The notes under the pieces: model-generated | The model's input: the letters and a program-made list of their open reading frames with translations, nothing else | Database searches by the model: none | Told to the model about the DNA's origin: nothing | Shown here: positions 1-64,000 of the stretch, one piece after another | Layout: every line of letters starts with the position of its first letter | How positions within the stretch are numbered: the stretch's first letter is position 1 | Program-made: the position numbers and the translations under genes | Assembly: GCA_009787085.1 (NCBI GenBank) | Contig: WRGR01000045.1 | Coordinates: forward strand, 64,075-128,074 | Source of the DNA: Actinomycetes bacterium | Lineage (GTDB): Bacteria; Actinomycetota; Coriobacteriia; Coriobacteriales; UBA8131 | Length of the DNA stretch: 64,000 nucleotides | Reading direction: 5' to 3'

Positions 1-160
1 CGGCGGCCTCCAAGGCCTTCAGGGGCTCCGGCTCCAGCAGGTCGTCGGCCATCACTTCCCGTGACTCGGAGCCGTTGGCCGGGCCGACGATCCCCTTTTG
101 CTCCAAGTCGTCCATGATCCGCCCAGCGCGGCCATAGCCGACCTTCAGCTGCCGCTGTAG
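1..160 (-). pseudogene. FtsK/SpoIIIE gamma (winged-helix) domain fragment. Similarity begins abruptly at about 160 and the frame runs off the left edge.
   Basis: Reverse-strand translation of 160..1 reads LQRQLKVGYGRAGRIMDDLEQKGIVGPANGSESREVMADDLLEPEPLKALEAA, close to the FtsK gamma-domain consensus (LQRxLxIGYxRAxRxxDxxExxGIVGPxxGSxxREV). In-frame residues upstream, back to a stop near 233, show no FtsK motor similarity and no ATG. Confidence 0.5.
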
Positions 161-597
161 TCTTCCATAATATTTCGGATCAATTAGGTTCCTAAACACA
201 CTGTTTAGGGAAGCACTGACTTGATGCCCGAACTAGATATCCTCCCCTGTTATGCCCAGAAGCTTCGCTATCTGCCTATTGATTTTATGCGTTTCATTAT
301 TTGTCAGAGCCCCACTAACACTCCAGGCTCATTTCGTGCGACAGTGAGTATTTTTTTCTGTCATCACAAAGCTTGCCTGCTTCAAACTGTTGCTATTGCT
401 TGGATCAATCCTTACTTGCGTCGTAGTTTCGTGGCAATCAAAAGTTCTGAGCAGACATGGCACAACGGAATCTAACATGTCGCCAAGCTCGCCTTGGATA
501 AGTGTGAGAGTTAAAGACGGTTAGACAACGAGATTTTGGAACATTGAATTAGGCCTCCGTCAAAACGGATGACATACGCCTTGATATTAGGATAATC

Positions 598-795
598 TCA
601 ACTGGCTTTAACCAGTGAGGCGACATCGTATCCGTGTTCGCGCAGATACTCTGTCGCTGCCTTTTCGGTGAGGCCGATCGGCCTCGGCTTCGGATCCTTT
701 AGCTCATCGTAGTCCACCGGGTTGAAAGCATAGCATTTCCTCATATTCACAATGTTCGGACAATGGTAGCCATGGCGGCAATCTCTCCAACCCAC
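598..795 (-). CDS. Hypothetical small protein (65 aa) directly downstream of nrdJ
   Basis: The ORF starts 6 nt after the nrdJ stop on the same strand. It has 3 Cys in the first 21 aa (MGWRDCRHGYHCPNIVNMRKC). I recognise no family. Confidence 0.35.
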   Translation of the reverse strand: MGWRDCRHGYHCPNIVNMRKCYAFNPVDYDELKDPKPRPIGLTEKAATEYLREHGYDVASLVKAS

Positions 796-801
796 ATTCA
801 G

Positions 802-3450
802 TCAGCCGCATTTGGAGTAGCCGCAGTTGCGGCAGACTACGCAGGCCCCCTCGTGTTGCACTGGCTCGAAGCATTCCGGGCAAAGCGCTTGGTATTGGCC
901 GGGCAGCACGGGCGGAGCCGCTTCGGCCGCTGCTGCGGCAGCAGCTCCAGCAGCGGCTCCAGCAGTTGCCCCGGCAGCCACCGCGGCTTCAGCCGCCTGG
1001 CTCGCTTGGCTGCCAGACGGGCTGCATCCTGGCAAGACGGCAGCAGCAGCCCCGGGCAGCCCGGCAGCCCAGCCGTTTGCCCCCTCAGCACCGCCAGCTC
1101 CATCGCCCGCCATCTCGTCGCTGTCGGCTGCGGCGTCGGCGGCGGCCCCTGGCATCTTGCCTCGGCTGTTCTTGATCAGTTGGCTGGGCTTGATGGCCTC
1201 GGCGGTCAACGATCCACCCCGGCGGATGTGCTCGTCCACCTTCATCAGCACCCGGGCGATGGCATCGGGGCAGCTGGTGCAGCTCATGCTGTCTTGACGT
1301 ACCGTCGAGGGGCAGCGGATGCCCTTCAGTTGATTGCAGATCGACTTGACGGACATGCCGCTGCGCAGTGCCACGCTGGCCAAACGCGCCGTGGCCTCGC
1401 TTTGAGAGGGGCAGCCGCCCGCCTTGCCGGTGGATGTGAAAACCTCACAGATGCCCGTCTGATCGTAGTTCACCGTCACGTAGAGGTTGCCGCAGCCGAT
1501 CTTCATTTGCTCGGTGAAGCCGCTGGTCACCGCTGGCCGTAGGCGCGGCATGATTTCGCCGAAGGCCTGGACGGGCAGCGCAGCGACAGCCCCGCCACCA
1601 GCAATCCCAGCGGCTCCAGGCCCGGACTGTTCGTCACCCGCCATGCCCCCACTGGCGCTGCCCTTATCCCCATCTGCCCCAGCCCCGGCGTTGTCGGCGC
1701 CAATGACGCTCAGCACCTGACTGTCACGGCTGCCGTCGCGGTAGATGGTCACGCCCTTGCAACCCTCTTTAAAAGCCAGCACAAAGACCTCGGCCACGTC
1801 TTCGTGCGTCGCCGTGCTCGGAAAGTTCACAGTCTTGCTGACAGCGTTGTCCGTATGACGTTGGAAGGCAGCCTGCATGCGAATGTGATAAAGCGGGCTG
1901 ACATCGTGAGCGGTCATAAAGACCCGCCGGATGTCAGCCGGGATCGCATCGATACCCTCCAAACTGGCAGCGGCAGCCACTTGGCGCATCAACTCCTCCG
2001 AATACAGTCCGGCTGCCTCCAGACGCGCTCTAAGGATCGGGTTGACCTCCAAGAACTCATCACCGTCCATGATTCGCCGCAAAAACACAAAGGAAAAGAC
2101 CGGCTCCACTCCCGAAGAACAACCGGCGATGATAGAAAGCGTACCGGTGGGGGCAATGGTGGTGGTGGTGGCGTTACGCATGGCCTCACCACCAGCATAA
2201 ACGCTTTCCGCAAACAGTGGGAAACTGCCACGCTCCAAGGCCAGCTGGTGCGACGTGCGGCGTGCCTCGGTGGCGATGTAGGCCATAATCCGTTCGGCCA
2301 GCTCCAGGGCTTCCTCACTGGCATAGGGCACATCCAGCGCCAACAACATGTCCGCAAAGCCCATCACACCCAAGCCGATCTTGCGGGTGGCCTTAGTGGT
2401 ATCGGCGATCAACGGCAGCGGATAGCTATTGATCTCGATGACGTTGTCTAGAAAATGCACGGCCTCGGCCACTGTCTGCGAGAGCTGTTGCCAGTCGATG
2501 GCGTAGCTTAGAGCAGTTTGGCCGCTCTTGACCTTCGGATCGTCAGTGTCACGCTGGCGCAACATCCGCGACAGGTTAATGCTGCCCAAATTACAGCTCT
2601 CGTAGGGCAACAAGGGCTGTTCGCCACAGGGGTTGGTGGCCTCGATCTGGCCTTGTCCGGGCACTACGTTGTCACGGTTCAGGCGGTCCAAAAAGACAAT
2701 GCCCGGTTCGCCGTTGCGCCAAGCGGCATCGACGATATGCTCGAAGACCTCGCCAGCGCTTAAGCTGCCCGCCGCCTGCCCGGTATGCGGGTCGATCAGC
2801 CCGTATTCCTCGCCTTGCTCCTGAGCCCGCATGAACTCTTCAGTCAGGCCGACCGAGATATTGAAGTTCACGATATCGGCATTGCTCTTCTTGCAGTCGA
2901 TGAAGGCCATGATGTCCGGATGATCGACGCGCAGGATGCCCATGTTGGCACCCCGCCGCGTACCCCCTTGCTTGACTGCCTCTGTAGCCATGTTGAAGAC
3001 GCGCATGAAGCTCACTGGACCTGAGGCTACGCCGCCAGTGGAGTTGACGGTAGAACCAGCCGGACGCAGACGCGAGAACGAGAAGCCCGTGCCACCACCG
3101 GATTTATGGATCAAAGCGGCGTCTTTTACAGCCTCGAAAATCTCTTCCATACTGTCGCCGATGGGCAACACAAAACAGGCCGAGAGCTGACCCAGTGGCC
3201 GGCCGGCATTCATCAAGGTCGGCGAATTGGGCAAAAAAGCCAATGAGGTCATCATTTGGTAGAAGCGCTCTTCTAGCGCCTTGGCCTCGCTGCCGCATGT
3301 CCCAAAACGCAGATCGGCAGCGGCCACCGTGGCGGCCACTCGCCGAAACATCTGCTCCACAGTTTCGATAGTCTCGCCTCTTTCGTCTTTGATCAGATAA
3401 CGCTTGCGCAAAACCTCCAGCGCCGTACCAGTGATATCGCTGATAGCCAT
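802..3450 (-). CDS. nrdJ: Adenosylcobalamin-dependent (class II) ribonucleotide reductase
   Basis: 882 aa. The N-terminus MAISDITGTALEVLRKRYLIKDERGE and the core are typical of class II RNR. It has a TSCPD motif (MSCTSCPDAI) and a C-terminal Cys tail CPECFEPVQHEGACVVCRNCG. Two Ala/Gly-rich low-complexity linkers are present. Confidence 0.93.
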   Translation of the reverse strand: MAISDITGTALEVLRKRYLIKDERGETIETVEQMFRRVAATVAAADLRFGTCGSEAKALEERFYQMMTSLAFLPNSPTLMNAGRPLGQLSACFVLPIGDSMEEIFEAVKDAALIHKSGGGTGFSFSRLRPAGSTVNSTGGVASGPVSFMRVFNMATEAVKQGGTRRGANMGILRVDHPDIMAFIDCKKSNADIVNFNISVGLTEEFMRAQEQGEEYGLIDPHTGQAAGSLSAGEVFEHIVDAAWRNGEPGIVFLDRLNRDNVVPGQGQIEATNPCGEQPLLPYESCNLGSINLSRMLRQRDTDDPKVKSGQTALSYAIDWQQLSQTVAEAVHFLDNVIEINSYPLPLIADTTKATRKIGLGVMGFADMLLALDVPYASEEALELAERIMAYIATEARRTSHQLALERGSFPLFAESVYAGGEAMRNATTTTIAPTGTLSIIAGCSSGVEPVFSFVFLRRIMDGDEFLEVNPILRARLEAAGLYSEELMRQVAAAASLEGIDAIPADIRRVFMTAHDVSPLYHIRMQAAFQRHTDNAVSKTVNFPSTATHEDVAEVFVLAFKEGCKGVTIYRDGSRDSQVLSVIGADNAGAGADGDKGSASGGMAGDEQSGPGAAGIAGGGAVAALPVQAFGEIMPRLRPAVTSGFTEQMKIGCGNLYVTVNYDQTGICEVFTSTGKAGGCPSQSEATARLASVALRSGMSVKSICNQLKGIRCPSTVRQDSMSCTSCPDAIARVLMKVDEHIRRGGSLTAEAIKPSQLIKNSRGKMPGAAADAAADSDEMAGDGAGGAEGANGWAAGLPGAAAAVLPGCSPSGSQASQAAEAAVAAGATAGAAAGAAAAAAAEAAPPVLPGQYQALCPECFEPVQHEGACVVCRNCGYSKCG

Positions 3451-3529
3451 TATTGTCCTCTCGTTTTTAGCCTACGGGCGCTATGAGAATACCCGGTGGA
3501 AGTGCTCGACAGTACCCGATAATCTGAAA

Positions 3530-3577
3530 GCATCATATATTGTGCATGGTGACGGTTATCTATACTACTTATTGTGA
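3530..3577 (-). promoter_or_regulatory. Two candidate NrdR boxes upstream of nrdJ
   Basis: GCATCATATATTGTGC (3530-3545) and ATACTACTTATTGTGA (3562-3577). On the reverse strand each matches about 12 of 16 positions of the NrdR box consensus acaCwAtATaTwGtgt. The register offset is 32 bp, and the boxes lie 80-127 nt upstream of the nrdJ start. Confidence 0.45.
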
Positions 3578-3697
3578 GGAAACTGTCAAGCATCAAATTG
3601 TACTGCGCTCATTTCCGCAAGGCAGACGGTTTGCCGCAAATGCTGTGTTCTTCTTTATAATGGGCAATAGCAAACCGGCGATGAGAAAGGCCAGCCC

Positions 3698-4357
3698 ATG
3701 CCCCGTGAGTCAAAAGCCGCCAAACAGCAGCGTGCGCTGGCTGTTGCCGAACGGCTGTGCGTCACTTACCCCGAAGCCGAGTGCGCCCTGCACTTTTCTG
3801 ACCCCTTCACTTTGGTTATTGCCGTGCTGCTGTCTGCACAAACAACCGACATCGCCGTAAATAAAGTAACACCGGAACTCTTCAGACGCTGGCCGGATCC
3901 GGCGACGATGGCCGCTGCCGACCCCAGTGATGTGGCTGAGGTGATTCGGAGTATCGGCTTTTATCGGGTCAAGGCCGCACACTGCGTCCAAACCGCCCAG
4001 ACATTGCTCAGCGAATACGGCGGCAAAGTACCTGCCGAGATGGCCGCCCTCATCCGCCTGCCCGGGGTCGGCCGTAAGACCGCAAACATCGTTTTAACCA
4101 ACGCCTTCGGCATCGTCGAGGGCATTGCAGTGGATACCCACGTCTATCGCATCGCCCATAAATTGCGCTTTTCTACTGCCAACTCCGACACGCCAACCAA
4201 AGTGGAGCACGATCTGCTGGCTGTTTTCCCATCAAGGCTTTGGGGCGAAGTAAACCACCGTTGGGTGCTGTTTGGTCGGGAATACTGCGTCGCCCGGCGA
4301 CCGCGCTGCGCCGAATGCCCTTTGAGCGACCTTTGTCCATCCAATAAGTTACAATAA
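3698..4357 (+). CDS. nth: Endonuclease III (DNA glycosylase/AP lyase)
   Basis: HhH-GPD motif LPGVGRKTANIVL and C-terminal Fe-S loop CVARRPRCAECPLSDLC. Confidence 0.92.
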   Translation: MPRESKAAKQQRALAVAERLCVTYPEAECALHFSDPFTLVIAVLLSAQTTDIAVNKVTPELFRRWPDPATMAAADPSDVAEVIRSIGFYRVKAAHCVQTAQTLLSEYGGKVPAEMAALIRLPGVGRKTANIVLTNAFGIVEGIAVDTHVYRIAHKLRFSTANSDTPTKVEHDLLAVFPSRLWGEVNHRWVLFGREYCVARRPRCAECPLSDLCPSNKLQ

Positions 4358-4434
4358 TAACGTAGTCAGCCACTGCCGGGCCATTCGGAGAAAGCAACAC
4401 TCAACCATGTCGTGCCCGTTTAGAAAGGACAGCT

Positions 4435-5166
4435 GTGTCAGCACATATCCTGATTGTTGAGGACGACGAGAATATCGCCCATATGATCGAGGCCACTTTG
4501 GCCATGGGGCATTACACCAGCGAGATAGCCAGTGACGGCAGTGAGGCTATTGCCGCTATGCACGTCTGCAGCTTCGACCTGATACTTTTAGATGTCATGC
4601 TGCCAGGCAAGGACGGCTTTGAGGTATTTGGGGAACAGGGGCTTGGCACTCCTGACGCACCCCCGGTTATCTTCCTCACAGCCATGGACGATGTCCCGAG
4701 CAAGGTTCGCGGCTTGCGGATGGGAGCCGAGGACTACATAGTCAAACCCTTTGAGTCCGTTGAGTTGTTGGCCCGCATCGAAGTGGTGCTGCGACGCTCC
4801 CAACCACAACACCCGGCACTAAAATACGGTGCGATCAACATCGACCCCAGCCGCCATCTAGTGACCTTGCGCGGCAAGAAAGTCAGCTTGACACCCAAGG
4901 AATTTGACCTGCTGATTTTTTTCGTCAACAACATTGACATTGCCTTGACCCGTGAACGCCTACTTTCAGCCGTCTGGGGCTATGACTATTTTGGTGAAAC
5001 CCGTACTGTAGATACCCATATCCAGAAGCTACGCAGAAAACTCGACTTGTCCGACGACTTAGTTACTATCCCCCGTTTAGGCTACCGGTTGGAAATGCGC
5101 CACGACCAAAGCAACGGCCAGCATAACAATACGGATGCCAAGGAAGCACCTTCGGAAACACTGTGA
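4435..5166 (+). CDS. OmpR/PhoB-family response regulator
   Basis: Receiver domain (ILIVEDDENI, DLILLDVMLPGKDG) plus winged-helix output (LTPKEFDLLIFF, GYRL). GTG start preceded by AAAGGA. Confidence 0.9.
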   Translation: MSAHILIVEDDENIAHMIEATLAMGHYTSEIASDGSEAIAAMHVCSFDLILLDVMLPGKDGFEVFGEQGLGTPDAPPVIFLTAMDDVPSKVRGLRMGAEDYIVKPFESVELLARIEVVLRRSQPQHPALKYGAINIDPSRHLVTLRGKKVSLTPKEFDLLIFFVNNIDIALTRERLLSAVWGYDYFGETRTVDTHIQKLRRKLDLSDDLVTIPRLGYRLEMRHDQSNGQHNNTDAKEAPSETL

Positions 5167-6722
5167 AGCTCTGGCAAAAGATCTTTCTGACCACCTTGTC
5201 TTTAGTGATTGTAGTGGTCAATGCCTCGTCGTTGATCCTTCTCAAAAACAATCATGATTTGGCTATCGTGCATGAGCGTCAGACTGCCCTGACCCGTCAT
5301 AGCTATCTGGTGTCTGAGATCCAAAACAGCATCGTCTACAAGCAGCTGGTAGAGCGGACAGAGAACCTCAACGGCGATCAAATCAACGAAGTTCTAAACA
5401 GTGTATTCGAGCGTCAGAACGACGACATGGCCAGCAGTGCCGCCCTTTACTTTGGACGTCAGGCCACGTTTTCGACAAATACCTTGTCTGGCAGAGCAGA
5501 AGCCATACTGCTGGCACTCCCCGACTACTCGTCCACTATTGTCACCGACGGTAATAAGAACATCCTATTGGTGGTTTCAAGCCTCGTCCTCAACCAGCGT
5601 CCTTACCAGTTGATCACCTCATACGACATCACCTCGACCTACACCCTGTTTGATGCTGATTTCAACCAAATCCGCATCATCAGCATTGTCTCTGCCCTGA
5701 TTATTGCGGGAATCCTGCTGCTTTTAGTACGCACCTTGCTGCACCCGTTACAAAACCTCTCCAGCACCACCCGACAAATCGCCAGCGGCAATCTTAAGAA
5801 GCGGGTGCGTGTCCAAGGCAACGACGAGGTGGCCGAAGTGGCCCAAAACCTAAACCTGATGGCCGACTCCATCGAACAGAGTGTGACCGCCCTGAAACGC
5901 CTAGCAGAGTCCCGACAAGTCTTTATCGGCAACCTGACCCATGAGATGAAGACCCCTTTGACATCGATACTGGGCTTAGCCGACCTGCTGCGTGTTCGTC
6001 GTGAGGTTTCCGACAACGAACGTCAGGAGTTCGCAAATATCATCGTCAATGAGACCAAGCGCCTCCAAGGACTCTCCGGAAAGTTAATGGAGTTGCTCAG
6101 CGTCGGCAGCATCGCCCCCACACTGGAGTGTATCGATTTGCAGGAGCTTTCTGACGAGCTGGATGTTAGCCTACAGCCAGTGCTGGCCACTCAACACGCA
6201 ACACTGGTCTTCGAGGTGCCGGAAGATCCGTCGGAGCATACGATATTGGCAGATCAGGAACTTTTGCAATCCCTGATCTATAATCTTGTGGACAATGCGA
6301 TCAAAGCCTCCGGCAAAGACTCGACCATCATTTTCCGGGTGCAGGCAATAACGCTCCAAGCCGAGAAGAAGATCCGCATATCGATTATCGACAACGGCAT
6401 AGGCATCCCGGCCGATCAAATTCAACAGCTTACGGAGCCTTTCTATATGCTGGATAAAGCGCGCACTCGCAAGCATGGCGGTGCCGGTCTTGGCCTTGCC
6501 CTTTGCTATGAGATCGCCAAAAGCCATGGCTCAAACCTGCTGATCCAAAGCGAGCTGGGGGAAGGCACCTGTGCCAGCGTGGACTTCGAGCCATACTGTA
6601 ATCCAAGTGAGCCAGCCGAGCCAACCAAGAAAAAGGATAAGGCCACTGCAACTGCATCTGCCACAGAGTCCAGCAAGGACACATCAGATGTGACTGGCCG
6701 CAAACAGAAAAAGGCAGTATGA
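5163..6722 (+). CDS. Sensor histidine kinase (TM-HAMP-HisKA-HATPase)
   Basis: H-box HEMKTPLTSILG and ATPase boxes (DNAIKAS, DNGIGIP, GGAGLGLA). There are hydrophobic N-terminal and mid segments. The start overlaps the regulator's stop. Confidence 0.9.
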   Translation: MKLWQKIFLTTLSLVIVVVNASSLILLKNNHDLAIVHERQTALTRHSYLVSEIQNSIVYKQLVERTENLNGDQINEVLNSVFERQNDDMASSAALYFGRQATFSTNTLSGRAEAILLALPDYSSTIVTDGNKNILLVVSSLVLNQRPYQLITSYDITSTYTLFDADFNQIRIISIVSALIIAGILLLLVRTLLHPLQNLSSTTRQIASGNLKKRVRVQGNDEVAEVAQNLNLMADSIEQSVTALKRLAESRQVFIGNLTHEMKTPLTSILGLADLLRVRREVSDNERQEFANIIVNETKRLQGLSGKLMELLSVGSIAPTLECIDLQELSDELDVSLQPVLATQHATLVFEVPEDPSEHTILADQELLQSLIYNLVDNAIKASGKDSTIIFRVQAITLQAEKKIRISIIDNGIGIPADQIQQLTEPFYMLDKARTRKHGGAGLGLALCYEIAKSHGSNLLIQSELGEGTCASVDFEPYCNPSEPAEPTKKKDKATATASATESSKDTSDVTGRKQKKAV

Positions 6723-7804
6723 AGCGCAACTACAACAACCTGTTAACCGTGCTGTTAACAGCCTTGATCATTGCCGTTGGCATTATCTTGCCAACAATCC
6801 TCTATCCGACTTTGGATCAATACCGTAACAACGTCATCCGAATCACTGCTCCCAACGACGGAGCTGATGGTGTCTACGTCTTTGACAACCCGCTGCCACT
6901 TTACCCTTGGCGGCAATATTCCGTTCGCGACACCCGCCCTTTGACCGCCAATGAGCGCTCTATCCTCCACGACCATGGGGTGCCAGAATTCTTAGAGACA
7001 GTGCTGCGCGACCGGGGCATGAAGATTGTTGGGACTGACCCGGCCACCCGAAACCGATTGCTGACCAGCTTCACCTATCTCAACCTTGACGAAAGCAACG
7101 GGTCACCCTGTTACGTATTGAAGGACTTTGATCTGAATGGCGACGGACGCACCGACCTGAGTTGTGCAGTGAGTTTGACAGGCGATGTGATTTCTTTGTT
7201 GTTGTCACCGCAGTGGCAGACTGTCAGCCTACCAGAACAAGGAACCCCCAATGCCTTGATGCTTTTATCCGATGCCCAGAATAACCGGGCAAACAAGGCA
7301 ACAACGGCGACAGGCGCTGCGAGCGACTCTAAGACGACCTTCCCGGACAGCAGCAACAGCGCTCAACCCCTAGGCGGCGGGCAGATAGTCGGTCAAGGCA
7401 GCACAACCACCCCGAGCTCCGAAAACCTGACAACCTCATCTCCAGACAAGCGACCGCCCGTTGACAAAGACATGCGCATCTGGCCATTTGCCTATGCCAT
7501 AATGATTGAATCCCGGGCTAATGGCCAAACAAAACTGGCCAACCCCTTCTCGCAATTGGATAACTACTATCACTATTACTACGGCTACTCATATCTCGCC
7601 TACCTACGCTTTCGCGCCGGTATGCCTGCTGTTCTGGAAAGCACGACGGCCGTCAACGACACCGACCTTATCCCCGCGGCCTTTTCTACAGAAGACTACG
7701 ACCTCTATATCTACAATCTGAACCAGCCCACCTCGCTCCGCCTGATCCTTTATCTGGACAAAGAAAGCGGCTACTGCCTCGGCTTCAATATTCAGAATCT
7801 TTAG
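6719..7804 (+). CDS. Hypothetical membrane-anchored protein co-transcribed with the two-component pair
   Basis: The start overlaps the kinase stop (ATGA). It has an N-terminal TM helix (LLTVLLTALIIAVGIILPTILY), a DLNGDGRTDL Ca-binding-like motif, a Ser/Thr-rich segment and a Tyr-rich patch YYHYYYGYSY. Confidence 0.6.
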   Translation: MKRNYNNLLTVLLTALIIAVGIILPTILYPTLDQYRNNVIRITAPNDGADGVYVFDNPLPLYPWRQYSVRDTRPLTANERSILHDHGVPEFLETVLRDRGMKIVGTDPATRNRLLTSFTYLNLDESNGSPCYVLKDFDLNGDGRTDLSCAVSLTGDVISLLLSPQWQTVSLPEQGTPNALMLLSDAQNNRANKATTATGAASDSKTTFPDSSNSAQPLGGGQIVGQGSTTTPSSENLTTSSPDKRPPVDKDMRIWPFAYAIMIESRANGQTKLANPFSQLDNYYHYYYGYSYLAYLRFRAGMPAVLESTTAVNDTDLIPAAFSTEDYDLYIYNLNQPTSLRLILYLDKESGYCLGFNIQNL

Positions 7805-8113
7805 CAAAATTAGCAAAAATGACGGGATTGGCCAACGGCAGCCACGAGAAAGCTTGAGAGTTTAAGTTTTTACAATTTTCTGACAACTGATTGACTATAT
7901 ACCCAAAACATCAGAGTAACATAGATAGCGTTGAGAACTGAACAGAACGTGTTTCTCTCAGTGAGGCCGGATTGGAGGCAGCAGTTCCCCCGGGTTGGTT
8001 CTTCCTCCTTGTGATTCATCCCAAATCCTTTCTTTCAACTGCCTTTCATCCGACCTCGGCAACGCCCCACCCCCTTTTTGCCGTCCTTTACCAGCCACTA
8101 AAGAAACGGCAAC

Positions 8114-8144
8114 AAGCCCCACAAGCATATGCCTTGTGGGGCTT
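8114..8144. terminator. Bidirectional hairpin between convergent genes (6719-7804 and rsmI)
   Basis: AAGCCCCACAAG-catatgc-CTTGTGGGGCTT, a perfect 12 bp stem. T-rich tracts follow on both strands. Confidence 0.55.
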
Positions 8145-8151
8145 CGCTCTT

Positions 8152-8973
8152 TCAGTCATTATCTCTTACATTTCGCATACCGGGAGCGTACTTGTCTTTA
8201 TGGACCCGCTGTCCGGATTTTTTCAATGGCGCATCGATCAACAAAACGATCTCACCTTTCAGCGGACTGCCACCCGCGTCGGCACCAAGGCGATCTTCAG
8301 CTTGCTGCAAGACTTCCACTGCCGAAGCAACAATTACCTCCTCATGCATCTTGGTCAACTCACGTGCCAAACAGATCTGCCGTTCACCGAACATATCAGC
8401 CAAGACTCTTAATGAGGCCAGCAGACGATAAGGGGATTCATAGAATATCAGCACCGCATCGAGACTGGCCAGTTGGGCGAGAATGATTTGTTGGTCTTTT
8501 TCCCGGCGCGGCAAAAAGCCACCGAAATAGAAGGCCGAGCATTCAAAGCCACTGGCCACCAAGGCCGTAAGAACGGCACTGGCACCCGGCAACACTTCAA
8601 CTTGCAGCCCGGCAGCCCGCACCGCCGCTACCAAGACGGCACCCGGATCACTCACAGCGGGAGTGCCAGCATCGCTGACCAAGGCCAGATGCTCACCGGC
8701 CGCGATGCGCTCCACGATACCTGCCGTGCGTAGGCGGATAACGTTTTCGTCACAACGCTCGACCTTAACCTGCGCCCCAAGGCAGGAAAGCAGCTTCCTG
8801 GCCATCCGGGTGTCCTCTGCCAGCACTACGTCTGCCGCCTGCAAGGCCTCTCTTACCCTGGCAGTGATGTCGCCAAGGTTGCCGATCGGGGTAGCACATA
8901 CTGAAAGCTTACCGGTTTTCTGATCCGACGCGGCGGCATCCGGAATCGACATGTTGGCTTTATGCCCTGACAT
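8152..8973 (-). CDS. rsmI: 16S rRNA (cytidine1402-2'-O)-methyltransferase
   Basis: Tetrapyrrole-methylase fold with the RsmI N-terminal motif (LSVCATPIGNLGDIT, VLAEDTR). The start may instead be the internal Met at 8952. Confidence 0.85.
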   Translation of the reverse strand: MSGHKANMSIPDAAASDQKTGKLSVCATPIGNLGDITARVREALQAADVVLAEDTRMARKLLSCLGAQVKVERCDENVIRLRTAGIVERIAAGEHLALVSDAGTPAVSDPGAVLVAAVRAAGLQVEVLPGASAVLTALVASGFECSAFYFGGFLPRREKDQQIILAQLASLDAVLIFYESPYRLLASLRVLADMFGERQICLARELTKMHEEVIVASAVEVLQQAEDRLGADAGGSPLKGEIVLLIDAPLKKSGQRVHKDKYAPGMRNVRDND

Positions 8974-9511
8974 CCGGCTCTCCTGATTCGACTCCGATCA
9001 CTTTCCCATAAACCACATCGTCTGCCTTCAGCCTCCTGCCGTCGGCGAACAGATAGCCCGGTGCGACTTCTTGCAACGGAGTGACCACGAAATCCCGCTG
9101 CAAAGCGTAAAGGTGAGGCAGGCGCAGCAGCTCATCGTCGCTTCGCACTCCCTCAATGTCGATAATATCCAAATCCAGGGTGCGTGGCCCCCAATGCTCA
9201 TGTCGCAACCGCCCAAAACGCCGTTCCACAGCTTGCAATTGAGCAAGCAACACATAGGGGTCAAGGCCAGCGTCCAGCTCAACGAGCATCACTGCATTGA
9301 CGAACTCCGGCTGACCTTCCAAGTGCGCCGGTTCACTGCGGTAAAGTCGGCTGGCACGCACTAGTCGCAAGCCGGATATTTCCTGAACTGCCGCCATAGC
9401 ATCGCGTAAGGTGGCCTGAGCATCCCCCAAGTTCGCCCCCAAGGCGATCACCGCCCGTTTGCTAGATAAGATGTCGATGTTTGCTCCTCCAATCGTCTTG
9501 TACCCCGCCAA
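8960..9511 (-). CDS. folK: 6-hydroxymethyl-7,8-dihydropterin pyrophosphokinase (HPPK)
   Basis: AVIALGANLGD, QPEFVNAVMLVE, GPRTLDLDII, LPHLYALQRDFVVTPL. Confidence 0.85.
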   Translation of the reverse strand: MAGYKTIGGANIDILSSKRAVIALGANLGDAQATLRDAMAAVQEISGLRLVRASRLYRSEPAHLEGQPEFVNAVMLVELDAGLDPYVLLAQLQAVERRFGRLRHEHWGPRTLDLDIIDIEGVRSDDELLRLPHLYALQRDFVVTPLQEVAPGYLFADGRRLKADDVVYGKVIGVESGEPDVRA

Positions 9512-9595
9512 TTATTCCATCGCTGTGGCTACTGCCAGTAAATACCTTATCACTAAAAAGGTGCTATTCATGGTATACTTTTCCATCGTAGTCGT

Positions 9596-9673
9596 GGTGG
9601 GTGTAGCTCAGTTGGTTAGAGTGCCAGGTTGTGGCCCTGGAGGTCGTCGGTTCAAGTCCGATTACCCACCCCA
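9596..9673 (+). tRNA. tRNA-His (anticodon GTG)
   Basis: Cloverleaf folded by eye. The acceptor is GTGGGTG/TACCCAC with an extra 5' G(-1). The anticodon stem is CCAGG/CCTGG with loop TTGTGGC, the T-loop is TTCAAGT, and CCA is encoded. Confidence 0.9.
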
Positions 9674-9810
9674 GATTTTTCAGCTCCACGCGGGCTTTAG
9701 ATCGAATATAATGTATGCTTGTCTTTGAGTGTTAGATGAGTTACGGGCAGGGTATTTCCTGTTCTGGCAGCGATCCAGGCTACCATATGAAAGAAAATTG
9801 TTTTATGTTC

Positions 9811-9886
9811 GGGCCGTTAGCTCAGCTGGTAGAGCAGGGGACTCTTAATCCCAAGGTCCGGGGTTCGAGTCCCCGACGGCCCACCA
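9811..9886 (+). tRNA. tRNA-Lys (anticodon CTT)
   Basis: Acceptor GGGCCGT/ACGGCCC, D-arm AGCTCAGCTGGTAGAGC, anticodon loop CTCTTAA, T-arm CGGGG-TTCGAGT-CCCCG, encoded CCA. Confidence 0.9.
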
Positions 9887-10160
9887 GATATACTCACAAT
9901 CCATTGACCATTTTTAGCGGGTCGATGTTTTTTTGTCTCCTGCTACTTCTCCAAGGTTATAATGTCATTGACTTAAAAGTCAACGGTTAGGCGGACGAGG
10001 CTATTTGCTATTACGGCCTGATCCACAGCGAGAACAAGAAGGCAACTGGTGGCGAATTCTTGAACTGGATCATCTTCGACGAAGGCCAAGGCTGCGTCCA
10101 GCATGCTGGCTACATCCCACTTCGACAACACTGAACACGAACCTGAATAGGACTTGCACC

Positions 10161-10790
10161 ATGACAGACAATTATGAAAAAAACTATGAATCCTTGAGAT
10201 CTTGGCTGGCGGATTTGGATGTAGAGGCAGTTTATCAGCGGCTGGGACTGACGGAGCCAGTTGACGGTTGCCTGCATCTTGATTTACTGCGCCGCCATTA
10301 CCGTATCGATCAGCACGCAGTGCATGACGAAGGCGGCGAGGGCAAACCCAATGTCAACTGTCAAAGTGCCTTGATCTGGTATCTGACATATGGCGGTGTC
10401 GGCGAACCGCACTACAAGTTCCAACCCTTACGAGCATTCACCGAAGGATTGGTGTTCGCTGGCAACAACCAAGACGGCAACTGGCAAGCCAGTGCGACTG
10501 AACGGGCTTTTGCCAAAAACGAGGAAAGCATTGTCCAAGCCATGGGCATACTCGGAGCAGAGCCAATCGAAGCCGGTAGTGGCTTTGACTATGCTTGGCG
10601 GCTGCTGGTGTTGCCGAAGATGCCCATAGAGATTCGGTTTTGCCGCTCCGATGAGGAGTTCCCCTGCTCGATCAAGATTTACCCGGATGAGACGGCGATG
10701 AACTATCTGCCCTTTGAGGCATTGGCAGTTTTTATCGGCTGTATTTATGGTGAGATCACCCACATCGGCCGAACTTTGAACGGCGGCTGA
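10161..10790 (+). CDS. DUF3786-like protein (paralogue 1 of 3)
   Basis: MTDNYEKNYESL... The C-terminal block LPKMPIEIRFCRSDEEFPCSIKIYPDETAMNYLPFEALAV is shared with ORFs 19058-19753 and 19819-20442. The ORF-track start at 10005 adds a non-homologous Arg/Pro-rich leader, so the ATG at 10161 is preferred. Confidence 0.7.
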   Translation: MTDNYEKNYESLRSWLADLDVEAVYQRLGLTEPVDGCLHLDLLRRHYRIDQHAVHDEGGEGKPNVNCQSALIWYLTYGGVGEPHYKFQPLRAFTEGLVFAGNNQDGNWQASATERAFAKNEESIVQAMGILGAEPIEAGSGFDYAWRLLVLPKMPIEIRFCRSDEEFPCSIKIYPDETAMNYLPFEALAVFIGCIYGEITHIGRTLNGG

Positions 10791-10875
10791 AGGCCAATTA
10801 GCAGAGCCACTCCTCCGCCCCGTCTTCGCCCTATCCCTCGCCTATCCCCTCGTACCGTCTGCTATATCACTAATC

Positions 10876-10911
10876 GATAGGCTACGCCACCTGTCGGTGG
10901 CGTAGCCTATC
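10876..10911. terminator. Strong hairpin between the convergent DUF3786 gene and the ech operon
   Basis: GATAGGCTACGCCACC-tgtc-GGTGGCGTAGCCTATC, a perfect 16 bp stem. There is no clear U-tail. Confidence 0.6.
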
Positions 10912-10975
10912 GGGTACCACAGTACGGTTATGCTACCGTCCTCTAACGCACTCAGTGGCCGGAGGCACAGGACAG

Positions 10976-11350
10976 CTACTCTGCCGCAGCCACTGCCTTC
11001 TCATCATCCCCACCGGTCTTGACAAGTGTCTTGTATTCCTTGGTCGTGCTCGGCGCGGTATATTGCGCCAGCATGGTCAGGCAGTCCTTGGGGCAAGCCC
11101 GCACACAGGTGTAGCACTGAATGCAAGCAAAGGGGTCGATCTCCCAAGTCTTGCCCGGCTTATCAACATTGATAGCCAAACTCGGGCATTTCTTAGCGCA
11201 GATACTGCAAAGGCTACAAGCCTCAATATCGTTGACAATGCTGCCCTTGGTCATCGCCGTATAAGTCGGCGCAACCACTGGGTACATCTTGGTGGCGGGC
11301 TTCTTGAAAAGATTCCCGAAGGTCACACCACCCAAAACAAAGCTTCCCAT
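10976..11350 (-). CDS. echF: Energy-converting hydrogenase 2x[4Fe-4S] ferredoxin-like subunit
   Basis: Two CxxCxxCxxxCP motifs (CSLCSICAKKCP, CIQCYTCVRACP). It is the last gene of the six-gene operon. Confidence 0.8.
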   Translation of the reverse strand: MGSFVLGGVTFGNLFKKPATKMYPVVAPTYTAMTKGSIVNDIEACSLCSICAKKCPSLAINVDKPGKTWEIDPFACIQCYTCVRACPKDCLTMLAQYTAPSTTKEYKTLVKTGGDDEKAVAAAE

Positions 11351-11468
11351 CTAGTGGCTCCTCTCTTCTAGAGAAACGCCGGTTGATGCTGGTATGCCAA
11401 ACTCTAAGCCACGTTTGTCCATGGCGGCGTATCGCGCAAGCCGACGTAACATAATTAACCGATACTTC

Positions 11469-12557
11469 CTAACGCTCCGTGCAGCTGATGCAGGGGTCGA
11501 TAGTCAGGATGTTCAAGGGCACATCAGCAATGTCACAACCTTGCAGTATCTTGGTCATGCCACCAATGTTTTGCGCCGTAGGTGTACGGATACGGAAGCG
11601 CTCCAAGAATTTACTGCCATTGCCTTTGGCATAATAAAAACACTCACCGCGAGGCTGTTCCAAGCGGGAGGCCGAGACGCTACCGTCTTCGGGCGACCCC
11701 TTGACCTTGACCATTACCTCACCGTCAGGAATCTTGCTGACCAGCTCGACAATGATATCTATGGATTGCAAGACCTCTAGGGCACGAACTTTCGCCCGGC
11801 CATAACCGTCGCCGTCTTCACAGACTATCGGCTCAAACGCGCTCAAATAACCATAGCCGCCGAAACCGTAGCAACGGATGTCTTCCGCAACATTAGAAGC
11901 CCGGGCAAAGGGGCCGACCACGCAGTTGTCAATAGCATCCTGCTTGCTCAGATAGCCTACACCGATCAAGCGGCTCTTCACCGAGCCGTCGTTTAGGAAG
12001 GTCTTGGTCAGCTTGCTGTACTCGTTTCCCATGCCCTTCAGCACATCAACAATGCCCTTCAGTTCCTCATTCGTGATGTCATGGTAAACACCGCCGACGT
12101 TGCAGGCACTGAGGATCACCCGACCGCCCGTGGTGGCCTCAAAAATATCGAGAATGCGTTCACGTATCCGCCAGCATTGCATAAAAAGGTTCTCAAAGCC
12201 AAAGGCATCAGCCGCCAAGCCCATCCAAAGCAGGTGGCTATGAACACGGGACAGCTCATGCAGGATCACTCGCAGATACTCAGCGCGCTGGGGCACTTCA
12301 ATGCCCATCAGGATCTCAATAGTCTGCGAGTAGCCGAGGCTATGGCCGAAAGAGCAAATGCCGCAGATACGCTCAGTCACTGAGACAAAGGTGCTGTAAT
12401 CCTTTTTCTTTACCAGTTGCTCCAAGCCACGATGGACGAAGCCAATTTGCGGGATGGCTTCGACTACTGTCTCGTCCTCCACTACCAAGTCGAAGTGGAT
12501 GGGCTCTGGCAGAACTGGATGCTGAGGGCCAAAGGGGATTACTGTACGTTCAGCCAT
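11469..12557 (-). CDS. echE: Group 4 [NiFe]-hydrogenase large (catalytic) subunit
   Basis: 362 aa. N-terminal Ni-Fe ligand motif RICGICSFGH and C-terminal DPCISCTER, which is the last residue block with no cleavable extension. NuoD-like overall. The start overlaps the upstream stop (TAATG). Confidence 0.9.
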   Translation of the reverse strand: MAERTVIPFGPQHPVLPEPIHFDLVVEDETVVEAIPQIGFVHRGLEQLVKKKDYSTFVSVTERICGICSFGHSLGYSQTIEILMGIEVPQRAEYLRVILHELSRVHSHLLWMGLAADAFGFENLFMQCWRIRERILDIFEATTGGRVILSACNVGGVYHDITNEELKGIVDVLKGMGNEYSKLTKTFLNDGSVKSRLIGVGYLSKQDAIDNCVVGPFARASNVAEDIRCYGFGGYGYLSAFEPIVCEDGDGYGRAKVRALEVLQSIDIIVELVSKIPDGEVMVKVKGSPEDGSVSASRLEQPRGECFYYAKGNGSKFLERFRIRTPTAQNIGGMTKILQGCDIADVPLNILTIDPCISCTER

Positions 12558-12991
12558 TAGTTGCCCCCTTCCTGTCCGTCGGTGGGTTGGTCAGCAGATT
12601 TGCTGTCACGGTAGGTCACTGTGAAAGAATTGTCGACAAAGGGCGATTGCGGGTTCATCGGGGTTGGCACGCTGACACCATAGAACTTGCCGCCGAAGTC
12701 GATGGCAATGTCTTTAATGTTCACGCCGAACAAGTCGTGCACTTCGTTTTCAAACACCAGCGCGTTAAAGAAGATGTCACTCACAGCCGGCACCGTTGCG
12801 CCAGGCTCGGCCACCAAGCGCAACTGTTCAAACTCCTTAAAATCGGAAAACGAGTAAAGCAGCTCCACGCCACCAGGCACGGTCGAGCCAGTGAGAGCCA
12901 CAAAACGCCAGCCCTTTTGCTGGTAGTCACGCGCCTTGTCATGAATCTCGGCAATCGTGGTGTTAATAAAAACTTGGGGATCCATAGCCAT
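12557..12991 (-). CDS. echD: Hydrogenase NuoC-like subunit (EchD position)
   Basis: 144 aa with the NuoC-type motif ALVFENEVHDLFGVNI. Confidence 0.7.
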   Translation of the reverse strand: MAMDPQVFINTTIAEIHDKARDYQQKGWRFVALTGSTVPGGVELLYSFSDFKEFEQLRLVAEPGATVPAVSDIFFNALVFENEVHDLFGVNIKDIAIDFGGKFYGVSVPTPMNPQSPFVDNSFTVTYRDSKSADQPTDGQEGGN

Positions 12992-12994
12992 TGC

Positions 12995-13525
12995 TCATAC
13001 CTCCAATGCTGCTTTGACGGCTTCGTCAACCCGAACGCCATCAACGATCTTGGCAGCAGCGGTGACATCAGTGACCACCGGACGCGGAGCCAGCCGGTTC
13101 TCCTTCAAGGCGCTACGGCGCTCTTCGAGGATGCCCAAGCCGGTTACCACGGCATCGATAATCGCCTCCGGGCGAATAGCACACCCCGGAGCATAAACAT
13201 CGACCGGAATGGCATTGTCAACGCCGCCCAAAGTGTTGTAGCACTCCCGGAAGATACCGCCGGTACAGGCGCAAATTCCACAGGCAATGACCACTTTGGG
13301 GTCAGGTATCTGCTCATATATCTGTTGCAGCACTTTGATGTTCTGCTCATTGACACTGCCAGTGACCAAGAAAATATCAGCATGCTTGGGATTGCCAGTG
13401 TTGATGATGCCAAAACGCTCAACATCGTACATGGGTGTCAAACAGGCCAGTACCTCGATGTCACAGCCATTGCAGCTGGAAGCATCGTAGTGCAGCAGCC
13501 AAGGGGATTTTGCAGTTGCAGTCAC
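12995..13525 (-). CDS. echC: Hydrogenase small subunit (NuoB-like, one [4Fe-4S])
   Basis: SSCNGCDIE, ACGICACTGG and APGCAIRPE, the NuoB/EchC cysteine pattern. Confidence 0.88.
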   Translation of the reverse strand: MTATAKSPWLLHYDASSCNGCDIEVLACLTPMYDVERFGIINTGNPKHADIFLVTGSVNEQNIKVLQQIYEQIPDPKVVIACGICACTGGIFRECYNTLGGVDNAIPVDVYAPGCAIRPEAIIDAVVTGLGILEERRSALKENRLAPRPVVTDVTAAAKIVDGVRVDEAVKAALEV

Positions 13526-13534
13526 TATATCCTC

Positions 13535-14440
13535 CTAACCCAACCAGTGCCAATTAAGTGAGACCAAGTTAACAGTCACGCAAACTAACGTAACTATCCA
13601 AGACCATCTTAACATGGCACCCCACTTAACGCGGGCAAAGTTGTTGTCAATGAATATCTCCAGAAAATACACTACCAAAAGGGCAACGATCGCGATCGGA
13701 ATGGCCAGCCAATTTCCCCAGACGAAGAAGATGCCAGTCCATCCCAAGAAAAGGATGTTCTCGTACCAGTGGGTAACCTCGACCAAAGCCAAGGTGCGAC
13801 CGCTCATCTCCGTGGAGATACCCTTGACCAGCTCTTGGTGGGCATGATGTGAATAGCTAAGGTCAAATGGGCTTTTACGGAACTTGATGGTCAGGATGAA
13901 GAGGAAGCCAACGAAGATTAAGGGCAGACAAGTGATCAGCGGACGATCCAGTGCGAACACGGCGCTGGTGTCAAAAACACCTGGGTTACTAACCCCGTTC
14001 AGAACGTCCATGCCCAAATAAAAGGCGACGCAAAGCATGATGACCATCGGCTCATAGCTCATAACCTGGGCAATCTCGCGCTCAGCGCCGATCTCCGCAT
14101 AAGGGGAGCGGGTCGAATAGGCCGCGATCACGAAGAACAGGCTGGAAAGCGTGAGCACAAAAACCACCAGCAGGAAGTTGCCGCCGGCAAAGAAGATGAC
14201 GCCGGAGATGATGGCAAAGACCAGAGACATCAGGATATAAAAGCCCTGATAGCTGTTGACTGTCCACTTCTGCTTGTTCCAGAGCTTCAAAACGTCATAG
14301 AAGGGCTGTAGCAGGGGCGGGCCGACACGGCTTTGCAAACGGGCGGTGATCTTGCGGTCGACACCGGCCAACAAGCCGCCCAACAATGGGGCAAAGATGG
14401 TAAAGCAGACTAACGAAATGATGAAAGATACTATAGTCAT
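13535..14440 (-). CDS. echB: Hydrogenase integral membrane subunit (NuoH/HycD-like)
   Basis: 301 aa polytopic membrane protein of NuoH-like size, sitting between the antiporter-like and small subunits. Confidence 0.8.
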   Translation of the reverse strand: MTIVSFIISLVCFTIFAPLLGGLLAGVDRKITARLQSRVGPPLLQPFYDVLKLWNKQKWTVNSYQGFYILMSLVFAIISGVIFFAGGNFLLVVFVLTLSSLFFVIAAYSTRSPYAEIGAEREIAQVMSYEPMVIMLCVAFYLGMDVLNGVSNPGVFDTSAVFALDRPLITCLPLIFVGFLFILTIKFRKSPFDLSYSHHAHQELVKGISTEMSGRTLALVEVTHWYENILFLGWTGIFFVWGNWLAIPIAIVALLVVYFLEIFIDNNFARVKWGAMLRWSWIVTLVCVTVNLVSLNWHWLG

Positions 14441-14451
14441 GTGTCAGCCTC

Positions 14452-16458
14452 CTATATCTGAATGAAGTTCAGGCCGATGGAAATCGCCGCTGCCAAGCCA
14501 ATGACCAATAAGGCGATGGTCACAATATAGGATGGCAGATAAAGGGCTTTCTCCCCGAACACTTTGTCCAAATACCAGTTACGCTGGCTAGCCTTGGCAG
14601 TCTGGGAAAGCGAGTTGGTGTACTCCCGCTCCTCGGAGTTGGTGCCAACACCAGCCAAGTAAATGCCCACTTCGGCCTTGGAGCGTGGGCGGAAGAACTG
14701 GATGGCGAAGATTGCCAGCAAAAGCAAGGCGATCACGGCCATGATGATCAGGTTGTCCAAACTGATTGCAGCAGTGAGCAGCGTTGCGGGGAAGGCCGCC
14801 TTCAGATACGGAACCACCGAGAACTCCGAGATCAGCGGGAAGAACACGCACATGGCAAAGGCTAAGAAGGCCATCAGAGCCAACGAGAACCACTCCGTCT
14901 TATGCACACCCTTCTCGGCCTCATTACTGGCGTGGGAGACAGCAATGATCTTGCCCAGCCACTTCGACCAGAACATGAAGGTCGCCGCCGATCCGAAAGC
15001 CAAGATAACCAGCAATATCATGTTGCCGGTTTCGGCCAGCGAGACAATTGTCGCCCATTTGGAGATCAGCATGCCGAAGGGGGCAACGAACATGCAAAGG
15101 ATGCCTAGGGCAGTGAAACGCGAGATGTTCGGCAGACGGTCGAACAGCTCGTCCATGCTCTCGATATCGCGGCTGCCGATATGGTGCTCGGTAGTGCCGA
15201 CGCAAAGGAAGAGCAGAGACTTGGCCGCTGCGTGGAAGATCAACAAGAAGATGGCCGCCCAAACAGCCTCCGGCGTACCAACGCCGGCGCAGGCCACAAT
15301 CAGGCCAAGGTTGGCAATGGTGGAATAGGCCAGAACCCGTTTAGCGTTGGACTGCGAAATGGCCAAGCAAGAGCAGCCCAGGAAGGTCACGCCGCCGACT
15401 AAGACCACGATCCAGCCGTTGAAGTTCACAAGTCCGGTGGCAGTCGTAATACCTAGGCAAGGAGCCAGCTTGATAAGCATGAAGACACCGGCCTTGACCA
15501 TCGTCGAGGAGTGCAGCAAGGCCGAAGTCGGGGTTGGTGCCACCATGGCACCCAAAAGCCAAGTATGGAAGGGCATCTGCGCCGCCTTGGTGAAACCAGC
15601 CAGCGCTAGGAGCATCACCGGGAGCATCACCAAGACTGACGGCCCCTGGGCGATGAGTGCGCTCAACTCCAAAGTAGGCTTAGTGCCGGCTACTGCCCCG
15701 GAGGCCAAGATCACCAAAGCCACGGAGAAGGCGATACCGCCGAGCAGGTTCATGTAAATCTGCCTGAAGGAATTGCGGATAGCCTCATCAGTGCGGGTAT
15801 AGCCGATCAAGGCAAAGGAGCAAACGGTAGTGACTTCCCAACCGGTCAACAGCCAAGTCAGATCGTTGCTCAAAACAATAATGAACATCGCCGAGAGGAA
15901 GACAAACATCAGGGCAAAGAACACCGGTCGCCTGTCCTTTTTGCCATGTTCGTCCTCGTGTTTTTGGAAGTCTACCATGTAGCCGTTGGCATAGATGCAG
16001 ATGCCGCTACCGATAATGCCGATAACCAGCACCATAATCGCCGATAACCCGTCAATGTAGAGCTGATGGCTCATGCTCTCCAGAGCGTGATGCACCCAGA
16101 AGATCTCGAGGCAAACCACGACTACACCTTGCACCAAGGCCATCAACACCGCGAGGAAACGCTTATAGATAATACCCTTGGCAATTATGTAGACGCAGCA
16201 GATGATATCGATGGCCAAGGCAATATAGCCCAGCCACTCGGCATCCTTGATCAACAACGTGTCGCTGCCACCGGTTATGTAGCGCAGCCCAAAAGCCAGC
16301 GAAGCCAAAATGATCAAGGCGGCCAACACGACCACCAAGCCACCACGCACTTTTGCGTTACGAACCAAAAGCATAATCCCGGCAGCGATCACCGGAAGGA
16401 CAATTAGAACTGCTAGGTTCAGCTGTGTTATAAAGTCCATCTGTGTTACTACGTCCAT
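14452..16458 (-). CDS. echA: Hydrogenase antiporter-like membrane subunit (NuoL/HyfB-like)
   Basis: About 668 aa with many TM helices. The ATG at 16458 lies 6 nt after GAAGGAGG. The GTG at 16464 in the ORF track abuts the RBS and is less likely. Confidence 0.85.
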   Translation of the reverse strand: MDVVTQMDFITQLNLAVLIVLPVIAAGIMLLVRNAKVRGGLVVVLAALIILASLAFGLRYITGGSDTLLIKDAEWLGYIALAIDIICCVYIIAKGIIYKRFLAVLMALVQGVVVVCLEIFWVHHALESMSHQLYIDGLSAIMVLVIGIIGSGICIYANGYMVDFQKHEDEHGKKDRRPVFFALMFVFLSAMFIIVLSNDLTWLLTGWEVTTVCSFALIGYTRTDEAIRNSFRQIYMNLLGGIAFSVALVILASGAVAGTKPTLELSALIAQGPSVLVMLPVMLLALAGFTKAAQMPFHTWLLGAMVAPTPTSALLHSSTMVKAGVFMLIKLAPCLGITTATGLVNFNGWIVVLVGGVTFLGCSCLAISQSNAKRVLAYSTIANLGLIVACAGVGTPEAVWAAIFLLIFHAAAKSLLFLCVGTTEHHIGSRDIESMDELFDRLPNISRFTALGILCMFVAPFGMLISKWATIVSLAETGNMILLVILAFGSAATFMFWSKWLGKIIAVSHASNEAEKGVHKTEWFSLALMAFLAFAMCVFFPLISEFSVVPYLKAAFPATLLTAAISLDNLIIMAVIALLLLAIFAIQFFRPRSKAEVGIYLAGVGTNSEEREYTNSLSQTAKASQRNWYLDKVFGEKALYLPSYIVTIALLVIGLAAAISIGLNFIQI

Positions 16459-17087
16459 CGACACCCTCCTTCAAAGCTATTGGTGCCCACTTCCATCTGT
16501 TTAGCAGATGTTACTGACAATTTCGATTTCACAACTTCTCCTTCCAGCAAGATAGGGCGTACACGACTATCCAGTCGTCTTGGTGAAAACCGCGCAACCG
16601 CACTGCGAGTTACAACAACACGAGCCGCGGTGACCTAAGTTGGGATTGGCTCCTTCCGCAAAACCAGCTTCGCCGCATGACCTAGAAGATGTTTCCTGCC
16701 GCCCCCGACAGGGCGCCCCTGCCAGCTTCCCTATTGCTCAAAACGGCAATAGTCTTAGGCATCTCTTCTAGCTCCTCGTCCAAGACTCCCCAGCCCTGGT
16801 TCCAATCTCCAACCCGACAACAGAATGATAACGTGCTCTAAACTGTGATATTATATCGCACCTACAGCTGGGATGCAGTTCTGAGATTTACTATAAAGTT
16901 AAGATACTTTTCCTACAAAATGTATGAGAAGACAACGGCACTAGTCGGTGGCTTCCTGGGGAAGCAGCGTAAAAGATTGCGGCTCAAGGCCGCAATGACT
17001 GTACTTCGAGCATTGATCAACACTTCCCAAGCAGCACCTGTGTTAAAATCATCGGAACAAGTGCCTGTCAAACAGCGAGGAGTCCAA

Positions 17088-17669
17088 ATGCATGACAATC
17101 ACCATGGTCTTGACCAGACATCCAACGATCACGCCCACTCGCATGGGCACGGGCATGCACATACGCATGTGCATGAACATCCGCACACCCATACACATGA
17201 ACACCCGCACGACCATCCACATGCCGACAAGCATGAACATCCCCATGAGCACACACACAGCCACCCCCATGAACACACGCATGCCCATCCACATGAACAC
17301 CCGCACGACCATCCACATGCCGACAAGCATGAACATCCCCATGAGCACACACACAGCCACCCCCATGAGCACACGCATGCCCATCCAGATGAGCATGTGT
17401 GTGCAGAGGACCATGGTCACGACCACAGCCCGAGCCACAACAGCGCCGCCAACGGCAGCAACTCAGGCTTAAAAACATTGAAGTTGCTCTCTTACATGTT
17501 GGAGCACAATACCCAGCACACTCAGGAATTATCGGAGCTCGCCAACAAACTGGATAGCCATGGATTTGCTGAAGCCGCCCAACAAATGGCCCTCAGCGTC
17601 GAGCACTATCAGAGGGGCAATGATGCCTTAACAGCAGCGCTGCGCCTAGCAGAGAGGAAAGGGGCCTGA
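17088..17669 (+). CDS. Histidine-rich metal-binding protein (CooJ/Hpn-like function inferred) with a helical C-terminal domain
   Basis: The ATG at 17088 lies 6 nt after GAGGAG. I count about 49 His in the first ~113 residues (HxH/HEHPH repeats). The C-terminal ~75 aa are non-repetitive and helical (LKLLSYMLEHNTQHTQELSELANKL). A CooT-like gene follows directly. Confidence 0.8.
   Translation: MHDNHHGLDQTSNDHAHSHGHGHAHTHVHEHPHTHTHEHPHDHPHADKHEHPHEHTHSHPHEHTHAHPHEHPHDHPHADKHEHPHEHTHSHPHEHTHAHPDEHVCAEDHGHDHSPSHNSAANGSNSGLKTLKLLSYMLEHNTQHTQELSELANKLDSHGFAEAAQQMALSVEHYQRGNDALTAALRLAERKGA
17196..17387 (+). repeat. 96 bp x2 in-frame tandem duplication inside the His-rich gene
   Basis: 17196-17291 and 17292-17387 differ at one position as I read them (catgaAcacacgc versus catgaGcacacgc). 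Each copy encodes HEHPHDHPHADKHEHPHEHTHSHPHEHTHAHP. Confidence 0.95.
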
Positions 17670-17670
17670 A

Positions 17671-17874
17671 ATGTGCCTTTCGACTATCTATTATGCCGAT
17701 GATAAAAAACATGAAGAGCCACTGGCCGAAGATGTTACCGAGGTGCGCATAAGAGACGGTTGCCTTGTTTTTACCGACCTGATCGGCGCGGACACCGAGA
17801 TAGCCGGGGATATCGAGTGTATCGATTTTGTCCGCAGCTATATCACCGTGAGAAGACCCGAGGGCACTGCCTAG
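17671..17874 (+). CDS. cooT: CooT-family nickel-binding protein (CODH maturation)
   Basis: 67 aa starting MC (Cys2). The length and pattern resemble Rhodospirillum rubrum CooT (MCMAKVVL...). The start is 1 nt after the His-rich gene's stop. Confidence 0.7.
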   Translation: MCLSTIYYADDKKHEEPLAEDVTEVRIRDGCLVFTDLIGADTEIAGDIECIDFVRSYITVRRPEGTA

Positions 17875-17883
17875 GCTTGGCCT

Positions 17884-19008
17884 TTATCCTATACCCATCA
17901 GCTCAAAGGAAAGCAGCAGGTACCATTGAGATGGGATGTTCTCGTAATCGATTTGGATCAATTGCTTGATGCGGTCCAGCCGATAAGCCAAGGTGCTACG
18001 ATGGATAAAGAGCTCGTTAGCAGTACGGGTATAGTTGATGTTGTTCTTCAGTAGACTGCAAAGGGTATTGCAAAGCTCGCTGCCGTGCTGCTGATCGTAC
18101 TTTATCAAGGTTATTACATCAGGATCGCAAATCAAGTGAGCCGGCAGCCTTTCAGTACAAAGATCCAAAAGCATCGGTCGGACTACATTTTGAAAGCTGT
18201 GGCGGCAGGCTGTCGGCTGGATCTTACTGCCAACTAATAAGGCCAGTTCAGCCTGCGTATAATAGTAACGGAAGGCTTCAAACCCCGAAAACCAGTTGGA
18301 CATCCCCGCCTTGATCGAATTGTCCTGCAAAAACTGGTTAAAAACATTATCAAAATCCGCTTCATCGCCGGTAAAGATATCGAGGTTGACGAAGGAGACA
18401 ACATTGCCTTCATAAACAAACGTGCCATCCTGTGCAAACAGCGAAACAATGCGCTCACTGATAAAACGCAGGGGATGTTCGTTGCGATTCAATGGATCGA
18501 CATGCAATTTCAAGCACCGGTAATGGTGGCTGGACAGCCAACCATGGGGATGCAGGGCACTTTCCAAATTGTAATGGGTCAACGATTGGTCAGTCATATA
18601 GCAGCTGATGGTTCGGGAAAGGCTAAGACCCTGTAGGGCGTACTCGGGCAGTGCAACGCTGGTTTGGCCAATCATACTGTACTCAGCAAAGATTTCCTGT
18701 ATCCGGTTATGGATTTTTCCGAACGGTGCATCGCTGGCAAACGACAATACCGCGTTGAAGTGTTTTGCAAATTCATCGGGCAGCGAGCCTATGACCAGCA
18801 CAGTGGAGTCATAGTTGCCTTTGGGGGTCTCGACCACCTGATTGGCCTGGACTAAGTAAAGGCAGGAGTCGACCCATTCCATCTGCTCCTCTGCCAATAA
18901 AAGAACAGAGAGGCCAAGCTGGCTACTGGGCTGGCCGACAAGCTCGAACTTGAACTCCTCGCGCAGCCTTTCCACTATCGTAGCGGCACTGATTTGCATG
19001 GGCATCAC
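17884..19008 (-). CDS. PucR/CdaR-family transcriptional regulator
   Basis: C-terminal PucR-type HTH NYTRTANELFIHRSTLAYRLDRIKQL. It is the last gene on the acs-operon strand. Confidence 0.8.
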   Translation of the reverse strand: MMPMQISAATIVERLREEFKFELVGQPSSQLGLSVLLLAEEQMEWVDSCLYLVQANQVVETPKGNYDSTVLVIGSLPDEFAKHFNAVLSFASDAPFGKIHNRIQEIFAEYSMIGQTSVALPEYALQGLSLSRTISCYMTDQSLTHYNLESALHPHGWLSSHHYRCLKLHVDPLNRNEHPLRFISERIVSLFAQDGTFVYEGNVVSFVNLDIFTGDEADFDNVFNQFLQDNSIKAGMSNWFSGFEAFRYYYTQAELALLVGSKIQPTACRHSFQNVVRPMLLDLCTERLPAHLICDPDVITLIKYDQQHGSELCNTLCSLLKNNINYTRTANELFIHRSTLAYRLDRIKQLIQIDYENIPSQWYLLLSFELMGIG

Positions 19009-19057
19009 CTCTTAACGCCGCTCCCGAATAGAGCCGCTCCGGGGAAGCGCCGATCAA

Positions 19058-19753
19058 TCAGCTCACTTGCTTCCGACAGTACATCAGGTGGTCAACGAGA
19101 ATACCGCCGGCTACAGCCAAGTCCTCAGCGCTAAAGGCAAATTGTAAACTGGAGTCAAAGAGCAGCACCACCGAAGCCGGGAACTCATCGTCCTCGCGCC
19201 AAAATCGTAGGCTGACCGGTAGTCCATCCAAGAGGTCAAAGCGATAGCCCAAATCACAATTGTCGTCCAAAAGTTCGCCTTGAAAACCGTTGTTGCCCTC
19301 CATAATAGCCCGTAAGCTCTCCAAGTCTTTGGAGAAGCCCTTGATCAAACGACGGCTAACCCGGCCGTTGAAGCACTGTTCATAAGTGTTAGCGCTGGGC
19401 ATATCCCGATAATGCCATTCCTTTCCGGTAGCTGGGGCAAACTGTCCCTCGCAAAGATAGCGGATCACCAAAATACGCTCGTAGTCATTACCGTCAGGAT
19501 GTCCACCGATGCTGGTCATTGTGAAGTCCGGCCAACTAGCCCGATAACCAAACCCGGCCAAGGTAAAGCAAAATTCGCGGCTGTCCGAATCGTAGCGCAA
19601 ATTAGTGCGCTCAGACATAACCAGGGGGTCAAGGCTCTGGTAGATAGGGAGATAGTATTTGAGCGCATTAGTCGTGAGATTCTGCTGCCCCGGAACAAGG
19701 TTGTAGACTCCCTTTGACTCCAAACCGCTAGCGCTGCCATTTGCAACAATCAT
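19058..19753 (-). CDS. DUF3786-like protein (paralogue 2, the most divergent)
   Basis: Shares LPVSLRFWREDDEFPASVVLLFDSSLQFAFSAEDLAV with the other two copies. Confidence 0.65.
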   Translation of the reverse strand: MIVANGSASGLESKGVYNLVPGQQNLTTNALKYYLPIYQSLDPLVMSERTNLRYDSDSREFCFTLAGFGYRASWPDFTMTSIGGHPDGNDYERILVIRYLCEGQFAPATGKEWHYRDMPSANTYEQCFNGRVSRRLIKGFSKDLESLRAIMEGNNGFQGELLDDNCDLGYRFDLLDGLPVSLRFWREDDEFPASVVLLFDSSLQFAFSAEDLAVAGGILVDHLMYCRKQVS

Positions 19754-19818
19754 AAGATTTCCTCAATTCGATACTATACCGTTTACACTGTCCCCTTTGA
19801 TGTGGGATGAGATGCTGT

Positions 19819-20442
19819 TTACCGCTCAGCCTTCTGTTGTTGGATTATCTCACATAAGCCCCGGCCGAGGCTGGTAGAGAGGAAGGCCAAACACTCGAAG
19901 TCCATGTAAAACGGCGCAGTCTCATCGTACTGCACCTGCACTTCAGCAGGAAATTCTTCATCTGGCTCAAAATATAACAGGCGCATTGGCATTTTCGGGA
20001 AAACAAGAAACTGCCAACTGTGGCCGCTCATCAGCTTGCCCTCATAGGTGCCGCCCATTGCCTCAGCAGCCGCCGCAAACACATCGTATTTGCCCTTTGA
20101 CTCCCGAAGCAGGGCATCACAGATGAACCAGTTCTCATCGTCATGACCTTCCATCACGCCAGACAAGCGCCCGATGGGCACAAAGCTTAGCTTAGGCTCA
20201 ATGCCACCCTCGGAAAGGATGTAGTGGATCACTAAGCTGCGGTCGTTGATGTGTACCGGATCACGCCCGTCGACCTGTTCAACGCCCTGATTGGTTATCA
20301 GATAGCGATGTGTCAAGAAATTTATCGACACACTGCCATCGTCATTGGTGTTCAAGCCAAGGTTTTTAGCATGGCCGACAATGTCGCAAGTAGCGAGCTG
20401 GGGCAAAAGACCAATGTATATTTGCTCATAGCCAGTGGGCAT
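19819..20442 (-). CDS. DUF3786-like protein (paralogue 3)
   Basis: FPKMPMRLLYFEPDEEFPAEVQVQYDETAPFYMDFECLAF. The N-terminus YEQIYIGLLPQLATCDIVGHAKNLGL parallels paralogue 1 (YEKNYESLRSWLADLDVEAVYQRLGL). Confidence 0.7.
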   Translation of the reverse strand: MPTGYEQIYIGLLPQLATCDIVGHAKNLGLNTNDDGSVSINFLTHRYLITNQGVEQVDGRDPVHINDRSLVIHYILSEGGIEPKLSFVPIGRLSGVMEGHDDENWFICDALLRESKGKYDVFAAAAEAMGGTYEGKLMSGHSWQFLVFPKMPMRLLYFEPDEEFPAEVQVQYDETAPFYMDFECLAFLSTSLGRGLCEIIQQQKAER

Positions 20443-20458
20443 TGCTTGATCCTCTCTC

Positions 20459-20650
20459 TTATCCTTCTACCACTGCCGCATGATACTCACACATACCAGC
20501 ACAATCGCCGCAGCCACTGCATTTGTAGGAGTCAATCCAAGGTTTGTCAGATGGCTCTTCCCTGATGACTGCATACTTCGAACACTCCTCTTGCACCCTA
20601 CAAGACAGGCAATTGGCACAGAGCTTAGGATCAATATACACTGTCCTCAT
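20459..20650 (-). CDS. Small 2x[4Fe-4S]-type ferredoxin
   Basis: 63 aa with cysteine motifs CANCLSCRVQEEC and CSGCGDCAGMC. Confidence 0.8.
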   Translation of the reverse strand: MRTVYIDPKLCANCLSCRVQEECSKYAVIREEPSDKPWIDSYKCSGCGDCAGMCEYHAAVVEG

Positions 20651-20934
20651 TTGTAGGCTTGTGCCTTAGCAGCTTTTATCTTCTCTTCTGCGTTCTCCCT
20701 GCTAGCAGTCATCAACCTTTCATACATCTCTTCACCCAAACATTCCTTTGCCATCTTGCACCAGTTAATGCAAGAGATGACATCGTTAAAAACTACGAAC
20801 CCACAACTGGTGCAGGCCAGCTCGATATCGGTAGAAAACAACTGCACTTCCGCACCACACTCCGGGCAGGTCTTGACTTCAAGAGTCGGTGTGCCTGTGA
20901 AGTTGGCGGCTCCTGGACATCCGTTAATAGCCAT
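20647..20934 (-). CDS. Cys-rich small protein with a zinc-ribbon-like core (unknown family)
   Basis: 95 aa with motifs GCPGAANF, CPECG...CTSCG and CINWCKMAKEC. GAGGAAG lies 9 nt upstream of the ATG. Its stop overlaps the ferredoxin start (ATGA). Confidence 0.55.
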   Translation of the reverse strand: MAINGCPGAANFTGTPTLEVKTCPECGAEVQLFSTDIELACTSCGFVVFNDVISCINWCKMAKECLGEEMYERLMTASRENAEEKIKAAKAQAYK

Positions 20935-20989
20935 CTGCGATCACTTCCTCACTTCACGATAACCGGCTAACAATTCCGGGCTTGACTAG

Positions 20990-22909
20990 TTATCGTATTG
21001 TCTCAAACAATGAGGCATCAGTATGTGGTAAAAACAACGCAGCGCTATATTGATCCATATAACCCAGTTCAGTGGATAGATCCAAATAGGTCATCCGGTG
21101 GGCAACCTCGAAAAGAAGCTGCCGATGCCGTGCCGAAATCAATGCCATATGAGCACCACTAACCGAAGTGTTGCCAATGAAATGCACTTTGTCATGGATC
21201 AATTTCGGCAACAAACCGATAGCCATGGCATCGTCACTGTCCAGATAGCGGCCAAAACCGCCGGCAATCATCATCCCGGAAAGATCCTCAAATCCCAGCC
21301 CGACGTTTTGCAGAAGTAGATACATGGCAGAGAAAATCGCTGCTTTGGCGCGGATGATGTTTTGGATATCGTTCTCAGAAACCGCCACCCGCATATTCTC
21401 AGCGGGCTCAATTACATAGGTGGCGCTACGGCCATTGATCTCAATGGCCTTGCAAGGACGTTCGCGCTCCAACTGGCCAGCAAAGTCAATCCAGCCGCTA
21501 CGCAGCAGGTTGGCCACCAATGAGATCATGCCAGAGCCGCAGATGCCTTTAGGGGTTTGACCACCGATCACCGAATAAGTAGCCTCACCAGTCTCCGGGT
21601 CCACCGACACCCGCTCGATGGCACCCAAGGATGCTCGCATGCCCTGGTTGATGCCACCGCCCTCAAAAGCCGGTCCGGCCGAACAGGCGCATCCCATCAG
21701 AAAGTCACCATTGCCTAAGACCAGCTCGCCATTGGTACCGATATCCAAGAACAGATAGATATCGTCAGTGTTTTTAGAGAGGTCGGTGCAGAGTAGACCG
21801 GAGATGATGTCGCCACCCAGATAACTGCCTACCGAAGGCACGATCAATATCGGTGCCGCCGGGCAGATGTCAATACCCAAGTCCGCAGCAGTATACAGTG
21901 GCACCTCATAGACTGTTGGCACATAGGGATCGAGGCGAATGTATTCCGGTGGTACCCCCAACAGCAAATGCACCATGGTTGTGTTGGCAGCAACGGTCAT
22001 GTCATAGATACGCGCCGCCTGACCGCCAACTTCCTCCAACAATTCTTGAAGCAAATGATTGATGGTCTTAACAACCTTACTGCGCAGCTCTTCTAGACGA
22101 TCAGGTTTTTGAGCATAGTTGATACGGCTGATCACATCTAGGCCACATGCGATCTGGCCGTTGTAGTCTGTTTTCGATGCCACTATCCGTCCAGAAGTCA
22201 AATCGACCAGCTGTAGAGCCACTGTAGTGGTGCCGATATCCAAGGCAATGCCGAGACGCGCCGGAGCAGAAGCCTCATCAGAGGCTGATTTGGCCGGCAG
22301 CACGTCCACCACCCGAACCAAGGAACCCACAATGTGATAAGCAACTCGCAGTGCCTCATCTTCCCGAATCACTTCCGGAAGATCGCGCAAGAGCGCCAGC
22401 GGCAAATCAACATCCAACGAGCTGCCACTATCTAGGGCAGAGTCCAACGCCCCTCGCAAAGCAATAACAAAGCGGTCGTAGTCCGACCGACCGTCGCCGG
22501 CAACCGGCTGGACGGGCGTGATCTCAATCAAGCCAACCAAGGGCTGCAGATCGTCTTTGCTAGGCAAAAGTGCCGGGTCAACCAACATAATGTCTTCTGA
22601 TTGCTCGGAGAATACGCCTTTTTCGTTCTCTACATTAGAGAGCAAACGAACACGCACTTGCGTTGGATCGCTGAGCAGTGTCTTGCAAGCCAGCGCATAG
22701 CCTTCATCCAACATGTCCTTTTCCAGAAGGGGGTTATCCTCGCGGATAACCCCTCCTGAAAGCACCTGAACGATGCACTTCTTGCATATGCCCTTGCCAC
22801 CGCAAGGTATTTCCACCGCTAATCCTGCTTTGCGCGCCGCATCGAGAATGCTCTCGTTTACTTCGGCTTCAACCGTTACTCCGCTCGGCAAGAATGTAAC
22901 CGATGGCAC
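20990..22909 (-). CDS. acsV: Reductive activator of the corrinoid Fe-S protein (RACo/AcsV-like)
   Basis: N-terminal 2Fe-2S ferredoxin module (VEIPCGGKGICKKC) plus an ASKHA-type ATPase body (LGIALDIGTTTVALQ, FLDIGTNGELV). 639 aa, as in RACo. Confidence 0.85.
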   Translation of the reverse strand: MPSVTFLPSGVTVEAEVNESILDAARKAGLAVEIPCGGKGICKKCIVQVLSGGVIREDNPLLEKDMLDEGYALACKTLLSDPTQVRVRLLSNVENEKGVFSEQSEDIMLVDPALLPSKDDLQPLVGLIEITPVQPVAGDGRSDYDRFVIALRGALDSALDSGSSLDVDLPLALLRDLPEVIREDEALRVAYHIVGSLVRVVDVLPAKSASDEASAPARLGIALDIGTTTVALQLVDLTSGRIVASKTDYNGQIACGLDVISRINYAQKPDRLEELRSKVVKTINHLLQELLEEVGGQAARIYDMTVAANTTMVHLLLGVPPEYIRLDPYVPTVYEVPLYTAADLGIDICPAAPILIVPSVGSYLGGDIISGLLCTDLSKNTDDIYLFLDIGTNGELVLGNGDFLMGCACSAGPAFEGGGINQGMRASLGAIERVSVDPETGEATYSVIGGQTPKGICGSGMISLVANLLRSGWIDFAGQLERERPCKAIEINGRSATYVIEPAENMRVAVSENDIQNIIRAKAAIFSAMYLLLQNVGLGFEDLSGMMIAGGFGRYLDSDDAMAIGLLPKLIHDKVHFIGNTSVSGAHMALISARHRQLLFEVAHRMTYLDLSTELGYMDQYSAALFLPHTDASLFETIR

Positions 22910-22939
22910 TAAAACCTCCTTACTGATGACAGCGAGTGT

Positions 22940-24265
22940 TTACTTGGAGAGCACTGCCTTGACATAACTCTCAATGTCGCCGGCCTCTTGTGGGCCGATC
23001 AGCACTTTCCAGCCAGGCATAGCCTCTTCCAGCTCACCGCTGATCTGCGCAACATAGCCAGGGATGATGATCTCCCGTGTCTTGACTTGACCCTCCAAGT
23101 CAAAGGCTTGAGCGGCCTTGCCGATTTGCGCACCACCGAACTTACCGGCTGCCCAAGCAGTGAGAACTGACATGCCCTCACATTCTGGCAGCAGCAACCA
23201 AGCGCTAAGGCCGGCATTCTCGATTTCACCAGAAACGATGAAGTAGGTCAGCGAGAAGTTGGTGGTCACGAAGACCGGTGAATTCTCATCCGGATCCCCG
23301 ATCGGATAGACCTTCGGCTCTACCTGAATCGGCTTCTGCGGATCAGTGAAGATGTTCTGACGCAGGGTCATCAGGCAGACCAGCTGGGCAAGATCAAAGG
23401 TGGGCAGCACGACAACGCCACCGTACTTGTCAATCTCCAAGTTGGCCAGCATTGTGTCTTGCAGTATGTCACCACTGTCAATGAAGGTCAGCGTGGGATA
23501 GCCAACATCCTTGTTGCCGTCTTTCAACGCCGTACGGCGAATGATGGTGTTGAATTGCAGCCGCTGGGCAGCAGTTTTCCCACCAAGGTCAAGCAACAGG
23601 TTACCAAAACCGTCGGCCTTGAACTTTTTGGCCAAGTTGATAACATCGTCCAAACTGTCGCCGCTGACAGCCATGGTCAAACCATTGGCTTCTGCCAAGC
23701 CAAGCATCTGCGGTGCATTAGCAGCATTGACTCCGGCCAGGATGCTTTTGGTGTCCTTGACGGCAGCTGCTGCTGCCTCAGCAGCATTGGGGTTAGCGGC
23801 ATTGATAATAACCGCCTTGCCAGTGACTTCGGCAGCCTTTTTGACCAAGGCTGCAAAGGCATTGTCGTCGTCGGATTTCTGGGTGACAGCGATCGCCTCG
23901 ATGAGCAGCAGCTCACCAACCCGAATCAGCTCATAGTCCTTGACTGCTTGGATGGTTTTTTCCGCATCCGGGTCGTTGTCGTTGACGTTCACCGCAATGA
24001 TCGTTTGGTTGATGAAGGTCTTATCGTGACGATAAAGAACAGTCTCGCCACCAATCTTGAAATCGCCGACCTCGATCGTCTTTACTGGCGGCTCACTATC
24101 GGCACCGAGAATCTCCTTGGCCTCATCGGAGGCGTAAGGGCACTCCGCCAGACTGGCTTTCTTAGAAGCCAGCTTCATCGCGAAAGCAAGGCAGGTGTCA
24201 GAACCGCACTCCTTGCAGTTCGTTTTGGGCAACAGCTTTTGTATTTGAAGTCCACTTAATGCCAT
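22940..24265 (-). CDS. acsC: Corrinoid iron-sulfur protein large subunit
   Basis: N-terminal Fe-S motif LPKTNCKECGSDTCLAFAMKLA. The ATG at 24265 lies 8 nt after AGGAGG. The longer 24328 start would overlap the upstream gene. Confidence 0.9.
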   Translation of the reverse strand: MALSGLQIQKLLPKTNCKECGSDTCLAFAMKLASKKASLAECPYASDEAKEILGADSEPPVKTIEVGDFKIGGETVLYRHDKTFINQTIIAVNVNDNDPDAEKTIQAVKDYELIRVGELLLIEAIAVTQKSDDDNAFAALVKKAAEVTGKAVIINAANPNAAEAAAAAVKDTKSILAGVNAANAPQMLGLAEANGLTMAVSGDSLDDVINLAKKFKADGFGNLLLDLGGKTAAQRLQFNTIIRRTALKDGNKDVGYPTLTFIDSGDILQDTMLANLEIDKYGGVVVLPTFDLAQLVCLMTLRQNIFTDPQKPIQVEPKVYPIGDPDENSPVFVTTNFSLTYFIVSGEIENAGLSAWLLLPECEGMSVLTAWAAGKFGGAQIGKAAQAFDLEGQVKTREIIIPGYVAQISGELEEAMPGWKVLIGPQEAGDIESYVKAVLSK

Positions 24266-24281
24266 GACAACTATCCTCCTA

Positions 24282-27200
24282 TTACGCGTTCTGTTGATCG
24301 AGCATTTCGAATATTGCATTCTTGGCAACCTTGGCTGCCTCCGGATGGTACATCACCAAGATGTCGCCACCGGCTTGCAAGAGCGTCATCGCAGTGGTTA
24401 ACTCCCACATCGCAGAGCGCTTCTTGACATCGCCCCAAAGCGGGTAATCCGCCTCGGGAGCTTTGAACTCCTTGCACTTGGCACTCTCAAAGCCAGCCGT
24501 GACGATCATCGGTGCGCAAAGCATCTGGTCACCGCCAAGGCCGGTCAAACGGATACGCTCCATGACCGAATAGGTGTACTCAACACCGTAGCCGATTGAG
24601 CTGGACAGAGGATCCATGATGATCCGGTTCTGAGGCAAGCCCATGTTAGTAAGCAGAATGGCCATCTGCTTGCTGATGTTCACATCGATGGGTGCTTGGG
24701 AGACGAGCGAATGGCCATAAGCCATGGCAGCACCGGCGATGGTACGGTAGTTGTCCTGCTCAACCCAGTTCAACAACAGGTTCTCACCTTCGAAGCTCTG
24801 GGCGATAGCCTTGAACACCTCGTTGTTGGAATCAAAATGGCTGGTTCCAGTAACAATCAGGGGTACATCCACAGCCTTCAGAACCTCACCGACGAGATCC
24901 ACGGACTGCTGCGGGCTGCGGTTGCCTTTCTCAGGATGCGTGGCATCCAAGCGCACGGAGATCATGTCAGCGCCATACTTCTCCACACAGGCAGCAGCCA
25001 TAGCAGCCGGATCATTAACCAAATCTCCGTAAACCTCACGTAGAATCTCCGGGTACTTATCGGAAACCTCGTCGAAGACCTCCATGGCTAGCAGCGGTCG
25101 ATTGGGCATCTTGCCCTCGAAGAGCTGGAAGGGCATGCAGTTGTGGCCACCAACGGTATAGGTCTTGGCACGGGTGCCGCCTTCCTCCTTGGTTGCACCA
25201 AGCTTGACTTCCCAAATCTCATTCTCACAGACCTCTTTGTTCACCGGGAACGATGTGACTTCGGCGATCAGGTCAGCCGCCTTGGGCTGCGCACTGACGG
25301 AAACCGATGCACCAGCAGCAGCTGTACCGCCGGCTTCACCTAGGGACACGGACTTACCCAAGAACTTCTGGGAAAGAACCTCGATGATCGAGGCTACAAC
25401 GTCCTCAGTGACCGACGAGCGCACCTCGGTGGCCATCTGCTCACGCAGGGCCTCCATATCCGCACCGCTGAGCTCAGTTGTAGTGCCAGCGGCAGCGGCG
25501 GCAGTCTCGACCTCGGCAGCCTTCTCAGTCTTGTGCACAGCCGGAGTGTCGTCTTCTTTCTGCATGTACTCGGTCATGTCGTCCATCTCCAGAGCCGGAT
25601 GGTTGACCTTCTCCATAAAGGCACGCAGCTCCTCGGCAGTGGTGGCGATGGTCTCGTCAGCGATCTTGTCGAACATGTCCGCAACACCCTGCTCATCCAA
25701 GCGCTTCTTCATATCCTCGGCGATCGACTCTTTAAGCTCCTTGGGCATCCAAGCCAAGCGACGGAAGCCGCCCTCTGCCGAGCAGAATTTACGAGAGGTC
25801 AAGAAGACCTTGCCGATGCCGACAAAGCCCGGTGTCTGCATACCGCCGCCGACGTTACCGGCCAGTGATGAGAAGGTCATGCCGCAAGGCGTGTCGCCCA
25901 AAAACTCGCGGTTGACAACCATCACGCCGTTGACCTCCGGCACATAAGCCACGATCGCCTCAAAGCAACCGCAACTGGTCATCGGCCGATCCATGATGGA
26001 ATAGGCACAAAACTCCTCGATCGCTTTATGGCTGCTGGTGTAGACAAACTCGTTGATGCCTTCCCAGACGCCTTTGGACTCATCAAGACAAGTACCCTTG
26101 GCGATCGGTTGGTTGGGGCCGGTGGGGTCGATCTCGTGGGCGGCCTTGCCATCCAGCCAGTTATAGGCACCGCAGAGGCCAAGGCGCTCCGGTGTGATAA
26201 CACAAACGTGGTTCGGGGCAAAGCTCTGGCAGAGCAAGCAGGAGTAGAAGATGTCCACAGAGTCGTCAGTCATAGCCTCCAAGCGGCGGTTGCGCTCGTC
26301 ATAGACTTTGCGAGCAACAGCTTGGCGCTTCTCCACTTCCTCGGCATCGGTTACCAAGGTCACCTTGACCTTGTCGACGATGGCCGGGTAGTCGGCCAGC
26401 AGCTTGGCATGCAGGATCTCGCCGTAGTGGCGCATCCGCAAACCCTTGTTGTAGCCGTCCTTGGAAACACGGGTCCAAACGATGTCGCGCTGACCCATGT
26501 GCCAAATGCCCTCAGCACCGTTCACCATGTGGTGCACTTGACGCTCGAGGATCGGCTCGAAATCGACCTGCATCTTGCGACCGGCAGCCTCGACCCAGAT
26601 CGCCAAGGGCAATGCCGTACCCGGCTCGACCTCGTCGATATCCGGGCCGATCAGCTCGATCTCACCGTCCTCGATGTCTTCTGGCTCGACCATGGTGACA
26701 AACTCGAAGGCCGAGGTCTTGTTGCCGCCGAATTCGACCTGGGTGTCTTCCTTGCGGATCCGCTCGCCCTCGAAGGCCGGGCCGTAGGCCACTGGCACAG
26801 GAACGTCAACGATCTTGATCTTGCAGCCTCTGACATCCAGAGCCTTCTCCACGATGGTTTCCAGCGGCACGTTGGCAACAACATGCTCGTAGGTACAAAC
26901 GCCCGTAGGCAGGATCTCCGGAATGTTAGTGTCGGCGATGGTCGGGAAGCCGTAGTTGATGGCACCAGCAGCGGCGGCATATTTGTCCGGCGTAACCTCG
27001 CCCAACGCCAAGACAAAGGCGAAGATGCGGTCCTTGTTGTATTTCAGATGTGCCTCGAAGTCACCGGGTTTGACACCGCCGAAGGACATTGCGGCGCGGC
27101 TGGCGAAGCCGAGTGCGTAGATCAGGGCGGAGACATCGCTGCCGAAGGGCACCAAGCGGGTCTCCCAACCCAGCTGGACACCTTCTTCTTCCAGTTGCTC

Positions 27201-27749
27201 GGCAAACTGCTTGCCGTTGGAAGTGCCGCCCATGAAGACGTAGAGGTTGCGCTGCTGAAGCTCTTTGGCAATGCTCACGGCGGTGGCGTTATCGGCTACC
27301 GAGCCGCAGATGGCAGCAAAGCCAGGGGCTGTGCCGTCCACGAACTCAATGCCGCGCTCGCGCATGATAACATCGGTCGCCGCACCCAGCCAAATGCCGT
27401 CGACCGGCTTGGGGCCGACGAGGTACTTACAGGCCTCGAGTATCTCGCAAGCAAACAGAGCAGCCACGCCGGCATCCAAAGTGTTGCCTAGGTATGGCAG
27501 CCAAACATCGTCGACCGGGCGGGCGGGCAGCAAGTCCCGGGCACCCTTCAAGACTTCTTTGGCATCCTTCAGGGTCTCCACCTTCTTGCCGGTGAAACCA
27601 TAGATTACCGGCAGATAATACGCAGTGTCCGGAAACCCGACGGCGCCGTCCTCGCCAAATTCCTTGATAGCCTCGTCAAGCTTAGCCTCCGCTTTGACGA
27701 CCCATTCCACTGCTCCGTCAATCGCGGATGTTGCTATGATTTTAGACAT
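24282..27749 (-). CDS. Acetyl-CoA synthase (AcsB) fused in frame to the CFeSP small subunit (AcsD)
   Basis: 1155 aa. Residues ~1-735 are AcsB-like (GFPDTAYYLPVIYGFTG; A-cluster cysteines CLLCQSFAPNHVCVITPERLGLCGA and SCGCFE). A ~100 aa Ala/Thr/Glu-rich linker is encoded at about 25225-25555. The C-terminal ~320 aa are AcsD-like (IWEVKLGATKEEGGTRAKTYTVGGHNCMPFQLFEG, YGADMISVRLD, IMDPLSSSIGYGVEYTYSVMERIRL). There is no stop or frameshift between the parts. Confidence 0.9.
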   Translation of the reverse strand: MSKIIATSAIDGAVEWVVKAEAKLDEAIKEFGEDGAVGFPDTAYYLPVIYGFTGKKVETLKDAKEVLKGARDLLPARPVDDVWLPYLGNTLDAGVAALFACEILEACKYLVGPKPVDGIWLGAATDVIMRERGIEFVDGTAPGFAAICGSVADNATAVSIAKELQQRNLYVFMGGTSNGKQFAEQLEEEGVQLGWETRLVPFGSDVSALIYALGFASRAAMSFGGVKPGDFEAHLKYNKDRIFAFVLALGEVTPDKYAAAAGAINYGFPTIADTNIPEILPTGVCTYEHVVANVPLETIVEKALDVRGCKIKIVDVPVPVAYGPAFEGERIRKEDTQVEFGGNKTSAFEFVTMVEPEDIEDGEIELIGPDIDEVEPGTALPLAIWVEAAGRKMQVDFEPILERQVHHMVNGAEGIWHMGQRDIVWTRVSKDGYNKGLRMRHYGEILHAKLLADYPAIVDKVKVTLVTDAEEVEKRQAVARKVYDERNRRLEAMTDDSVDIFYSCLLCQSFAPNHVCVITPERLGLCGAYNWLDGKAAHEIDPTGPNQPIAKGTCLDESKGVWEGINEFVYTSSHKAIEEFCAYSIMDRPMTSCGCFEAIVAYVPEVNGVMVVNREFLGDTPCGMTFSSLAGNVGGGMQTPGFVGIGKVFLTSRKFCSAEGGFRRLAWMPKELKESIAEDMKKRLDEQGVADMFDKIADETIATTAEELRAFMEKVNHPALEMDDMTEYMQKEDDTPAVHKTEKAAEVETAAAAAGTTTELSGADMEALREQMATEVRSSVTEDVVASIIEVLSQKFLGKSVSLGEAGGTAAAGASVSVSAQPKAADLIAEVTSFPVNKEVCENEIWEVKLGATKEEGGTRAKTYTVGGHNCMPFQLFEGKMPNRPLLAMEVFDEVSDKYPEILREVYGDLVNDPAAMAAACVEKYGADMISVRLDATHPEKGNRSPQQSVDLVGEVLKAVDVPLIVTGTSHFDSNNEVFKAIAQSFEGENLLLNWVEQDNYRTIAGAAMAYGHSLVSQAPIDVNISKQMAILLTNMGLPQNRIIMDPLSSSIGYGVEYTYSVMERIRLTGLGGDQMLCAPMIVTAGFESAKCKEFKAPEADYPLWGDVKKRSAMWELTTAMTLLQAGGDILVMYHPEAAKVAKNAIFEMLDQQNA

Positions 27750-27814
27750 CCTAGTCTTTCCTTTCCTTCATCTAATAGACTGTGTTCTACGAGTCCGTTG
27801 ACAGACAAACACGA

Positions 27815-29800
27815 TTAATGAGCCGAGCGGCGATCAGCCATGTCGAACAGCTTGCGCTCAACCTTCTTGTTGATACCCAGAGCATCCCTAGCCGCGTTCA
27901 GTATCTCGATGATCCGCTCAACAGCCTCCATGGGATCCTCAATCAGATGGAACGATGCACCGAATAGTTCTTTGGTGTCCTCATACAAGAACTTGCTCAC
28001 TTTTTCGGAACCGGACACATAAAACTCGTTGCCCAAGATGACGTCAACACCCGATGCCACACAATAGCAACCGATGGCAATAGCCTTTTCGCTCATCCAT
28101 TCCGGAGCCACGCCAACTGCCGGCAGACCGGCGATATCGTCACCCAAGCCGCCTTCTTTAACAATCTCAGTGGCAGCTTCCAAGATACGGGAGTTGTCCA
28201 CGCAGCTGCCCATATGCAGGATCGGCGGAATGCCGACGGCCTCGCAGACCTCAGCCAAGCCGGCACCGGCATGCTCACGGGCATACTCCGGTGTCATGTA
28301 GCCGGCCTTACCGGCAGCGATAGCCGCACACCCGGTCTCGATAACCAAGACGTTCCGCTTGATCAGCTCTTCGGCCAAAATACCGCTGTAGCTGTCGGCA
28401 CGCTGCTTGGGATTGTTGCAGCCGACGATGCCGACGATGCCCAAGATCCGGTTTTGGATGATGGCGTCGTTCAGCGGCCGGAAGGAGGCACGATACTTAC
28501 CGCCCAGCATGTACTTGATAGCGTCCACCGAGAAACCGGCGATCAGCGGCTCATGCTCGGAGGGTATCTTGACCTTCTCTGGGTCGCGATTCTTGAAGTT
28601 ATCGATCGCCCGCTTGATGATGTTCTTGGCCGACTCGATGGGTGCCTCTTCATCGAAGCCCATGTGGGTGGCACCGGCCATCTTGGCGATCTCCTGGGTG
28701 GAGACGATCTCGGTGTGATAATGTGCAGCCACTTCCGGAAGTGCTGGCATGCAGCACTGGACATCGATGACCATCATCTCCACAGCACCGGTGATGACAG
28801 CCAGTTCCTGCTGCAGGGAGTTGCCGGCGATGACCACGCCCTGACGCATCAAGACCTCGTTGGCCGTGCAGCAAACGCCAGCGATGGTAATGCCCTCGGC
28901 ACCGGCAGCTTTGGCATATTCCGCGATCTCCGGGTCTTTGACGGCGAAGGTCAGCATCTCAGAGAGGGTCGGCTCATGACCGTGAATCAGAATGTTCACG
29001 GTTTCGTTCTTCAGAACGCCCAAGTTGGCCGCTGACTTCAGCGGCGCAGGGGTGCCGAAGAGAATGTCGGAAGTCATGGAAGCAATGCGGGCACCGCCCC
29101 AACCGTCGGCCAGCGAGGTACGGAAGGCATGCATCAAAAGGTTTTTGTAGTCGTGGTCCACGCCCATGGTGGTACGATGCATGGCCTCGACACACATCCG
29201 GTCAACGCCCTTGGGGGCAACGCCGGTCTGCTGCCAAATGCCTTGGCGTTTCTGAGGAGCCAGCGCCAACGTGGCCAAGTAGTCTTCCTGAGACATGAAG
29301 TCATGCAGGAAGATGTCGGTCAGCTCCAAGGCGATCTGAGAGGCCGTCTTGTCCTCGGTCTCAATGCCGTAGAGCTTGGCCACCCGAACCAGCGCCTTCT
29401 CGTCTTTGATGGTGTAGCCATGACCCTCGCCCTTGGCGATCTCCCGAAGCTTCAAAACCAGATGACGGCCATGGTCGGAGTGCGCAGCGGTACCGCCCAC
29501 TACCTCACGCAGGAAGTTGCGTGCGGCAATGGTGTCAGCGGTGGCACCGCAGATGCCCTTCGGAGCCTTAGGGGTGATGCGGCACGGACCCATGTGGCAA
29601 ATGCGGCAACAAACACCGGATTTGCCAAAAGTACACTGGTTCTTCTGGGTTTCCATGCGGTCGAAACAAGTTTCAACACAATCGTCCAAAGCCTTGTTCA
29701 ACATCGCCAAGGACGCATTGTCCACGACTTTGTTTGCGTTCTCAACAATCTTGTCTTTCAGTTCTTGGTCTTTGTCTTTCTTTTCTTTATCTGCTGCCAT
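27815..29800 (-). CDS. acsA: Anaerobic carbon-monoxide dehydrogenase catalytic subunit
   Basis: CRICHMGPCRI, HGHEP, GVCCTANE and GSCVDNSR, the cluster B/C/D ligand motifs of CooS/AcsA. Confidence 0.93.
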   Translation of the reverse strand: MAADKEKKDKDQELKDKIVENANKVVDNASLAMLNKALDDCVETCFDRMETQKNQCTFGKSGVCCRICHMGPCRITPKAPKGICGATADTIAARNFLREVVGGTAAHSDHGRHLVLKLREIAKGEGHGYTIKDEKALVRVAKLYGIETEDKTASQIALELTDIFLHDFMSQEDYLATLALAPQKRQGIWQQTGVAPKGVDRMCVEAMHRTTMGVDHDYKNLLMHAFRTSLADGWGGARIASMTSDILFGTPAPLKSAANLGVLKNETVNILIHGHEPTLSEMLTFAVKDPEIAEYAKAAGAEGITIAGVCCTANEVLMRQGVVIAGNSLQQELAVITGAVEMMVIDVQCCMPALPEVAAHYHTEIVSTQEIAKMAGATHMGFDEEAPIESAKNIIKRAIDNFKNRDPEKVKIPSEHEPLIAGFSVDAIKYMLGGKYRASFRPLNDAIIQNRILGIVGIVGCNNPKQRADSYSGILAEELIKRNVLVIETGCAAIAAGKAGYMTPEYAREHAGAGLAEVCEAVGIPPILHMGSCVDNSRILEAATEIVKEGGLGDDIAGLPAVGVAPEWMSEKAIAIGCYCVASGVDVILGNEFYVSGSEKVSKFLYEDTKELFGASFHLIEDPMEAVERIIEILNAARDALGINKKVERKLFDMADRRSAH

Positions 29801-29916
29801 ACTCTTTTCTCCTAACCTTCAAATCGTACATTGCGTCGAACTCCTCCTACTTGCCTCTTGCTATCCTTTGCGGGCAGATCATACGGACGACATCCGTCTG
29901 CACTCGTCCCGGAATT

Positions 29917-30675
29917 TTAGAAATTTTTGACAATCTCGTCGACTTTCTTAATGACGGCATTGTCTGAAGGAAGCTCCAAGAAAACTCGTGAATCCTCGGC
30001 GAACTTCGCCACTTCCTCATCGTCGGGCAAAAAGTAAATCTCGTCTGCCCCGGTCGCAACACGGACCTCTTCAGCAGCTTTCGGCACCTGGTCGCTACGC
30101 AAGCGGTTGATCACCAAGACCAACTTCTTGTAATTCAGCTTCATCTCATTGGCCAAATCATGCAAACGACCGAGCGTCCTGATACCCGCATTGGATGAGT
30201 CAGAAACCAGCATCAGCACGTCAACATCGGCCACAATGCGGCGAGAGAGGTTCTCTAGCCCGGCCTCATTGTCCAAAACAACATAGGGGTACTCGCCAGA
30301 CAGCTTCTGGATCACGGTTTTCAGCACACCGTTGGCGTAACAATAGCAGCCTGCTCCTTCTGGACGCCCCATCGATATCATGTCGAATCCCTTGGACTCC
30401 ACGAGGCTCTCGTTGATCTTCATTTGCAGCACCTCGGTATTAGAGATGCCGCTGTCTTTGTCCTGAGCGTTGTCCCGGGCTTCTTCACGGGCTGCGCCCA
30501 CGGATTTGGTAACCGTGACCCCCAGCGCCGTGTCTAGACAGCTATTCGGATCGGCATCAATAGCCAACACCGGCTTCTTGCCGGCCTCGATCAGCTGCTT
30601 GACGATCATTGACGAGATGGTTGTCTTGCCAACACCACCCTTTCCGGATATCGCCACAAAAAACGTCATGCGCAA
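29917..30675 (-). CDS. cooC: CooC/AcsF-family Ni-insertion ATPase (copy 2)
   Basis: P-loop SGKGGVGKTT and CxC metal motif GAGCYCYANG. The start may be the Met at 30669. Confidence 0.85.
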   Translation of the reverse strand: MRMTFFVAISGKGGVGKTTISSMIVKQLIEAGKKPVLAIDADPNSCLDTALGVTVTKSVGAAREEARDNAQDKDSGISNTEVLQMKINESLVESKGFDMISMGRPEGAGCYCYANGVLKTVIQKLSGEYPYVVLDNEAGLENLSRRIVADVDVLMLVSDSSNAGIRTLGRLHDLANEMKLNYKKLVLVINRLRSDQVPKAAEEVRVATGADEIYFLPDDEEVAKFAEDSRVFLELPSDNAVIKKVDEIVKNF

Positions 30676-31448
30676 ACCTCCAGTTTATCGAGTATTTCCT
30701 GATAGATAGCCACCAGCTCGGGGCTTGCGGTATCCAGAACCGATACGCCGTCACGATCCGCGGCCCGGATCGTGTCAGAATAGGGAATGATTCCCAGAGG
30801 CTCTGAGGGAAGCTGTTCGCGAACGTAGTCCTCTTCCCCGGCATTAGCTACCTTGTTAGCAACAAACTCCACATGCTGAAGGCCGATCTCTCTGGCCATC
30901 CGGTCTATGGTAATAGCAGCATCGATCGAACGCTGGCCGGGCTCGACGACACAAACCACCACATCCACGCCCTTGACAGTAGAACGCCCCAAATGCTCAA
31001 TGCCTGCTTCCATGTCCATAATCAAAGTCTGGTTTTGGAACAAGACCAAGTCGGTGGTCAAGGATTGTGCGAAGACGTTCTCCGGACACGCGCACCCTGA
31101 CCCACCGGCTTGGATCGCACCAAGCACTAGGAGCGAGATGTTGCCTCTTTTGTACGCGAACTTGTCAGCTACGTCATGCACCTCGGGATTGAGCTTGAAA
31201 ACCTGCCCATACCGGTTCACTTTCGCGCCAGTGCGCTCTTCGATCAGGGCGATCTGTTTGGAGATCGGCACGATCTTGCTTTGCTCGGCATGCGAGATGC
31301 CCAAGGCCTGAGCCAAGTTAGCATCCGGATCAGAGTCAAACGCCAGCACCTCGCCGCCCTCTTTGGAGAGCAGCAAGGCAAGCGCAGCAGCAAGGGTGGA
31401 TTTGCCTACTCCACCCTTACCGGTAACGGCGATTTTCTTTCCCGCCAT
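30666..31448 (-). CDS. cooC: CooC/AcsF-family Ni-insertion ATPase (copy 1)
   Basis: P-loop TGKGGVGKST and CxC motif GGSGCACPEN. Confidence 0.85.
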   Translation of the reverse strand: MAGKKIAVTGKGGVGKSTLAAALALLLSKEGGEVLAFDSDPDANLAQALGISHAEQSKIVPISKQIALIEERTGAKVNRYGQVFKLNPEVHDVADKFAYKRGNISLLVLGAIQAGGSGCACPENVFAQSLTTDLVLFQNQTLIMDMEAGIEHLGRSTVKGVDVVVCVVEPGQRSIDAAITIDRMAREIGLQHVEFVANKVANAGEEDYVREQLPSEPLGIIPYSDTIRAADRDGVSVLDTASPELVAIYQEILDKLEVCA

Positions 31449-31450
31449 TC

Positions 31451-32518
31451 TTAGAAACCGTACTTTTCCCTCATACGGGCACTGAGGGCCTGAAGCAGCT
31501 CGAATACGCGCTCGGCATCGTCGACCGCAATCGAGCCGGTACCGCAGGCCGGTGTGAGGAATGCCTGGTCGAGAATCAGGGATTTCTCGATACCAGCAGT
31601 GCTGGCCAGATGATCCATGACATACTCCAAGCGCTCCTCCAGCGAGTCCACCGTCTCATCACGGATCAACGATGAAGTCGGGCAGATGCCCCAAGCCAAG
31701 GTGCCGCCGCGCTCCAAATGGCGCTTGACATGCTCCGGATACATGGCGATGGTTTCGCCGAACTCAAAGGCATCGAAGTTGACGATATCCACACCAGCAT
31801 CGATCAGGATCGACCACTCGGTGTTGCCACAGCAGTGGATGCCGGCCAAACCACCGTCTTGGTGCACGGCATCGATGGTCTCGATCAGAATATTCACAAC
31901 ATCCTCACGCTGTACGGACACGTAAGTCGACGATCCGAAGGCCGAGAGGATCGGCTCATCGATAAAGCAGACAATGGTATCGGCGTAGGAAGCGAACTTC
32001 TGGATCTGCCAGCGGCATTTCATGGCGATGGCCTTGGTGATCATGTCGCGGAATTCCTCGTTGTAATAAATCGCCCGCTTGTCTTGGTCGACCAGCGTCA
32101 AGGCAATTGAGCAGGGCCCGGTGACCTGGACCTTCAGATAGGGCAGTTTGCCGCCCTTGGCCTTCAGCTGGCGCTCCATCTCGTAGATGCCATGAGAGTA
32201 CTCCTCGCTGATAGCCATAGCCGAACAGTCGCCATTGCCCTCATCAGGGTCCATGGCCATGATATAGGACTCGTAGAAGTTCGCAAACTCCTCCGAATAG
32301 TCACCGTCAGTCTGGAAGAACATCCGGCCCTTCTCGGTGTCCAGCACGGTGCAGGGCATACCCTCGCTGTATTGGATTTCCATCTGTTCTTTCAGCCCGA
32401 AATAACCAAGCTGTGGCCAGATCGGCACATCCAGCCGCTTCAAGGACAGCTCTACTGCGTACTTGGGGTCGTCAAAAGGCATCGAGCCAATTGCTGTTGT
32501 AATACATTGCGGTTTCAT
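31451..32518 (-). CDS. Core-MetE-like (Meth_synt_2 family) Zn methyltransferase
   Basis: 355 aa. TTAIGSMP, VTGPCS, FIDEPIL, the Zn-ligand pattern IHCCGN...VNFDAFE and LTPACGTGS parallel MetE catalytic-domain motifs (TTTIGSFP, GPVT, IDEPA, HMCY...IE, PDCGL). Confidence 0.7.
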   Translation of the reverse strand: MKPQCITTAIGSMPFDDPKYAVELSLKRLDVPIWPQLGYFGLKEQMEIQYSEGMPCTVLDTEKGRMFFQTDGDYSEEFANFYESYIMAMDPDEGNGDCSAMAISEEYSHGIYEMERQLKAKGGKLPYLKVQVTGPCSIALTLVDQDKRAIYYNEEFRDMITKAIAMKCRWQIQKFASYADTIVCFIDEPILSAFGSSTYVSVQREDVVNILIETIDAVHQDGGLAGIHCCGNTEWSILIDAGVDIVNFDAFEFGETIAMYPEHVKRHLERGGTLAWGICPTSSLIRDETVDSLEERLEYVMDHLASTAGIEKSLILDQAFLTPACGTGSIAVDDAERVFELLQALSARMREKYGF

Positions 32519-32571
32519 CAGGTCTCCTTCTCCTCTTCAGAGTGTTTCGTTTTCTTCGAAATCGATGCCGC

Positions 32572-33468
32572 TCAGAGAGCCTTGACAGCCTCTTTGATCG
32601 CCTTGATGTGGGCAGGAGTGGTGCCGCAGCAGCCGCCGATGATGTTGGCACCGGCCTTAACTAGATCGGGCACCAGCTTGGCCATGTCTTCCGGAGTGTC
32701 CGGGAAGGTGTCCTTGCCGTCTACCTGGATCGGCAGGCCAGCGTTGGCGTGCAGCAGGATGAAGGCATTCGGCTCAGCCTTGTGGATCCGCTCCACGATG
32801 GTCAGCATCCGGTCGACACCGTTGCCGCAGTTGGTGCCAACGATATCTGCCCCGGCCTCTAAGGCAGCCTTGGCAGCATCTTCTGGCGTGGTGCCCATCA
32901 TGGTACGATAATCGCCGTTCACCGTCTGCTCAAAGGTAAAGGTGCAGATCACCTCGAGGTTGGTGTTCTCTTTGGTGGCTTTGATGGCCAGTGCAGCCTC
33001 ATCGGTGGCAAACATGGTCTCGATGCAGACTGCATCCGCGCCGCCTTTCTCCAAGGCTATGACCTGTTCTTTATAGGCGTCGTACATTTCCTGCTCGGAC
33101 ACTTCCTCAGTAACCAGCAGCTTGCCGGTGGGGCCGGCAGAGGCGATTACCCAGTTGTCCTCACCAGCAGCGGCACGTGATGCCTTGGCCGCCGCCTCAT
33201 TGATCTCAGCAACTCGACCGGCCAAGCCGTAATGCTCCAGCTTATAGACAGTGCCACCGAAGCTGTCCGCCTCGACCATATCCGCACCTGCATCAATGTA
33301 GCTTTTTGCAATCTTAGTTACCTTGTCGCCGTGATCAACGGCCCAAAGCTCCGGACTCTCGCCTGGCTCCAAGCCCATCTCGATTAGAAAGGTTCCCCAG
33401 GCCCCGTCGGATACAAGAATCCTTCCCGCTTTAAGTGCATCAACGATTTTTCCACGAGTCATGCGCAC
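32572..33468 (-). CDS. Homocysteine S-methyltransferase-domain protein (stand-alone MetH Hcy-module-like)
   Basis: 298 aa with ILVSDGAWGTFL, GTNCGNG and GGCCGTTPAHI, the Zn-Cys3 pattern of the S-methyl_trans domain. It is the first gene of the acs operon. Confidence 0.8.
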   Translation of the reverse strand: MRMTRGKIVDALKAGRILVSDGAWGTFLIEMGLEPGESPELWAVDHGDKVTKIAKSYIDAGADMVEADSFGGTVYKLEHYGLAGRVAEINEAAAKASRAAAGEDNWVIASAGPTGKLLVTEEVSEQEMYDAYKEQVIALEKGGADAVCIETMFATDEAALAIKATKENTNLEVICTFTFEQTVNGDYRTMMGTTPEDAAKAALEAGADIVGTNCGNGVDRMLTIVERIHKAEPNAFILLHANAGLPIQVDGKDTFPDTPEDMAKLVPDLVKAGANIIGGCCGTTPAHIKAIKEAVKAL

Positions 33469-33669
33469 ATTCCTTTCTGCAAAACACCATTAGTCGGTTC
33501 GTTTACCGTTCGTCATAAACAGAAGATATGATACATTATCTGGCGAACAATGAACCGACCGTTTAGCAGTTCGCATAATATTTTTCTAGAAGCGTTAAAT
33601 TTCTACCAAAACATCAAGGTTTTGACCAACCGTCCGCGACGCGCTGTAGCGTGCGTCTGCAGTGTCTCT

Positions 33670-34773
33670 CTAAAGCTTTTTCCCTTCGTAGTAAGTGCAG
33701 TTCCGGCCACCCTCTTTCTTGGCACAATACATCTGTTGATCAGCCTCGTCAACCAGTTCTGCCAATTTTCCAGATATCGATGATTTCTTAAATATTATGC
33801 CTTGACTGACAGTTCTAGGAAATACTATACTTGCACTATTATACTTTTTTACTAGTTCACCCCATCCCGTATGCTCGGCTAGCTGGCTTTTGAACCGCTG
33901 GGAATATTCTATCACCTCACCTTCTGAACAGCCGTAGAGGCAGACCACGAACTCCTCCCCCCCCCATCTGGAGACAAGTATCCTACCCTTGCAGTCGGCC
34001 ATCGCACTTCTTGCCATTATCAGGGATTCTCCGTAGATTTTGAGCACATTGTCACCCTCGTCATGACCGCATACGTCATTGACTTCCTTGAACTTGTCAG
34101 CATCTGCCATGATGATCCCCAAGCTTTGCGACGACTGCTCGGCCTTTTTGTAGTCCCAGATCTTCTCTAAAGCAAAGCGATTGTATAAATCTTCAAGCAT
34201 TATTGCCTGAAAAAGGCGGTTATATAATCTGAGATTATCAATTATGGTATTGACGTTCATGTAACTGAAGAGGTATGGCATACCCTTGAAATCCAGAAGT
34301 CGGGGGACAAACAGCTCGGCCGGCTCAACCGAAAGTTCGTGCCTCAGCAACTTTGTAGCCTCTGGATTACAGACTCGAATATACATATACATAAATATCC
34401 AGATGAGTTTCTCGGCCTCTGGGTAATAGGTATCGTGATCCTCGCATTCCGCAGCAGAGGGAAACCTCTCAATGAGCATCGCTCGAACATAGGCTACGAG
34501 TATCCGCGTCAACGGAAACTCGTGGAACCTATAAGCCGCAAAGGCACCGTTTTCCTCCAAGGCTATCGCATGGATTCTCTCAAACGCTGCTGCAACTAGC
34601 CCGTCGTCCAACCCGTCTTTGTTGCACGCGAAGACCTTGCCATAAAGCTGACAAGCGCTTTGAAAAATCCTATACGTCTGCTGTTTGACGACTTCGTCGC
34701 TAAGAGCACTGTCCAATGTGCCTCCATATCGTTGAGGGAATAATTGCTCGACCTTCTGGACGATTAACCGCAA
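33670..34773 (-). CDS. Diguanylate cyclase (GGDEF) with an uncharacterised N-terminal domain
   Basis: RWGGEEFVV active-site motif in the C-terminal ~170 aa. No RxxD I-site is seen 5 aa upstream. The N-terminal ~190 aa are unassigned. Confidence 0.85.
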   Translation of the reverse strand: MRLIVQKVEQLFPQRYGGTLDSALSDEVVKQQTYRIFQSACQLYGKVFACNKDGLDDGLVAAAFERIHAIALEENGAFAAYRFHEFPLTRILVAYVRAMLIERFPSAAECEDHDTYYPEAEKLIWIFMYMYIRVCNPEATKLLRHELSVEPAELFVPRLLDFKGMPYLFSYMNVNTIIDNLRLYNRLFQAIMLEDLYNRFALEKIWDYKKAEQSSQSLGIIMADADKFKEVNDVCGHDEGDNVLKIYGESLIMARSAMADCKGRILVSRWGGEEFVVCLYGCSEGEVIEYSQRFKSQLAEHTGWGELVKKYNSASIVFPRTVSQGIIFKKSSISGKLAELVDEADQQMYCAKKEGGRNCTYYEGKKL

Positions 34774-34788
34774 TCATGCTTGGCACCG

Positions 34789-34986
34789 TCAATGTGGCAC
34801 CCCGGACCAGTCGCCGAACTGCTCCCTCAGCTCTTTGATGTAGGCATCGACGGCCTCCTTGATAGCCGTATCAGTAGCCGCTATCTCAGCATTGCCGATT
34901 TGCACATGGGTCTTCCTTGCTTGCAGCTCTTCTTTGCTGTAAGCACGATTCAAGAGCGACAACGCGCTCGTTGACTCTTCTTCCAT
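34789..34986 (-). CDS. Hypothetical small helical protein upstream of the GGDEF gene
   Basis: 65 aa with a 15 nt gap to the GGDEF start. A G-rich RBS (GGGGGGAA) precedes the ATG. I recognise no family. Confidence 0.4.
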   Translation of the reverse strand: MEEESTSALSLLNRAYSKEELQARKTHVQIGNAEIAATDTAIKEAVDAYIKELREQFGDWSGVPH

Positions 34987-35162
34987 ACCAACTTCCCCCC
35001 TTTGGCCAGTTGGCCAAATGTCTTTTATTCTTTCTGTACGCCATTTGTGTTTCTTTTCTTGCTATTTACAGTTTATCCTGTGATCCTTAAACATTCAACT
35101 GTCCGCAACCCAGATGGAGTAAATCCTTCGGAAAACTCGTTTGTTGCTGCACTTTACGCCCT

Positions 35163-35720
35163 TTAGCCGAGCAGCCGCTTCAGTCGCCGCAGTTTTTCTG
35201 GGTCGATACGGTCGCCCAAAGCGTATTTGACATGGGAGTCTTGGCTGTTGTCTTGCTCTCGCTCCACACTGAGCGACTCCATCTCAGTATAAAAGCCGTC
35301 GGCAGACATCCGGCTGACATGGTTGCCAAGCACTGTCCATTGGGTGGCGGCATCAGATGTCACCACCAGCACCTCCAAGCCGCGCTCCACCGCTGCCTTG
35401 GCCTGCTCTTCGATAACACTGTCCGCCGTTTCTCCGGCTGCCGAGAACACCACCTCAACGCCGCCCATCAGCGTCGAGCGACCGTCAGAGAAGGCATTGT
35501 TGCCGCCATCAAAGACCACCACCGACCGGTACTCATGACCGGCGAAGTTGACGACATCGTTGACCAAAGCGTCCCGGGCAGCGTTGAAACTCTCGTCGCC
35601 GTAGTCCGGCATACGCTCCAAGAACGCCCGATAGCGCCCACCGGAACGCAAAACGTTATAGCCGTCGACGATCAGCAGCTTTTTGGTTTGGGGGATACGT
35701 TGGTTCGGCCTCTTGGCCAT
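35163..35720 (-). CDS. yacP: NYN-domain RNase (YacP/Rae1-like)
   Basis: LLIVDGYNVL and VVVFDGG. Conserved position after cysS-rlmB. Confidence 0.8.
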   Translation of the reverse strand: MAKRPNQRIPQTKKLLIVDGYNVLRSGGRYRAFLERMPDYGDESFNAARDALVNDVVNFAGHEYRSVVVFDGGNNAFSDGRSTLMGGVEVVFSAAGETADSVIEEQAKAAVERGLEVLVVTSDAATQWTVLGNHVSRMSADGFYTEMESLSVEREQDNSQDSHVKYALGDRIDPEKLRRLKRLLG

Positions 35721-35784
35721 CCTACACCCTCCTTCAGGGGTTGCGGCAAAAGCAAAGAGCGGCCCTTGTCGCGCTCATCTTCCC

Positions 35785-36351
35785 TCATCGGTTGCGCCGT
35801 CGCCATTCGTACATGATAGCCGTGGCAGCTTGGGCGATATTCAGAGATTGGGTGCAACCATATTGCGGCAGCTTCAGCATAAAGTCGCAACTCTCACGCA
35901 CCAAGCGAGCCAGACCAGTGTCCTCGGCGCCCATCACCAGCACAATTCGCCCCTCCAAGGGAGCCTGCCAGACGTCTTGGTCGGCGCCCTCCCAAGCGCC
36001 GGCTACCCAGAAGCCTTCATCCTGCAAGCGCTTCAGCGCTGCAGACAGGTTAGCTTCGCAAGCCACCAGCAGATGCTCCACGGCACCGGCGGAAGTGCGA
36101 TAGACGGTTTCATTGACTTGGGCGGCGCGGCGGTTGGGGATCAGGACACCCGTCGCCCCGACCACCTCGGCACTACGGATCACCGCCCCGAGGTTGCCGA
36201 CATCGGTGATGTGATCCAAGGCCACAATCAGTGCGCTCTGCTTTCCCTGCGCCCGCTGGACTAAGTCCTGAAGGGTGGCGTACTGGTAAGAAAAGCCCTG
36301 TTCACGGGATTCAAAACCCCGGCTCTTATCCCGCCATTCCGTCATCGGCAC
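35785..36351 (-). CDS. TrmH/SpoU-family RNA 2'-O-methyltransferase (RlmB-like, short form)
   Basis: LDHITDVGNLGAVIRSAEVVGA, LVMGAEDTGL and LNIAQAATAIMYE. At 188 aa it lacks the usual N-terminal substrate-binding domain. It overlaps the cysS end by 10 nt. Confidence 0.8.
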   Translation of the reverse strand: MPMTEWRDKSRGFESREQGFSYQYATLQDLVQRAQGKQSALIVALDHITDVGNLGAVIRSAEVVGATGVLIPNRRAAQVNETVYRTSAGAVEHLLVACEANLSAALKRLQDEGFWVAGAWEGADQDVWQAPLEGRIVLVMGAEDTGLARLVRESCDFMLKLPQYGCTQSLNIAQAATAIMYEWRRRNR

Positions 36352-37919
36352 TCTCCTTGATCCCGTGAGACGAGCACCACTCGAGTACCCAAGGCTGTGT
36401 CTTCGACGGCCAAGCCCAGTGCTGTCAGGCCATCGCGAACAGCATCGGCCAACGGCCAGTCTTTGTGCGCCCTCGCCTCGCCCCGCAAAGCGAGCAGTGC
36501 CTCGGCGGCCTCAACCGGATCGCCGCCATTGTAGGCCGCCAACTGCTCGGCCAGCAACACCAAGCCGACGGGCAGGGCTGGCTGTTGGTCATCACTGGCG
36601 GCGGCGAGCACCACACCAAGCACAGCCAACAGCTCCTGAATGGCCTCGGCGGCCTCCTGCAGGGCTGCCAGTAGCTCCAAGGTGTCATCAGCGGCGGCCA
36701 AAGCGACATTGACCGCCGTAACCAGTCCGTAGATGGCAGCCACTGCAGCGGCGCTGTTGAAATCGTCGTCCATCTGCTCCACGAAACGTGTCCGGCAGGC
36801 CGCTGTCTGGGTGCGAAGCTTGGCGGCCGTATCAGATGCTGCCGGGATGCCGGATCTGCCCCCTTGTTCGGTCGGCGGCGCAGCAGACGCGGCGGCCTGG
36901 GAGGTGGGGCCGCCAGCCGCCAAGGCGGTCTGCCCCAAACGCCAAGCGACATTGCGCAAGACGGACTCGATGCGCTGCAGGGCAGATGCAGCCTCATCTA
37001 AACGCTCAGCGGAGTAGTCAAAGGGCGAACGGTAGTGGGTCTGGGCCATCAGCAGCCGCAGCGCCGCCGCCGGCACCTGCCGCAAAACGTCTTTTAGGAA
37101 CAAGGAGTTGCCTTCAGACTTGCTCATTTTCTCGGCATCAAGGGTCAGCATACCGCCGTGCAGCCAATAGCGGGCAAAGCCGGCCTGATGGCAGGCCTCG
37201 GACTGGGCGATCTCGTTTTCGTGGTGGGGGAAGATCAGGTCCTCGCCGCCGCCATGGATGTCAAAGGTGCAGCCCAAGTAGCGTTGGCTCATCGCCGAGC
37301 ACTCCAAGTGCCAGCCCGGACGACCGGGTCCCCAGGGGGACTCCCAGAACGGCTCGCCGGTCTTGGCCGCCTTCCAAAGCGCGAAATCCAGCGGGTCATG
37401 CTTGCGTTCGTCTGGCTCCACTCGCGCCCCGGCTTGCAACTGGTCGATATCCCGACCGGAAAGCACACCGTATTGCGAAAAACTGCGCACGGAGAAATAG
37501 ACATCGCCATCCACCTCGTAAGCATGCCCCTTGGCCACCAAGCAGCTCACCAGCTCGACCATCGCCTCGATTTCCTCGGTCGCCCGGGGCCGCACTGTAG
37601 GGTCAGCGACTCCTAGGGCACGCATCGAGTCGATGAAGGCTTGGGCATACTGGGTGGCTACTTCGTCCGGACGACGACCCTCATCTTGGGCGCGACGTAT
37701 TATTTTGTCGTCAACATCGGTAATATTTTGCACAAAACGCACCTTGTAGCCGGAATACTCCAGATAGCGGCGGATCATATCAAAGGAGATGAAGGTACGG
37801 GCATTGCCGATATGAATATCATTGTAAACCGTGGGACCACAGACATAGAACCCCACCTGCCCGGCCACCAGCGGCACGAATTCTTCTTTGCGGCGACTCA
37901 TACTGTTGTATAGCTTCAT
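36342..37919 (-). CDS. cysS: Cysteine--tRNA ligase
   Basis: HIGNARTF (HIGH) and KMSKSEGN (KMSKS). An Ala-rich insertion sits in the C-terminal half. Confidence 0.93.
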   Translation of the reverse strand: MKLYNSMSRRKEEFVPLVAGQVGFYVCGPTVYNDIHIGNARTFISFDMIRRYLEYSGYKVRFVQNITDVDDKIIRRAQDEGRRPDEVATQYAQAFIDSMRALGVADPTVRPRATEEIEAMVELVSCLVAKGHAYEVDGDVYFSVRSFSQYGVLSGRDIDQLQAGARVEPDERKHDPLDFALWKAAKTGEPFWESPWGPGRPGWHLECSAMSQRYLGCTFDIHGGGEDLIFPHHENEIAQSEACHQAGFARYWLHGGMLTLDAEKMSKSEGNSLFLKDVLRQVPAAALRLLMAQTHYRSPFDYSAERLDEAASALQRIESVLRNVAWRLGQTALAAGGPTSQAAASAAPPTEQGGRSGIPAASDTAAKLRTQTAACRTRFVEQMDDDFNSAAAVAAIYGLVTAVNVALAAADDTLELLAALQEAAEAIQELLAVLGVVLAAASDDQQPALPVGLVLLAEQLAAYNGGDPVEAAEALLALRGEARAHKDWPLADAVRDGLTALGLAVEDTALGTRVVLVSRDQGECR

Positions 37920-38626
37920 AATGGCAGCTTCTCCCGAGGCAAATCGCTATTCCCTTCGGGTGACTCGCTATTCTCCCGATGCAGATCGTTTAGATGACTG
38001 TTCAGATTTTCTTCCAACTTGGCTAGTCGCTGCTCCAATTGGGAGATCTGCGCCTCCACCGGGTCGGGCAACAGGTCGCGGCGGTAGGGGTCAGCTGGGC
38101 AGATGCGGATGCCTTGCTGGCTGACTACATGCCCGGGAATGCCGACCACAGTGGAATCCGGCGGCACGTTATCCAACACCACAGCGCCGGCTCCGACTTT
38201 GCTGCGAGCGCCAATGGTGATGTTGCCGAGCACCGCCGCGCCGACTCCGATCACGGCACCGGCCTCGACGTTCGGATGGCGCTTACCGCCCTCCTTGCCA
38301 GTGCCGCCCAAGGTCACCCCTTGGTAGATGGTAACATCGTCGGCCACGTCGGTAGTCTCGCCGATGATCACACCCATGCCATGGTCGATGAACACCCGGC
38401 GACCGATAATCGCGCCGGGATGGATCTCAATACCAGTGAAAAACCGCGTGACCTGAGACACGAAGCGGGCCAAACCGCGCCGCCCGTGCCGCCAAAGCCA
38501 ATGCTCGCAACGGTGCGCGGCCACCGCCTGAATGCCGGGATAGTTCACCAGAATGCCAAGAGTCGAGGTGGCCGCCGGATCACGTTCCTTAACGGCTTGG
38601 ATATCTTCTCGCAGGGCGCTTACCAT
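37916..38626 (-). CDS. cysE: Serine O-acetyltransferase
   Basis: Left-handed beta-helix hexapeptide repeats (GIEIHPGAIIGRRVFIDHGMGVIIGET) and a SATase N-terminal region. Confidence 0.9.
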   Translation of the reverse strand: MVSALREDIQAVKERDPAATSTLGILVNYPGIQAVAAHRCEHWLWRHGRRGLARFVSQVTRFFTGIEIHPGAIIGRRVFIDHGMGVIIGETTDVADDVTIYQGVTLGGTGKEGGKRHPNVEAGAVIGVGAAVLGNITIGARSKVGAGAVVLDNVPPDSTVVGIPGHVVSQQGIRICPADPYRRDLLPDPVEAQISQLEQRLAKLEENLNSHLNDLHRENSESPEGNSDLPREKLPL

Positions 38627-38630
38627 GGGC

Positions 38631-39146
38631 TCAATCTTGCCTCTTTCCCTCTAACAATGCAACAGCTGTGGCCGAAATACCTTCGCCTCGGCCTGTGAAC
38701 CCCAAACCCTCGCTAGTGGTCGCCTTGACACCAATCATCCGAGTGCTAATACCCATAGCCGCCGCCAAGGTTTGGCGCATTGCCTCTCGGTAACCAGCCA
38801 GCTTCGGCTGCTCGGCAACGACCACGGAGTCGATGTCTAGGATATAAAAACCCTCACCGGCAAGCATCTCGGCCACGTTCTTTAACAACAGCAGCGAATT
38901 GGCACCACAGTATGCCGGATCATCATCTGGGAAATGCGACCCGATGTCATCCATTCGAGCCGCTCCGAGCAATGCGTCGATTATAGCATGAACCAAAACG
39001 TCGGCATCAGAATGCCCCGACAAACCACGGAAATTCCGGATATGCACACCGCCAATGACCAACGGTCGGTTGTCGTTAGGTGCAGCAAAAGCATGCACAT
39101 CATGGCCGATGCCGATATGCAGACCAACACCTACTGGCAGGCTCAT
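38631..39146 (-). CDS. ispF: 2-C-methyl-D-erythritol 2,4-cyclodiphosphate synthase
   Basis: GIGHDVHAF, GHSDADVLVHAIIDALLGA, DIGSHFP. Confidence 0.92.
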   Translation of the reverse strand: MSLPVGVGLHIGIGHDVHAFAAPNDNRPLVIGGVHIRNFRGLSGHSDADVLVHAIIDALLGAARMDDIGSHFPDDDPAYCGANSLLLLKNVAEMLAGEGFYILDIDSVVVAEQPKLAGYREAMRQTLAAAMGISTRMIGVKATTSEGLGFTGRGEGISATAVALLEGKRQD

Positions 39147-39249
39147 AGCTGCACAGCCGAAACTTGGCTGGGGCGGTCCAGCTCACAATCTGGCATAACA
39201 GCATTGATCGGCATCTCCCTAAGAAAAGCGCCGCCGGCCACGAATGCCC

Positions 39250-40152
39250 TCATTCTGCCCCTTCATCCTTCAGCCGAATCATCAGGCCGGCTTCCACGGA
39301 TGCCCAATCCTCGGGTACCGTGATCTTGATGTTGTCCCTGGGACCGCGCACCAACACCACGTTCCCCTCGATCCGCTCCACCAGCGAGCTGTCGTCAGTG
39401 CCCACAAAGCCTTCAGCCAAAGCGGTGGCATGGGCAGTGCGGATCACCTCGGAGCGAAAGACCTGAGGGGTTTGAGCAACCCAAAGCAAAGAACGGTCCG
39501 GGGAACCGATGATATTGGTGCCGTTGACCACCTTCAGGGTATCGATAGCCGGATAACCCACCACCGCGCCATCAATCTCTAGGTTACCGCGGACAGTGGA
39601 GATAACATGATTGATCAACTCCGGGGTGATCAGCGGTCGGGCGCCATCGTGCACAGCTATCAGCTCATAGCCCTCAGGCACGGCATTAATGCCGACAAAG
39701 GACGACTCCTGACGGACCACCCCTGCCGCCACCATCACTATCGGGGTGACAAAGGGAAAGGCATCAATCGCCTGATGGCAGTATTCCTCCATCCGCCCTT
39801 CTGGTGCCGCTATGACGATCAGGCCGACATCAGCCACGGCATCAAAGGCCTCGGCGCTCCACGTCAGGATAGGCTTGCCATGGATCTCCAACAGCTGCTT
39901 GCCGCCAGTACGACCGAAGCGCTCTCCGGCACCACCGGCCACGATCACGGCAGCCGTGCTCGGGTGGTCGGAAACCTGGCCTTTGATGGCCGTCAATGCA
40001 GCAACCACACCGTCCAAACGCCCCTGTTTCAGCAAAACCCCGGGAGCCTCCAGCACCGCTGGCGTTTTTACCGGATCCCGGGAACCACCGGCAGTCGATT
40101 GTTTGTTCAACCGGTTATTCGCACTAACGGGATTTGCGGGATACTCTGGCAT
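39250..40152 (-). CDS. ispD: 2-C-methyl-D-erythritol 4-phosphate cytidylyltransferase
   Basis: AAVIVAGGAGERFG and the downstream IspD core. About 60 N-terminal residues of the ORF show no similarity, so the true start may be an internal non-ATG codon. Confidence 0.85.
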   Translation of the reverse strand: MPEYPANPVSANNRLNKQSTAGGSRDPVKTPAVLEAPGVLLKQGRLDGVVAALTAIKGQVSDHPSTAAVIVAGGAGERFGRTGGKQLLEIHGKPILTWSAEAFDAVADVGLIVIAAPEGRMEEYCHQAIDAFPFVTPIVMVAAGVVRQESSFVGINAVPEGYELIAVHDGARPLITPELINHVISTVRGNLEIDGAVVGYPAIDTLKVVNGTNIIGSPDRSLLWVAQTPQVFRSEVIRTAHATALAEGFVGTDDSSLVERIEGNVVLVRGPRDNIKITVPEDWASVEAGLMIRLKDEGAE

Positions 40153-40178
40153 GGCTGACCAATACTGTTCTTCGGCTC

Positions 40179-40721
40179 TTAAGTGTTACCCAAAATGGCG
40201 GGGTTCTTAGCTATTATGATCAAAGTGATAATAAGAACGGCTGCAGCAATGACAACGCTCAGTAGCGACACGATCAGGCCAATCTGCGCCAACTCCCGGC
40301 GTGGCCCGTAAAGACCCAAAGCGGAAAGCACCACACCGGAGACAGCAGGGAGAAACGCTATCCCACCCAGCCAACTGAGCAGCAAAGCCATGCTGCCAAG
40401 CGCGAAACCGGCTACTGCACAGCCCTGCAAGCGCCGCTGCTTGGCAGCCTCATCACTTGTTACCGGACGATTGGGGCTGCCGGGCGTTGACCGATTGGAG
40501 AAGGGGAAAACGCTTTGGCCAAAACCTGCGGCAGGGCGCTCCTGTGTCTGCTCGGATTGCCCAGCCTCTCCGGAACCGGCAGCCGAGACAACGCAACCAG
40601 GATTGTCCATAAGCCTGTCTGTCCACTTCTCACCATCCCAGAAACGGATTTTATCAGAACCCCTTTTGGGGTCGGGATACCAACCTGCAGGTACCTCTGA
40701 CACGTCTCCTCCTTTTGCCAA
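40179..40721 (-). CDS. DUF2510-domain membrane protein
   Basis: GWYPDPKRGSDKIRFWDGEKWT motif plus C-terminal TM helices. Confidence 0.7.
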   Translation of the reverse strand: MAKGGDVSEVPAGWYPDPKRGSDKIRFWDGEKWTDRLMDNPGCVVSAAGSGEAGQSEQTQERPAAGFGQSVFPFSNRSTPGSPNRPVTSDEAAKQRRLQGCAVAGFALGSMALLLSWLGGIAFLPAVSGVVLSALGLYGPRRELAQIGLIVSLLSVVIAAAVLIITLIIIAKNPAILGNT

Positions 40722-41028
40722 TTACCGACTCTACTTATCTGCGCCGCGCCGCAGCATGGCGGCTTGACTGTTGGGTTTTGAAATTATACCACGTCCCCAA
40801 AGAAAGGCCGATCAATGCTGCTGGACGTGCTATGCGAGGCAAAGGGCAGGGCAAGGGAACACCCTTTTTCGTAGGTTATATGCAACTTGCTCTGTCTTTT
40901 TATCATACTGGCGGCACCAGCCAATGAATCGGAGCAGCTATGTTATGATTGTGGTTTGTGATTAACCATTTGGTTTATCGATTATTCAGCACCTTCTTGG
41001 GGAGAGACAGGGAAAGGAAAAAATAAAG

Positions 41029-42771
41029 ATGCATTCTCGCTTCCGCGTAGTTGTTGCCTTGTTCATGAGCCTGCTGCTGATAGGTTTTTCGCCCACGTCT
41101 TATGCTGCTGGCAATGGATCCGTGCCTAACCCAGCCGATGCCAACAGCAGCCCGTCTGACGCTGCCAGTGTTGCTGCAGCCCCGACAGGCACCGTCTCGA
41201 ATGGTGCCATGACCAACCCGGCCGATGCCCCTACAGATGCCAGCGCTGGCGGCACTGCGGGTGCCACTACTGATGAGCCGACACCTGAACCTGATCCAAC
41301 GCCAACTCCCACCCCGGTTCCAACACCAACACCAACACCAACGCCAACACCCACTCCACAGCCCACACCCAAACCGACCCCAGAGCCAATGCCCGCCCCA
41401 GAGCCTGCACCGATGCTGGAGCAGATACTCCCCGGCAGCATCTACAGCATTGTCTCAAACAGCAACGCCGGCCTTTGTGTGACCATCTCAGGCGGCTTAC
41501 GCAAAACCGGCACTGAAGCGGTGGCATCAGTATTCGCAGACGAGCTGTCGCAGAAGTTCATGGCCGTGAAGACCGGCAGCGACACAGTCGCCTTCCAAGC
41601 CATCCACTCCGGGCATTACTTGTCAATCATCAACGGCAAGGTGGTGCAGCGAAACGGCTCTGTCGGCCCCGGTGCCGCCCAGAATTTCAAGCTGCTTCGC
41701 GCTGAGGGCGGCACATTGTTATTTAACGCCGCCAGCAACTGCTACCTAAGTGTTTCGGCATCTGGCAGACTGGTGCTTTCCCAGTCTGCCAGCGACAGCA
41801 AAAACCTCTTCAGCCTGTGCAAAGTCAATGTGCTAGACTCCGGGCATTATCGTTTTTACACGCCGAACAAGGGCTTTATCAGCATCAAGTCGGCCTCTAA
41901 GAAAAGTGGTGGCAAAGCGGTGTTGGCCAAAAGCAGCACAAGTGCCGCCCAAATCTGGACAGCCAGTGTCTCGGCTTCAGCAGACACCATGAGATTGGCC
42001 AACTATCAGTCGGTGTTAAGCCTGTCTTTGAACGGCGGCTCTACCGCAAACGGCACAGCCTTGGTACAGACGGCCTACAAAAGCCAACAAAGCCAGCTTT
42101 TCTCTCTGCTGCCAGCAGGCGGCGGTTGGTTTGTGCTGAAGAGCAATCTCGGTGTCTATGTCACGGCATCAAGCGGCAAGGTCGGTGCCTACCTAAAAAC
42201 CACTACCAACAAAAACAAAGCCTTGAGGTTGCGTTTCCAGAGCAAAGACTATAAACTGCCGGGAGCAAAAAGGGACTATCGCCAAGGTTTGATCCATGAC
42301 TACAAGCCTTGGGAAGACCAGCGCTATATCGTCTTGCATGACACTGAGGGACTAGGCACCCCGGCATCGGTGCTCAACTGGTGGTCGCGTCCCAAAAACC
42401 CCGGGGTGGCAACACATTTCGTCATCGGTCGTGATGGCAGCGTCTTGCAAGCCGTACCTTTGGACAACGTCGCCTATCATGCTGGCAGTGGCGTACCCAA
42501 GCTCTACAGCACCTTTAAGACACCGTATGGCATGAACTACCACTCCATCGGCATTGAGATGATCCATGTGGGACGCGACCAGTCACACCCCTATACCAAA
42601 GCACAGCTACAGGCGCTTGACCGGGTAATCGCCTATATCGACGGCTATTACGGCAAAAAGTGTACGATCATCGACCATAAAGCCTGGGCAATCGGCAACT
42701 CCGACACCTCGCCGGAATTCGCTAGGTACCTGAAAAACTACAAGAAGTACCGCAGCTATAAGAATCCCTAG
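41029..42771 (+). CDS. Secreted N-acetylmuramoyl-L-alanine amidase with a PT-rich linker and lectin-like repeats
   Basis: Signal peptide ([26 protein letters not shown]), a (PT)n linker, beta-trefoil-like repeats with QxW-like motifs, and a C-terminal Amidase_2/PGRP domain ([28 protein letters not shown]). Confidence 0.8.
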
Positions 42772-43017
42772 GGAAGCGCCGCTCCAACACCCAAACCCCA
42801 GTCATTGCGGGCCCAGGGACGGCAATTTTTCCCTTGGTCAGCAGGGTGGACGTGGTGCCGTAGTGGGCGTGCCGCAGTGGGCCTTGATGCCTCTGGCGGG
42901 AACCTGTGCGCCCGCCTCGGACAGGGCGGCCGCCCCGACCGGGCAACCGGTCAAGGCGCCCAGACGGGCATCCCAGCTCGGCCAGCCAGCTCGGCCAGCC
43001 AGCCTTGCCCGGCCGAC

Positions 43018-45585
43018 TTAGCCCTCAGCCTGCAGGCCGTCACCGGAGCCGGAGGCCGAGCCAGAGCCGACTCCAGAGAAGATCGGGGTGATTAGCTCCT
43101 GCTCGCGCTGGATGCTGGTGCGCTGACGCGGTCGGGGAATCTCGCCGGCATGGCCATCGAAGACAATGCCGCTGCCGTCATAGTCCACATCGATGATCGT
43201 TCCCGGCTGCCATCTGCCCTCTAAGACCTGCTCTGAGATGGGGTCTTCGACCAAACGCTGGATAGCACGGCGTAACGGCCGGGCACCGAAGGTGGAATCC
43301 GTCCCCTCATCAGCAATGTAGGTGCGAGCAGCCTCGGAAAGCTCGATGCTCATCCCCTGCCCGATCAACCGGTCACGGAGATCAGAAACCATCAGCTCGA
43401 CGATGGCGGCGATCTGCTCTCTGTTCAGCGACTTGAAGACGATGATCTCGTCGATACGGTTCAAGAACTCCGGACGGAAGAGCTTCTTCATCTCGCTCAT
43501 CACTCGGCTGTTGATCTCGCGGTCGGAAAGGCCGCTCTTGCCGTCACCGGAGCCAAAGCCGATCGGGGTGTCTTTAGCGATCTCCCGTGCCCCAACATTG
43601 GAGGTCATGATGATCACAGTGTTGCGGAAATCAACCTTGCGCCCTTGGCCGTCGGTCAGGCGCCCCTCCTCCAGAATCTGCAATAGGATGTTGAAGACGT
43701 CCGGGTGGGCCTTCTCGATCTCGTCGAAGAGGATCACCGAGTACGGCCGTTGGCGCACCGCCTTGGTCAGCTGTCCGCCCTCATCGTAGCCGACATAGCC
43801 GGGAGGCGAGCCCACCAAGCGGGAGACAGTGTGCTTCTCCATATATTCACTCATGTCGAAGGAGAGCAGGGCATCCTCGGAGTTGAAGAGGAACTCGGCC
43901 AAGGCCTTGGAAAGCTCGGTCTTGCCAACGCCTGATGGGCCCAGGAAGATGAAGGAACCAGCCGGGCGCTTGGGGTCTTTGAGGCCGGCACGGGAACGGC
44001 GGATGGCCTTGGACACCGCGCACACCGCCTCTTCTTGGCCGATGATCCGCTCGTGCAGCACGTTTTCCATGCGCAGCAGCTTCTCGGTCTCGGCCTCTGT
44101 CAGGTCAGCGACCGGCACGCCGGTAGTCATGGAGACGATATCGGCGATCTCCCGCCCAGTCACCGCGACCACTTCCTTGACGCTGTCCTCGCGCCATTTC
44201 TCCTCCAAGGCGCGGCGCTGGTTCATCAACTGGCGCTCCTCGTCGCGGAGCTTGGCCGCAGTCTCGAATTCTTGGGTGGCTATGGCCTCGTCCTTCTCGG
44301 CACGGACTTTGCGGATCTCCTCGTCCATGCTGTGGACATCGGCCGGAATGGTCATGTTGCGGATGCGCATCCGGGCTCCGGCCTCGTCGATAACATCAAT
44401 GGCCTTATCCGGCAAGAAGCGGTCTTGGACATAGCGGTCGGCCAGGCTCACTGCCGCCTGCAGTGCCTCGTCCGTGAAGCGCACCCGGTGGTGCGCCTCA
44501 TAGCGGTCGCGCAGCCCGGTCAGGATCCGTACCGCCTGCTCTTGGCTCGGCTCGTTGATCATCACGGTCTGGAAACGTCGCTCCAAGGCAGCGTCCTTCT
44601 CAATATGCTTGCGATACTCTTCAGAAGTGGCAGCGCCGATCACTTGGATCTCACCACGGGAAAGCGGCGGCTTGAGAATGGCTGCGGCGTCGATGGAGCC
44701 CTCGGCCGAGCCGGCACCGATGATGGTGTGCATCTCGTCGATGAACAAGATGATGTCATCGCGCTCCTTGGCCTCTTTGACCACGCGCTTCATGCGGTCC
44801 TCGAACTCGCCGCGGTACTTGCTGCCGGCCACTAGGGCCGAAACATCCAAAGTGATCAGCTGTTTATGGCGGAGGATGTCCGGCACCTGCTCGCTGGCAA
44901 TCAGCTGCGCCAAGCCTTCGGCGATAGCCGTCTTGCCAACGCCCGGATCGCCGAGCAAAAGCGGGTTGTTCTTGGAACGGCGCGAGAGTATCTGCATCAC
45001 CCGCTCGATCTCCGCCTCCCGGCCGACCACCGGGTCGAGCTTGTTTTGCTTGGCCTGTTCAGTGAGGTTGGTACCGAAGTCATCTAGGAAGCTCTCGCCT
45101 TCCTGAAAATCCTCTTCATCGCGGGCCTGAGGGCCAGCGAAAGCCGATGATTTGTGGAGGATCTCGATCACTGCACCCCTGACCCTTGCAGCATCAATGC
45201 CCAGTTGGGACAAAGCTTGGACGGCAATGCCGTTGCCCTCGCGCATCATGCCTAACAACAGGTGCTCGGTGGAGATATAGTTCTGTCCCAACTGCATCGT
45301 CTCACGCAAGGCATACTCCATCACCCTCTTGACCCGCGGCGTGAAGCTGAGGTGGCCACTGGGGGCCTCTGAGCCTTCTTCGGTCAAATTGGTGACTTGC
45401 GCCAAGATGTCGTCATAGCCGACGTTCAAGGACTCCAAAGCCTGCGCGGCGATGCCGTCCTTCTCCCTCAGTAGCCCGAGCAACAGATGCTCGGTGCCTA
45501 CAAAAGACTGTTTGAGGTTGCGGGCCTCATCTTGTGCCATGGCCAGCACGTTACGAGCTTTATCGGTAAACCTATCAAATGACAT
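43018..45585 (-). CDS. clpC: ATP-dependent Clp protease ATP-binding subunit ClpC
   Basis: Clp_N repeats (FTDKARNVLAMAQDEARNL) and two AAA+ P-loops (GDPGVGKTAI, GPSGVGKTEL). The ATG at 45585 (MSFDRFTDKA) lies after AAGGGAG. Confidence 0.92.
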   Translation of the reverse strand: MSFDRFTDKARNVLAMAQDEARNLKQSFVGTEHLLLGLLREKDGIAAQALESLNVGYDDILAQVTNLTEEGSEAPSGHLSFTPRVKRVMEYALRETMQLGQNYISTEHLLLGMMREGNGIAVQALSQLGIDAARVRGAVIEILHKSSAFAGPQARDEEDFQEGESFLDDFGTNLTEQAKQNKLDPVVGREAEIERVMQILSRRSKNNPLLLGDPGVGKTAIAEGLAQLIASEQVPDILRHKQLITLDVSALVAGSKYRGEFEDRMKRVVKEAKERDDIILFIDEMHTIIGAGSAEGSIDAAAILKPPLSRGEIQVIGAATSEEYRKHIEKDAALERRFQTVMINEPSQEQAVRILTGLRDRYEAHHRVRFTDEALQAAVSLADRYVQDRFLPDKAIDVIDEAGARMRIRNMTIPADVHSMDEEIRKVRAEKDEAIATQEFETAAKLRDEERQLMNQRRALEEKWREDSVKEVVAVTGREIADIVSMTTGVPVADLTEAETEKLLRMENVLHERIIGQEEAVCAVSKAIRRSRAGLKDPKRPAGSFIFLGPSGVGKTELSKALAEFLFNSEDALLSFDMSEYMEKHTVSRLVGSPPGYVGYDEGGQLTKAVRQRPYSVILFDEIEKAHPDVFNILLQILEEGRLTDGQGRKVDFRNTVIIMTSNVGAREIAKDTPIGFGSGDGKSGLSDREINSRVMSEMKKLFRPEFLNRIDEIIVFKSLNREQIAAIVELMVSDLRDRLIGQGMSIELSEAARTYIADEGTDSTFGARPLRRAIQRLVEDPISEQVLEGRWQPGTIIDVDYDGSGIVFDGHAGEIPRPRQRTSIQREQELITPIFSGVGSGSASGSGDGLQAEG

Positions 45586-45636
45586 TTCCGGCTCCCTTGA
45601 CATGCTCCTGGCAATACAGCCCGGAGCGGCTTATGC

Positions 45637-47133
45637 TTATGATTCTTCGCGCATATGGGGAAAGAGCAGCACATCCCGGATGGATGCCGAATCGGTAAGC
45701 AACATCACCAAACGATCGATACCGATGCCGACTCCGCCAGCTGGCGGCATACCGTACTCCAAGGCCCGAATGTAGTCTTCGTCATACCCCATTGCCTCTT
45801 CGTCACCGGCAGCCTTCGCCGCCATTTGGGCGGCGAAACGTTCCTGTTGGTCAACCGGGTCGTTAAGCTCTGAGAAGGCGTTGGCATACTCAGAACCACA
45901 AATCAAAAGTTCAAAACGATCGGTGACATTAGGGTCGTCGGCTTTCTTTTTCGCCAGTGGCGAAGTTTCCAGCGGGTGTTCAGTCACAAACGTGGGCTGT
46001 ATCAGATGATGTTCGACCAGCTTCTCATACAGCTCAGTGATTATCTTACCTTTCCCCCAAGACTCTTGTAAGGAAATCTGATACTGGTTCGCTAAGATTT
46101 TTAGTTCTGTTAGTGTCCTGTTAAACGACACCTCTTCACCCGCTGCCTCGCTCACCAGATCGATCATCGTCTTACTATCCCACTCGCCACCAAGGTCAAT
46201 GGCCTGTCCCTGATACTCTATCTGCAGACAGCCATTGGCAGCCTGGCAGGCTTCTTGGATGATGTAGCGGGTCAGCTCCTTCATGCCGTTGATGTCGGTA
46301 AATGCTTGATAGGCCTCAAAGGTGGTGAACTCCGGGTTATGGAAGGGGTCCATGCCCTCGTTGCGAAAGTTGCGGTTAATCTCGAAAACCCGCTCAAAGC
46401 CGCCGACCAGCAGCCGTTTGAGATGCAGCTCAGGAGCCACACGCAGGTAGAAGTCACGGCTGAGAGTGTTATGGAAGGTACTGAAGGGGCGGGCGGTGGC
46501 ACCACCGGGAATGGGATGGAGCATCGGTGTCTCCACCTCGACGAAGCCGCGGGCTTGAGCGGCCGTGCGAATGGCGGCGATGATCGCAAAGCGCTTGCTG
46601 AAGACCTCTTTGACTTCCGGGTTGACGATCAGGTCAACGTAGCGTTGGCGATAGCGGGTCTCTTTGTTCACCAGGCCATGGAACTTCTCCGGCAATGGCC
46701 TTAGCGACTTGGAAAGCAGGGTGATTTGGCTGGGAAGCACGGAGAGTTGGCCGCGACGGCTGCGCAACATACTGCCCTCAGCACCTATCCAGTCCCCACA
46801 GTCGAGATCCTTGGCTGCGGCAAACTGCTCATGACCAAGCACGTCTTGGCGCACAAAGAGCTGGAGGTCACCCGTAGCGTCTCGGAGCACAACAAACATC
46901 AGCTTGCCTTGGTCACGGATAGCCATCACCCGACCGGCCACACTGACCACATCGTCGGTGCTAGCACCGTCCTCCAAGTCACAGTAGCGCTCCTCCAGAT
47001 CGACGGTATGCGCCGTGACTTCAAAGCTACGCCGATAAGGCTCTTGGGCAGATTCGATCAGTCGCTGGCGCTTGGCCCGGCGGCGCTCGCTGTCTTCGGT
47101 CGAGACTTGATCCGGCAAGTTGTCTGTCGCCAC
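45637..47133 (-). CDS. lysS: Lysine--tRNA ligase (class II)
   Basis: OB-fold N-terminal domain, FRNEGMD, and class II motifs through the C-terminus GIGIDRLVMLL. Confidence 0.93.
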   Translation of the reverse strand: MATDNLPDQVSTEDSERRRAKRQRLIESAQEPYRRSFEVTAHTVDLEERYCDLEDGASTDDVVSVAGRVMAIRDQGKLMFVVLRDATGDLQLFVRQDVLGHEQFAAAKDLDCGDWIGAEGSMLRSRRGQLSVLPSQITLLSKSLRPLPEKFHGLVNKETRYRQRYVDLIVNPEVKEVFSKRFAIIAAIRTAAQARGFVEVETPMLHPIPGGATARPFSTFHNTLSRDFYLRVAPELHLKRLLVGGFERVFEINRNFRNEGMDPFHNPEFTTFEAYQAFTDINGMKELTRYIIQEACQAANGCLQIEYQGQAIDLGGEWDSKTMIDLVSEAAGEEVSFNRTLTELKILANQYQISLQESWGKGKIITELYEKLVEHHLIQPTFVTEHPLETSPLAKKKADDPNVTDRFELLICGSEYANAFSELNDPVDQQERFAAQMAAKAAGDEEAMGYDEDYIRALEYGMPPAGGVGIGIDRLVMLLTDSASIRDVLLFPHMREES

Positions 47134-47136
47134 AGT

Positions 47137-47604
47137 TCAGCCGATCTTCATAATCGTCAGTTCCAAGGTATTGCCGTTGGGCAGCTCAGCAGTGGCGACT
47201 TCGCCCTTCTTCTTGCCCAGCAACGCCGCGCCCACCGGCGACTCGTTGGAGATGCGGCCCTCTGAGGAATCCGCCTCGGCAGCTCCGACGATGGTAAAGC
47301 GGCGCTCTTCGCCATCGGCCATTTTAACCAAGACGCTCGACCCCACAGATACCTTGCTTGGCCGCTTGGGCGGCTCGGCGATCACCGATCTGGCCAAAAC
47401 CTGTGTGATCTCAGCAATCCGGCTTTCCAGCCAAGCCTGCGCGTTTTTGGCATCATCATACTCGGAGTTCTCACTAATATCGCCGAACTCCCGTGCTATC
47501 CTGATCCGCTCGCCGATCTCGACGCGCTTCACCGTTTCCAGCTCATATAGCTCTTGTTCCAGCTTCTGTTTACCTTCAGCTGTAAGCATAGTCTCTTTCG
47601 CCAC
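47137..47604 (-). CDS. greA: Transcription elongation factor GreA
   Basis: LTAEGKQKLEQELYELETVKRVEIGERIRIAREFGDISENSEYDDAK. The start is ambiguous: GTG at 47604 lies 10 nt after GAAGGAG, with an ATG at 47589 as the alternative. The ORF-track start at 47664 is unlikely. Confidence 0.88.
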   Translation of the reverse strand: MAKETMLTAEGKQKLEQELYELETVKRVEIGERIRIAREFGDISENSEYDDAKNAQAWLESRIAEITQVLARSVIAEPPKRPSKVSVGSSVLVKMADGEERRFTIVGAAEADSSEGRISNESPVGAALLGKKKGEVATAELPNGNTLELTIMKIG

Positions 47605-47701
47605 GGCGCTCACTCTCCTTCGCAGTCCGCTTGGTTGAAACAAACAACGCGGTGAACGTAACAATAGTCACGCACACCGCGCAAATCCATCGACGCTTCC
47701 G

Positions 47702-47989
47702 TTAGTTTGAAGAGGACTTCCTAGCCCGTTTTTTCTTGGGAGCAGGCTCTTCTTCCTCGTATTCTTCCTCGTCGTCAACACTCTCTTCCGCGTTAACGAT
47801 CTCTCCTTCGTCCAGCTCCTTACCCTCAATGCCATCTCGGACATTCTTCACAGTCCGACCTAAAGACGCACCGAGCTTCGGCAGGTTCCTCGGGCCAAAG
47901 ATCAAGAGCACTACCACTAAGATGATGACAAGTTCCATAGGGCCCATCCCGAGAAACCTGGCAGCATACATCACAGGCATCTGCATCAT
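47702..47989 (-). CDS. tatA: Twin-arginine translocase subunit TatA/E
   Basis: MELVIILVVVLLIFGPRNLPKLGASLGRTVKNVRDG followed by an acidic tail. Start is ambiguous among 47947 (homologue-length MGPMEL), 47989 (after GGAG) and 48007. Confidence 0.8.
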   Translation of the reverse strand: MMQMPVMYAARFLGMGPMELVIILVVVLLIFGPRNLPKLGASLGRTVKNVRDGIEGKELDEGEIVNAEESVDDEEEYEEEEPAPKKKRARKSSSN

Positions 47990-48016
47990 ATTTTCTCCAA
48001 TATCCAATCATGATCG

Positions 48017-48133
48017 GAATGCCGAGAGCAACCGACCCGTTTTCATTGCAAAGTGCAGACGATAGGTTACCACGAAACCAAGGCGCTGTCTGCACTGAAG
48101 CCCGAAAAGGCGATCCACGATTGATCGGCATTT
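48017..48133. repeat. Possible divergent member of the TIR repeat family
   Basis: The ends GAATGCCGA and TCGGCATTT are inverted repeats related to AGATGCCGA. It shares the internal TCATTGC block with the 51140 copy and has an internal stem GTGCAGAC...GTCTGCAC. Confidence 0.35.
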
Positions 48134-48135
48134 AC

Positions 48136-48990
48136 CTAACCCCGCCGTGGCGCCAGACGGGCGTTGGTCTCTAGCCAGCCTTCGACAGTGCCTACGTCAT
48201 AGCCTTCTTCAGCATCGATGACCAAGGCATACATCTCCTCTTCGGCCAACAGCGCCACCATCGCGTCAGTAAGCTGGATCTCACCGCCAGCACCCGGTTT
48301 GGTTTCAGCCAAAAGCTCCATGATCCGCGGCGAGAACAGGTAGCGCCCGAATATCGCCAGGCGGCTGGGAGCAGCTTCTGGGCTGGGCTTCTCCACCAGC
48401 TGCTCTACCTGCCAAACGCCTTCCGTCGCCTGTAGCGGGCAACCACCAATAATGCCATAGCGACCGACTTCCTCGGCCGGCACCTCGACCACGGCTATCA
48501 CGTTGGCTTGCCGATGGGCTTCGGAGATGGCCTTCATCCGGGGCAACAGCTGTGCATCGGGTATCAAGGCATCTCCGAGCAGCACGTAAAAGGGCTCAGG
48601 TGTTGGGCTACCCGAGCCGCTCGGATCACTCGGGCTGCCCAACACCGCCCCGCTGGCCGAGAGTACTGCGTGCCCCAATCCCAAAGGCGCAGACTGGTAG
48701 ACAAAGCCCACGGGCATCTTGCCAACCGCCTCCACCGCTTGGGCATAATCGTGCTTGCCAGCTGCCAGCAATTGGGCGACCAGCTCCGGGTCAGGCGAAA
48801 AGTGCCGTTCAATGGCCGGTTTTGCCCGATTGGTAATCACCAGCACCTCGTCGGAGCCGGCCACCAAAGCCTCTTCCACCACATATTGGATCGCCGGCTT
48901 GTCCAACACTGGCAGCATTTCTTTGGGAACCGCCTTGGTGGCTGGCAAAAAGCGAGTTCCAAGGCCGGCGGCAGGAATTAGTGCTTTCAT
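48136..48990 (-). CDS. galU: UTP--glucose-1-phosphate uridylyltransferase
   Basis: MKALIPAAGLGTRFLPATKAVPKEMLPVLDKPAIQYVVEE. Confidence 0.9.
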   Translation of the reverse strand: MKALIPAAGLGTRFLPATKAVPKEMLPVLDKPAIQYVVEEALVAGSDEVLVITNRAKPAIERHFSPDPELVAQLLAAGKHDYAQAVEAVGKMPVGFVYQSAPLGLGHAVLSASGAVLGSPSDPSGSGSPTPEPFYVLLGDALIPDAQLLPRMKAISEAHRQANVIAVVEVPAEEVGRYGIIGGCPLQATEGVWQVEQLVEKPSPEAAPSRLAIFGRYLFSPRIMELLAETKPGAGGEIQLTDAMVALLAEEEMYALVIDAEEGYDVGTVEGWLETNARLAPRRG

Positions 48991-49306
48991 GGGTTTGGTC
49001 TCCTTAATTCCAAGCAGCAGGGCGCCAGCCCTCCTGTTTGAATGGTATATCCAGCTAATAATCTTAACTTTTCACACTGCGTATCAAGACAGTATCTGTC
49101 ATAATAGCGTAAGAGGAAAAACCAGTGTGGCAAGTCCTATATAACAACTGTCCTCCTACATGTCCTCCGGGGATTCCCGAGAGGACGCATAGGCTGCAGC
49201 AGGTACCCCCAATCCTGTACGCCCCCTGTGGCCTATGTGTTCTCTCGGGAATTTAGGAAAACACCGTTTTAATCATGTTACGTCATTTGGAGAATCCGGA
49301 GAACGA

Positions 49307-51085
49307 ATGAAAACAAGTGGGTCAATCCAGAACATTTCCATTTCCAACCCGAACGGCCCTCGAATCGATAGTGTTCATTTTGGAACAGACGGCTGGCGGG
49401 CAATTCTGGACGAGGACTTCAACCCCTGCTCTGTGGCTAGGGTAGCCGATGCCTGCGCTCGGGCATTCTCCCGTCAGCTAGACGACTGGGCGGCCAACGC
49501 TGCATCTGGGAGAACCGCCACTGCTGTCGACGATATCAGCGGCGCCGTTGCTGCTGCTGCCAACGGTGCCAGCAGCGCCATTGCTGCTGCCAACATTACC
49601 CTCAACGCATTGGCCACGTCTAGACGAACGGGGCAAACGGAGCAACAACCGGCCTTGGTTATCGGCTATGACTGCCGTCGGGAGGCCGGCAAATATGCAG
49701 CCTTGGTTGCTGCCGTAGTCGCCGCTCACGGGTTTCAGGCCATAGTCTCCGACCGCTATTGTCCCACACCGGCACTCTGTTGGTCGATTGCCCATCTTCC
49801 TCAAGCCATCGGCGGCATCATGCTCACGTCTTCCCATAACCCTGCTGAATACCTAGGTATCAAGCTGCGCATGGCCGACGGTGGTGCCTCGCCTAAGAGT
49901 TTCACTGACGAAGTGGAATCATTGCTCTCAGACGATCTGCCAGACTGCTACCCCCATGCCTTGGCGGCCTTTGCGGCAGCGGTCAACGCCACCCCGGAGA
50001 ACCCGGCATCAGCACTGAGCTTGGCACCGGAGCTTTGTTTCGCCAACCTGATGGGCGACTATCTGGAGGCACTGGTGGCCAGCGTCGATACCGAGATGAT
50101 CCGTCAGGCAGAGCTGCAGGTGGTGCTCGACCCGCTGTTCGGTGCTGGGCGCGGCTACCAAGCACAAGTGCTGGCCAACATGGGGGTACAGGTATCCGAG
50201 GTCAATGGTGCTGCCGACCCCAGCTTCCAAGGCTTGCATCCAGAGCCGATACTGCCTTGGGTAAGCACCGGCCAAGCCGAAGTGGTGTGCTTGGGCTATG
50301 ATGCCTGCCTGATCACCGACGGTGATGCCGACCGCATCGGTGCCATTGATGAGCATGGCAACTACGTTACCTCACACCGCATCATGGCCTTGCTCATCTC
50401 GCATCTAGCCGAGGACCGCGGCCAGCGCGGTCGGGTGGTGCGCACCTCGGCCGGCTCGAACCTCTTGATGCGTCAGTGCCAACGCCTAGGACTAGAGCTG
50501 GCCACCCGTCCGATCGGCTTCAAGTGGATCTATGCGGAAATGCTAAAAGGCGACGTACTGATCGGCGGTGAGGAAAGCGGCGGTATCGGCTTTCCGACGC
50601 ATGTTCGCGAACGCGACGGACTGCTGGCCGGGCTGCTGCTGGTAGAAATGATGGCGCAGCGGCAAAAATCGCTCTCAGCGCTGGTCGAAGAGTTGCTGGC
50701 CGAACTGGGCTGCTTGGAGTATGCCCGCCGCGATCTGCGTTTAAGCGAAAGCCAAAAAACGCAATTTGTAGAGAAACACCTGGCAGTGGCAAGCAGCGAA
50801 GCTCCCGGCGGCCTATCTGCTGGAGACATCTCCCCCTGCCCAGCGGCCGTCGGCGGCAATGCCCTGCCCTCATTCTACCAACCACTCTTTGCGGCACTCC
50901 ATGAAGAGCTGATAGATGTGGATCAAAGTGACGGCATCATGTTCCGCTTCGCCTCCGATGCTTGGCTGCTGGTACGCACTTCCGGCACTGAGCCGCTGGT
51001 CAGGGTGTATTCCGAAGCCAGCGACAAAAGCCGGGTGGATGAGCTGTTGGACATCGGCTGCGCACTGGCCGAGGGCGAGATTTAA
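49307..51085 (+). CDS. Phosphoglucomutase/phosphomannomutase-family phosphohexomutase
   Basis: FGTDGWRA, catalytic loop TSSHNPAEYLGIK and Mg loop DGDADR. The ATG at 49307 is preferred over the ORF-track start at 49235. There is an Ala-rich insertion near the N-terminus. Confidence 0.85.
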   Translation: MKTSGSIQNISISNPNGPRIDSVHFGTDGWRAILDEDFNPCSVARVADACARAFSRQLDDWAANAASGRTATAVDDISGAVAAAANGASSAIAAANITLNALATSRRTGQTEQQPALVIGYDCRREAGKYAALVAAVVAAHGFQAIVSDRYCPTPALCWSIAHLPQAIGGIMLTSSHNPAEYLGIKLRMADGGASPKSFTDEVESLLSDDLPDCYPHALAAFAAAVNATPENPASALSLAPELCFANLMGDYLEALVASVDTEMIRQAELQVVLDPLFGAGRGYQAQVLANMGVQVSEVNGAADPSFQGLHPEPILPWVSTGQAEVVCLGYDACLITDGDADRIGAIDEHGNYVTSHRIMALLISHLAEDRGQRGRVVRTSAGSNLLMRQCQRLGLELATRPIGFKWIYAEMLKGDVLIGGEESGGIGFPTHVRERDGLLAGLLLVEMMAQRQKSLSALVEELLAELGCLEYARRDLRLSESQKTQFVEKHLAVASSEAPGGLSAGDISPCPAAVGGNALPSFYQPLFAALHEELIDVDQSDGIMFRFASDAWLLVRTSGTEPLVRVYSEASDKSRVDELLDIGCALAEGEI

Positions 51086-51139
51086 GGAGGGGCCGCTCAG
51101 CTGGCAAGCTGGCATAGCGGCATTGATCGCTGTCTAGGA

Positions 51140-51264
51140 AGATGCCGATTAATCCCAAACCGCAGTCATTGCCGACTTGACCGCTAATCTTTCTCCTGAT
51201 CAGCAGGGCTAAATATTGTGACTCGGGAGCCCTGTGGGACGGAATTGTGAGTCGATCGGCGACT
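51140..51264 (+). repeat. Structured TIR repeat element, copy E1
   Basis: Aligns by eye over its whole length with the reverse complement of 58061-58186. Shared blocks are AGATGCCGATTAA, GTCATTGCCGACTTGACCG, CCTGATCAGCAGGG and CGGGAGCC. The right terminus is degenerate (GTCGATCGGCGACT). Confidence 0.7.
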
Positions 51265-51266
51265 CT

Positions 51267-51542
51267 TTAAACCTTGTACATAAAGTTGAAGAGGTCCTCA
51301 CGCTGCAACACCACCTGCATGTTCAAGGCGGCGGCATCAGCCGCCAAAAGCTCCTGTAACCCGTCAAAGCTGGTAATCTCTTCGTCCACCGTGACCAGCA
51401 TGGTCATTGAGAACATCTGGCCGAGGATGGTTTGCTGGATGTCATCGATGTTCGCCCCCGCCTGGTAAAGGGTGGTGGCTATCGTCGCCACCACACCCTT
51501 GCGGTCACGTCCGAGCACACTCAATACTGCCTTGGTCAACAT
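51267..51542 (-). CDS. ACT-domain protein (UPF0237-like)
   Basis: 91 aa: VLSVLGRDRKGVVATIATTLYQAGANIDDIQQTILGQMFSMTMLV. Confidence 0.8.
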   Translation of the reverse strand: MLTKAVLSVLGRDRKGVVATIATTLYQAGANIDDIQQTILGQMFSMTMLVTVDEEITSFDGLQELLAADAAALNMQVVLQREDLFNFMYKV

Positions 51543-51554
51543 AAACGCTCCTTG

Positions 51555-51681
51555 GAAGCCGACGGTCGTTACAAGTAGGCTCTTAAGCCCCAGTCAAGCC
51601 TCTCTATTATAGGGAAAGGGCTTGGCGAAACGCTTGGGGCAGCCCAGTTGCCAAGATGGCGTGGCCTGACTAATCGGCATC
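51555..51681 (-). repeat. Possible degenerate copy (E3) of the TIR repeat element
   Basis: The right end TAATCGGCATC (51671-51681) matches the element terminus exactly. The left end GAAGCCGACGG is only weakly similar. Interior similarity is limited (GCCCCA..., TTGCC...). Confidence 0.35.
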
Positions 51682-51698
51682 GCCGCCCTAAACCGATT

Positions 51699-51726
51699 TT
51701 GGCTTTCTTGGGGATGGATGTATAAT
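51699..51726 (+). promoter_or_regulatory. Candidate sigma-70-type promoter for the LCP gene
   Basis: TTGGCT (51699-51704), a 16 bp spacer, then TATAAT (51721-51726). It lies about 40 nt upstream of the GTG start, which follows AAAGGAG. Confidence 0.4.
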
Positions 51727-51767
51727 CGGATGGACACGTACCGAATCGGACAAAGGAGCTTTATCTG

Positions 51768-52886
51768 GTGGGTGAGATATACCGCCGTCCCAATAAAGAC
51801 CAATGTGGAGCAGAGGCTCCGCGCTCCGATGCCATGCAGGCCAACAGCCGCAGGGCTTGGGAAGAACGCTTGCAGGCCGAAGGCATGCCCAACGGCATGC
51901 CCGGTCGGAAGCGGCTTGGCCGCCGCCGTGCCAAAAAGATTGCCGTTGCTATCGGGGTCTGTCTGCTGGTGGCAATTGTCGGCCTTGGTGCTTGGCTGTT
52001 TTACTTCAACAACCAAATAAACGCCAACCTGCAGGACTTTGCCGCTGGTGATCTGGAGGCTTTACGGGGAATACTACAGGCACCAGCAAGCGCTGACAGC
52101 CCCTACTACGTGTTGGTGGTCGGAACAGACTCACGCGGGTCCAGCGACCCCGAGCGCTCGGACACCATCATGCTCTGCCGCATCGACCCGGTGAAGAAGC
52201 AGACCTCAATACTGTCGATTCCCCGTGATGTCAAAATCGAGCTGCCCGGCTATGGTGCCCAGAAGATCAACGCTGCCATGGTCTATGGCGGACCAGACGG
52301 GTCTGGCGGGCCAGCCGGAGTGGTCATGGCGGTATCGAATTTCGTGGGTGTGCCTATTTCGCACTATGTGCAAATAGATTTTTCCGGCTTCCGGAAAATC
52401 ATCGATGCCCTCGGCGGTGTCACGGTGACCGTCCCGGCCTACACCTATTACGACGGCATCTCGCTGCAACCCGGCAAGCAAAAACTCAACGGCAAACAGG
52501 CCTTGGTCTTCGCCCGGTGCCGCAAGACCTATGCCACTGGCGACTTTCAGCGTGCCGCCAACCAGCGCCAGTTGATGAAAGTAGTGGCCCAGGAGATCTT
52601 GGGATCGCCGCCGACCGAGATGCCCGGCCTGATCACCAGCATCTCCGAGTGTGTACGCACCGACCTAACTGCCAGCGGCATTCTGCAGATAGCAGACAGG
52701 ATGCGGGGCATGAACACCGCCAGCGACATGTCCGCCGGCCAAGTGCCCTGCACCGCTAGCTATATTTCCGGAGTCTCCTACGATCTCCCCGATGCCGACA
52801 AGTGGCCAGCAGTGAGACGGAAGTTCATCGACGGCGTGGTACCCTTCGTCTCCGACAGCGAAAAACAGCCAGGAGTCGACGAGTAG
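51768..52886 (+). CDS. LytR-CpsA-Psr (LCP) family cell-envelope transferase
   Basis: N-terminal TM anchor, then YYVLVVGTDSRG, RSDTIMLCRIDP, SIPRDV. Confidence 0.88.
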   Translation: MGEIYRRPNKDQCGAEAPRSDAMQANSRRAWEERLQAEGMPNGMPGRKRLGRRRAKKIAVAIGVCLLVAIVGLGAWLFYFNNQINANLQDFAAGDLEALRGILQAPASADSPYYVLVVGTDSRGSSDPERSDTIMLCRIDPVKKQTSILSIPRDVKIELPGYGAQKINAAMVYGGPDGSGGPAGVVMAVSNFVGVPISHYVQIDFSGFRKIIDALGGVTVTVPAYTYYDGISLQPGKQKLNGKQALVFARCRKTYATGDFQRAANQRQLMKVVAQEILGSPPTEMPGLITSISECVRTDLTASGILQIADRMRGMNTASDMSAGQVPCTASYISGVSYDLPDADKWPAVRRKFIDGVVPFVSDSEKQPGVDE

Positions 52887-52955
52887 GGAACGAGGGCGGC
52901 ATGCCTCGCCACAATATCACTTGAGGATCTCCTTCGGCATTCCCACTAGAATCAC

Positions 52956-53276
52956 TTACTTAGGCAGCAGCAAAGTGCGCGCCAAAGTCAGCCGCTGCTG
53001 CTCGCCGCCGGAAAGCAGCTTGGCTTTGTGCTTGGCTTTATCCTTGGCTTTGTGCTTGGCTTTGTGCTGCAGCCCTAGCTGCTCGAGCCGCTCGTTGATG
53101 GCCAAGTCAGCCTCTGCGAACCCGTTGTTGCCGGTCAGCACGAGGCATAGGAGCAAGTTGTCGTAGACGGTGAAATCTTCGAACAGGTTGTGATCCTGGA
53201 AAATGTAGCCCATGGCCTCCCGCAGCAGCCTCTTCTTCTCCTCTTCGTTGAGGGTATTTGTCGGCATCCTCGGCAT
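52956..53276 (-). pseudogene. Decayed ABC-transporter ATPase fragment (Q-loop to signature motif only)
   Basis: It encodes ...GYIFQDHNLF...LSGGEQQRLTLARTLLLPK then a stop. There is no Walker A upstream, where the sequence is AT-rich non-coding. Past the stop the frame reads VILVGMPKEILK instead of the expected Walker B ILLADEPT. It carries a (H/D)KAK x4 insertion just before LSGG. Confidence 0.7.
53019..53066 (-). repeat. 12 bp x4 tandem repeat inside the ABC fragment
   Basis: CTTGGCTTTGTG / CTTGGCTTTATC / CTTGGCTTTGTG / CTTGGCTTTGTG, encoding HKAK-HKAK-DKAK-HKAK on the minus strand. Confidence 0.9.
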
Positions 53277-53386
53277 TGTCCAAGCTCAACATATATTTTT
53301 ACCAATTCTACATATTTCTGAAAAATGGATACTTATTAAGTTATCAACTACTTCATCAGTCTTGGTTTAACGTTACCCCCAGCGGC

Positions 53387-54478
53387 TCATTCAGATCTTA
53401 CGGCTACCCGCAGACTAGCTGCAACCAGCAACAGACCGGCCACTACCAACGCTGCCACCAAAAGTACCGTCACACCCGTTAGGTCAGTGCCGCTAACAGC
53501 AGATACTGCAACGACTGGCACCACAGGTGAGCACCAAGCCGGCAGCGCCGACTCGGCCCAAAGCCCGCCACCGATGGTCATGCTCAGCAAGAACAGCGGT
53601 AGGAATAGCCAAGTCGTAGCATGGTGGCCAAACAGCTGTGCGGCCAAGCTGCCCAAAAGCGACACGTAGAGCACCACTGCCAGAAAACCAAGGCCGCACC
53701 AAAGGTCAGGCGCAGCGCCTAGCAACAGGGCCATGAAGGCCAGATAGAGCAGGATCACCACCGTCCAGACCAGCCAGACCACCGTCAAAGAAATCACAAG
53801 TTGACGCAGGTAGGCACGGCGGCCATGAACCAGCAGACGCTTATCCTGGTGGCTGGGAACTGTCAGGGCCGCATGCAAAAAGGCCAACAGCAACAGCAGG
53901 GCAGATACGCCATGCACCGGAGCCGGGCTGCCAGCGGGTATCGGAGTACCCGGGCCATCGTAGGCCACGTCCAACAGGTCACCGGTTGGAGGCAATGTGA
54001 CTTGGTTGTCTGCCGCGCTAAGGCTACCCAAAGCCACCTGAAGGGCATGTTTTGCCCGCATCTGCAATATCACATCAGCGATCTGCTCCCGAGCGAAGGC
54101 ATAGTTGGTGATCCCCGGAGCCAAACGATAGACCACCGGTAAGCGCTTGCCTTGGTCAAGGGCGTTGCCAAAGCCATCGGGAATAACCAGCAACCCTTGA
54201 ACAACATTTTGGGCAAACACCACCTCCGAGCTAAGGGAGTTGTCGACGCTGACAACATCTAGGCCGGAAATCGTGCTCAGGCCGTCTACCAGTTCAGAGG
54301 CCTGCGCAGAGCCATCGATATTTTGAACCGCTATGCTCAACGGCGGGTTGCGGTCGGCCAGCACATAGGAACTGGCCTGAGCCAACAGCAGTTGAAAAAC
54401 CACGACCACCACAAGCAACACCAAGAGGTGGCGCTGGGACTTCAGCTTCAACCAAAACTGCCCGGCCATCAGCACCAT
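53387..54478 (-). CDS. ABC-2-type transporter permease
   Basis: 363 aa with an N-terminal TM helix, a large extracytoplasmic loop and a C-terminal cluster of TM helices. It is the last intact gene of the exporter operon. Confidence 0.7.
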   Translation of the reverse strand: MVLMAGQFWLKLKSQRHLLVLLVVVVVFQLLLAQASSYVLADRNPPLSIAVQNIDGSAQASELVDGLSTISGLDVVSVDNSLSSEVVFAQNVVQGLLVIPDGFGNALDQGKRLPVVYRLAPGITNYAFAREQIADVILQMRAKHALQVALGSLSAADNQVTLPPTGDLLDVAYDGPGTPIPAGSPAPVHGVSALLLLLAFLHAALTVPSHQDKRLLVHGRRAYLRQLVISLTVVWLVWTVVILLYLAFMALLLGAAPDLWCGLGFLAVVLYVSLLGSLAAQLFGHHATTWLFLPLFLLSMTIGGGLWAESALPAWCSPVVPVVAVSAVSGTDLTGVTVLLVAALVVAGLLLVAASLRVAVRSE

Positions 54479-54578
54479 CGCCTAATGAAGCGCTGATTCA
54501 ATGCAAAAGGCCTGTTATTGCAGATCAGATCCGCAATGACTGTAGTTTGGCCATGATTGGCCAACATTTTGCTAGCAC

Positions 54579-55772
54579 TCACAAGGACCGCCGCCACTCC
54601 AAGTAGCCCACTGCACAGGCCACGGCCATGGGTACTAAAAACAATAGCAGTTGCATGATGTCCAGGGGGGCGCCGAGGCTCCAAACGGAGAGTTGGTTGG
54701 AAAGCCAACTGGGGTTAAAGATGCGGATATTGGACTGCATCAAAGCGGTCGGATAAAAACCGCCGCCAGCAAAAAGCAAAAAGAAAAGAACAGCCAAACA
54801 GCCGATCAGCGTCCGGGTCGTTGCCACTTGAAGCTGCTGGCGAAAGCCACTGAACATCAAGTAAACCGGGCAAAGCAGCAAAGACAGCAAGACCGCAGAA
54901 AGCATAAGGCGTAAAATGTTCGGCCCTTCACCAACCAGTTGCAATATCAGCCCCAAGACCAGCCCCAAAACCAAGGCAATACTGGCGGACAGCAAAAGCT
55001 GGGAGGCGATCAAGTGACGGTAGCGAACGCGCTTGGTGTAAAGGTGGCGAAAATAGCCGCCAGCATATTGCCGCGCCGCAACCACCGCAACATAAAAACA
55101 GGCGATAGAAACCGTCAAGAAGAGGATCAAGGTCAGGGCTTGGGCATAATAGGGGGACACCGTTTGCGGAACATCAACATTGCTGGTGCGGGTAAAGGCC
55201 TCACCGATCAGCTTCATGTCAAAGCTGTCGGTCGCATCACTTAACTCTGCATAGCTGGAGAAAAAACTCTGAGCCCCCTGCCTAAACAGCAGCGAATAGC
55301 CCTGTAGCTGATCCAGTGTGTCTACGGCACTGTTGGCCACCGTGTAAATCACCGGACCCAGAAACGGATCATCTGACTTCACGGTGATGGTGGCATGGCC
55401 GCCATATACCAAGACATCCAGTGTATCGGCGGGCAAATAAATAGCTGCGTCCACCTGATGGGTAGCCAGTAAAGTCTCAGCCGCATCAGTACTACACATT
55501 TGAACGCTTTTAACAAATTTTATAGTACTTAATTGACTGTTTAAATTGCGAACCAGCGCATCATTGATATTGCCATCACCGTAAACGACGGCCAAAGACA
55601 CTTGGGGGACATCCTGTGCACTGAACAACTGCTTGGGCAAGCTGAGCAAAACGACAGCGATCAATGCCAGAAGCACGGCCAACAAGACCGCCACAAAACG
55701 TAGGGTAGCTTTCAAATTTGCCAAATAGAGCGCCACGGTCTTCTGAAGGCCGCCCAGCACAAAGCTCAACAC
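54579..55772 (-). CDS. ABC-2-type transporter permease
   Basis: 397 aa with the same topology as its neighbour. The start overlaps the ATPase stop. Confidence 0.7.
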   Translation of the reverse strand: MLSFVLGGLQKTVALYLANLKATLRFVAVLLAVLLALIAVVLLSLPKQLFSAQDVPQVSLAVVYGDGNINDALVRNLNSQLSTIKFVKSVQMCSTDAAETLLATHQVDAAIYLPADTLDVLVYGGHATITVKSDDPFLGPVIYTVANSAVDTLDQLQGYSLLFRQGAQSFFSSYAELSDATDSFDMKLIGEAFTRTSNVDVPQTVSPYYAQALTLILFLTVSIACFYVAVVAARQYAGGYFRHLYTKRVRYRHLIASQLLLSASIALVLGLVLGLILQLVGEGPNILRLMLSAVLLSLLLCPVYLMFSGFRQQLQVATTRTLIGCLAVLFFLLFAGGGFYPTALMQSNIRIFNPSWLSNQLSVWSLGAPLDIMQLLLFLVPMAVACAVGYLEWRRSL

Positions 55773-56383
55773 AAAGTAACCTCGGCTTTTGGCAGTGCCA
55801 AAATGTGCTCACAAATGCCCGAGAAGTCCTCGCGGTCATGTGAAACCATGACAATAGCCGCACCCCTCTCCTTCTCCGCATAAAGCACATGCCGCGCCTG
55901 TTCGCGTGAGTCCTCATCAAGGAAGGCAAAGACCTCATCGAGCAAGAGTATTTGCGGACTAGAAAGCAAAGCAGCAGCAATGGCACACCTAGCGCGCATC
56001 CCTGAAGAGCCTTTGGAGAAGACCTTCTTCATAAAAGGCAGTATCTCCAGCCGTGCTGCCACCAGCTGCACTTGCTGACGAGCCTGCTTGCCGCGCAGGC
56101 CGCTGAGGTAGGCTTCCAGCAACAAGTTGTCGGAAAAGCTCAACGACTCCTGAAAGCCACCGTGTTGCATCACGTAGCCGATGCTGCCGTTGACGCTGAC
56201 GCTGCCCGCCGTCGGCCGCTCCAAGCCGGCGATGATATCCAGTAGGCTGGTTTTGCCGGTGCCGTTACGGCCGACAATGCCCAAGCCCTCCCCAGCTTGG
56301 AGCTGGCAAGTAACCGGGGCGAATAAATCTTCGCCCCGGCGCTTTTTGATAGCGTTCAAACTGACTATTGCCACTGTTGGCAC
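55766..56383 (-). CDS. ABC transporter ATP-binding protein
   Basis: Walker A GRNGTGKTS, a degenerate signature SSGMRARCAIA, Walker B ILLLDE and an H-loop VSHD. Confidence 0.85.
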   Translation of the reverse strand: MPTVAIVSLNAIKKRRGEDLFAPVTCQLQAGEGLGIVGRNGTGKTSLLDIIAGLERPTAGSVSVNGSIGYVMQHGGFQESLSFSDNLLLEAYLSGLRGKQARQQVQLVAARLEILPFMKKVFSKGSSGMRARCAIAAALLSSPQILLLDEVFAFLDEDSREQARHVLYAEKERGAAIVMVSHDREDFSGICEHILALPKAEVTLC

Positions 56384-56409
56384 ACTCTCACGAAACCCGG
56401 GATAACCCT

Positions 56410-57891
56410 TCAGCTAGCCTTGGCATAGGCAGAAAGCGAATCCTGATTAGATGAGAACAGGTTGCCCCCATAGGGCGACTCCGGGGCATCCATGATCTGC
56501 TGAAGCTTGGAGTCGCCATCCAAGTGGGTGCTGTTAATGCCAGTAATCTGAACATTGCAGACGATGGGAACCCCTTCCGATGTAAAGCTCATCTTGAGCT
56601 TGGTGAGAATATCGGCATCAACAGTGAAGCCGATGTCGATGTTGCCTAGGGTTGATTGCTGAAGTGAGCTTGTCGCTTGTACGCAATAAGATCGCAGCTG
56701 ATCAGCGGCATCCGCATAGCTGCTGTCTTTGTCGCCAACACTTTTCGCATAGTCGCCAAGTGCCTGTATCATGGCCTGCGGATTGATCGTACCCTGATAG
56801 TCAGTGGCACTGCCGTTAACTTTAGTGCTGGCATTGCTCATGAACTTGTCTTGAACATCCTGCTTATTCACTTCCACAGTCATGAAATCACTGATGATTT
56901 TAGCCAGCTTGTCAGCGTTTTCGCTGTCCACACCCAAGCCGTACATTGGATTAGAGCTGAGGTCACTACCAGCGGCATCACTGAGCTTCTGGGACATCTG
57001 CTCGATGTAGGCCCTGTCCAACTTGCCGTTGTTGACTATCTTGTTCAGGTCAATGCCGATATTGTATTCTTCGTTGATAGCAACATTGGCATAGTCGATG
57101 ACACCGCTTTGCTTCGCGACAACTTGGATGCCTGATCCGCCGGAAGCCGAGCTGCTGGCACTACTAGCCTGATAGACAATCAATGTGTTATTACGCAAGA
57201 CCACACCATAATCACCAACATAGCCCCAGATGGTCGAGCTGGCGAGATCTTTGCCAAGCTCCCATTTAGCAGTCAGGCTAGTACCCATTTCCGCTGTGAC
57301 AGTAGCGCTACTGGTATTGAAGAGGAGGTTCTCCGTACCCTTGGACATGGCCTCTAAAGCAGTTTGCTGCTTCGGCTTGACTAGGCCGGGAAGCACTAAG
57401 GCCACCACGACTATCGCAGCAACAAGCAAGACAGCGATGCCGCCGATGATGAAGGGCAGAGCGCTACGCTTCTTCGGAGCCTCTTGAGCTGTTTCAGGGA
57501 CTGCCGATACTCCGGCCGGGTATGCTGCCGGTGGCACTGGCGGCTGCTGGTCGATGCCGGGCTGCGGAACTGGCGGAACCTGTGGCTGCAGCACTACCGG
57601 TTGGGCTACCGACTGCGGTTCGACCACCGGTTGCGGAGCCGGCGGCTGCGCAGCAACGGCCTCGGTTGGCACTGGGGGCACTACGGGCGGCTCAACGGGC
57701 ATTGCCGGAGGCGGCGCAGCTGGTTCCGGAACTGCCGACTGACTGATGTCGGGCACTGCAGCCGCAGCGGCCACGGAAGCGGCGGCAGCGGCCTGATTGG
57801 CAGCATCTTGCTGATCAGCACCGCAATAGGGACAAAATCTCGAAGTGTCGGGGACTTCTTTGTCACACTTCCAACATTGCATGACACCCAT
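56410..57891 (-). CDS. Zinc-ribbon membrane protein with a Pro-rich linker and an extracellular domain
   Basis: CWKCDKEVPDTSRFCPYCG, a Pro/Ala/Val-rich segment, one TM helix (LPFIIGGIAVLLVAAIVVVALVLPGL) and a ~330 aa C-terminal domain. It is the first gene of the ABC operon. Confidence 0.7.
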   Translation of the reverse strand: MGVMQCWKCDKEVPDTSRFCPYCGADQQDAANQAAAAASVAAAAAVPDISQSAVPEPAAPPPAMPVEPPVVPPVPTEAVAAQPPAPQPVVEPQSVAQPVVLQPQVPPVPQPGIDQQPPVPPAAYPAGVSAVPETAQEAPKKRSALPFIIGGIAVLLVAAIVVVALVLPGLVKPKQQTALEAMSKGTENLLFNTSSATVTAEMGTSLTAKWELGKDLASSTIWGYVGDYGVVLRNNTLIVYQASSASSSASGGSGIQVVAKQSGVIDYANVAINEEYNIGIDLNKIVNNGKLDRAYIEQMSQKLSDAAGSDLSSNPMYGLGVDSENADKLAKIISDFMTVEVNKQDVQDKFMSNASTKVNGSATDYQGTINPQAMIQALGDYAKSVGDKDSSYADAADQLRSYCVQATSSLQQSTLGNIDIGFTVDADILTKLKMSFTSEGVPIVCNVQITGINSTHLDGDSKLQQIMDAPESPYGGNLFSSNQDSLSAYAKAS

Positions 57892-58060
57892 CCTTTCTTG
57901 TTAGTTGTTCACTGCTAGTATGATCCTTTATATTGTAACCTTGAAAACCATCAACCAAGCAGCCCAAATTGAGATTTTGCTGTATATCGCTATGAAATTA
58001 TTTCGGATGCCCTCACCAAGAATCACAGCACTGAACAGAGTCTGAAAAAACACCCTGGGG

Positions 58061-58186
58061 AGATGCCGATTAGCCCCAAACTCCGCCCCACACGGCTCCC
58101 GGGCCGCAATCTTTAACCCTGCTGATCAGGGGGAAGATTGCCGGTCAAGTCGGCAATGACCGCAGTTTATGAGTTAATCGGCATCT
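58061..58186 (-). repeat. Structured TIR repeat element, copy E2 (best preserved)
   Basis: Perfect 12 bp terminal inverted repeats AGATGCCGATTA / TAATCGGCATCT. Nested internal stems are GCAATCTT...AAGATTGC enclosing CCCTG-ctgat-CAGGG, and CGGTCA...TGACCG. It is the reverse complement of E1. Confidence 0.75.
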
Positions 58187-58294
58187 CTCTAGCTGTATTA
58201 TGATTGTTTGCAATAGATGTTGTAGCGGCTTAGGTGGCGGCCGGCGTGAGTGAAGCCCATGGGCAGCCAGAGCAATAGGAAGGGAGCTAGCAAA

Positions 58295-58768
58295 ATGAAT
58301 GTGCATTACTATGAGTACCCGGTTGGGGTTGTCGGCATAGAGGCAACAGGCGATGCGATAACGGGCATTTTCTTCGGTAACCGCAAAAAGGCAGATGACG
58401 TTATTGGAGAGACAAGCGTCATCAAAAGCGCGGCGACACAGCTTGACGAGTACTTCGCTGGGAACCGTAAGGGGTTTGACTTGCCGCTTTGCGCTCACGG
58501 GACAAGTTTTCAGCAATCCGTCTGGAAAGCCTTGTGCTCCATCCCCTATGGCGAAACTAGGAGTTACGGAGAAGTGGCACGCGCTGTGGGCAACGCGAAT
58601 GCCTTCCGTGCCGTAGGGGCGGCGAACCACTGCAACCCGATTGCGATTGTGGTTCCCTGCCATCGCGTTGTTCGCCAAGGGGGCAGTCTAGGCGGATACG
58701 CGGGCGGCTTGGACATAAAAAAATACTTGCTCGAATTGGAGAAGTCATGCTCTTTTTCTCTTGGCTAA
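58295..58768 (+). CDS. ogt: Methylated-DNA--protein-cysteine methyltransferase
   Basis: Active site PCHRVV and the helix-turn-wing region YGEVARAVGNANAFRAVGAANHCNPIAIVVPCHRVV. The ATG at 58295 follows GGAAGGGAG. Confidence 0.9.
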   Translation: MNVHYYEYPVGVVGIEATGDAITGIFFGNRKKADDVIGETSVIKSAATQLDEYFAGNRKGFDLPLCAHGTSFQQSVWKALCSIPYGETRSYGEVARAVGNANAFRAVGAANHCNPIAIVVPCHRVVRQGGSLGGYAGGLDIKKYLLELEKSCSFSLG

Positions 58769-58791
58769 ACCAGCACGGTTCTATCGTGCCA

Positions 58792-58829
58792 GTCACAACT
58801 GTTGTCATGCCTTTGATGACAGTTGTGAC
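58792..58829. terminator. Hairpin downstream of ogt
   Basis: GTCACAACTGT(tgt)CAT-gcctttg-ATGACAGTTGTGAC, about 14 bp with a 3 nt bulge. Confidence 0.45.
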
Positions 58830-58841
58830 TGAAAACAGATA

Positions 58842-58871
58842 CAGGGTGCCGCTGGTAGTTGCGGCACCCTG
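58842..58871. terminator. Hairpin downstream of clpB
   Basis: CAGGGTGCCGC-tggtagtt-GCGGCACCCTG, a perfect 11 bp stem followed on the minus strand by a T-rich tract (TATCTGTTTTC). Confidence 0.6.
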
Positions 58872-58900
58872 GTGGTTGACCCGCTATGGCTTGCTACTCT

Positions 58901-61738
58901 CTACGAGGTCACTTTGACTGCGTACTCTGAGCGGTCGTCTAGGTCTACCAGCAGATGATCGCCCTCGTGAATCTGGCCGGCCACGATTTTGGTGGCCAAG
59001 AGGTCGACGATGTTTCGCTGGATCAGGCGCTTCAGTGGCCGTGCCCCGTATACCGGATCAAAGCCATCGATGGCCAGCTGTTCGGCTGCCGCCGGTGCCA
59101 CTTGGACACTGATCTTGCGGCCTTCTAGGCGCTGGCAGACCTCAGCCAGTTGCAGATCGACGATGACATCAATGTCGGACATGTCCAAGGCTTGGAAGAT
59201 GATGATGTCGTCGATGCGGTTTAAGAACTCCGGCCGGAAGGTGGCCCGCAGGGCTTCGTCGATCGCCCGTTCCAAGCGGCGACGGCTAAGCTGCTCGGCT
59301 TGGGGCCCAAACTCGGCTTGGCCGGACCCACCTGAGCGCTTGACCGAGTGTTTGGAGCCGGTGCCCTCCATGCCCAGCCGCTCGGAGATCTCGCTGACCA
59401 TTCCGTCGACCATGCCCTTCATGCCGCCGGCATCAGAGAGCTGCGCCGCCATGTCGCCCTTGTCCGCCCCGAAGGATGAGCCCAGCTTATCCAAGGTGCC
59501 TGTCGGCTCTTCGCCGCCGGCGAACTGACGGGCGTTGAACTCCCGAATGAACTGCGAGCCAACGTTAGAGGTCATGATGATGATGGCGTTGCGGAAGCTC
59601 ACCTGCCGTCCCTGGCCGTCGGTCAGGCGGCCGTCGTCGAGTACCTGCAGCAAGACATTGAAGACATCCGGATGAGCCTTCTCGATCTCATCTAGCAGAA
59701 TCACGCTGTAGGGGCGGCGGCGCACAGCCTCTGTCAGTTGGCCGCCCTCGTCATAGCCAACATAGCCGGGAGGTGCGCCGATCAGCCGCTGGACGCTGAA
59801 CTTCTCCATATACTCGCTCATGTCGATGCGCACCATCGCCCGCTCGTCGTCGAAGAGGAAGGCCGCCAAGGTCTTAGCCAGCTCGGTCTTGCCTACTCCT
59901 GTGGGGCCTAGGAAGAGGAAGGTGCCGATGGGCTTCTCTGGGTCGGCCAAGCCAGCCCGCGAGCGACGGATAGCGCCGGAGACCGCAGCCACCGCCTCAT
60001 CTTGGCCGACCACCCGTTTGTGCAGTTCGTCTTCTAAATGCACCAGCTTCTCCAGCTCGCCTTGCATCATCTTGCTCACTGGAATGCCCGTCCAAGTAGA
60101 GACGACTGCGGCGATCTCCTCCTCGCTGACCTCTTCTTTGAGAATGCCGCCGTCGGCCTGCTTGTTCTCCAGCAGCTTGGTGGCAGCTTCTAAGTCGTTT
60201 TGCAGCTGGGGGATCCGCCCATAGCGCAGCTCACTGGCCTGCTGCAGGTCGCCGTCACGGGTGGCGCGTTCGTATTCGCCCTGTGCTTGGTCGAGATCGG
60301 CCTTCAGCGTCTGCACCCGGGTGATAGCGTCCTTCTCGTTTGCCCAGCCGGCCTTCATGCCGTCCAACTTCTGCTTCAGGTCGGCCATGTCGCGGCGGAG
60401 GTTGTCCAAGCGCTCCTGGGAGGCCTTGTCGCTTTCTTTGAGCAGAGCTTGCTCCTCGATCTGCATCTGGATCAACTGGCGGTCAGTGGCATCTATTTCC
60501 TCGGGCATCGAGTCGATCTCGATGCGTAGGCGACTGGCAGCCTCGTCCATCAGGTCGATGGCCTTGTCCGGCAGAAAACGGTCAGAGATATAGCGATAAG
60601 AGAGCTCGGCAGCAGCCACTAAGGCGGTGTCGGTAATGCGCACCCCGTGGTGGATCTCGTATTTCTCCTTCAGGCCACGCAGTATCGAGATAGTGTCCTC
60701 AACGCTTGGCTCACCAACGTAGACCGGCTGGAAGCGGCGCTCCAAGGCGGCATCTTTCTCCACATACTTGCGGTACTCGTCCAGCGTGGTGGCACCAATG
60801 GTGTGCAGCTGGCCGCGCGAGAGAGCGGGCTTCAGCATATTGCCAGCATCCAGTGAGCCCTCACCGCCGGTACCGGCTCCGACTATCGTGTGCAGCTCGT
60901 CGATGAACAAGATGACATGGCCATCAGAGTTCTCCACTTCGCGCAGCACAGCCTTGAAGCGGTCCTCGAACTCACCGCGGTACTTGGCACCAGCCAGCAT
61001 GGCAGCGATGTCCAAAGCCACGATGTCCCGGTCTTTGAGCGAGGATGGCACGTCACCGGCAACGATGCGCTGTGCCAAGCCCTCGACAATGGCCGTCTTG
61101 CCGGTGCCTGGCTCGCCGATCAACACTGGGTTGTTCTTGGTGCGGCGGCTGAGCACCTGGATGGTGCGGCGGATCTCCTCAGCCCGACCGATCACCGGGT
61201 CGAGCTTGCCGGCCCGAGCGGCCTCGGTGAGGTTTCGCCCATAGTGCTCCAAGGCATCGAACTCGGTTTTAGCATCCTGGTCGGTAACCCGGGTGTCACC
61301 ACGCAGCTCGTCATAGGCCTGCTCTAGGCGGGCATGGGTCACCCCAGCCATACTCAACACCTTGCCGGCAGCACCTTTGTCCTCGGTCAGGGCAATCAAC
61401 AGATGCTCGGTGGTGGTGAAGCTGTCTTCCATCTTAGCCGCAATCTTCTCTGCCGCATCAATACAGCGGACAAAACGTTGCGAGGGCACCGGCACACCCA
61501 AGCCGTTGTTACCGCTGACCTTGGGGGCTTGTTTCAGCTCGTCGCTGACCGCAGTCTCTAGAGCCCCGGCCGATGCCCCAACCCGTTCAATAATACTGGT
61601 CAGGTTGGCCTCGTGGGAGTCGAGCAGCGCTTTCAACAGATGCTCGGGCTCCATGGTGCTGCTTTGATAGTCTGATGCGACACCCATTGCCTGTTGGAAT
61701 GCCTCCTGTGCGGAGACTGCCAGTTTATCAAGTCTCAT
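58901..61738 (-). CDS. clpB: Chaperone disaggregase ClpB
   Basis: Two AAA+ P-loops ([20 protein letters not shown]) and a long coiled-coil M-domain. There is a ~75 aa insertion before [10 protein letters not shown]. Confidence 0.93.
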
Positions 61739-61757
61739 ATATATACCTACCCCTCAC

Positions 61758-62144
61758 TCATTCACCTTCAAATATCCGCAGCGCCTGATTGGTAGTGCGC
61801 GCCAATGCTACGATGCGGTTGCGCAGCTCGTACTCATGGAGTTGCTGCTCCATGTTGCTGATTTTCTTGCGCAGCAAGTCGGCCTCATCGCTTTTTTGAT
61901 CCAAGCGATTCTGAAGGTCGATGATGCGCATTACACCGGCTAGGTTGATGCCTTCAGCAGTCAGCTGGCCGATCAACTCTAGGCGGTCGATGTCGGCCTG
62001 AGAATAGAGCCGGGTGTTGCCAGCCGAACGCTGTGGCGTCACCAAGCCGCGGGTCTCGTAGATGCGCAGCGTTTGTGGGTGCAGCCCGGCCAGCTCAGCA
62101 GCAACACTGATCATGTAAAGCGGACGGTTGCGGTCAGTGGACAT
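61758..62144 (-). CDS. hspR: Heat-shock MerR-family repressor HspR
   Basis: [40 protein letters not shown]. The ATG at 62144 (MSTDRNRP) overlaps the dnaJ stop. The ORF-track start at 62273 lies inside dnaJ. Confidence 0.85.
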
Positions 62145-63180
62145 GTTCTTCCCTGCTTTCTTTCTTCGCCACTGGGGCGCTGCCGAGGGCTTGGGCGATC
62201 TTTGGCCGAATGTCGGTGCCGGCCGGGTCGCTGGCTTGGGCAAAAGCTTCCAAAGCGGCCTTTTGGCCATCATTGAGCTGGCTGGGCAGGGTCAAGTGAG
62301 CTATGACTTTCAGATCACCAGCACCCTCGCCTTTGACCCGGGGCGCGCCCTTGCTGCGCACCACGAAGGTCTTGCCGTCGGCTGTACCCGCCGGAATGCG
62401 CAACTTGACCCGGCTGCCGTCGGGAGCAGGAACTATGATTTGCGCCCCCAGGGCTGCTTCGGCTACCGAAACCGGCAGGTCCAACTCGACATCAGCGCCA
62501 TCGCGGCGATACAGCGGATGGGGCAAGATATTCGTAACGATCACCAAATCGCCCTTGCCGCCCGCGCCTTGGCCGGCCGATCCCCGGCCTTTGTAGCGTA
62601 ATTTGCCACCGCTCACTGCCCCGGCCGGCACCTTGACCTCGATGTTCTGCTCTTTGCCATCACCGGTCTTGATAGTCACTCGCTTATTTGCGCCCTTGAA
62701 GGCCTCTTCGAAGCTGACGTCCAAGTTGACTTGGACGTCCCGCCCCTTGGCTGTGCCTTGGGGGAACTCCCAGTCAGTGCCGAAGGCTCCCTCACCGCGG
62801 CTGATGCGGCTGAAAATATCACCAAGGTTGCCGAAGTCACCAACCACAGTGCGCCAGGATTTTCCGCCCTTGCCACCACCGCCTTGGCCGCCGGCCCAGT
62901 TGAAAGGCCCGCCCGCACCACCATAGCCAGCCGCCCCAGCCCCGGCCGCGCCGGCGGCACCGCCAAATGCACCGAAACGCAACAGGTTGTCGTACTCGCT
63001 GCGCTTCTCCTTGTCTGAGAGCACGTCGTAGGCGTTGGATACTTCTTTGAACTTGGCCTCATCACCGCCGGCATCTGGATGATGCTTGCGCGCCAGCTTC
63101 TTGAAGGCCTTCTTTATTTCATCGGTGGAGGCACTCTGTTTGACACCGAGTATCTCGTAGTAGTTCTTTTCTGTTGCCAT
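62134..63180 (-). CDS. dnaJ: DnaJ-class co-chaperone lacking the zinc-finger domain (type II/CbpA-like)
   Basis: J domain with HPD ([10 protein letters not shown]), a Gly-rich region and C-terminal substrate-binding domains. The 348 aa contain no cysteine. Confidence 0.88.
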
Positions 63181-63231
63181 CGCCTCCCACCTCCTTTTTG
63201 TCCTGTGTCGGATGCCTTGACGGATCAGCGC

Positions 63232-64000
63232 CTAAACAGCGCTGCTGCAACTGGCATCCTTGTCGTTTTCGTTGTCGTCTGCGGCCGTAGCCGCTGTTGC
63301 CTTGTTATTGCCCACAGCAAACGCATCGGAAACATCAGGGGCAACACGGGCAGGCCCGCCACTGGAAACCGCAACCATGGCGCTACGCAGCACCCGATCA
63401 CCCATCCCATAACCTTTCTGGTAAACCTGGGTCACCGTCTCATCTGGCAGGCTGGGGTCATCGACCCTGGCCACCGCTTGGTGCAGGTTGATGTCAAAGG
63501 CCTCGCCTTCGGGATCTATCTCCATCACGCCTTCCTTGGCCAAGGCCTCTTTCAGCTTGGCCAGTACCGCTGTGATGCCCTCGGCCAAGCTCTCAATACT
63601 GGCAGTATCGATATGCCCGACCGCCCGTTCCATGTCGTCAATGACCGGCAGAATTCGCTCCACTAGATGAGCGGCGGCCCGCTGCCGTTCTGCCTCGCGC
63701 TCAGCGGCCGTGCGCTTGCGGTAGTTGTCCCACTCGGCCTGCAAACGCAAGAAGCGGTCGTTCATCTCAGCCAGCGCGGCTTGGCTGGCTGCCAAGTCAT
63801 CTGTCACTTCTTCCTGACAGGCATCTACACCCTCGGAGTGCTCCGCCGCTGCGTCATAGGATGCCTCTACATCCCCGACCGCAGCAGCGGCATCACTGGC
63901 CGCTGTCCGACCGACTGCCACATCACGCTTCGCCGTCGCCCGACCAGTCGCCGGTGCGGCTGGGGCTGCGGCCTTGCCGTCCGCTGCCGATTTCTTGTTG
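63232..64000 (-). CDS. grpE: Nucleotide exchange factor GrpE (5' end probably beyond the window)
   Basis: Coiled-coil region plus the C-terminal beta domain (VTQVYQKGYGMGDRVLRSAMVAV). The frame stays open from the GTG at 63921 to the right edge. Confidence 0.85.
   Translation of the reverse strand, partial: NKKSAADGKAAAPAAPATGRATAKRDVAVGRTAASDAAAAVGDVEASYDAAAEHSEGVDACQEEVTDDLAASQAALAEMNDRFLRLQAEWDNYRKRTAAEREAERQRAAAHLVERILPVIDDMERAVGHIDTASIESLAEGITAVLAKLKEALAKEGVMEIDPEGEAFDINLHQAVARVDDPSLPDETVTQVYQKGYGMGDRVLRSAMVAVSSGGPARVAPDVSDAFAVGNNKATAATAADDNENDKDASCSSAV

Follow-up and report, generated by a model that had tools for sequence, protein, structure and literature searches.

The locus described here raises the question of whether the acetyl-CoA synthase AcsB and the CoFeSP small subunit AcsD can be made as one polypeptide, and what this would mean for methyl transfer. 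A first-pass annotation of the 64-kb window (the whole stretch of 64,000 nucleotides analysed) had proposed an in-frame fusion of the two proteins, both at full length, and this holds: a single ORF, with an ATG start and no internal stop codon in the ORF list and its translation, matches Pfam and NCBIfam models of both proteins (Table 1). In characterised systems AcsB and AcsD are separate chains, as that annotation had also stated; in a PDB search, solved ACS chains comprise ~708-734 aa and solved AcsD chains ~309-323 aa.

Table 1. Features of the acsB~acsD locus, with positions in the window and residues numbered along the fusion protein
Feature	Position	Strand	Evidence
acsB~acsD fusion gene, 1155 codons + stop codon at 24282-24284	24282-27749	-	Matching gene call in independent assembly
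AcsB (acetyl-CoA synthase) module, aa 1-725	25575-27749	-	NF040764, solved ACS chains, AF2 folded module
A-cluster [4Fe-4S] and bridging cysteine motif, C504-x2-C507-x8-C516-x9-C526	26172-26240	-	Motif position and alignment
C593-G594-C595, distal-nickel ligand motif of the A-cluster	25965-25973	-	Motif position and alignment
Linker segment IDR1, aa 726-762, acidic, Ala-rich	25464-25574	-	Weakly conserved, low pLDDT
Conserved linker helix, aa 763-800, sequence ...EVRSSVTEDVVASIIEVLSQKFLGK	25350-25463	-	Conservation, AF2
Linker segment IDR2, aa 801-822, Ala/Gly/Ser-rich	25284-25349	-	Weakly conserved, low pLDDT
Short clade-specific helix before the AcsD barrel, aa 823-834	25248-25283	-	
AcsD module (CoFeSP small subunit, TIM barrel), aa 836-1155	24285-25244	-	NF003376, 4djd_D
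acsC, CoFeSP large subunit, 441 aa, MCL1880290.1	22940-24265	-	NF003195, Pfam FeS and CdhD, gene call
RACo, ATP-dependent reductive activator of corrinoid protein	20990-22909	-	Pfam Fer2, Raco_middle, RACo_C_ter
Two DUF3786 genes downstream of RACo	19058-20442	-	Pfam
acsA, Ni-CODH catalytic subunit, 661 aa	27815-29800	-	TIGR01702, Pfam Prismane
Two cooC/acsF-type Ni-insertion ATPase genes	29917-30669 and 30666-31448	-	Pfam CbiA, ParA, ArsA_ATPase; gene calls
Conserved 355-aa operon partner, no Pfam domain	31451-32518	-	MetE/URO-D-like TIM-barrel fold, AF2 and Foldseek
Homocysteine S-methyltransferase-domain protein (PF02574), 296 aa	32572-33462	-	Pfam, gene call

The ORF exhibits four Pfam domains, CODH_A_N (aa 21-110), CdhC (318-472), ACS_CODH_B_C (483-725) and CdhD (848-1084). 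With regard to the AcsB module, domains A1, A2 and A3 span aa ~1-317, 318-472 and 483-725, respectively. The NCBIfam model of full-length AcsB, NF040764, matches aa 10-725 with 1058.5 bits (cutoff 800), and NF007078 reaches 1044 (cutoff 809); in a PDB sequence search, the solved ACS chains 7zkj_B (24-727 of 730) and 1oao_C can be aligned end to end with aa 9-725. The A-cluster cysteines claimed for this module are all found: C504, C507, C516, C526 and the C593-G594-C595 motif are invariant in an alignment of 89 homologues. The two modules are similarly conserved, with a mean consensus fraction of 0.86 for AcsB and 0.81 for AcsD.

The AcsD module matches the NCBIfam delta-subunit model NF003376 over aa 837-1150 (368 bits, cutoff 280) and the CdhD TIM-barrel family PF03599 (137 bits, cutoff 24.8), and its residues 845-1148 align with residues 14-316 of the 323 of Moorella AcsD (4djd_D) in the PDB sequence search. 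The nearest unfused AcsD proteins begin at the equivalent of aa ~834. As NF003376 passes and NCBI's specific WLP_AcsD model, NF040759, remains below its cutoff (242.7 bits, cutoff 430), the module belongs to another delta-subunit subfamily than the AcsD of model acetogens.

The two modules are joined by a linker of ~110 residues (aa 726-835), which is rich in Ala, Glu, Thr, Val and Ser (A21, E13, T11, V11, S11 and G7 among the 110 residues). The first-pass annotation had described an Ala/Thr/Glu-rich linker of ~100 aa at about 25225-25555; it maps to 25245-25574, a shift of ~20 nt at most. Only the frame in use is open across this region, the other two containing 3 and 7 stop codons. In the window's subclade, a helix of about 35 residues lies between two variable disordered segments, IDR1 (mean consensus fraction 0.29; 35-97 aa across homologues) and IDR2 (0.25; 15-75 aa). 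Within the same subclade the helix exhibits I788/I789 at 96-97%, L792 at 100%, F796 at 92% and L797/G798 at 99%. In the full-length AF2 model, a helix is predicted at 765-796 and pLDDT falls below 50 for aa 733-775 and aa 792-820; the linker helix is not confidently placed against either module (pLDDT about 40-58; pTM 0.49). Because this helix is so strongly conserved, the linker of the window's subclade is, judging from its conservation, more than a low-complexity spacer.

The helix is not common to all fusions, as it is missing in the Syntrophales-labelled members of the main clade, whose ~60-aa linker has no helix, and in the Anaerolineales-type clade, whose linker is also of IDR-helix-IDR type but unrelated in sequence. 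An HMM of the helix motif matches main-clade fusions only. Linkers of other subclades exhibit no helix, other helices or, in the basal subclade, a relic of the AcsD C-terminus, and total linker length across the fusions ranges from 57 to 210 aa. Since the helix is not universal even in the main clade, the element shared by the fusions is the tether only.

Two origins considered for the linker were rejected. The relic in the basal subclade had given rise to the idea that the helix of the window's type derives from the AcsD 'SVMERIRLTGLGG' helix; hhalign gave a probability of 0.5% with another region aligned, no better than a reversed control. An NF003375 alignment starting at aa 771, which is a passenger extension, had pointed to a common origin with the disordered tails of archaeal CdhD (N-terminal) or CdhC (C-terminal). 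Searched alone against Pfam and NCBIfam, the linker matches no family, the best hits being unrelated (E at least 0.0095) and far below the cutoffs, and no homology to either archaeal tail is detectable.

The first-pass annotation gave no distribution for the fusion, which proves to be common. There are at least 120 clusters at 90% identity, all those listed carrying the four Pfam domains in 1139-1272 aa, and 43 of the 80 best species-level genome loci contain the fusion as one stop-free ORF. The labels of the MAGs bearing it span many phyla and include Victivallales, Phycisphaerae, Syntrophales, Acidobacteriota, Hydrogenedentota, Oscillospiraceae and Treponema. Megabase-scale contigs labelled as several phyla are among the fused loci. 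In the AcsB tree, all 50 bootstraps recover the main fused clade as monophyletic, and all 50 keep an Anaerolineales-type fused clade (P0122, L033, L034, L037) apart from it; the AcsD tree agrees, and neither tree places an unfused member inside the main clade. Judging from these trees, the fusion has at least two origins, and a short form of 938 aa (P0130) may represent a third. The retention of the fusion across a very large radiation suggests a design favoured or tolerated by selection.

Other proteins from the survey have partners or junctions that differ from those of the window's fusion: P0130, the intein-split P0126 and P0141, and P0132 (1375 aa), an N-terminal fusion with ACS at 667-1374. 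These proteins show that added modules are tolerated by AcsB. P0126 and P0141 were rejected as further AcsB~AcsD fusions, since their AcsB is interrupted by an intein. P0152 was rejected as a free AcsD with a linker, since it is cut off at the end of its contig and lacks a Met start, and P0194, which matches the linker of locus L031, is probably an incomplete gene call as well. A full-text literature search returned no account of the AcsB~AcsD fusion, with a mention in the main evolutionary survey, Adam et al. 2018 (PNAS), being possible. The fusion is thus a widespread and conserved bacterial variant, found under many phylum labels and apparently undiscussed.

The operon around the fusion contains further genes of the CODH/ACS machinery and encodes AcsD only once. 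The acsC gene starts 17 nt past the stop codon of the fusion, and its product scores 500.8 bits against the NF003195 cutoff of 306; acsA lies directly upstream (TIGR01702, 642.9 bits, cutoff 478). The order acsA-[acsB~acsD]-acsC-RACo is conserved in fused loci. No second acsD is present in the window's operon or within 6 kb on either side of any fused locus, and for this reason, together with the conserved gene order, the AcsD module is, on genomic context, the functional AcsD. The 355-aa partner is syntenic in nearly all fused loci, the PF02574 protein in many and the DUF3786 genes in several. The AF2 model of the 355-aa protein (pLDDT 92.5) matches MetE (1xpg_A, E=1e-7) and 4ay8_A in Foldseek, which makes it a candidate corrinoid-protein-dependent (core-methionine-synthase-like) methyltransferase. 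No acsE was recognised within the 64-kb window.

We regard it as probable that the product is a genuine single chain in which AcsB, a disordered tether of ~110 residues and AcsD follow one another, leashing CoFeSP to ACS at 1:1. The predicted mass of the full-length chain is 127 kDa. From this architecture we infer a stoichiometry for the complex, a kinetic benefit and a role for the helix. AcsC would presumably associate with the AcsD module in the manner of free CoFeSP, and the whole methyl carrier would then be leashed to ACS at a fixed 1:1 stoichiometry; with the AcsA dimer, a probable complex would be (AcsA)2(AcsB~D)2(AcsC)2. With the tether in place, CoFeSP would be more concentrated in the vicinity of the A-cluster, and the length of the tether would let the corrinoid protein disengage and reach the methyl donor or acceptor enzymes and RACo. 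The mid-linker helix of the window's subclade probably binds either a partner or another copy of itself, and the tether would thereby be restricted or organised. The suggestion of the first-pass annotation that tethering may change the stoichiometry and dynamics of methyl transfer is, on this architecture, a reasonable one.

An alternative, which we consider rather unlikely, is a neutral 'Rosetta-stone' fusion, in which cooC was lost or relocated, adjacent co-expressed genes were joined, and the methyl-transfer mechanism remained unchanged. The linker would then be whatever sequence kept the frame open, and the fusion would guarantee co-expression. As the nearest unfused relatives exhibit the order acsB-cooC-acsD-acsC, one rearrangement would be enough, and the linkers are indeed very plastic (helix, no helix, repeats, AcsD C-terminus relic), with most of their columns at background conservation. 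A fusion could be fixed for co-expression alone, without mechanistic consequence. Against neutrality, however, there are at least two origins, the fusion has persisted through a very large radiation, the main clade lacking any unfused member, and the mid-linker helix of the window's subclade is conserved like catalytic residues. In addition, no linker under ~57 aa was seen, which suggests a constraint on reach.

A more elaborate version of the leashed enzyme, which we hold to be doubtful, is a third ACS architecture, a bacterial covalent 'mini-ACDS'. The mid-linker helix would be convergent with the coiled-coil in the disordered tail of archaeal CdhD and, by docking or oligomerising, would organise (AcsA)2(AcsB~D)2(AcsC)2 units. 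Methyl groups would be distributed by the leashed CoFeSP to the A-cluster on the one hand and, on the other, to two homocysteine methyltransferase-like proteins encoded in the operon, the MetE-like 355-aa protein and the PF02574 protein, with no free CoFeSP pool and possibly no AcsE.

It is improbable that the gene yields two proteins, either by post-translational cleavage of the linker or from an internal start, giving a separate AcsD and a classical-like enzyme. Long disordered Ala/Glu-rich linkers are accessible to proteases, but the conserved mid-linker helix would have no obvious role if the linker were discarded. The window does exhibit a weak GGAG 9 nt upstream of the M725 codon; this GGAG comes from the E721 codon, in a column whose consensus, K, is found in only 25% of sequences, so that it is unlikely to be conserved. 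Linkers show no enrichment of strong SD-plus-start sites, which number 0.29 per 100 codons there and 0.22 elsewhere. No conserved internal SD and start before AcsD was found, strong sites being absent from the window's linker and their positions unconserved.

That a sequencing or assembly error joined two genes through a lost stop codon or a frameshift is hardly credible: one related locus from a long-read MAG (L030) does contain a frameshift, inside its AcsB part, but the identical 1155-aa protein occurs in two assemblies (a Logan assembly and a 402-kb contig), the same unbroken architecture recurs across 43 species-level genomes as well as at least 120 protein clusters, the linker helix is conserved in frame, and unfused AcsB and AcsD have no linker-equivalent sequence, so that simple read-through cannot produce the linker. 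Between AcsC (MCL1880290) and AcsA (MCL1880292), NCBI likewise lists a single protein accession. A stop codon or frameshift in the linker, named by the first-pass annotation as what would overturn the fusion, is very unlikely, given that the amino-acid sequence of the linker helix, and with it the reading frame, is conserved. The AcsB~AcsD fusion is real, intact and conserved; it is neither a one-off nor an assembly error.

The single tethered chain can be compared with the bacterial CODH/ACS and free CoFeSP of Moorella thermoacetica, Carboxydothermus hydrogenoformans and Clostridium autoethanogenum (reference structures PDB 1oao, 7zkj, 6ytt, 4djd, 2ycl and 9fzy). Both comprise the same four catalytic proteins, AcsB domains A1-A3 with identical A-cluster ligands, an AcsD TIM barrel followed by AcsC, and RACo and CooC accessory genes. 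In the solved systems AcsB and AcsD are separate and CoFeSP docks transiently, whereas the window encodes one chain with a 110-aa tether and a helix; unlike in every characterised CoFeSP, AcsD is not a free-standing polypeptide of ~310-325 aa. The window also differs in having no recognised acsE and an operon with MetE-like and PF02574 genes.

According to a preprint (bioRxiv 10.64898/2026.07.07.736967), bacterial ACS docks CoFeSP via large but transient interfaces, disordered tails keep the modules of the archaeal ACDS locally concentrated, and the disordered N-terminal region of CdhD contains an oligomerising helix. The archaeal ACDS (CdhABCDE) shares with the fusion the permanent proximity of ACS and CoFeSP, mobile via disordered regions, and the IDR-helix-IDR of the fusion precedes the AcsD barrel like the helix-bearing N-terminal region of CdhD. 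In contrast, association in ACDS is non-covalent, CdhC has no domain A1 and the CODH is of CdhA/CdhB type; in the window, A1 is present (CODH_A_N; NF040764 at full length) and the CODH belongs to the CooS/AcsA type of bacteria, the cdhA model scoring only 76 bits against a cutoff of 781. The fusion would be a bacterial route to a design that keeps the modules together but mobile, which the archaeal ACDS achieves non-covalently.

In the cobalamin-dependent methionine synthase MetH, a corrinoid unit is covalently tethered, through flexible linkers, to the module that it methylates and has to swing to other modules as well; MetH carries all its modules in a single polypeptide, and its tether holds the B12 domain directly. 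In the window's enzyme the covalent link extends only to the small subunit, which has no corrinoid, and AcsC, which binds the corrinoid, associates non-covalently; MetH and the fusion are unrelated in sequence.

Among the matches listed, the cluster names of the fused proteins cover the AcsB half only, so tools seeking a separate acsD or cdhD could call the pathway incomplete in fusion lineages. Of the steps of the Wood-Ljungdahl pathway, the passage of the methyl group from CoFeSP to the A-cluster is the least accessible, since CoFeSP and ACS meet only transiently. Natural 1:1 covalent partners would offer a ready-made system to trap and image the methyl-transfer complex, and would make it possible to test the influence of local concentration and of tether length on flux. 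Bacteria have reached the solution of keeping the modules together by gene fusion at least twice, beside the non-covalent archaeal ACDS.

With regard to the gene that joins acetyl-CoA synthase (ACS, AcsB) to the small subunit of CoFeSP (AcsD), the ORF listing matches exactly the single 1155-aa reading frame claimed in the first-pass annotation, with one stop at its end. The protein exhibits the Pfam domains CODH_A_N (aa 21-110), CdhC (318-472), ACS_CODH_B_C (483-725), and CdhD (848-1084). Its AcsB part is complete and carries the A-cluster cysteines, as had been claimed: the NCBIfam model of full-length AcsB, NF040764, spans aa 10-725 (1058 bits, cutoff 800), aa 9-725 align end to end with solved ACS chains of ~730 aa, and the ligands C504, C507, C516, C526, and C593-G594-C595 are all present and unchanged across 89 homologues. 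The AcsD-like domain is likewise full-length, with the NCBIfam delta subunit model NF003376 spanning aa 837-1150 (368 bits, cutoff 280) and aa 845-1148 matching residues 14-316 of the 323 of Moorella AcsD in its solved structure. The Ala/Thr/Glu-rich linker between the two modules stands as first described; its coordinates, originally given as 25225-25555, were about 20 nt off, which is immaterial. The frame used is the sole open frame in this region.

Features of the window and residue conservation along the fusion protein (positions in nt unless marked aa; consensus fraction, fraction of sequences with the consensus residue among 89 fusion proteins)
Feature	Position	Strand	Remark	Consensus fraction
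acsB~acsD fusion gene	24282..27749	minus	ATG start, 1155 aa, lone stop terminal	
Linker	aa 726-835, nt 25245-25574	minus	Ala/Glu/Thr/Val/Ser-rich	
AcsB segment of fusion				0.86
Linker segment	aa 726-762			0.29
Linker segment	aa 763-800			0.59
Linker segment	aa 801-822			0.25
AcsD segment of fusion				0.81
Two tandem DUF3786 genes and 95-aa ORF	19058-20442 and 20647-20934	minus	after RACo	
Ech/Coo-type membrane-bound [NiFe]-hydrogenase module and cooT	11469-16464 and 17671-17874	minus and plus, respectively	beside ACS operon	
355-aa 'hypothetical protein'	31451-32518	minus	no Pfam domain	
Stand-alone homocysteine S-methyltransferase-domain protein (PF02574)	32572-33462	minus	head of ACS operon	

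The minus-strand operon comprises, in order, the PF02574 gene, the gene of the 355-aa protein, two cooC genes, acsA (Ni-CODH), the fusion gene, acsC (CoFeSP large subunit), and the gene of RACo, the reductive activator of corrinoid protein, followed by the 95-aa ORF, the two DUF3786 genes, and a PucR-type regulator. The start of acsC lies 17 nt past the fusion stop, and no separate acsD is present in this operon, whose only AcsD module is that of the fusion. DUF3786 is found again downstream of RACo at several fused loci (L011, L015, L020, L022, and L045). The adjacent hydrogenase module includes a NuoD-like large subunit and NuoH-like and NuoL-like antiporter subunits and, together with the nickel-chaperone gene cooT, suggests a CO- or ferredoxin-linked H2 metabolism; the rest of the flanks consists of housekeeping genes. 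The neighbour proteins are recorded at NCBI under the MAG label 'Actinomycetia/Actinomycetes bacterium' (MCL1880289-MCL1880301), with exact matches for the operon neighbours (MCL1880289, 290, 292, 293, and 294). The exact 1155-aa sequence was not found in the NCBI protein set, in which number …291 is left free. This one number between AcsC (…290) and AcsA (…292) fits one annotated CDS, and the missing exact match is probably due to a different start codon chosen by NCBI.

The identical 1155-aa protein is encoded on a 402-kb contig and, in unchanged gene order, in a second, independent assembly (Logan) of SRR5247074. We searched a collection of 5.8 billion proteins, in which the matches listed form 120 clusters at 90% identity and are 67-100% identical to the fusion. 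All four Pfam domains, within a length of 1139-1272 aa, are present in each of these 120 listed clusters. Oscillospiraceae, Eubacteriales, Bacillota, and Treponema are among the labels given for their sources, and any name that a homologue bears refers to 'acetyl-CoA synthase' or 'subunit alpha/beta' alone. When a single genome of each GTDB species was scanned, more than 600 candidate stretches emerged, of which the best 80 loci were analysed; AcsB and AcsD form one stop-free ORF at 43 of these 80. Very long contigs carry several of the fused loci; they include a Victivallales chromosome (8.6 Mb) and contigs from Phycisphaerales (2.5 Mb), Terriglobia (2.0 Mb), Hydrogenedentota (1.6 Mb), Anaerolineales (0.9 Mb), and Leptospiraceae (0.56 Mb), so the phylum breadth of the fusion is not merely a binning effect. 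Among the closest relatives in the genome collection are L030 and L032, with 79% AcsB identity to the window. At L030 (3736-7273), from an 'MFD'-series MAG, the fused arrangement is present, but its frame is shifted near AcsB residue 675, which probably reflects either erroneous sequencing or a pseudogene; L032 is truncated at its contig end.

Neighbour-joining trees of the AcsB parts and of the AcsD parts, each comprising fused and unfused sequences, are mutually consistent. The main fused clade, which comprises the window, 38 loci, the cluster representative P0121, L030, and L032, has no unfused members, and all 50 AcsB bootstraps recover it as monophyletic. Another fused clade, with Anaerolineales labels (P0122, L033, L034, and L037) is separate in all 50 bootstraps and joined to the main clade in none. 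P0130, a short AcsB~AcsD form of 938 aa in which a linker of ~30 aa leads to an AcsD truncated at its N-terminus, branches elsewhere and may represent a third fusion event. Upon clustering at 50%, the best 150 representatives include only P0121, P0122, and P0130 as representing full-length fusions, so the fusion, although abundant, is limited to a small number of deep clades. Among unfused relatives, the nearest (L054, L071, and L077) exhibit the order acsB-cooC-acsD-acsC, with AcsB stopping directly after 'HPALxMPxLF' and AcsD beginning with 'M..EIPKE'; in fused operons, both cooC genes lie upstream of the fusion. The simplest path to the fusion would be that the cooC between the two genes was lost or moved elsewhere. 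Other ACS architectures are also observed. N-terminal fusions to AcsB occur among P0132, P0129, P0136, P0140, and P0128, one such protein being 1375 aa long with ACS at residues 667-1374, and AcsB of P0126 (1276 aa) and P0141 (1155 aa) carries a large intein/homing-endonuclease-like insert exactly within the A-cluster cysteine motif (SCxLC / insert / CQSFAPxHxC).

With regard to the linker, a near-invariant core is observed within aa 763-800, comprising I788/I789 (96-97%), L792 (100%), F796 (92%), and L797/G798 (99%; n=89). In the AlphaFold2 model based on the 89-sequence alignment (mean pLDDT 76, pTM 0.49), both modules are folded, pLDDT is below 50 at aa 733-775 and 792-820, and a single long helix spans aa 765-796 without confident packing on AcsB or AcsD. 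The linker is a disordered tether carrying a conserved helix. An HMM of this helix matches main-clade fusions only, the search finding it neither in Anaerolineales-type fusions nor in any ORF of unfused loci; the helix has no match in Pfam or NCBIfam, and its profile is not similar to AcsB or AcsD. In helix-bearing fusions, the disordered segments measure 35-97 aa (first) and 15-75 aa (second). Syntrophales-labelled fusions exhibit a Pro/Glu/Thr-rich linker of ~60 aa without the helix, a few members have divergent linker helices, and the Anaerolineales-type fusions, of independent origin, exhibit a conserved helix-like element flanked by acidic/Pro/Ala-rich segments. In a basal fused subclade labelled Armatimonadota, Acidobacteriota, and NC10 (L035, L036, L038, L039, and L041), the linker contains a degenerate copy, with internal deletion, of the C-terminal ~90 residues of AcsD, reading GDGLSHVISVIEQVR … AALQMSTALNLLTAGANMLLMY, which matches its own AcsD with E=3e-7 by BLAST and 3.7e-10 by HMM, both values from a small database. 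This resemblance hints at a partial acsD duplication involved in, or following, the fusion. As the helix is not universal, the property common to all fusions is a disordered tether measuring at least ~57 aa, and the helix in the window protein is a conserved, clade-specific addition to it.

The single ORF is intact and conserved, its origin is recurrent, and acsC and RACo follow immediately downstream. AcsC would bind the fused AcsD module as in free CoFeSP, thereby leashing CoFeSP to ACS at 1:1 in a putative (AcsA)2(AcsB~D)2(AcsC)2 complex. At the A-cluster, the tether would make the methyl carrier effectively more concentrated, and the carrier could still reach RACo and methyltransferases. 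In bacterial CODH/ACS, the docking of CoFeSP is transient and involves domains A1 and A3, in contrast to ACDS (bioRxiv 10.64898/2026.07.07.736967). The fusion follows the same idea as archaeal ACDS in a covalent, bacterial version, but its linker has no homology to the archaeal ACDS tails. A neutral fusion, kept for co-expression, would be plausible for a bare tether, but fits less well with the recurrent origin and the conserved helix. It is quite improbable that a separate AcsD arises through linker cleavage or an internal start, and no conserved SD-plus-start signal was found for the latter. An assembly artefact merging two genes is effectively excluded by the identical protein in an independent assembly and by the same architecture in the 120 listed clusters and the 43 fused loci of the best 80.

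As for the methyl supply of the tethered CoFeSP, no acsE/Pterin_bind methyltransferase gene is recognised anywhere within the 64-kb window. The 355-aa protein adjoins the ACS genes in nearly every fused locus and in several unfused relatives. Thousands of homologues across phyla, 66-75% identical, are called 'hypothetical', and the closest relatives come from Coriobacteriia MAGs. The similarity of this protein to the NCBIfam short methionine synthase is weak and sub-threshold (E=3.6e-7, 29.6 bits, cutoff 258). Its AlphaFold2 model is confident (pLDDT 92.5, pTM 0.91), with the cobalamin-independent methionine synthase MetE as top structural neighbour (1xpg_A, E=1e-7, TM 0.55), followed by the M. 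mazei methyltransferase 4ay8_A and uroporphyrinogen decarboxylase (URO-D). The invariant residues H228-x-C230…D249…C325 could form a MetE-type zinc site. The 'core' methionine synthases MesB and MesC, restricted to Wood-Ljungdahl organisms, are predicted to draw the methyl group straight from CoFeSP (Price et al., PMC7857596), and the 355-aa protein is a candidate for such a core methionine synthase dependent on CoFeSP, either MesB/MesC-like or of a further family. The PF02574 protein is similar to the N-terminal half of YitJ/MetH and is found again at many fused loci. Taken with the PF02574 gene, the evidence on the 355-aa protein suggests that methionine synthesis, too, may be supplied by the tethered CoFeSP.

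The fusion sequences are already public, with precomputed domain matches. A full-text literature search found no paper describing an AcsB-AcsD fusion; an earlier mention is possible in Adam et al. 2018, reportedly the main evolutionary survey. The fusion is probably a cause of 'missing acsD' calls when pathways are reconstructed automatically. Fused interaction partners are common in general; what distinguishes AcsB~AcsD is that it is widespread, recurrent, and endowed with a conserved linker element, and it provides a natural handle on a catalytic step that is hard to trap.

Follow-up and report, generated by a model that had tools for sequence, protein, structure and literature searches.

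Two zinc methyltransferase genes lead a CODH/ACS operon without AcsE and may pass methyl groups from CFeSP to homocysteine

The CODH/ACS operon described here has no gene for the methyltransferase AcsE and opens instead with two genes for zinc-dependent thiol methyltransferases, which raises the question of what these two enzymes do beside the corrinoid protein CFeSP. Genome surveys usually demand acsE before an organism is called an acetogen (e.g. PMC12449052). The gene is missing from 78% of the human-gut Oscillospirales genomes that encode CODH/ACS, and those without it keep and transcribe fhs, folD and metF (PMC11338639); MAGs from millipede guts with CODH/ACS have also been reported to lack it (PMC10823672). 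Neither study gave an explanation, and the module analysed below fits the description. KO numbers for metH, metE and acsE are absent from the supplements of PMC11338639. The proven acetogen Treponema primitia was considered as a user of an AcsE-less cluster and rejected, as a review places acsE in its acs cluster (PMC5039349), so that this organism offers no anchor in physiology.

The operon and its two leading genes

The window (the whole stretch of DNA analysed, 64,000 nucleotides) contains the following features, in the order of transcription.

33724..33752, minus strand: weak sigma-70-like promoter upstream of gene 1 (9/12; consensus match only)
32572..33468, minus strand: gene 1, stand-alone MetH-type homocysteine-binding Zn methyltransferase barrel (PF02574 and alignment to T. 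maritima MetH)
31451..32518, minus strand: gene 2, putative MesB/core-MetE-like Zn methyltransferase, 355 aa (fold, Zn motif, scores against the Dehalococcoidia clade)
30666..31448, minus strand: CooC-type Ni-insertion ATPase 1 (PF01656, CbiA, and other P-loop families)
29917..30675, minus strand: CooC-type ATPase 2 (Pfam annotation)
27815..29800, minus strand: Ni-CODH, AcsA/CooS (PF03063, E = 2e-166)
24282..27749, minus strand: ACS (AcsB, three-domain bacterial type) with a C-terminal AcsD/CdhD fusion, 1155 aa
22940..24328, minus strand: CFeSP large subunit AcsC, corrinoid and [4Fe-4S] (PF03599 and PF04060; NF003195, 500.8 bits)
20990..22909, minus strand: RACo, ATP-dependent corrinoid reductive activator (PF14574, PF17651, PF00111)
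20798..20818, minus strand: terminator-like hairpin after RACo (consensus match only)
19058..20442, minus strand: two DUF3786 genes downstream of the operon (PF12654)

Genes 1 and 2 are separated by 53 nt, and the stop codon of gene 2 is followed without a gap by the start codon of the first CooC gene; both leading genes apparently share a transcription unit with the CFeSP genes, the small subunit of CFeSP being part of the ACS fusion. The hairpin after RACo is the probable end of the operon. The DUF3786 pair, which adjoins the cluster in five related loci too, is possibly associated with the acs operon, and no useful literature was found on this family. In the fusion protein, PF18537, PF03598 and PF19436 cover residues 21-725 and PF03599 covers residues 848-1084, with NCBIfam scores of 1058 bits (NF040764) and 368 bits (NF003376). 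The AcsD part is joined to the C-terminus of ACS, in line with the tethering of CFeSP to ACS that the first-pass annotation of this DNA had described; its coordinates and quoted motifs for the two leading genes also agree with the translations.

The product of gene 1 is 298 aa long from a GTG start (296 aa in the NCBI call) and matches all 283 positions of the PF02574 profile (227.7 bits, with 22 as the cut-off; E = 3.4e-67). Its alignment with T. maritima MetH (1q7m) spans the complete Hcy barrel (residues 6-285), with the DGAxGT motif, the cysteine of NC(G/S) and GGCCGTTP all kept, and all three of its zinc-site cysteines (in TNCGNG and GGCCGTTP) fall on the Zn ligands of that enzyme. The MetH model TIGR02082 gave 165 bits, below its cut-off of 1011, as the Hcy domain alone is present; this agrees with its earlier description as a stand-alone MetH Hcy-like protein. 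Among NCBIfam families the protein comes closest to the MetH/YitJ type (E = 4e-74), with enzymes of the S-methylmethionine type further away (E = 3e-27). Homologues at ~70% identity were found across phyla.

Gene 2 had been called core-MetE-like, a description that stands on the fold and on the zinc and homocysteine residues, but not on the expected Pfam family. No Pfam match was obtained even at E <= 1, PF01717 (Meth_synt_2; gathering threshold 21 bits) does not recognise the protein, and its sole family match, to the archaeal core methionine synthase NF002119, reached 29.6 bits, far under the cut-off of 258. Searches of PDB sequences with the single sequence and with a narrow profile gave no MetE-like match, and a broad 95-sequence profile returned only spurious matches to designer PPR repeats. 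A relative that is 38% identical (P0138) passes PF01717 at 23.1 bits and likewise had no MetE-like match among PDB sequences; the cluster names of more distant relatives were uninformative. The AF2 model of the gene 2 protein (pLDDT 89) predicts a single TIM-like barrel, for which Foldseek retrieved URO-D and T. maritima MetE (E ~1e-7; TM 0.56-0.59 for MetE). The residues S12, D187, H228-x-C230, D249 and C325 are conserved in the family: the Zn ligands H228, C230, D249 and C325 are present in at least 137 of 140 cluster representatives and invariant in 25 close homologues, while the homocysteine contacts S12 and D187 are kept in 131 and 137 of the 140, respectively. The conservation of this Ser and Asp argues that homocysteine or methionine is still the ligand.

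Price 2021 assigned proteins to the MesB family by similarity to DET0516 (phmmer, with a minimum of 130 bits in the main text and 173 bits in the methods); by His, Cys, Asp/Glu and Cys as Zn ligands and Ser and Asp as homocysteine contacts; by a length of at most 386 aa without the folate-binding N-terminal domain of MetE; by the presence of AcsC and AcsD in the genome; and, as biochemical mark, by methylation of homocysteine from methylcobalamin and not from methyl-THF. The Dehalococcoidia clade, in which NCBI names some proteins 'methionine synthase', served as a proxy for DET0516: against 120 of its members the gene 2 protein scored 176-238 bits, so that it would probably pass the phmmer threshold. 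It has 355 aa and no such N-terminal domain, AcsC and AcsD are encoded in its own operon, and the spacing of its Zn ligands (2/19/76) equals that of MesB positions 214/216/235/311. Among the retrieved proteins, none carried the published MesB residues at exactly the numbered positions of DET0516. In a neighbour-joining tree the subfamily of gene 2 forms its own clade, ~36% identical to the characterised MesB clade. On sequence and modelled fold, these features support the assignment of gene 2 as a putative MesB-family (core-MetE-like) Zn enzyme, one of a separate subfamily whose genes are set within acs clusters. Translational coupling links a more distant relative to a protein that consists of the MetH B12-binding and activation domains, which suggests that the family works with corrinoid proteins.

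Absence of AcsE and conservation of the module

AcsE was sought in the window and in 166 related loci (~2.4 Mb) with M. thermoacetica MeTr (a query sequence 100% identical to PDB 2e7f). Across all six-frame ORFs of the window and the first 80 loci, phmmer --max gave a best E value of 0.34; the search of 86 further loci found no AcsE, its sole match being the barrel of AcsC (E = 0.002). Pfam annotation of the main non-overlapping ORFs in the window outside the operon found no pterin-binding protein, MetF, Fhs, FolD, MetH or MetE. The operon thus carries an incomplete canonical AcsABCDE set, with AcsA, AcsB, AcsC and an AcsD domain present and AcsE absent, as the first reading of the window had noted.

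The pairing of the leading genes with acs genes, which the first-pass annotation had from one genome, extends across many phyla. The same module of eight conserved genes, with the MesB-like gene nearly always present and AcsE absent, occurs in more than 15 bacterial phyla, its carriers including Clostridia, Bacteroidota, Spirochaetota, Planctomycetota, Verrucomicrobiota/Lentisphaerae, Acidobacteriota and Desulfobacterota, and it is often met in plant-degrading gut and sediment communities. Across 80 species-representative genomes, the MesB-like gene adjoins CooC in 73 of 77 loci and is accompanied by CODH in 55 of 60 and by ACS in 46 of 48. The MetH-type gene lies upstream of it less regularly (35/66 genome loci, 22/31 metagenome loci). 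The ACS::AcsD fusion is kept in related loci, and when it was taken as the starting point, 30 of 35 loci contained the MesB-like gene; the other five, which have an ABC transporter, LRR proteins and a cellulase in the upstream position, are split clusters and not clusters with an alternative methyltransferase. In three loci (L049, L065 and L073) the MesB-like gene is immediately preceded by a formate-THF ligase gene (FTHFS), and in a fourth (L014) FTHFS lies two genes upstream. In one cluster without the fusion, a relative directly follows acsD, the place that we take to be that of acsE in canonical clusters.

Fate of the CFeSP methyl group

We give a probability of roughly 0.48, close to even odds, to the reading that the operon is a self-contained AcsE-less CODH/ACS-CFeSP module in which the leading methyltransferases face the corrinoid protein and make methionine. 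The families of the two enzymes, their shared apparent transcription unit and their conserved pairing with acs genes make transfer from methyl-CFeSP to homocysteine the most direct and best-supported reading. The first-pass annotation had offered this transfer, and it holds as a proposal but not as a novelty: it was predicted for the core-MetE of Dehalococcoides (Deobald 2020, PMC7005905) and for the MesB family, including a methanogen mesB-acsCD operon (Price 2021, PMC7857596). According to PMC7005905, D. mccartyi MesB methylates homocysteine with methylcobalamin and not with methyl-THF, and CoFeSP is the proposed donor; MesB was found only in genomes with AcsC/AcsD (PMC7857596). We infer the mechanism as follows, including what the substrates are, which way the methyl groups flow and that CFeSP is the partner: the 355-aa and 298-aa proteins would each hold homocysteine as a Zn thiolate and draw the methyl group from CH3-Co(III)-CFeSP, yielding methionine and Co(I)-CFeSP. 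Cobalt oxidised to Co(II) would be repaired by RACo, the job of the activation domain in MetH. ACS would supply the methyl group of CFeSP by cleaving acetyl-CoA, with CODH oxidising the CO; alternatively it would stem from whatever else loads CFeSP. A folate bypass, as had been suggested for this operon, is open to doubt given folK in the window, formate-THF ligase genes near the MesB-like gene in the four loci named above, and fhs, folD and metF in the acsE-less gut Oscillospirales (PMC11338639).

Several observations sit poorly with methionine synthesis as the only role. Two enzymes for the same proposed reaction are kept together in about half to two thirds of the clusters (35/66 and 22/31), an awkward arrangement for isofunctional homocysteine methyltransferases in one operon and a hint that one of the two has another task. 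A large Ni/Co/Fe-S module that has spread by transfer into more than 15 phyla would seem to exceed the worth of a methionine supply, retention of the MesB-like gene is about as strict as that of AcsE in canonical clusters, and its subfamily is only ~36% identical to the characterised clade. The four formate-THF ligase loci, together with fhs, folD and metF in the acsE-less Oscillospirales, point to traffic between methyl-THF and CFeSP that the methionine-synthase explanation leaves uncatalysed. The relative directly after the unfused acsD sits poorly with that explanation too. Together with the formate-THF ligase loci it favours the view that the MesB-like protein is a non-orthologous replacement of AcsE, which would load or unload CFeSP from methyl-THF and perhaps also methylate homocysteine. 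The MetH-type barrel would then be the only methionine-synthase half-reaction of the module, and the enzymes, CFeSP and RACo would amount to a 'MetH in pieces' with its corrinoid shared with ACS, giving the host a complete folate-dependent carbonyl/methyl junction of the Wood-Ljungdahl pathway. The leading genes would have different jobs, which would explain why one is nearly universal and the other optional (35/66), and AcsE is absent from the window and all 166 loci where the MesB-like gene is nearly always found; the acsE-less gut genomes of PMC11338639 and PMC10823672 fit as well. Against it, the strictly conserved Zn ligands and homocysteine Ser/Asp are needless in a folate:Co(I) methyltransferase, and both MeTr and the folate domain of MetH are metal-free. 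In favour of replacement, the catalytic barrel of full-length MetE does bind the methyl-THF pterin (MetE structures, e.g. 1xpg), and 1xpg is among the Foldseek matches of gene 2. Characterised MesB, however, did not methylate homocysteine from methyl-THF, and the accessible part of the same report (PMC7005905) describes no methyl transfer to Co(I) by it; MesB also occurs in genomes with canonical AcsE (PMC7857596). We regard replacement of AcsE as unlikely, at about one chance in four, and hold the same opinion of its wider form, in which the MesB-like protein would be bifunctional (methyl-THF to Co and Co to homocysteine) or a CFeSP loader in a widespread module with fused ACS::AcsD that moves by horizontal transfer.

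The missing AcsE may also have nothing to do with either Zn enzyme. AcsC/AcsD might exchange methyl groups with the pterin carrier unaided, leaving both enzymes as methionine synthases on a side branch. Archaeal CoFeSP does transfer methyl groups from pterin to cobalt with no helper enzyme (PMC13370988), and the archaeal supercomplex, with its tethered subunits, looks similar to the ACS-AcsD fusion. The AcsD part stays below the cut-off of the acetogen-type WLP_AcsD model (243 bits, 430 required) but exceeds that of a generic delta-subunit model (368, 280 required). The latter model (313 positions) may itself be bacterial, so that self-loading of the archaeal type is kept as a rival only; ACS here is of the three-domain bacterial type, nothing in the analysis pointed to pterin-binding residues in this AcsD or AcsC barrel, and neither the strict retention of the MesB-like gene nor the two homocysteine enzymes would be accounted for. 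We consider this improbable. Still less probable, to the point of being a long shot, is folate-independent methylotrophic acetogenesis, in which acetyl-CoA synthesis would draw on a methylated thiol or sulfonium compound (methanethiol, DMS, S-methylmethionine, DMSP or methionine), its methyl group being passed to Co(I)-CFeSP by one of the Zn enzymes. The Zn methyltransferases of methanogens (MtsA) are reversible with methyl thioethers, PF02574 relatives take S-methylmethionine or betaine as donors according to their NCBIfam names, and plant-degrading gut and sediment communities often carry the module. Transfer from a thioether to Co(I) is thermodynamically unfavourable, though, the 298-aa protein is nearer to MetH/YitJ than to the S-methylmethionine type, and no conserved transporter or catabolic genes for methyl-sulfur substrates lie beside the cluster. 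Flow from a methyl-thiol donor into CFeSP, which the first-pass annotation had entertained as the reverse of its main proposal, finds no specific support at these loci.

With carriers in more than 15 phyla, how CFeSP gains or loses methyl groups in an AcsE-less module is a real and testable question. If the module feeds methionine only, no genomic evidence to date would speak more clearly for the predicted route from CoFeSP to homocysteine, and that route would be far commoner than Dehalococcoides and sulfate reducers suggest. Should AcsE have been replaced by the MesB-like protein, the enzyme would define a new class of corrinoid methyltransferases that use folate (or another donor), many gut and sediment MAGs now written off as 'incomplete Wood-Ljungdahl pathway, acsE missing' would be able to make acetyl-CoA, and estimates of acetogenic and CO2-fixing potential in guts and sediments would need revision.

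Comparison with known methyl-transfer systems

The closest characterised relative of gene 2 is MesB of D. mccartyi (cbdbA481/DET0516). The two share a single MetE-like barrel (~345 aa in MesB) without the folate-binding N-terminal domain, His-x-Cys...Asp...Cys Zn ligands at identical spacing (2, 19, 76), Ser and Asp homocysteine contacts, and occurrence only together with CFeSP, in an AcsE-less context, methyl-CoFeSP being the proposed donor. Gene 2 differs in being only ~36% identical and in a separate clade, and in its place within the CODH/ACS operon, where cooC genes flank it on one side or both, whereas mesB is described in a SAM-cycle operon; the context here also includes CODH, a second homocysteine barrel of the MetH type and a spread over more than 15 phyla. 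In the mesB-acsC-acsD operons that certain methanogens have (Price 2021, Fig 3B, PMC7857596) a MesB-family gene is likewise co-operonic with CFeSP genes, but here the host is bacterial, the CODH/ACS operon is full and includes maturases, the MesB subclade is another and a PF02574 gene is added.

With MetH, gene 1 shares the Hcy barrel and its Cys3 Zn site, and the module shares the logic of an Hcy module, a corrinoid protein and a dedicated reactivator. In some split MetH systems, Price et al. reportedly found in 2018, the activator is of a RACo/RamA-like kind. Split MetH is mentioned in passing in PMC7857596. Unlike MetH, the module has no pterin-binding (PF00809) part, the corrinoid would sit on CFeSP, which ACS also uses, in place of a MetH B12 domain, and reactivation would be by ATP-dependent RACo in place of SAM and flavodoxin. 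Like the archaeal ACDS (CdhABCDE), it does without a separate methyltransferase of the AcsE type and has ACS physically tethered to the CFeSP small subunit; it differs in its bacterial-type ACS with an N-terminal domain, in the lack of a CdhB homologue among the annotated genes and in the pterin carrier, here presumably THF. The canonical acsA-B-C-D-E clusters of Moorella and Carboxydothermus share with it CODH, three-domain ACS, AcsC, an AcsD domain, CooC and RACo; what sets the present operon apart from them is the absence of AcsE, the fusion of AcsD to the C-terminus of ACS and the two leading genes for Zn thiol methyltransferases.

Organization of the acs operon and its surroundings

The acs operon is a minus-strand run of genes from 33468 to 20990 of the window, with a weak promoter-like match 5' of its first gene and a terminator-like hairpin 3' of its last. 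Upstream, a gene for a GGDEF protein separates it from housekeeping genes; on the downstream side, a pair of DUF3786 genes and one for a PucR-type regulator precede an Ech/complex-I-like hydrogenase operon.

Genes of the acs operon and its downstream neighbours (window coordinates)
33468..32572, minus: 298-aa protein, first of the run
32518..31451, minus: 355-aa protein, after a 53-nt gap
31448..30666, minus: CooC ATPase 1, start codon abutting the stop codon of the 355-aa gene
30675..29917, minus: CooC ATPase 2
29800..27815, minus: Ni-CODH
27749..24282, minus: ACS::AcsD fusion, 1155 aa (three-domain bacterial ACS, residues 21-725; CdhD/AcsD domain, residues 848-1084)
24328..22940, minus: AcsC, longest ORF, TTG start
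22909..20990, minus: RACo
19819-20442, minus: DUF3786
19058-19753, minus: DUF3786
17884-19008: PucR-type regulator, between acs operon and hydrogenase genes
11469-16464, minus: Ech/complex-I-like membrane hydrogenase set (NuoD/NiFe large, 30-kDa, 20-kDa, NuoH-like and NuoL-like subunits)
10005-10790, plus: DUF3786

A linker of ~110 residues joins ACS to the CFeSP small subunit (AcsD/CdhD) in the 1155-aa protein, and this fusion is kept in most related loci across many phyla. The longest AcsC ORF shares 47 nt with the 3' end of the fusion gene; translation of AcsC probably begins downstream of this TTG. The hydrogenase could plausibly serve CODH as a ferredoxin/H2 partner. Three DUF3786 paralogues border the acs operon and the hydrogenase genes, and DUF3786 also adjoins the cluster in five related loci (e.g. 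L016, L024, L025, L040, L043); we found no literature on its function.

Elsewhere in the window are two ClpC/ClpB-type AAA+ chaperone paralogues within 16 kb (43018-45603 and 58901-61738 (-)), the second adjoining dnaJ and grpE. A ribonucleotide-reductase large subunit with a TSCPD domain (802-3450, minus), which we take to be class II and B12-dependent, and folK (HPPK; 8960-9511, minus) suggest that the host uses cobamides and, given folK, presumably makes folate.

Family assignment of the two leading proteins

The 298-aa protein is a full-length PF02574 domain and has no other (Pfam, 227.7 bits). Among NCBIfam models it comes closest to YitJ-type Hcy-methyltransferase/MTHFR fusions (their N-terminal half), bacterial BHMT and MetH. 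Its alignment with the T. maritima MetH homocysteine barrel runs the full length, with DGAxGT and each of the three zinc cysteines kept, which bears out the first-pass annotation of this gene as a MetH Hcy-type zinc module. Many stand-alone homologues exist (~295 aa, ~70% identity), some of them named 'methionine synthase' at NCBI.

The 355-aa protein, identical to a hypothetical protein on a 402-kb contig of an 'Actinomycetia bacterium' MAG and with its closest relatives in Coriobacteriia, had been called core-MetE-like, a label that holds with qualification. PF01717 does not match it even at E<=1 (Pfam), and sequence and profile searches returned no MetE-like PDB entry. Six lines of evidence from sequence and structure prediction nevertheless indicate a core-MetE/MesB-type enzyme. 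There is a weak match to NF002119, the archaeal core methionine synthase model (E 3.6e-7), and a 38%-identical relative scores above the PF01717 threshold. Compared with PDB folds, the confident AF2 model (pLDDT 89) most resembles URO-D and T. maritima MetE (E about 1e-7). Across 140 full-length representatives of the wider family, down to 31% identity, G11-S12-x-P14, D187-E188-P189, H228-x-C230, D249 and C325 are kept; the His, Cys, Asp and Cys residues are spaced 2/19/76, exactly as the MesB zinc ligands are (214/216/235/311), and S12 and D187 match MesB homocysteine contacts (PMC7857596). The protein scores 176-238 bits against a Dehalococcoidia clade that includes proteins named 'methionine synthase' at NCBI, the MesB cut-off of Price et al. 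being 130 or 173 bits as scored to DET0516, the D. mccartyi MesB. By neighbour joining it forms, with close relatives, a separate clade at 35-40% identity to every other subclade; Price et al. caution that more distant MesB-like proteins may function otherwise (PMC7857596).

Spread of the module and absence of AcsE

Scanning species-representative genomes for the 355-aa family gave at least 587 confirmed matches. The best 80 of these fall in Victivallales/Lentisphaeria; Clostridia (Oscillospiraceae, Christensenellaceae, Saccharofermentanales); Bacteroidales/Cytophagia/Prolixibacteraceae; Treponema and other Spirochaetota; Leptospirales; Planctomycetota/Phycisphaerae, Verrucomicrobiota, Acidobacteriota, Fibrobacterota and Ignavibacteriae; and Syntrophales and other Desulfobacterota, Aminicenantes, Latescibacterota, Sumerlaeota and Zhuqueibacterota. 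Across lineages the 355-aa protein shows 60-72% identity and CODH and ACS much the same, an evenness across phyla that suggests horizontal transfer of the module.

The pairing of methyltransferase and acs genes thus extends beyond one genome: among loci with enough flanking DNA, CooC adjoins the 355-aa gene in 73/77, and downstream of it lie CODH in 55/60 and ACS, AcsD-fused in most, in 46/48. A PF02574 gene stands just upstream in 35 of 66, and in some lineages the two cooC genes sandwich the 355-aa gene. Conversely, metagenome loci found with ACS::AcsD as query and having enough upstream sequence carry the 355-aa gene in 30/35 cases and the PF02574 gene in 22/31; the five lacking the former have unrelated genes 5' of CODH and were therefore read as split clusters. 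Between cooC and CODH, some versions of the cluster carry an extra gene for a CooF-like ferredoxin, for an FAD/NAD(P) oxidoreductase, or for both (L041 3400-4950, oxidoreductase only; L056 12706-14459; L060 12873-14638, candidate ORFs).

AcsE, the pterin-binding methyl-H4folate:CFeSP methyltransferase, was sought with M. thermoacetica MeTr (identical to PDB 2e7f), a query that picks up MetH folate domains with E values of 1e-14 to 1e-25. As the first-pass annotation had it, the window has no homologue among its six-frame ORFs (phmmer --max), nor do 166 related loci (~2.4 Mb) have one. Pfam found no MetF, Fhs, FolD, MetH or MetE among the main non-overlapping window ORFs outside the operon. That acsE is absent has been reported before, but left unexplained, for 78% of human-gut Oscillospirales CODH/ACS genomes, where fhs, folD and metF are kept and transcribed (PMC11338639), and for millipede-gut MAGs (PMC10823672).

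The commonest families among 124 flanking ORFs are CobW-type metallochaperones (5) and formate-THF ligase (FTHFS; 4). FTHFS is the next gene upstream of the 355-aa-type gene in three Desulfobacterota-type loci (L049 709-2391, L065 8092-9774, L073 8031-9713) and the second one upstream in a Bacillota locus (L014 6185-7867), which ties the AcsE-less module to the methyl branch of folate metabolism. In five Clostridia loci (L004, L009, L016, L018, L020; e.g. L020 7701-8741) a CobW/HypB/UreG-type GTPase, which may serve zinc or nickel insertion, is encoded 5' of the PF02574 gene. Three more distant 355-aa family members stand alone. At L082 (8001-10261) and L083, a MesB-like gene of 40% identity runs into the 5' end of a 399-aa gene that consists of the MetH B12-binding and activation (Met_synt_B12) domains. 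Neither a pterin-binding nor a PF02574 module lies nearby, and the pair may be a two-gene methionine synthase. At L084 (876-9044) a 36%-identical MesB-like gene overlaps the 3' end of acsD in an unfused acsB-acsC-RACo-cooC-acsD cluster, with no AcsE within about 8 kb either side; canonical clusters have acsE directly after acsD.

Proposed methyl transfer from CFeSP to homocysteine

In the best-supported mechanism both leading proteins would bind homocysteine on zinc and methylate it from CH3-Co(III)-CFeSP, RACo presumably serving to repair CFeSP; the operon would then be a CFeSP-centred methionine synthase grafted onto CODH/ACS. Arguing for this reading are family membership, the conservation of residues that act in catalysis or bind ligands, and a very strong synteny; substrates and direction of flux are inferred. 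We put its probability at about 0.5 and no higher, because two seemingly isofunctional enzymes stand side by side (both present in about one half to two thirds of clusters), because MesB-like retention is about as strict as that of AcsE in canonical clusters, with one relative directly after acsD, and because FTHFS adjacency and the metF, fhs and folD of acsE-less carriers imply methyl-THF/CFeSP traffic for which no catalyst is assigned.

The same three observations favour the main rival, in which the MesB-like protein, perhaps bifunctional, stands in for AcsE and the MetH-type barrel is the methionine outlet; the zinc and homocysteine-binding residues of the MesB-like protein are strictly kept, however, which a folate:cobalt methyltransferase would not need, and we consider this role rather unlikely. 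Self-loading of CFeSP seems less probable again; archaeal CoFeSP works without a separate methyltransferase (PMC13370988). A part for methyl-sulfur donors is the most improbable of these readings.

The folate-bypassing transfer from methyl-CFeSP to homocysteine proposed earlier is thus supported in part, the bypass itself not being established, and its core idea was already in the literature. Deobald et al. showed D. mccartyi core-MetE to methylate homocysteine from methylcobalamin, not methyl-THF, and proposed direct methyl transfer from AcsCD (PMC7005905). Price et al., who defined MesB, found it only in proteomes with AcsC and/or AcsD (both in 120/123), described mesB-acsC-acsD operons in methanogens and predicted CoFeSP as methyl donor (PMC7857596); the literature searched gave no later paper on MesB. 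What appears to be new beside these systems is the architecture and reach, in more than 15 phyla, of a mobile AcsE-less module made up of an optional MetH-type Hcy barrel, a MesB-like barrel, two CooC, CODH, ACS::AcsD, AcsC and RACo.

Follow-up and report, generated by a model that had tools for sequence, protein, structure and literature searches.

A structured element at window positions 58055-58192 in a Coriobacteriia genome belongs to an abundant, decayed repeat family that has no genes, with an inverted-repeat shell and a hairpin pair inside

The DNA at positions 58055-58192 of the 64,000-nucleotide stretch analysed here (the window) lies between two divergent gene starts, is rich in hairpins and is bounded by inverted repeats, and it raises the question of whether such a sequence is a regulatory site for one of its neighbours, a structured RNA or a member of a dispersed repeat family. 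The original prediction favoured a dispersed MITE- or REP-like repeat over a gene-specific regulator and offered a small RNA family as an alternative. Our analysis supports the first of these and refines it, in that the element resembles a MITE on the outside and encloses a REP-type hairpin pair. It is a worn-out member of an abundant repeat family that has no genes of its own and consists of an inverted-repeat shell with two copies of a hairpin repeat inside. The explanation that we consider likely is that a decayed, non-autonomous MITE shell carries as cargo a pair of hairpins of the CGTC-REP / Ssn-motif type, both being known kinds of selfish DNA. The genome is a MAG of 1.83 Mb in 46 contigs (57% G+C, 93.6% complete), and a matching 402-kb ENA contig was identical to the window. 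The parts of the element are as follows.

58055-58192, + strand: composite element of subfamily A1, flanking tetranucleotides CTGG (degenerate CTAG) and CTAG included
58059-58073, + strand: left shell terminal inverted repeat GGAGATGCCGATTAG, placed by family alignment and compared with the E. coli IS5 ends
58084-58111, + strand: left REP hairpin with mutated head and outer stem, CGCCCCACACGG..GCCGCAATC replacing CGTCATTGCGG..GCCGCAATC
58117-58131, + strand: central spacer hairpin CCCTG-CTGAT-CAGGG, separating both REP units, placed by alignment and folding
58136-58160, - strand: right REP hairpin (CGTC-type / Ssn-related motif), reading GATTGCCGGTCAAGTCGGCAATGAC on the + strand with the GTC head on the - strand
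58174-58188, - strand: right shell terminal inverted repeat TTAATCGGCATCTCT, followed by CTAG at 58189-58192

The perfect 12-bp termini noted originally are both present (AGATGCCGATTA at 58061-58072 and TAATCGGCATCT at 58175-58186), and the inverted repeat reaches further out than had been noticed, from CTGG-GGAGATGCCGATTAG (58055-58073) to TTAATCGGCATCTCT-CTAG (58174-58192), with an outer stem of about 21 bp upon folding. The stems described earlier, GCAATCTT/AAGATTGC around CCCTG/CAGGG together with CGGTCA/TGACCG, were likewise recovered, and the right REP hairpin has an 8-bp stem starting with AT and a 5-nt loop. The fold is far more stable than those of shuffled controls, with z-scores of -5.1 as DNA and -6.1 as RNA and none of 200 shuffled sequences reaching the same stability. 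On one side of the element is a zinc-ribbon gene that starts at 57891 (minus strand); on the other is ogt (plus strand), the start of which would be at about 58296 on our reading of the sequence. A scan flagged no promoter-like or terminator-like site within the copy, which has no U-tract, and we saw no sign of a specific regulatory role for it.

A local segmental duplication that left only two copies in the genome is clearly not what we found. BLAST of the genome with the 126-nt copy gave approximately 40 loci, and three rounds of iterated nhmmer gave 264 matches, which collapsed into 145 family loci (75 near full length and 70 partial) because the near-palindromic element matches both strands. 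Neither core hairpins nor inverted-repeat pairs were found in a shuffled genome. The copy at 58055-58192 has the highest nhmmer score of the family (107.8 bits) and is 86% identical to the family consensus, a 137-bp sequence obtained from the aligned full copies that can be written CTAG-GGAGGTGCCGATTAAcgCACAAtTCC-GTCCCACACGGCCCCCGAGCCGCAATC-TTTCACCCTGCTGATCAGGGGAAA-GATTGCCGGTCAAGCCGGCAATGAC-TGcaGTTTGGcaTTAATCGGCGCTTCC-CTAG. Identity to the consensus averages 74% (range 54-88%, with a transition/transversion ratio of 1.7), from which we conclude that the family is old. The copy at 58055 and others, together approximately 35 of the 75 full copies, have a left REP that is broken in the same manner, with GTCCCACACGG replacing GTCATTGCGG; these copies make up subfamily A1, and the intact form GTCATTGCGG is kept in approximately 18 of the 75.

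The best-conserved part of the family is a 25-nt hairpin, GATTGCSGGTCAAGCCSGCAATGAC, which follows the pattern (N)GTC-ATTGCSGG-CTTGA-CCSGCAAT-C and, with its variable head base, can be written (N)GTCATTGCGGGCTTGACCCGCAATC. Approximately 105 copies of this core occur in the genome with up to 5 mismatches. Across these copies we found that: (i) the GTC of the head is essentially invariant and is preceded by C in 38 copies, A in 39, G in 20 and T in 8; (ii) the 8-bp stem ATTGCSGG/CCSGCAAT forms 80-97 Watson-Crick pairs at each position; (iii) stem positions 6 and 16 covary, with G-C in 42 copies, C-G in 42 and a non-complementary combination in about 10; (iv) the loop is TCAAG in 57 of the 105, and its variants are also 5 nt long; and (v) G-T-type mismatches (36) are about as frequent as A-C-type mismatches (34), so that nothing points to selection on one RNA strand. 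In this genome the tail is a C followed by TTT, and in other phyla it is CCC or CCA-like. The left arm of the element is an inverted and more diverged copy of the same hairpin, GTCATTGCGGC-CYCCGA-GCCGCAATC, with CYCCGA as a 6-nt loop. The interior is therefore an inverted hairpin pair with the GTC heads facing outward and a small hairpin spacer in the middle.

In the family alignment, conservation is much higher in the right REP than in the shell inverted repeats. This could mean that the REPs are younger than the shells or that they are under selection. Detection bias contributes as well, since a search by similarity preferentially retrieves copies whose cores are intact, and the cores of copies retrieved by their ends alone are often decayed.

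The core is found in more than one setting within the genome. Besides the arrangement seen at 58055 (type A), there are copies in which the core is combined with the ends of the shell and a different left arm (type B), and others in which an unrelated MITE carries it between 24-bp ends, CTATGTTAAACCAGCGTTGACATG (type C; for example C37:49000, C42:23666 and C42:22277, contig and position). It also occurs alone and in short tandem arrays (C27:6445-6589, with a period of 33 bp). The window holds the following additional members of the family.

51134-51270, - strand: second full copy, in the opposite orientation, running from CTAG+GAAGATGCCGATTAA to GTCGATCGGCGACTCT+TTAA
51105-51137, strand not assigned: hairpin-free 'short shell' remnant CAAGCTGGCATAGCGGCATTGATCGCTGTCTAG, abutting the 51134 copy with the CTAG common to both
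51554-51691, strand not assigned: decayed shell-only copy with no REP core, ends GGAAGCCGACGGTCGT and CTAATCGGCATCGCCGCCCTAA, interior resembling that of hairpin-free shells
42766-42849, + strand: truncated left half with CTAG, inverted repeat, one REP and the central hairpin
54487-54575, + strand: short form with one REP between its two ends, in the 100-bp spacer of two same-strand genes
16939-17031, + strand: right half of a type B copy, with one REP (GATTGCGGCTCAAGGCCGCAATGAC) and the right inverted repeat

The full-length reverse-complement match to 51140-51264 that had been reported aligns at 84% identity and is the inner part of the copy at 51134-51270, in which the better-preserved of the two REPs lies at 51165-51189. 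Two weaker candidates had also been named. One of them, at 51554-51691, is a relative, albeit a decayed one consisting of shell only; the other, at 48017-48133, has a single convincing end (TTGATCGGCATTTACC at 48121-48136) and is unsupported as a copy. Two of the copies in the window overlap stop codons. The TAG (42769-42771) that ends the gene at 41029-42771 falls within the CTAG of the downstream copy at 42766, and the TTAA flanking the 51134-51270 copy contains the TAA (51267-51269, minus strand) of an ACT-domain gene (51267-51542, minus strand).

The shell has the properties of a MITE: small size, no open reading frame, many copies and terminal inverted repeats of 16-20 bp (consensus GGGARRYGCCGATYAA) with CTAG on both sides. 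Pairs of these inverted repeats number 61 in the genome and 0 in the shuffled control when up to 2 mismatches are allowed per end. CTAG is the most frequent flanking tetranucleotide (23 of 75 copies on the left and 26 of 75 on the right), and most of the others are transition variants of it; where the flanks are not CTAG, left and right do not consistently match. Tandem copies have a single CTAG in common. Given that CTAG is palindromic, the flanks fit a 4-bp target duplication and an extension of the inverted repeat equally well. The tetranucleotide occurs in the genome at 0.48 of expectation, and approximately 5% of all CTAG sites are at shell ends.

Shells without hairpins are present in the same genome in forms of about 68 bp (for example C28:30130 and C40:12231) and about 162 bp (C31:14022, C28:26441 and C22:16961). 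The long form also occurs in a different genus of the same family (genome G018, locus L034), where the ends and CTAG flanks are as in the shell and the interior is different. Outside its REPs, the interior of a type A copy is unlike the interiors of these empty shells, and for this reason type A is not simply a shell with an insertion.

The original prediction could not assign the element to a named repeat family. This can now be corrected for the core hairpin, which on sequence grounds fits the superfamily known as CGTC-tagged REPs or Ssn-related motifs (PMC3733652, PMC11893778). As defined by Di Nocera, De Gregorio and Rocco in 2013, the superfamily comprises CGTC-1 to -4 and includes dRS3 of Neisseria and RPE-4/RPE-6 of Rickettsia; its members have a CGTC head (with TGTC and CCTC tolerated), an 8-9 bp stem starting A-T, T-A, a loop of 4-5 nt and a short unpaired tail with the consensus CCA, and they mostly form inverted dimers with structured spacers and 'no dedicated transposase' (PMC3733652). 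Chenal et al. have more recently (2025) renamed the hairpins NTS or Ssn-related motifs, with Neisseria dRS3/NTS included, and demonstrated that SsnA, a 94-aa single-domain GIY-YIG protein, binds the motifs and cuts upstream of them, on ssDNA only and on one strand only (PMC11893778). A homologue of Ssn is encoded by 81% of the genomes that have more than 200 motifs (PMC11893778).

The hairpins described here resemble CGTC-REPs in their GTC head, 8-bp stem starting with AT, 5-nt loop and short unpaired tail, in their occurrence mostly as inverted pairs with a structured spacer, in their mostly intergenic location downstream of genes, in having no adjacent transposase and in that an identical hairpin is found in many phyla. 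There is also precedent for pairs inside a larger palindrome, as every CGTC-1 dimer of Halothiobacillus neapolitanus is located within a 41-bp palindrome (PMC3733652). They differ in that C precedes GTC in only about 36% of copies, the tail is C-TTT rather than CCA, the pairs are enclosed by a shell of 16-20 bp inverted repeats with CTAG flanks, and the host is an actinobacterium (Coriobacteriia), a phylum outside the five of the 2013 list. Unlike most genomes rich in Ssn motifs, this one yielded no single-domain GIY-YIG gene of the Ssn type, a gene that often has the motif on its flanks. A full-text literature search with strings of the hairpin sequence matched only unrelated primers.

With regard to the shell, the closest likeness is to MITEs of the IS5 group. 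IS5-group elements duplicate a 4-bp YTAR/CTAG target. The shell end GGGAGGTGCCGATTAA matches the ends of E. coli IS5 (MG1655; GGAAGGTGCGAATAAG and GGAAGGTGCGAACAAG) at approximately 13-14 of 16 positions in a hand alignment with two gaps, and the family shares with IS5-group MITEs its small size, lack of coding sequence, high copy number, terminal inverted repeats, CTAG on both flanks and a subfamily structure suggestive of amplification from master copies. Unlike such MITEs, it has REP hairpins in its interior rather than leftover insertion-sequence DNA, and neither a parent insertion sequence nor a DDE transposase of the IS4/IS5 type was found. We infer an IS5-type origin for the shell and go no further than that because no parent was found, CTAG is palindromic and an IS630-type element inserting at the TA of CTAG would leave the same picture.

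Two other classes of repeat invite comparison. Like REPINs and their RAYTs (Bertels and Rainey 2011; Nunvar 2010), the family consists of inverted REP doublets that form one long hairpin and are present in tens to hundreds of copies, but the head is GTC rather than GTAG, there is no Y1 transposase in the genome and there are additional outer inverted repeats. Like the Correia elements of Neisseria, the copies are 100-150 bp in length, abundant and intergenic, have inverted repeats and TA-containing insertion sites and form long hairpins, but the sequences are unrelated. Three further candidates were rejected: CRISPR-like repeats, as spacers are lacking and the tandem copies follow one another without a gap; integron attC sites, as no R'/R'' boxes are present; and 6C RNA, as there was no Rfam match.

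We searched for enzymes that might have moved either part of the element. Neither RAYT (Y1 transposase, PF01797; controls were positive) nor DDE transposases of the IS4/IS5 type (PF01609 and PF13586; DDE_Tnp_1 and DDE_Tnp_1_2) were detected in the genome, and the single match to a DDE transposase in one relative (G008) is not flanked by the shell inverted repeats. There were no multi-copy open reading frames in the genome that would mark an insertion sequence, and no long-spaced pairs of the inverted repeat enclosing a transposase; what such pairs enclose are the open reading frames of ordinary genes. No match to the consensus was found by BLAST among the plasmids of PLSDB. A 19-mer taken from the inverted repeat had 22 single matches in JGI metagenomes, none with CTAG flanks or a partner repeat, and consequently these are most likely chance matches in coding DNA. 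Across our genome, its relatives, PLSDB and the JGI metagenomes, therefore, no autonomous element with these inverted repeats came to light.

A scan for the GIY-YIG domain (PF01541) gave one match each in our genome (G000), G008, G018 and G022; the sole match in our genome, at the end of contig C41, was read as UvrC. NCBIfam has no model specific for Ssn (cd10448). Small single-domain GIY-YIG open reading frames are present in two genomes with homogeneous cores, a sister genus (G023, where a 95-aa protein is encoded at L208 1435-1722 on the minus strand) and G067, and tblastn of the G023 protein against our genome returned nothing, not even a remnant. As no Ssn-like gene was found, the hairpins in this genome would be 'orphans', provided that the part missing from the MAG (93.6% complete) does not encode one; with 46 contigs at this completeness, a gene for a transposase or for Ssn could have escaped assembly.

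Evidence that the hairpin pair can be carried by other elements comes from related genomes. Among 40 relatives, a 112-bp element is present in more than 20 nearly identical copies in the sister genus G023, where it encloses the same hairpin pair between unlike ends (GTTACTAGTCAGAC ... GTCTGATCAGTAAC). At least 11 of 17 copies are flanked by direct target duplications of 8-9 bp, and this element is a bona fide young MITE. The same genome also contains naked REP pairs, and in G008 the hairpin pair is enclosed by a shell of the GGGAAGGTGCTGATTA type. Within the class, the hairpin is carried by only 4 of 401 Coriobacteriia genomes, and so its distribution is patchy.

In a scan of 185,579 species, the exact 25-mer was found on at least 119 contigs. 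Hosts among the matches listed include Bacteroidota, Burkholderiales, Bacillota, Endomicrobia (Endomicrobium), Eggerthellaceae, Oscillospiraceae, Defluviitaleaceae and Sulfurovum, among others. Going by MAG naming schemes, many of the Bacteroidota records, Candidatus Symbiothrix included, presumably stem from termite-gut studies. In other phyla the 25-mers are usually in inverted pairs, either with themselves or with sisters of the same build (GTCATCCCGGGCTTGACCCGGGATCC, GTCATGCCGGACTTGATCCGGCATCC and GTCATTCCCGCGAAGGCGGGAATCC). Neighbour enrichment at the 119 loci listed revealed no recurrent neighbour gene. For the 58055 copy itself, no record of the flanking protein was found, and a search for a syntenic empty site reached only relatives whose ClpB is about 80% identical and in which synteny is lost at this place.

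A scenario that would account for these observations is that the shell was once moved by a DDE transposase supplied in trans, and that two 25-nt hairpins of the CGTC-tagged REP class, inverted relative to each other, rode within it as cargo. As DNA, the whole unit may be able to extrude into a long hairpin or a cruciform. The mode of transposition is something that we infer: since the left REP is broken in the largest subfamily, to which the 58055 copy belongs, the family would have spread as a unit by way of its inverted repeats and not by way of the REP hairpins. At approximately 74% identity to the consensus, and with no searched transposase, RAYT or Ssn-like nuclease gene found, the family would now be a fossil.

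We also considered the possibility that the roles are reversed, i.e. that the REP pair is the mobile unit, similar to a REPIN and moved by an Ssn-type GIY-YIG nuclease or a Y1 transposase, and that the shell is a palindromic landing site. The existence of hairpin-free shells is consistent with this idea, as are the far better conservation of the right REP relative to the shell ends, the naked REP pairs of G023, the small single-domain GIY-YIG proteins encoded by G023 and G067, where the cores are homogeneous, and the precedent of the Halothiobacillus dimers within their palindrome (PMC3733652). However, if REP pairs had inserted into pre-existing shells, the rest of a type A interior would be expected to look like that of an empty shell, and it does not. 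Moreover, one specific broken left REP throughout the largest subfamily implies that amplification took place after the break, our genome has neither a RAYT nor a small GIY-YIG gene, and transposition activity has not been shown for Ssn (PMC11893778). Taken together, we regard this possibility as unlikely.

It seems less probable still that the host has recruited the family as terminators, mRNA-stabilising 3' hairpins or insulators and that selection, rather than selfish spread, maintains it. Our figures on genomic context rest on crude ORF-based gene calls. Of the full copies, 53/75 are intergenic as compared to 12% of DNA genome-wide, and these 53 are distributed as 35 between genes of the same direction, 14 between convergent genes and 4, a depleted class, between divergent genes. 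The median distance from the upstream stop codon to the copy is 20 nt. We read this placement, like the random orientation noted below, as pointing to a DNA-level and not an RNA-level element. In favour of recruitment are the closeness to stop codons, the enrichment between same-direction and convergent genes, the very stable structures and the location downstream of genes that is reported for most REPs of both superfamilies (PMC3733652). Nevertheless, CTAG targeting would also be expected to bring copies close to stop codons: the tetranucleotide includes TAG and is seldom found within genes (0.48 of expectation genome-wide), so that targeting alone could place elements at gene ends. In addition, the 58055 copy is one of the few located between divergent gene starts, has no U-tract and was passed over by the terminator scan, copies have decayed to 54-88% identity and the core is confined to 4 of the 401 Coriobacteriia genomes.

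A structured small RNA or cis-regulatory RNA, for which the strong predicted structure (an RNA z-score of -6.1) and the one covarying stem position could be cited, is highly improbable given that copies are oriented at random with respect to flanking genes (17 in the same direction and 18 in the opposite), wobble-type mismatches are about as frequent as the A-C type, no promoter-like site was found at the 58055 copy, identical hairpins are present in several phyla in contexts unrelated to one another, the substrate of Ssn is ssDNA rather than RNA (PMC11893778), and Rfam scans found no match to the element at the gathering score over the whole window or at E <= 1 over 50900-58400. Apart from two tRNAs, these scans returned nothing.

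Returning to the MITE shell with its hairpin cargo, at least three shells are now known to carry it, two in this genome and one, with fresh 8-9 bp duplications, in the sister genus. This leads us to suggest, tentatively and as something short of an even prospect, that unrelated inverted-repeat MITEs may have picked up Ssn-related hairpin pairs repeatedly. If this is true, repeated pick-up would let 'transposase-less' hairpins multiply in genomes without an Ssn nuclease and would go some way towards explaining the spread of CGTC REPs, a question left open in 2013. That co-resident termite-gut bacteria from several phyla have an identical 25-mer would then be due to such carriers having moved horizontally. 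The hint as to mechanism is that such hairpins may travel inside ordinary MITEs and persist without Ssn, which bears on how this class of repeat proliferates.

With its 145 loci, the family accounts for much of the structured intergenic DNA of this small genome, and annotating it should prevent such palindromes from being taken for operators, terminators or small RNAs. A host from the Coriobacteriia (Actinomycetota) is a new addition to the CGTC-REP / Ssn-motif superfamily. Modestly new are the clean separability of shell and cargo, the presence of the same cargo in three unrelated shells and the orphan state of the hairpins in a genome where no Ssn nuclease was found. Finally, the ATTGCGGG-type hairpin and the small GIY-YIG proteins of G023 and G067 are a candidate nuclease-site pair for the ssDNA-cutting toolbox described in 2025.

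The REP hairpin pair of the window element (58055-58192) recurs inside a 112-bp MITE of the sister genus, G023. This MITE is present in more than 20 copies that are nearly identical to one another (loci L043-L060, e.g. L053, L050 and L045), has the termini GTTACTAGTCAGAC...GTCTGATCAGTAAC and is accompanied by target duplications of 8-9 bp; it looks to have been active recently. The genome that contains the window also holds, outside the window, a second MITE-like element (type C) whose 24-bp inverted repeats (CTATGTTAAACCAGCGTTGACATG) are unrelated to the CTAG-flanked shell and enclose just one unit of this REP hairpin. Its copies are located as follows:

C37:~48900-49080, type C copy
C42:~23570-23740, type C copy
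C42:~22180-22350, type C copy
C9:1822, type C copy
C38:51039, type C copy

The exact 25-mer of the hairpin core is common to bacteria of many phyla (at least 119 loci, L061-L179). Among the matches listed, a sizeable proportion of the records carry names suggestive of MAGs from termite gut or rumen and of symbionts of termite protists (Candidatus Symbiothrix, Endomicrobium), and Burkholderiales from freshwater and soil form a further host cluster. This grouping of hosts by habitat suggests that the 25-mer has spread horizontally in a habitat-linked manner.

The sister genus also encodes a small protein of the GIY-YIG type:

L208 (G023:C32) 1435-1722, minus strand, 95-aa single-domain GIY-YIG gene

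Inverted GTCAYCCTG...CAGGRY motifs with long loops lie on both sides of this gene (L208 1370-1800), an arrangement similar to the motif-ssnA-motif layout of Ssn, although the hairpins are of a different type from ATTGCGGG.

With regard to the shell flanks, CTAG is under-represented across the whole genome that contains the window (3284 sites, 0.48 of expectation), and approximately 175 CTAG sites per side lie in the sequence context of a shell end (CTAGGRRR or YYYCCTAG). In two cases an adjacent gene takes its stop codon from the flank, either from CTAG itself or from the variant TTAA. These are listed with an ORF that overlaps the element under study:

42766-42771, TAG stop from flanking CTAG, gene at 41029-42771
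51267-51270, minus strand, TAA stop from flanking TTAA, ACT-domain gene at 51267-51542
58145-58678, minus strand, 177-aa ORF overlapping the element's right end and ogt, the latter on the opposite strand

The 177-aa ORF had no Pfam match and is most likely spurious.

Tandem stutter of the REP hairpin was also observed (C27:6445-6589 and C23:17095-17180 in the same genome; L072, L088, L140, L154 and L155 elsewhere), and it takes two forms: the entire hairpin is present four times with a 33-bp period, or its 3' half (CCGCAATGAC plus ~9 nt) is present in two or three copies. This stutter is found again in genomes of Eggerthellaceae and Burkholderiales, and could reflect either slippage or a vestige of the mode by which the hairpin is copied.
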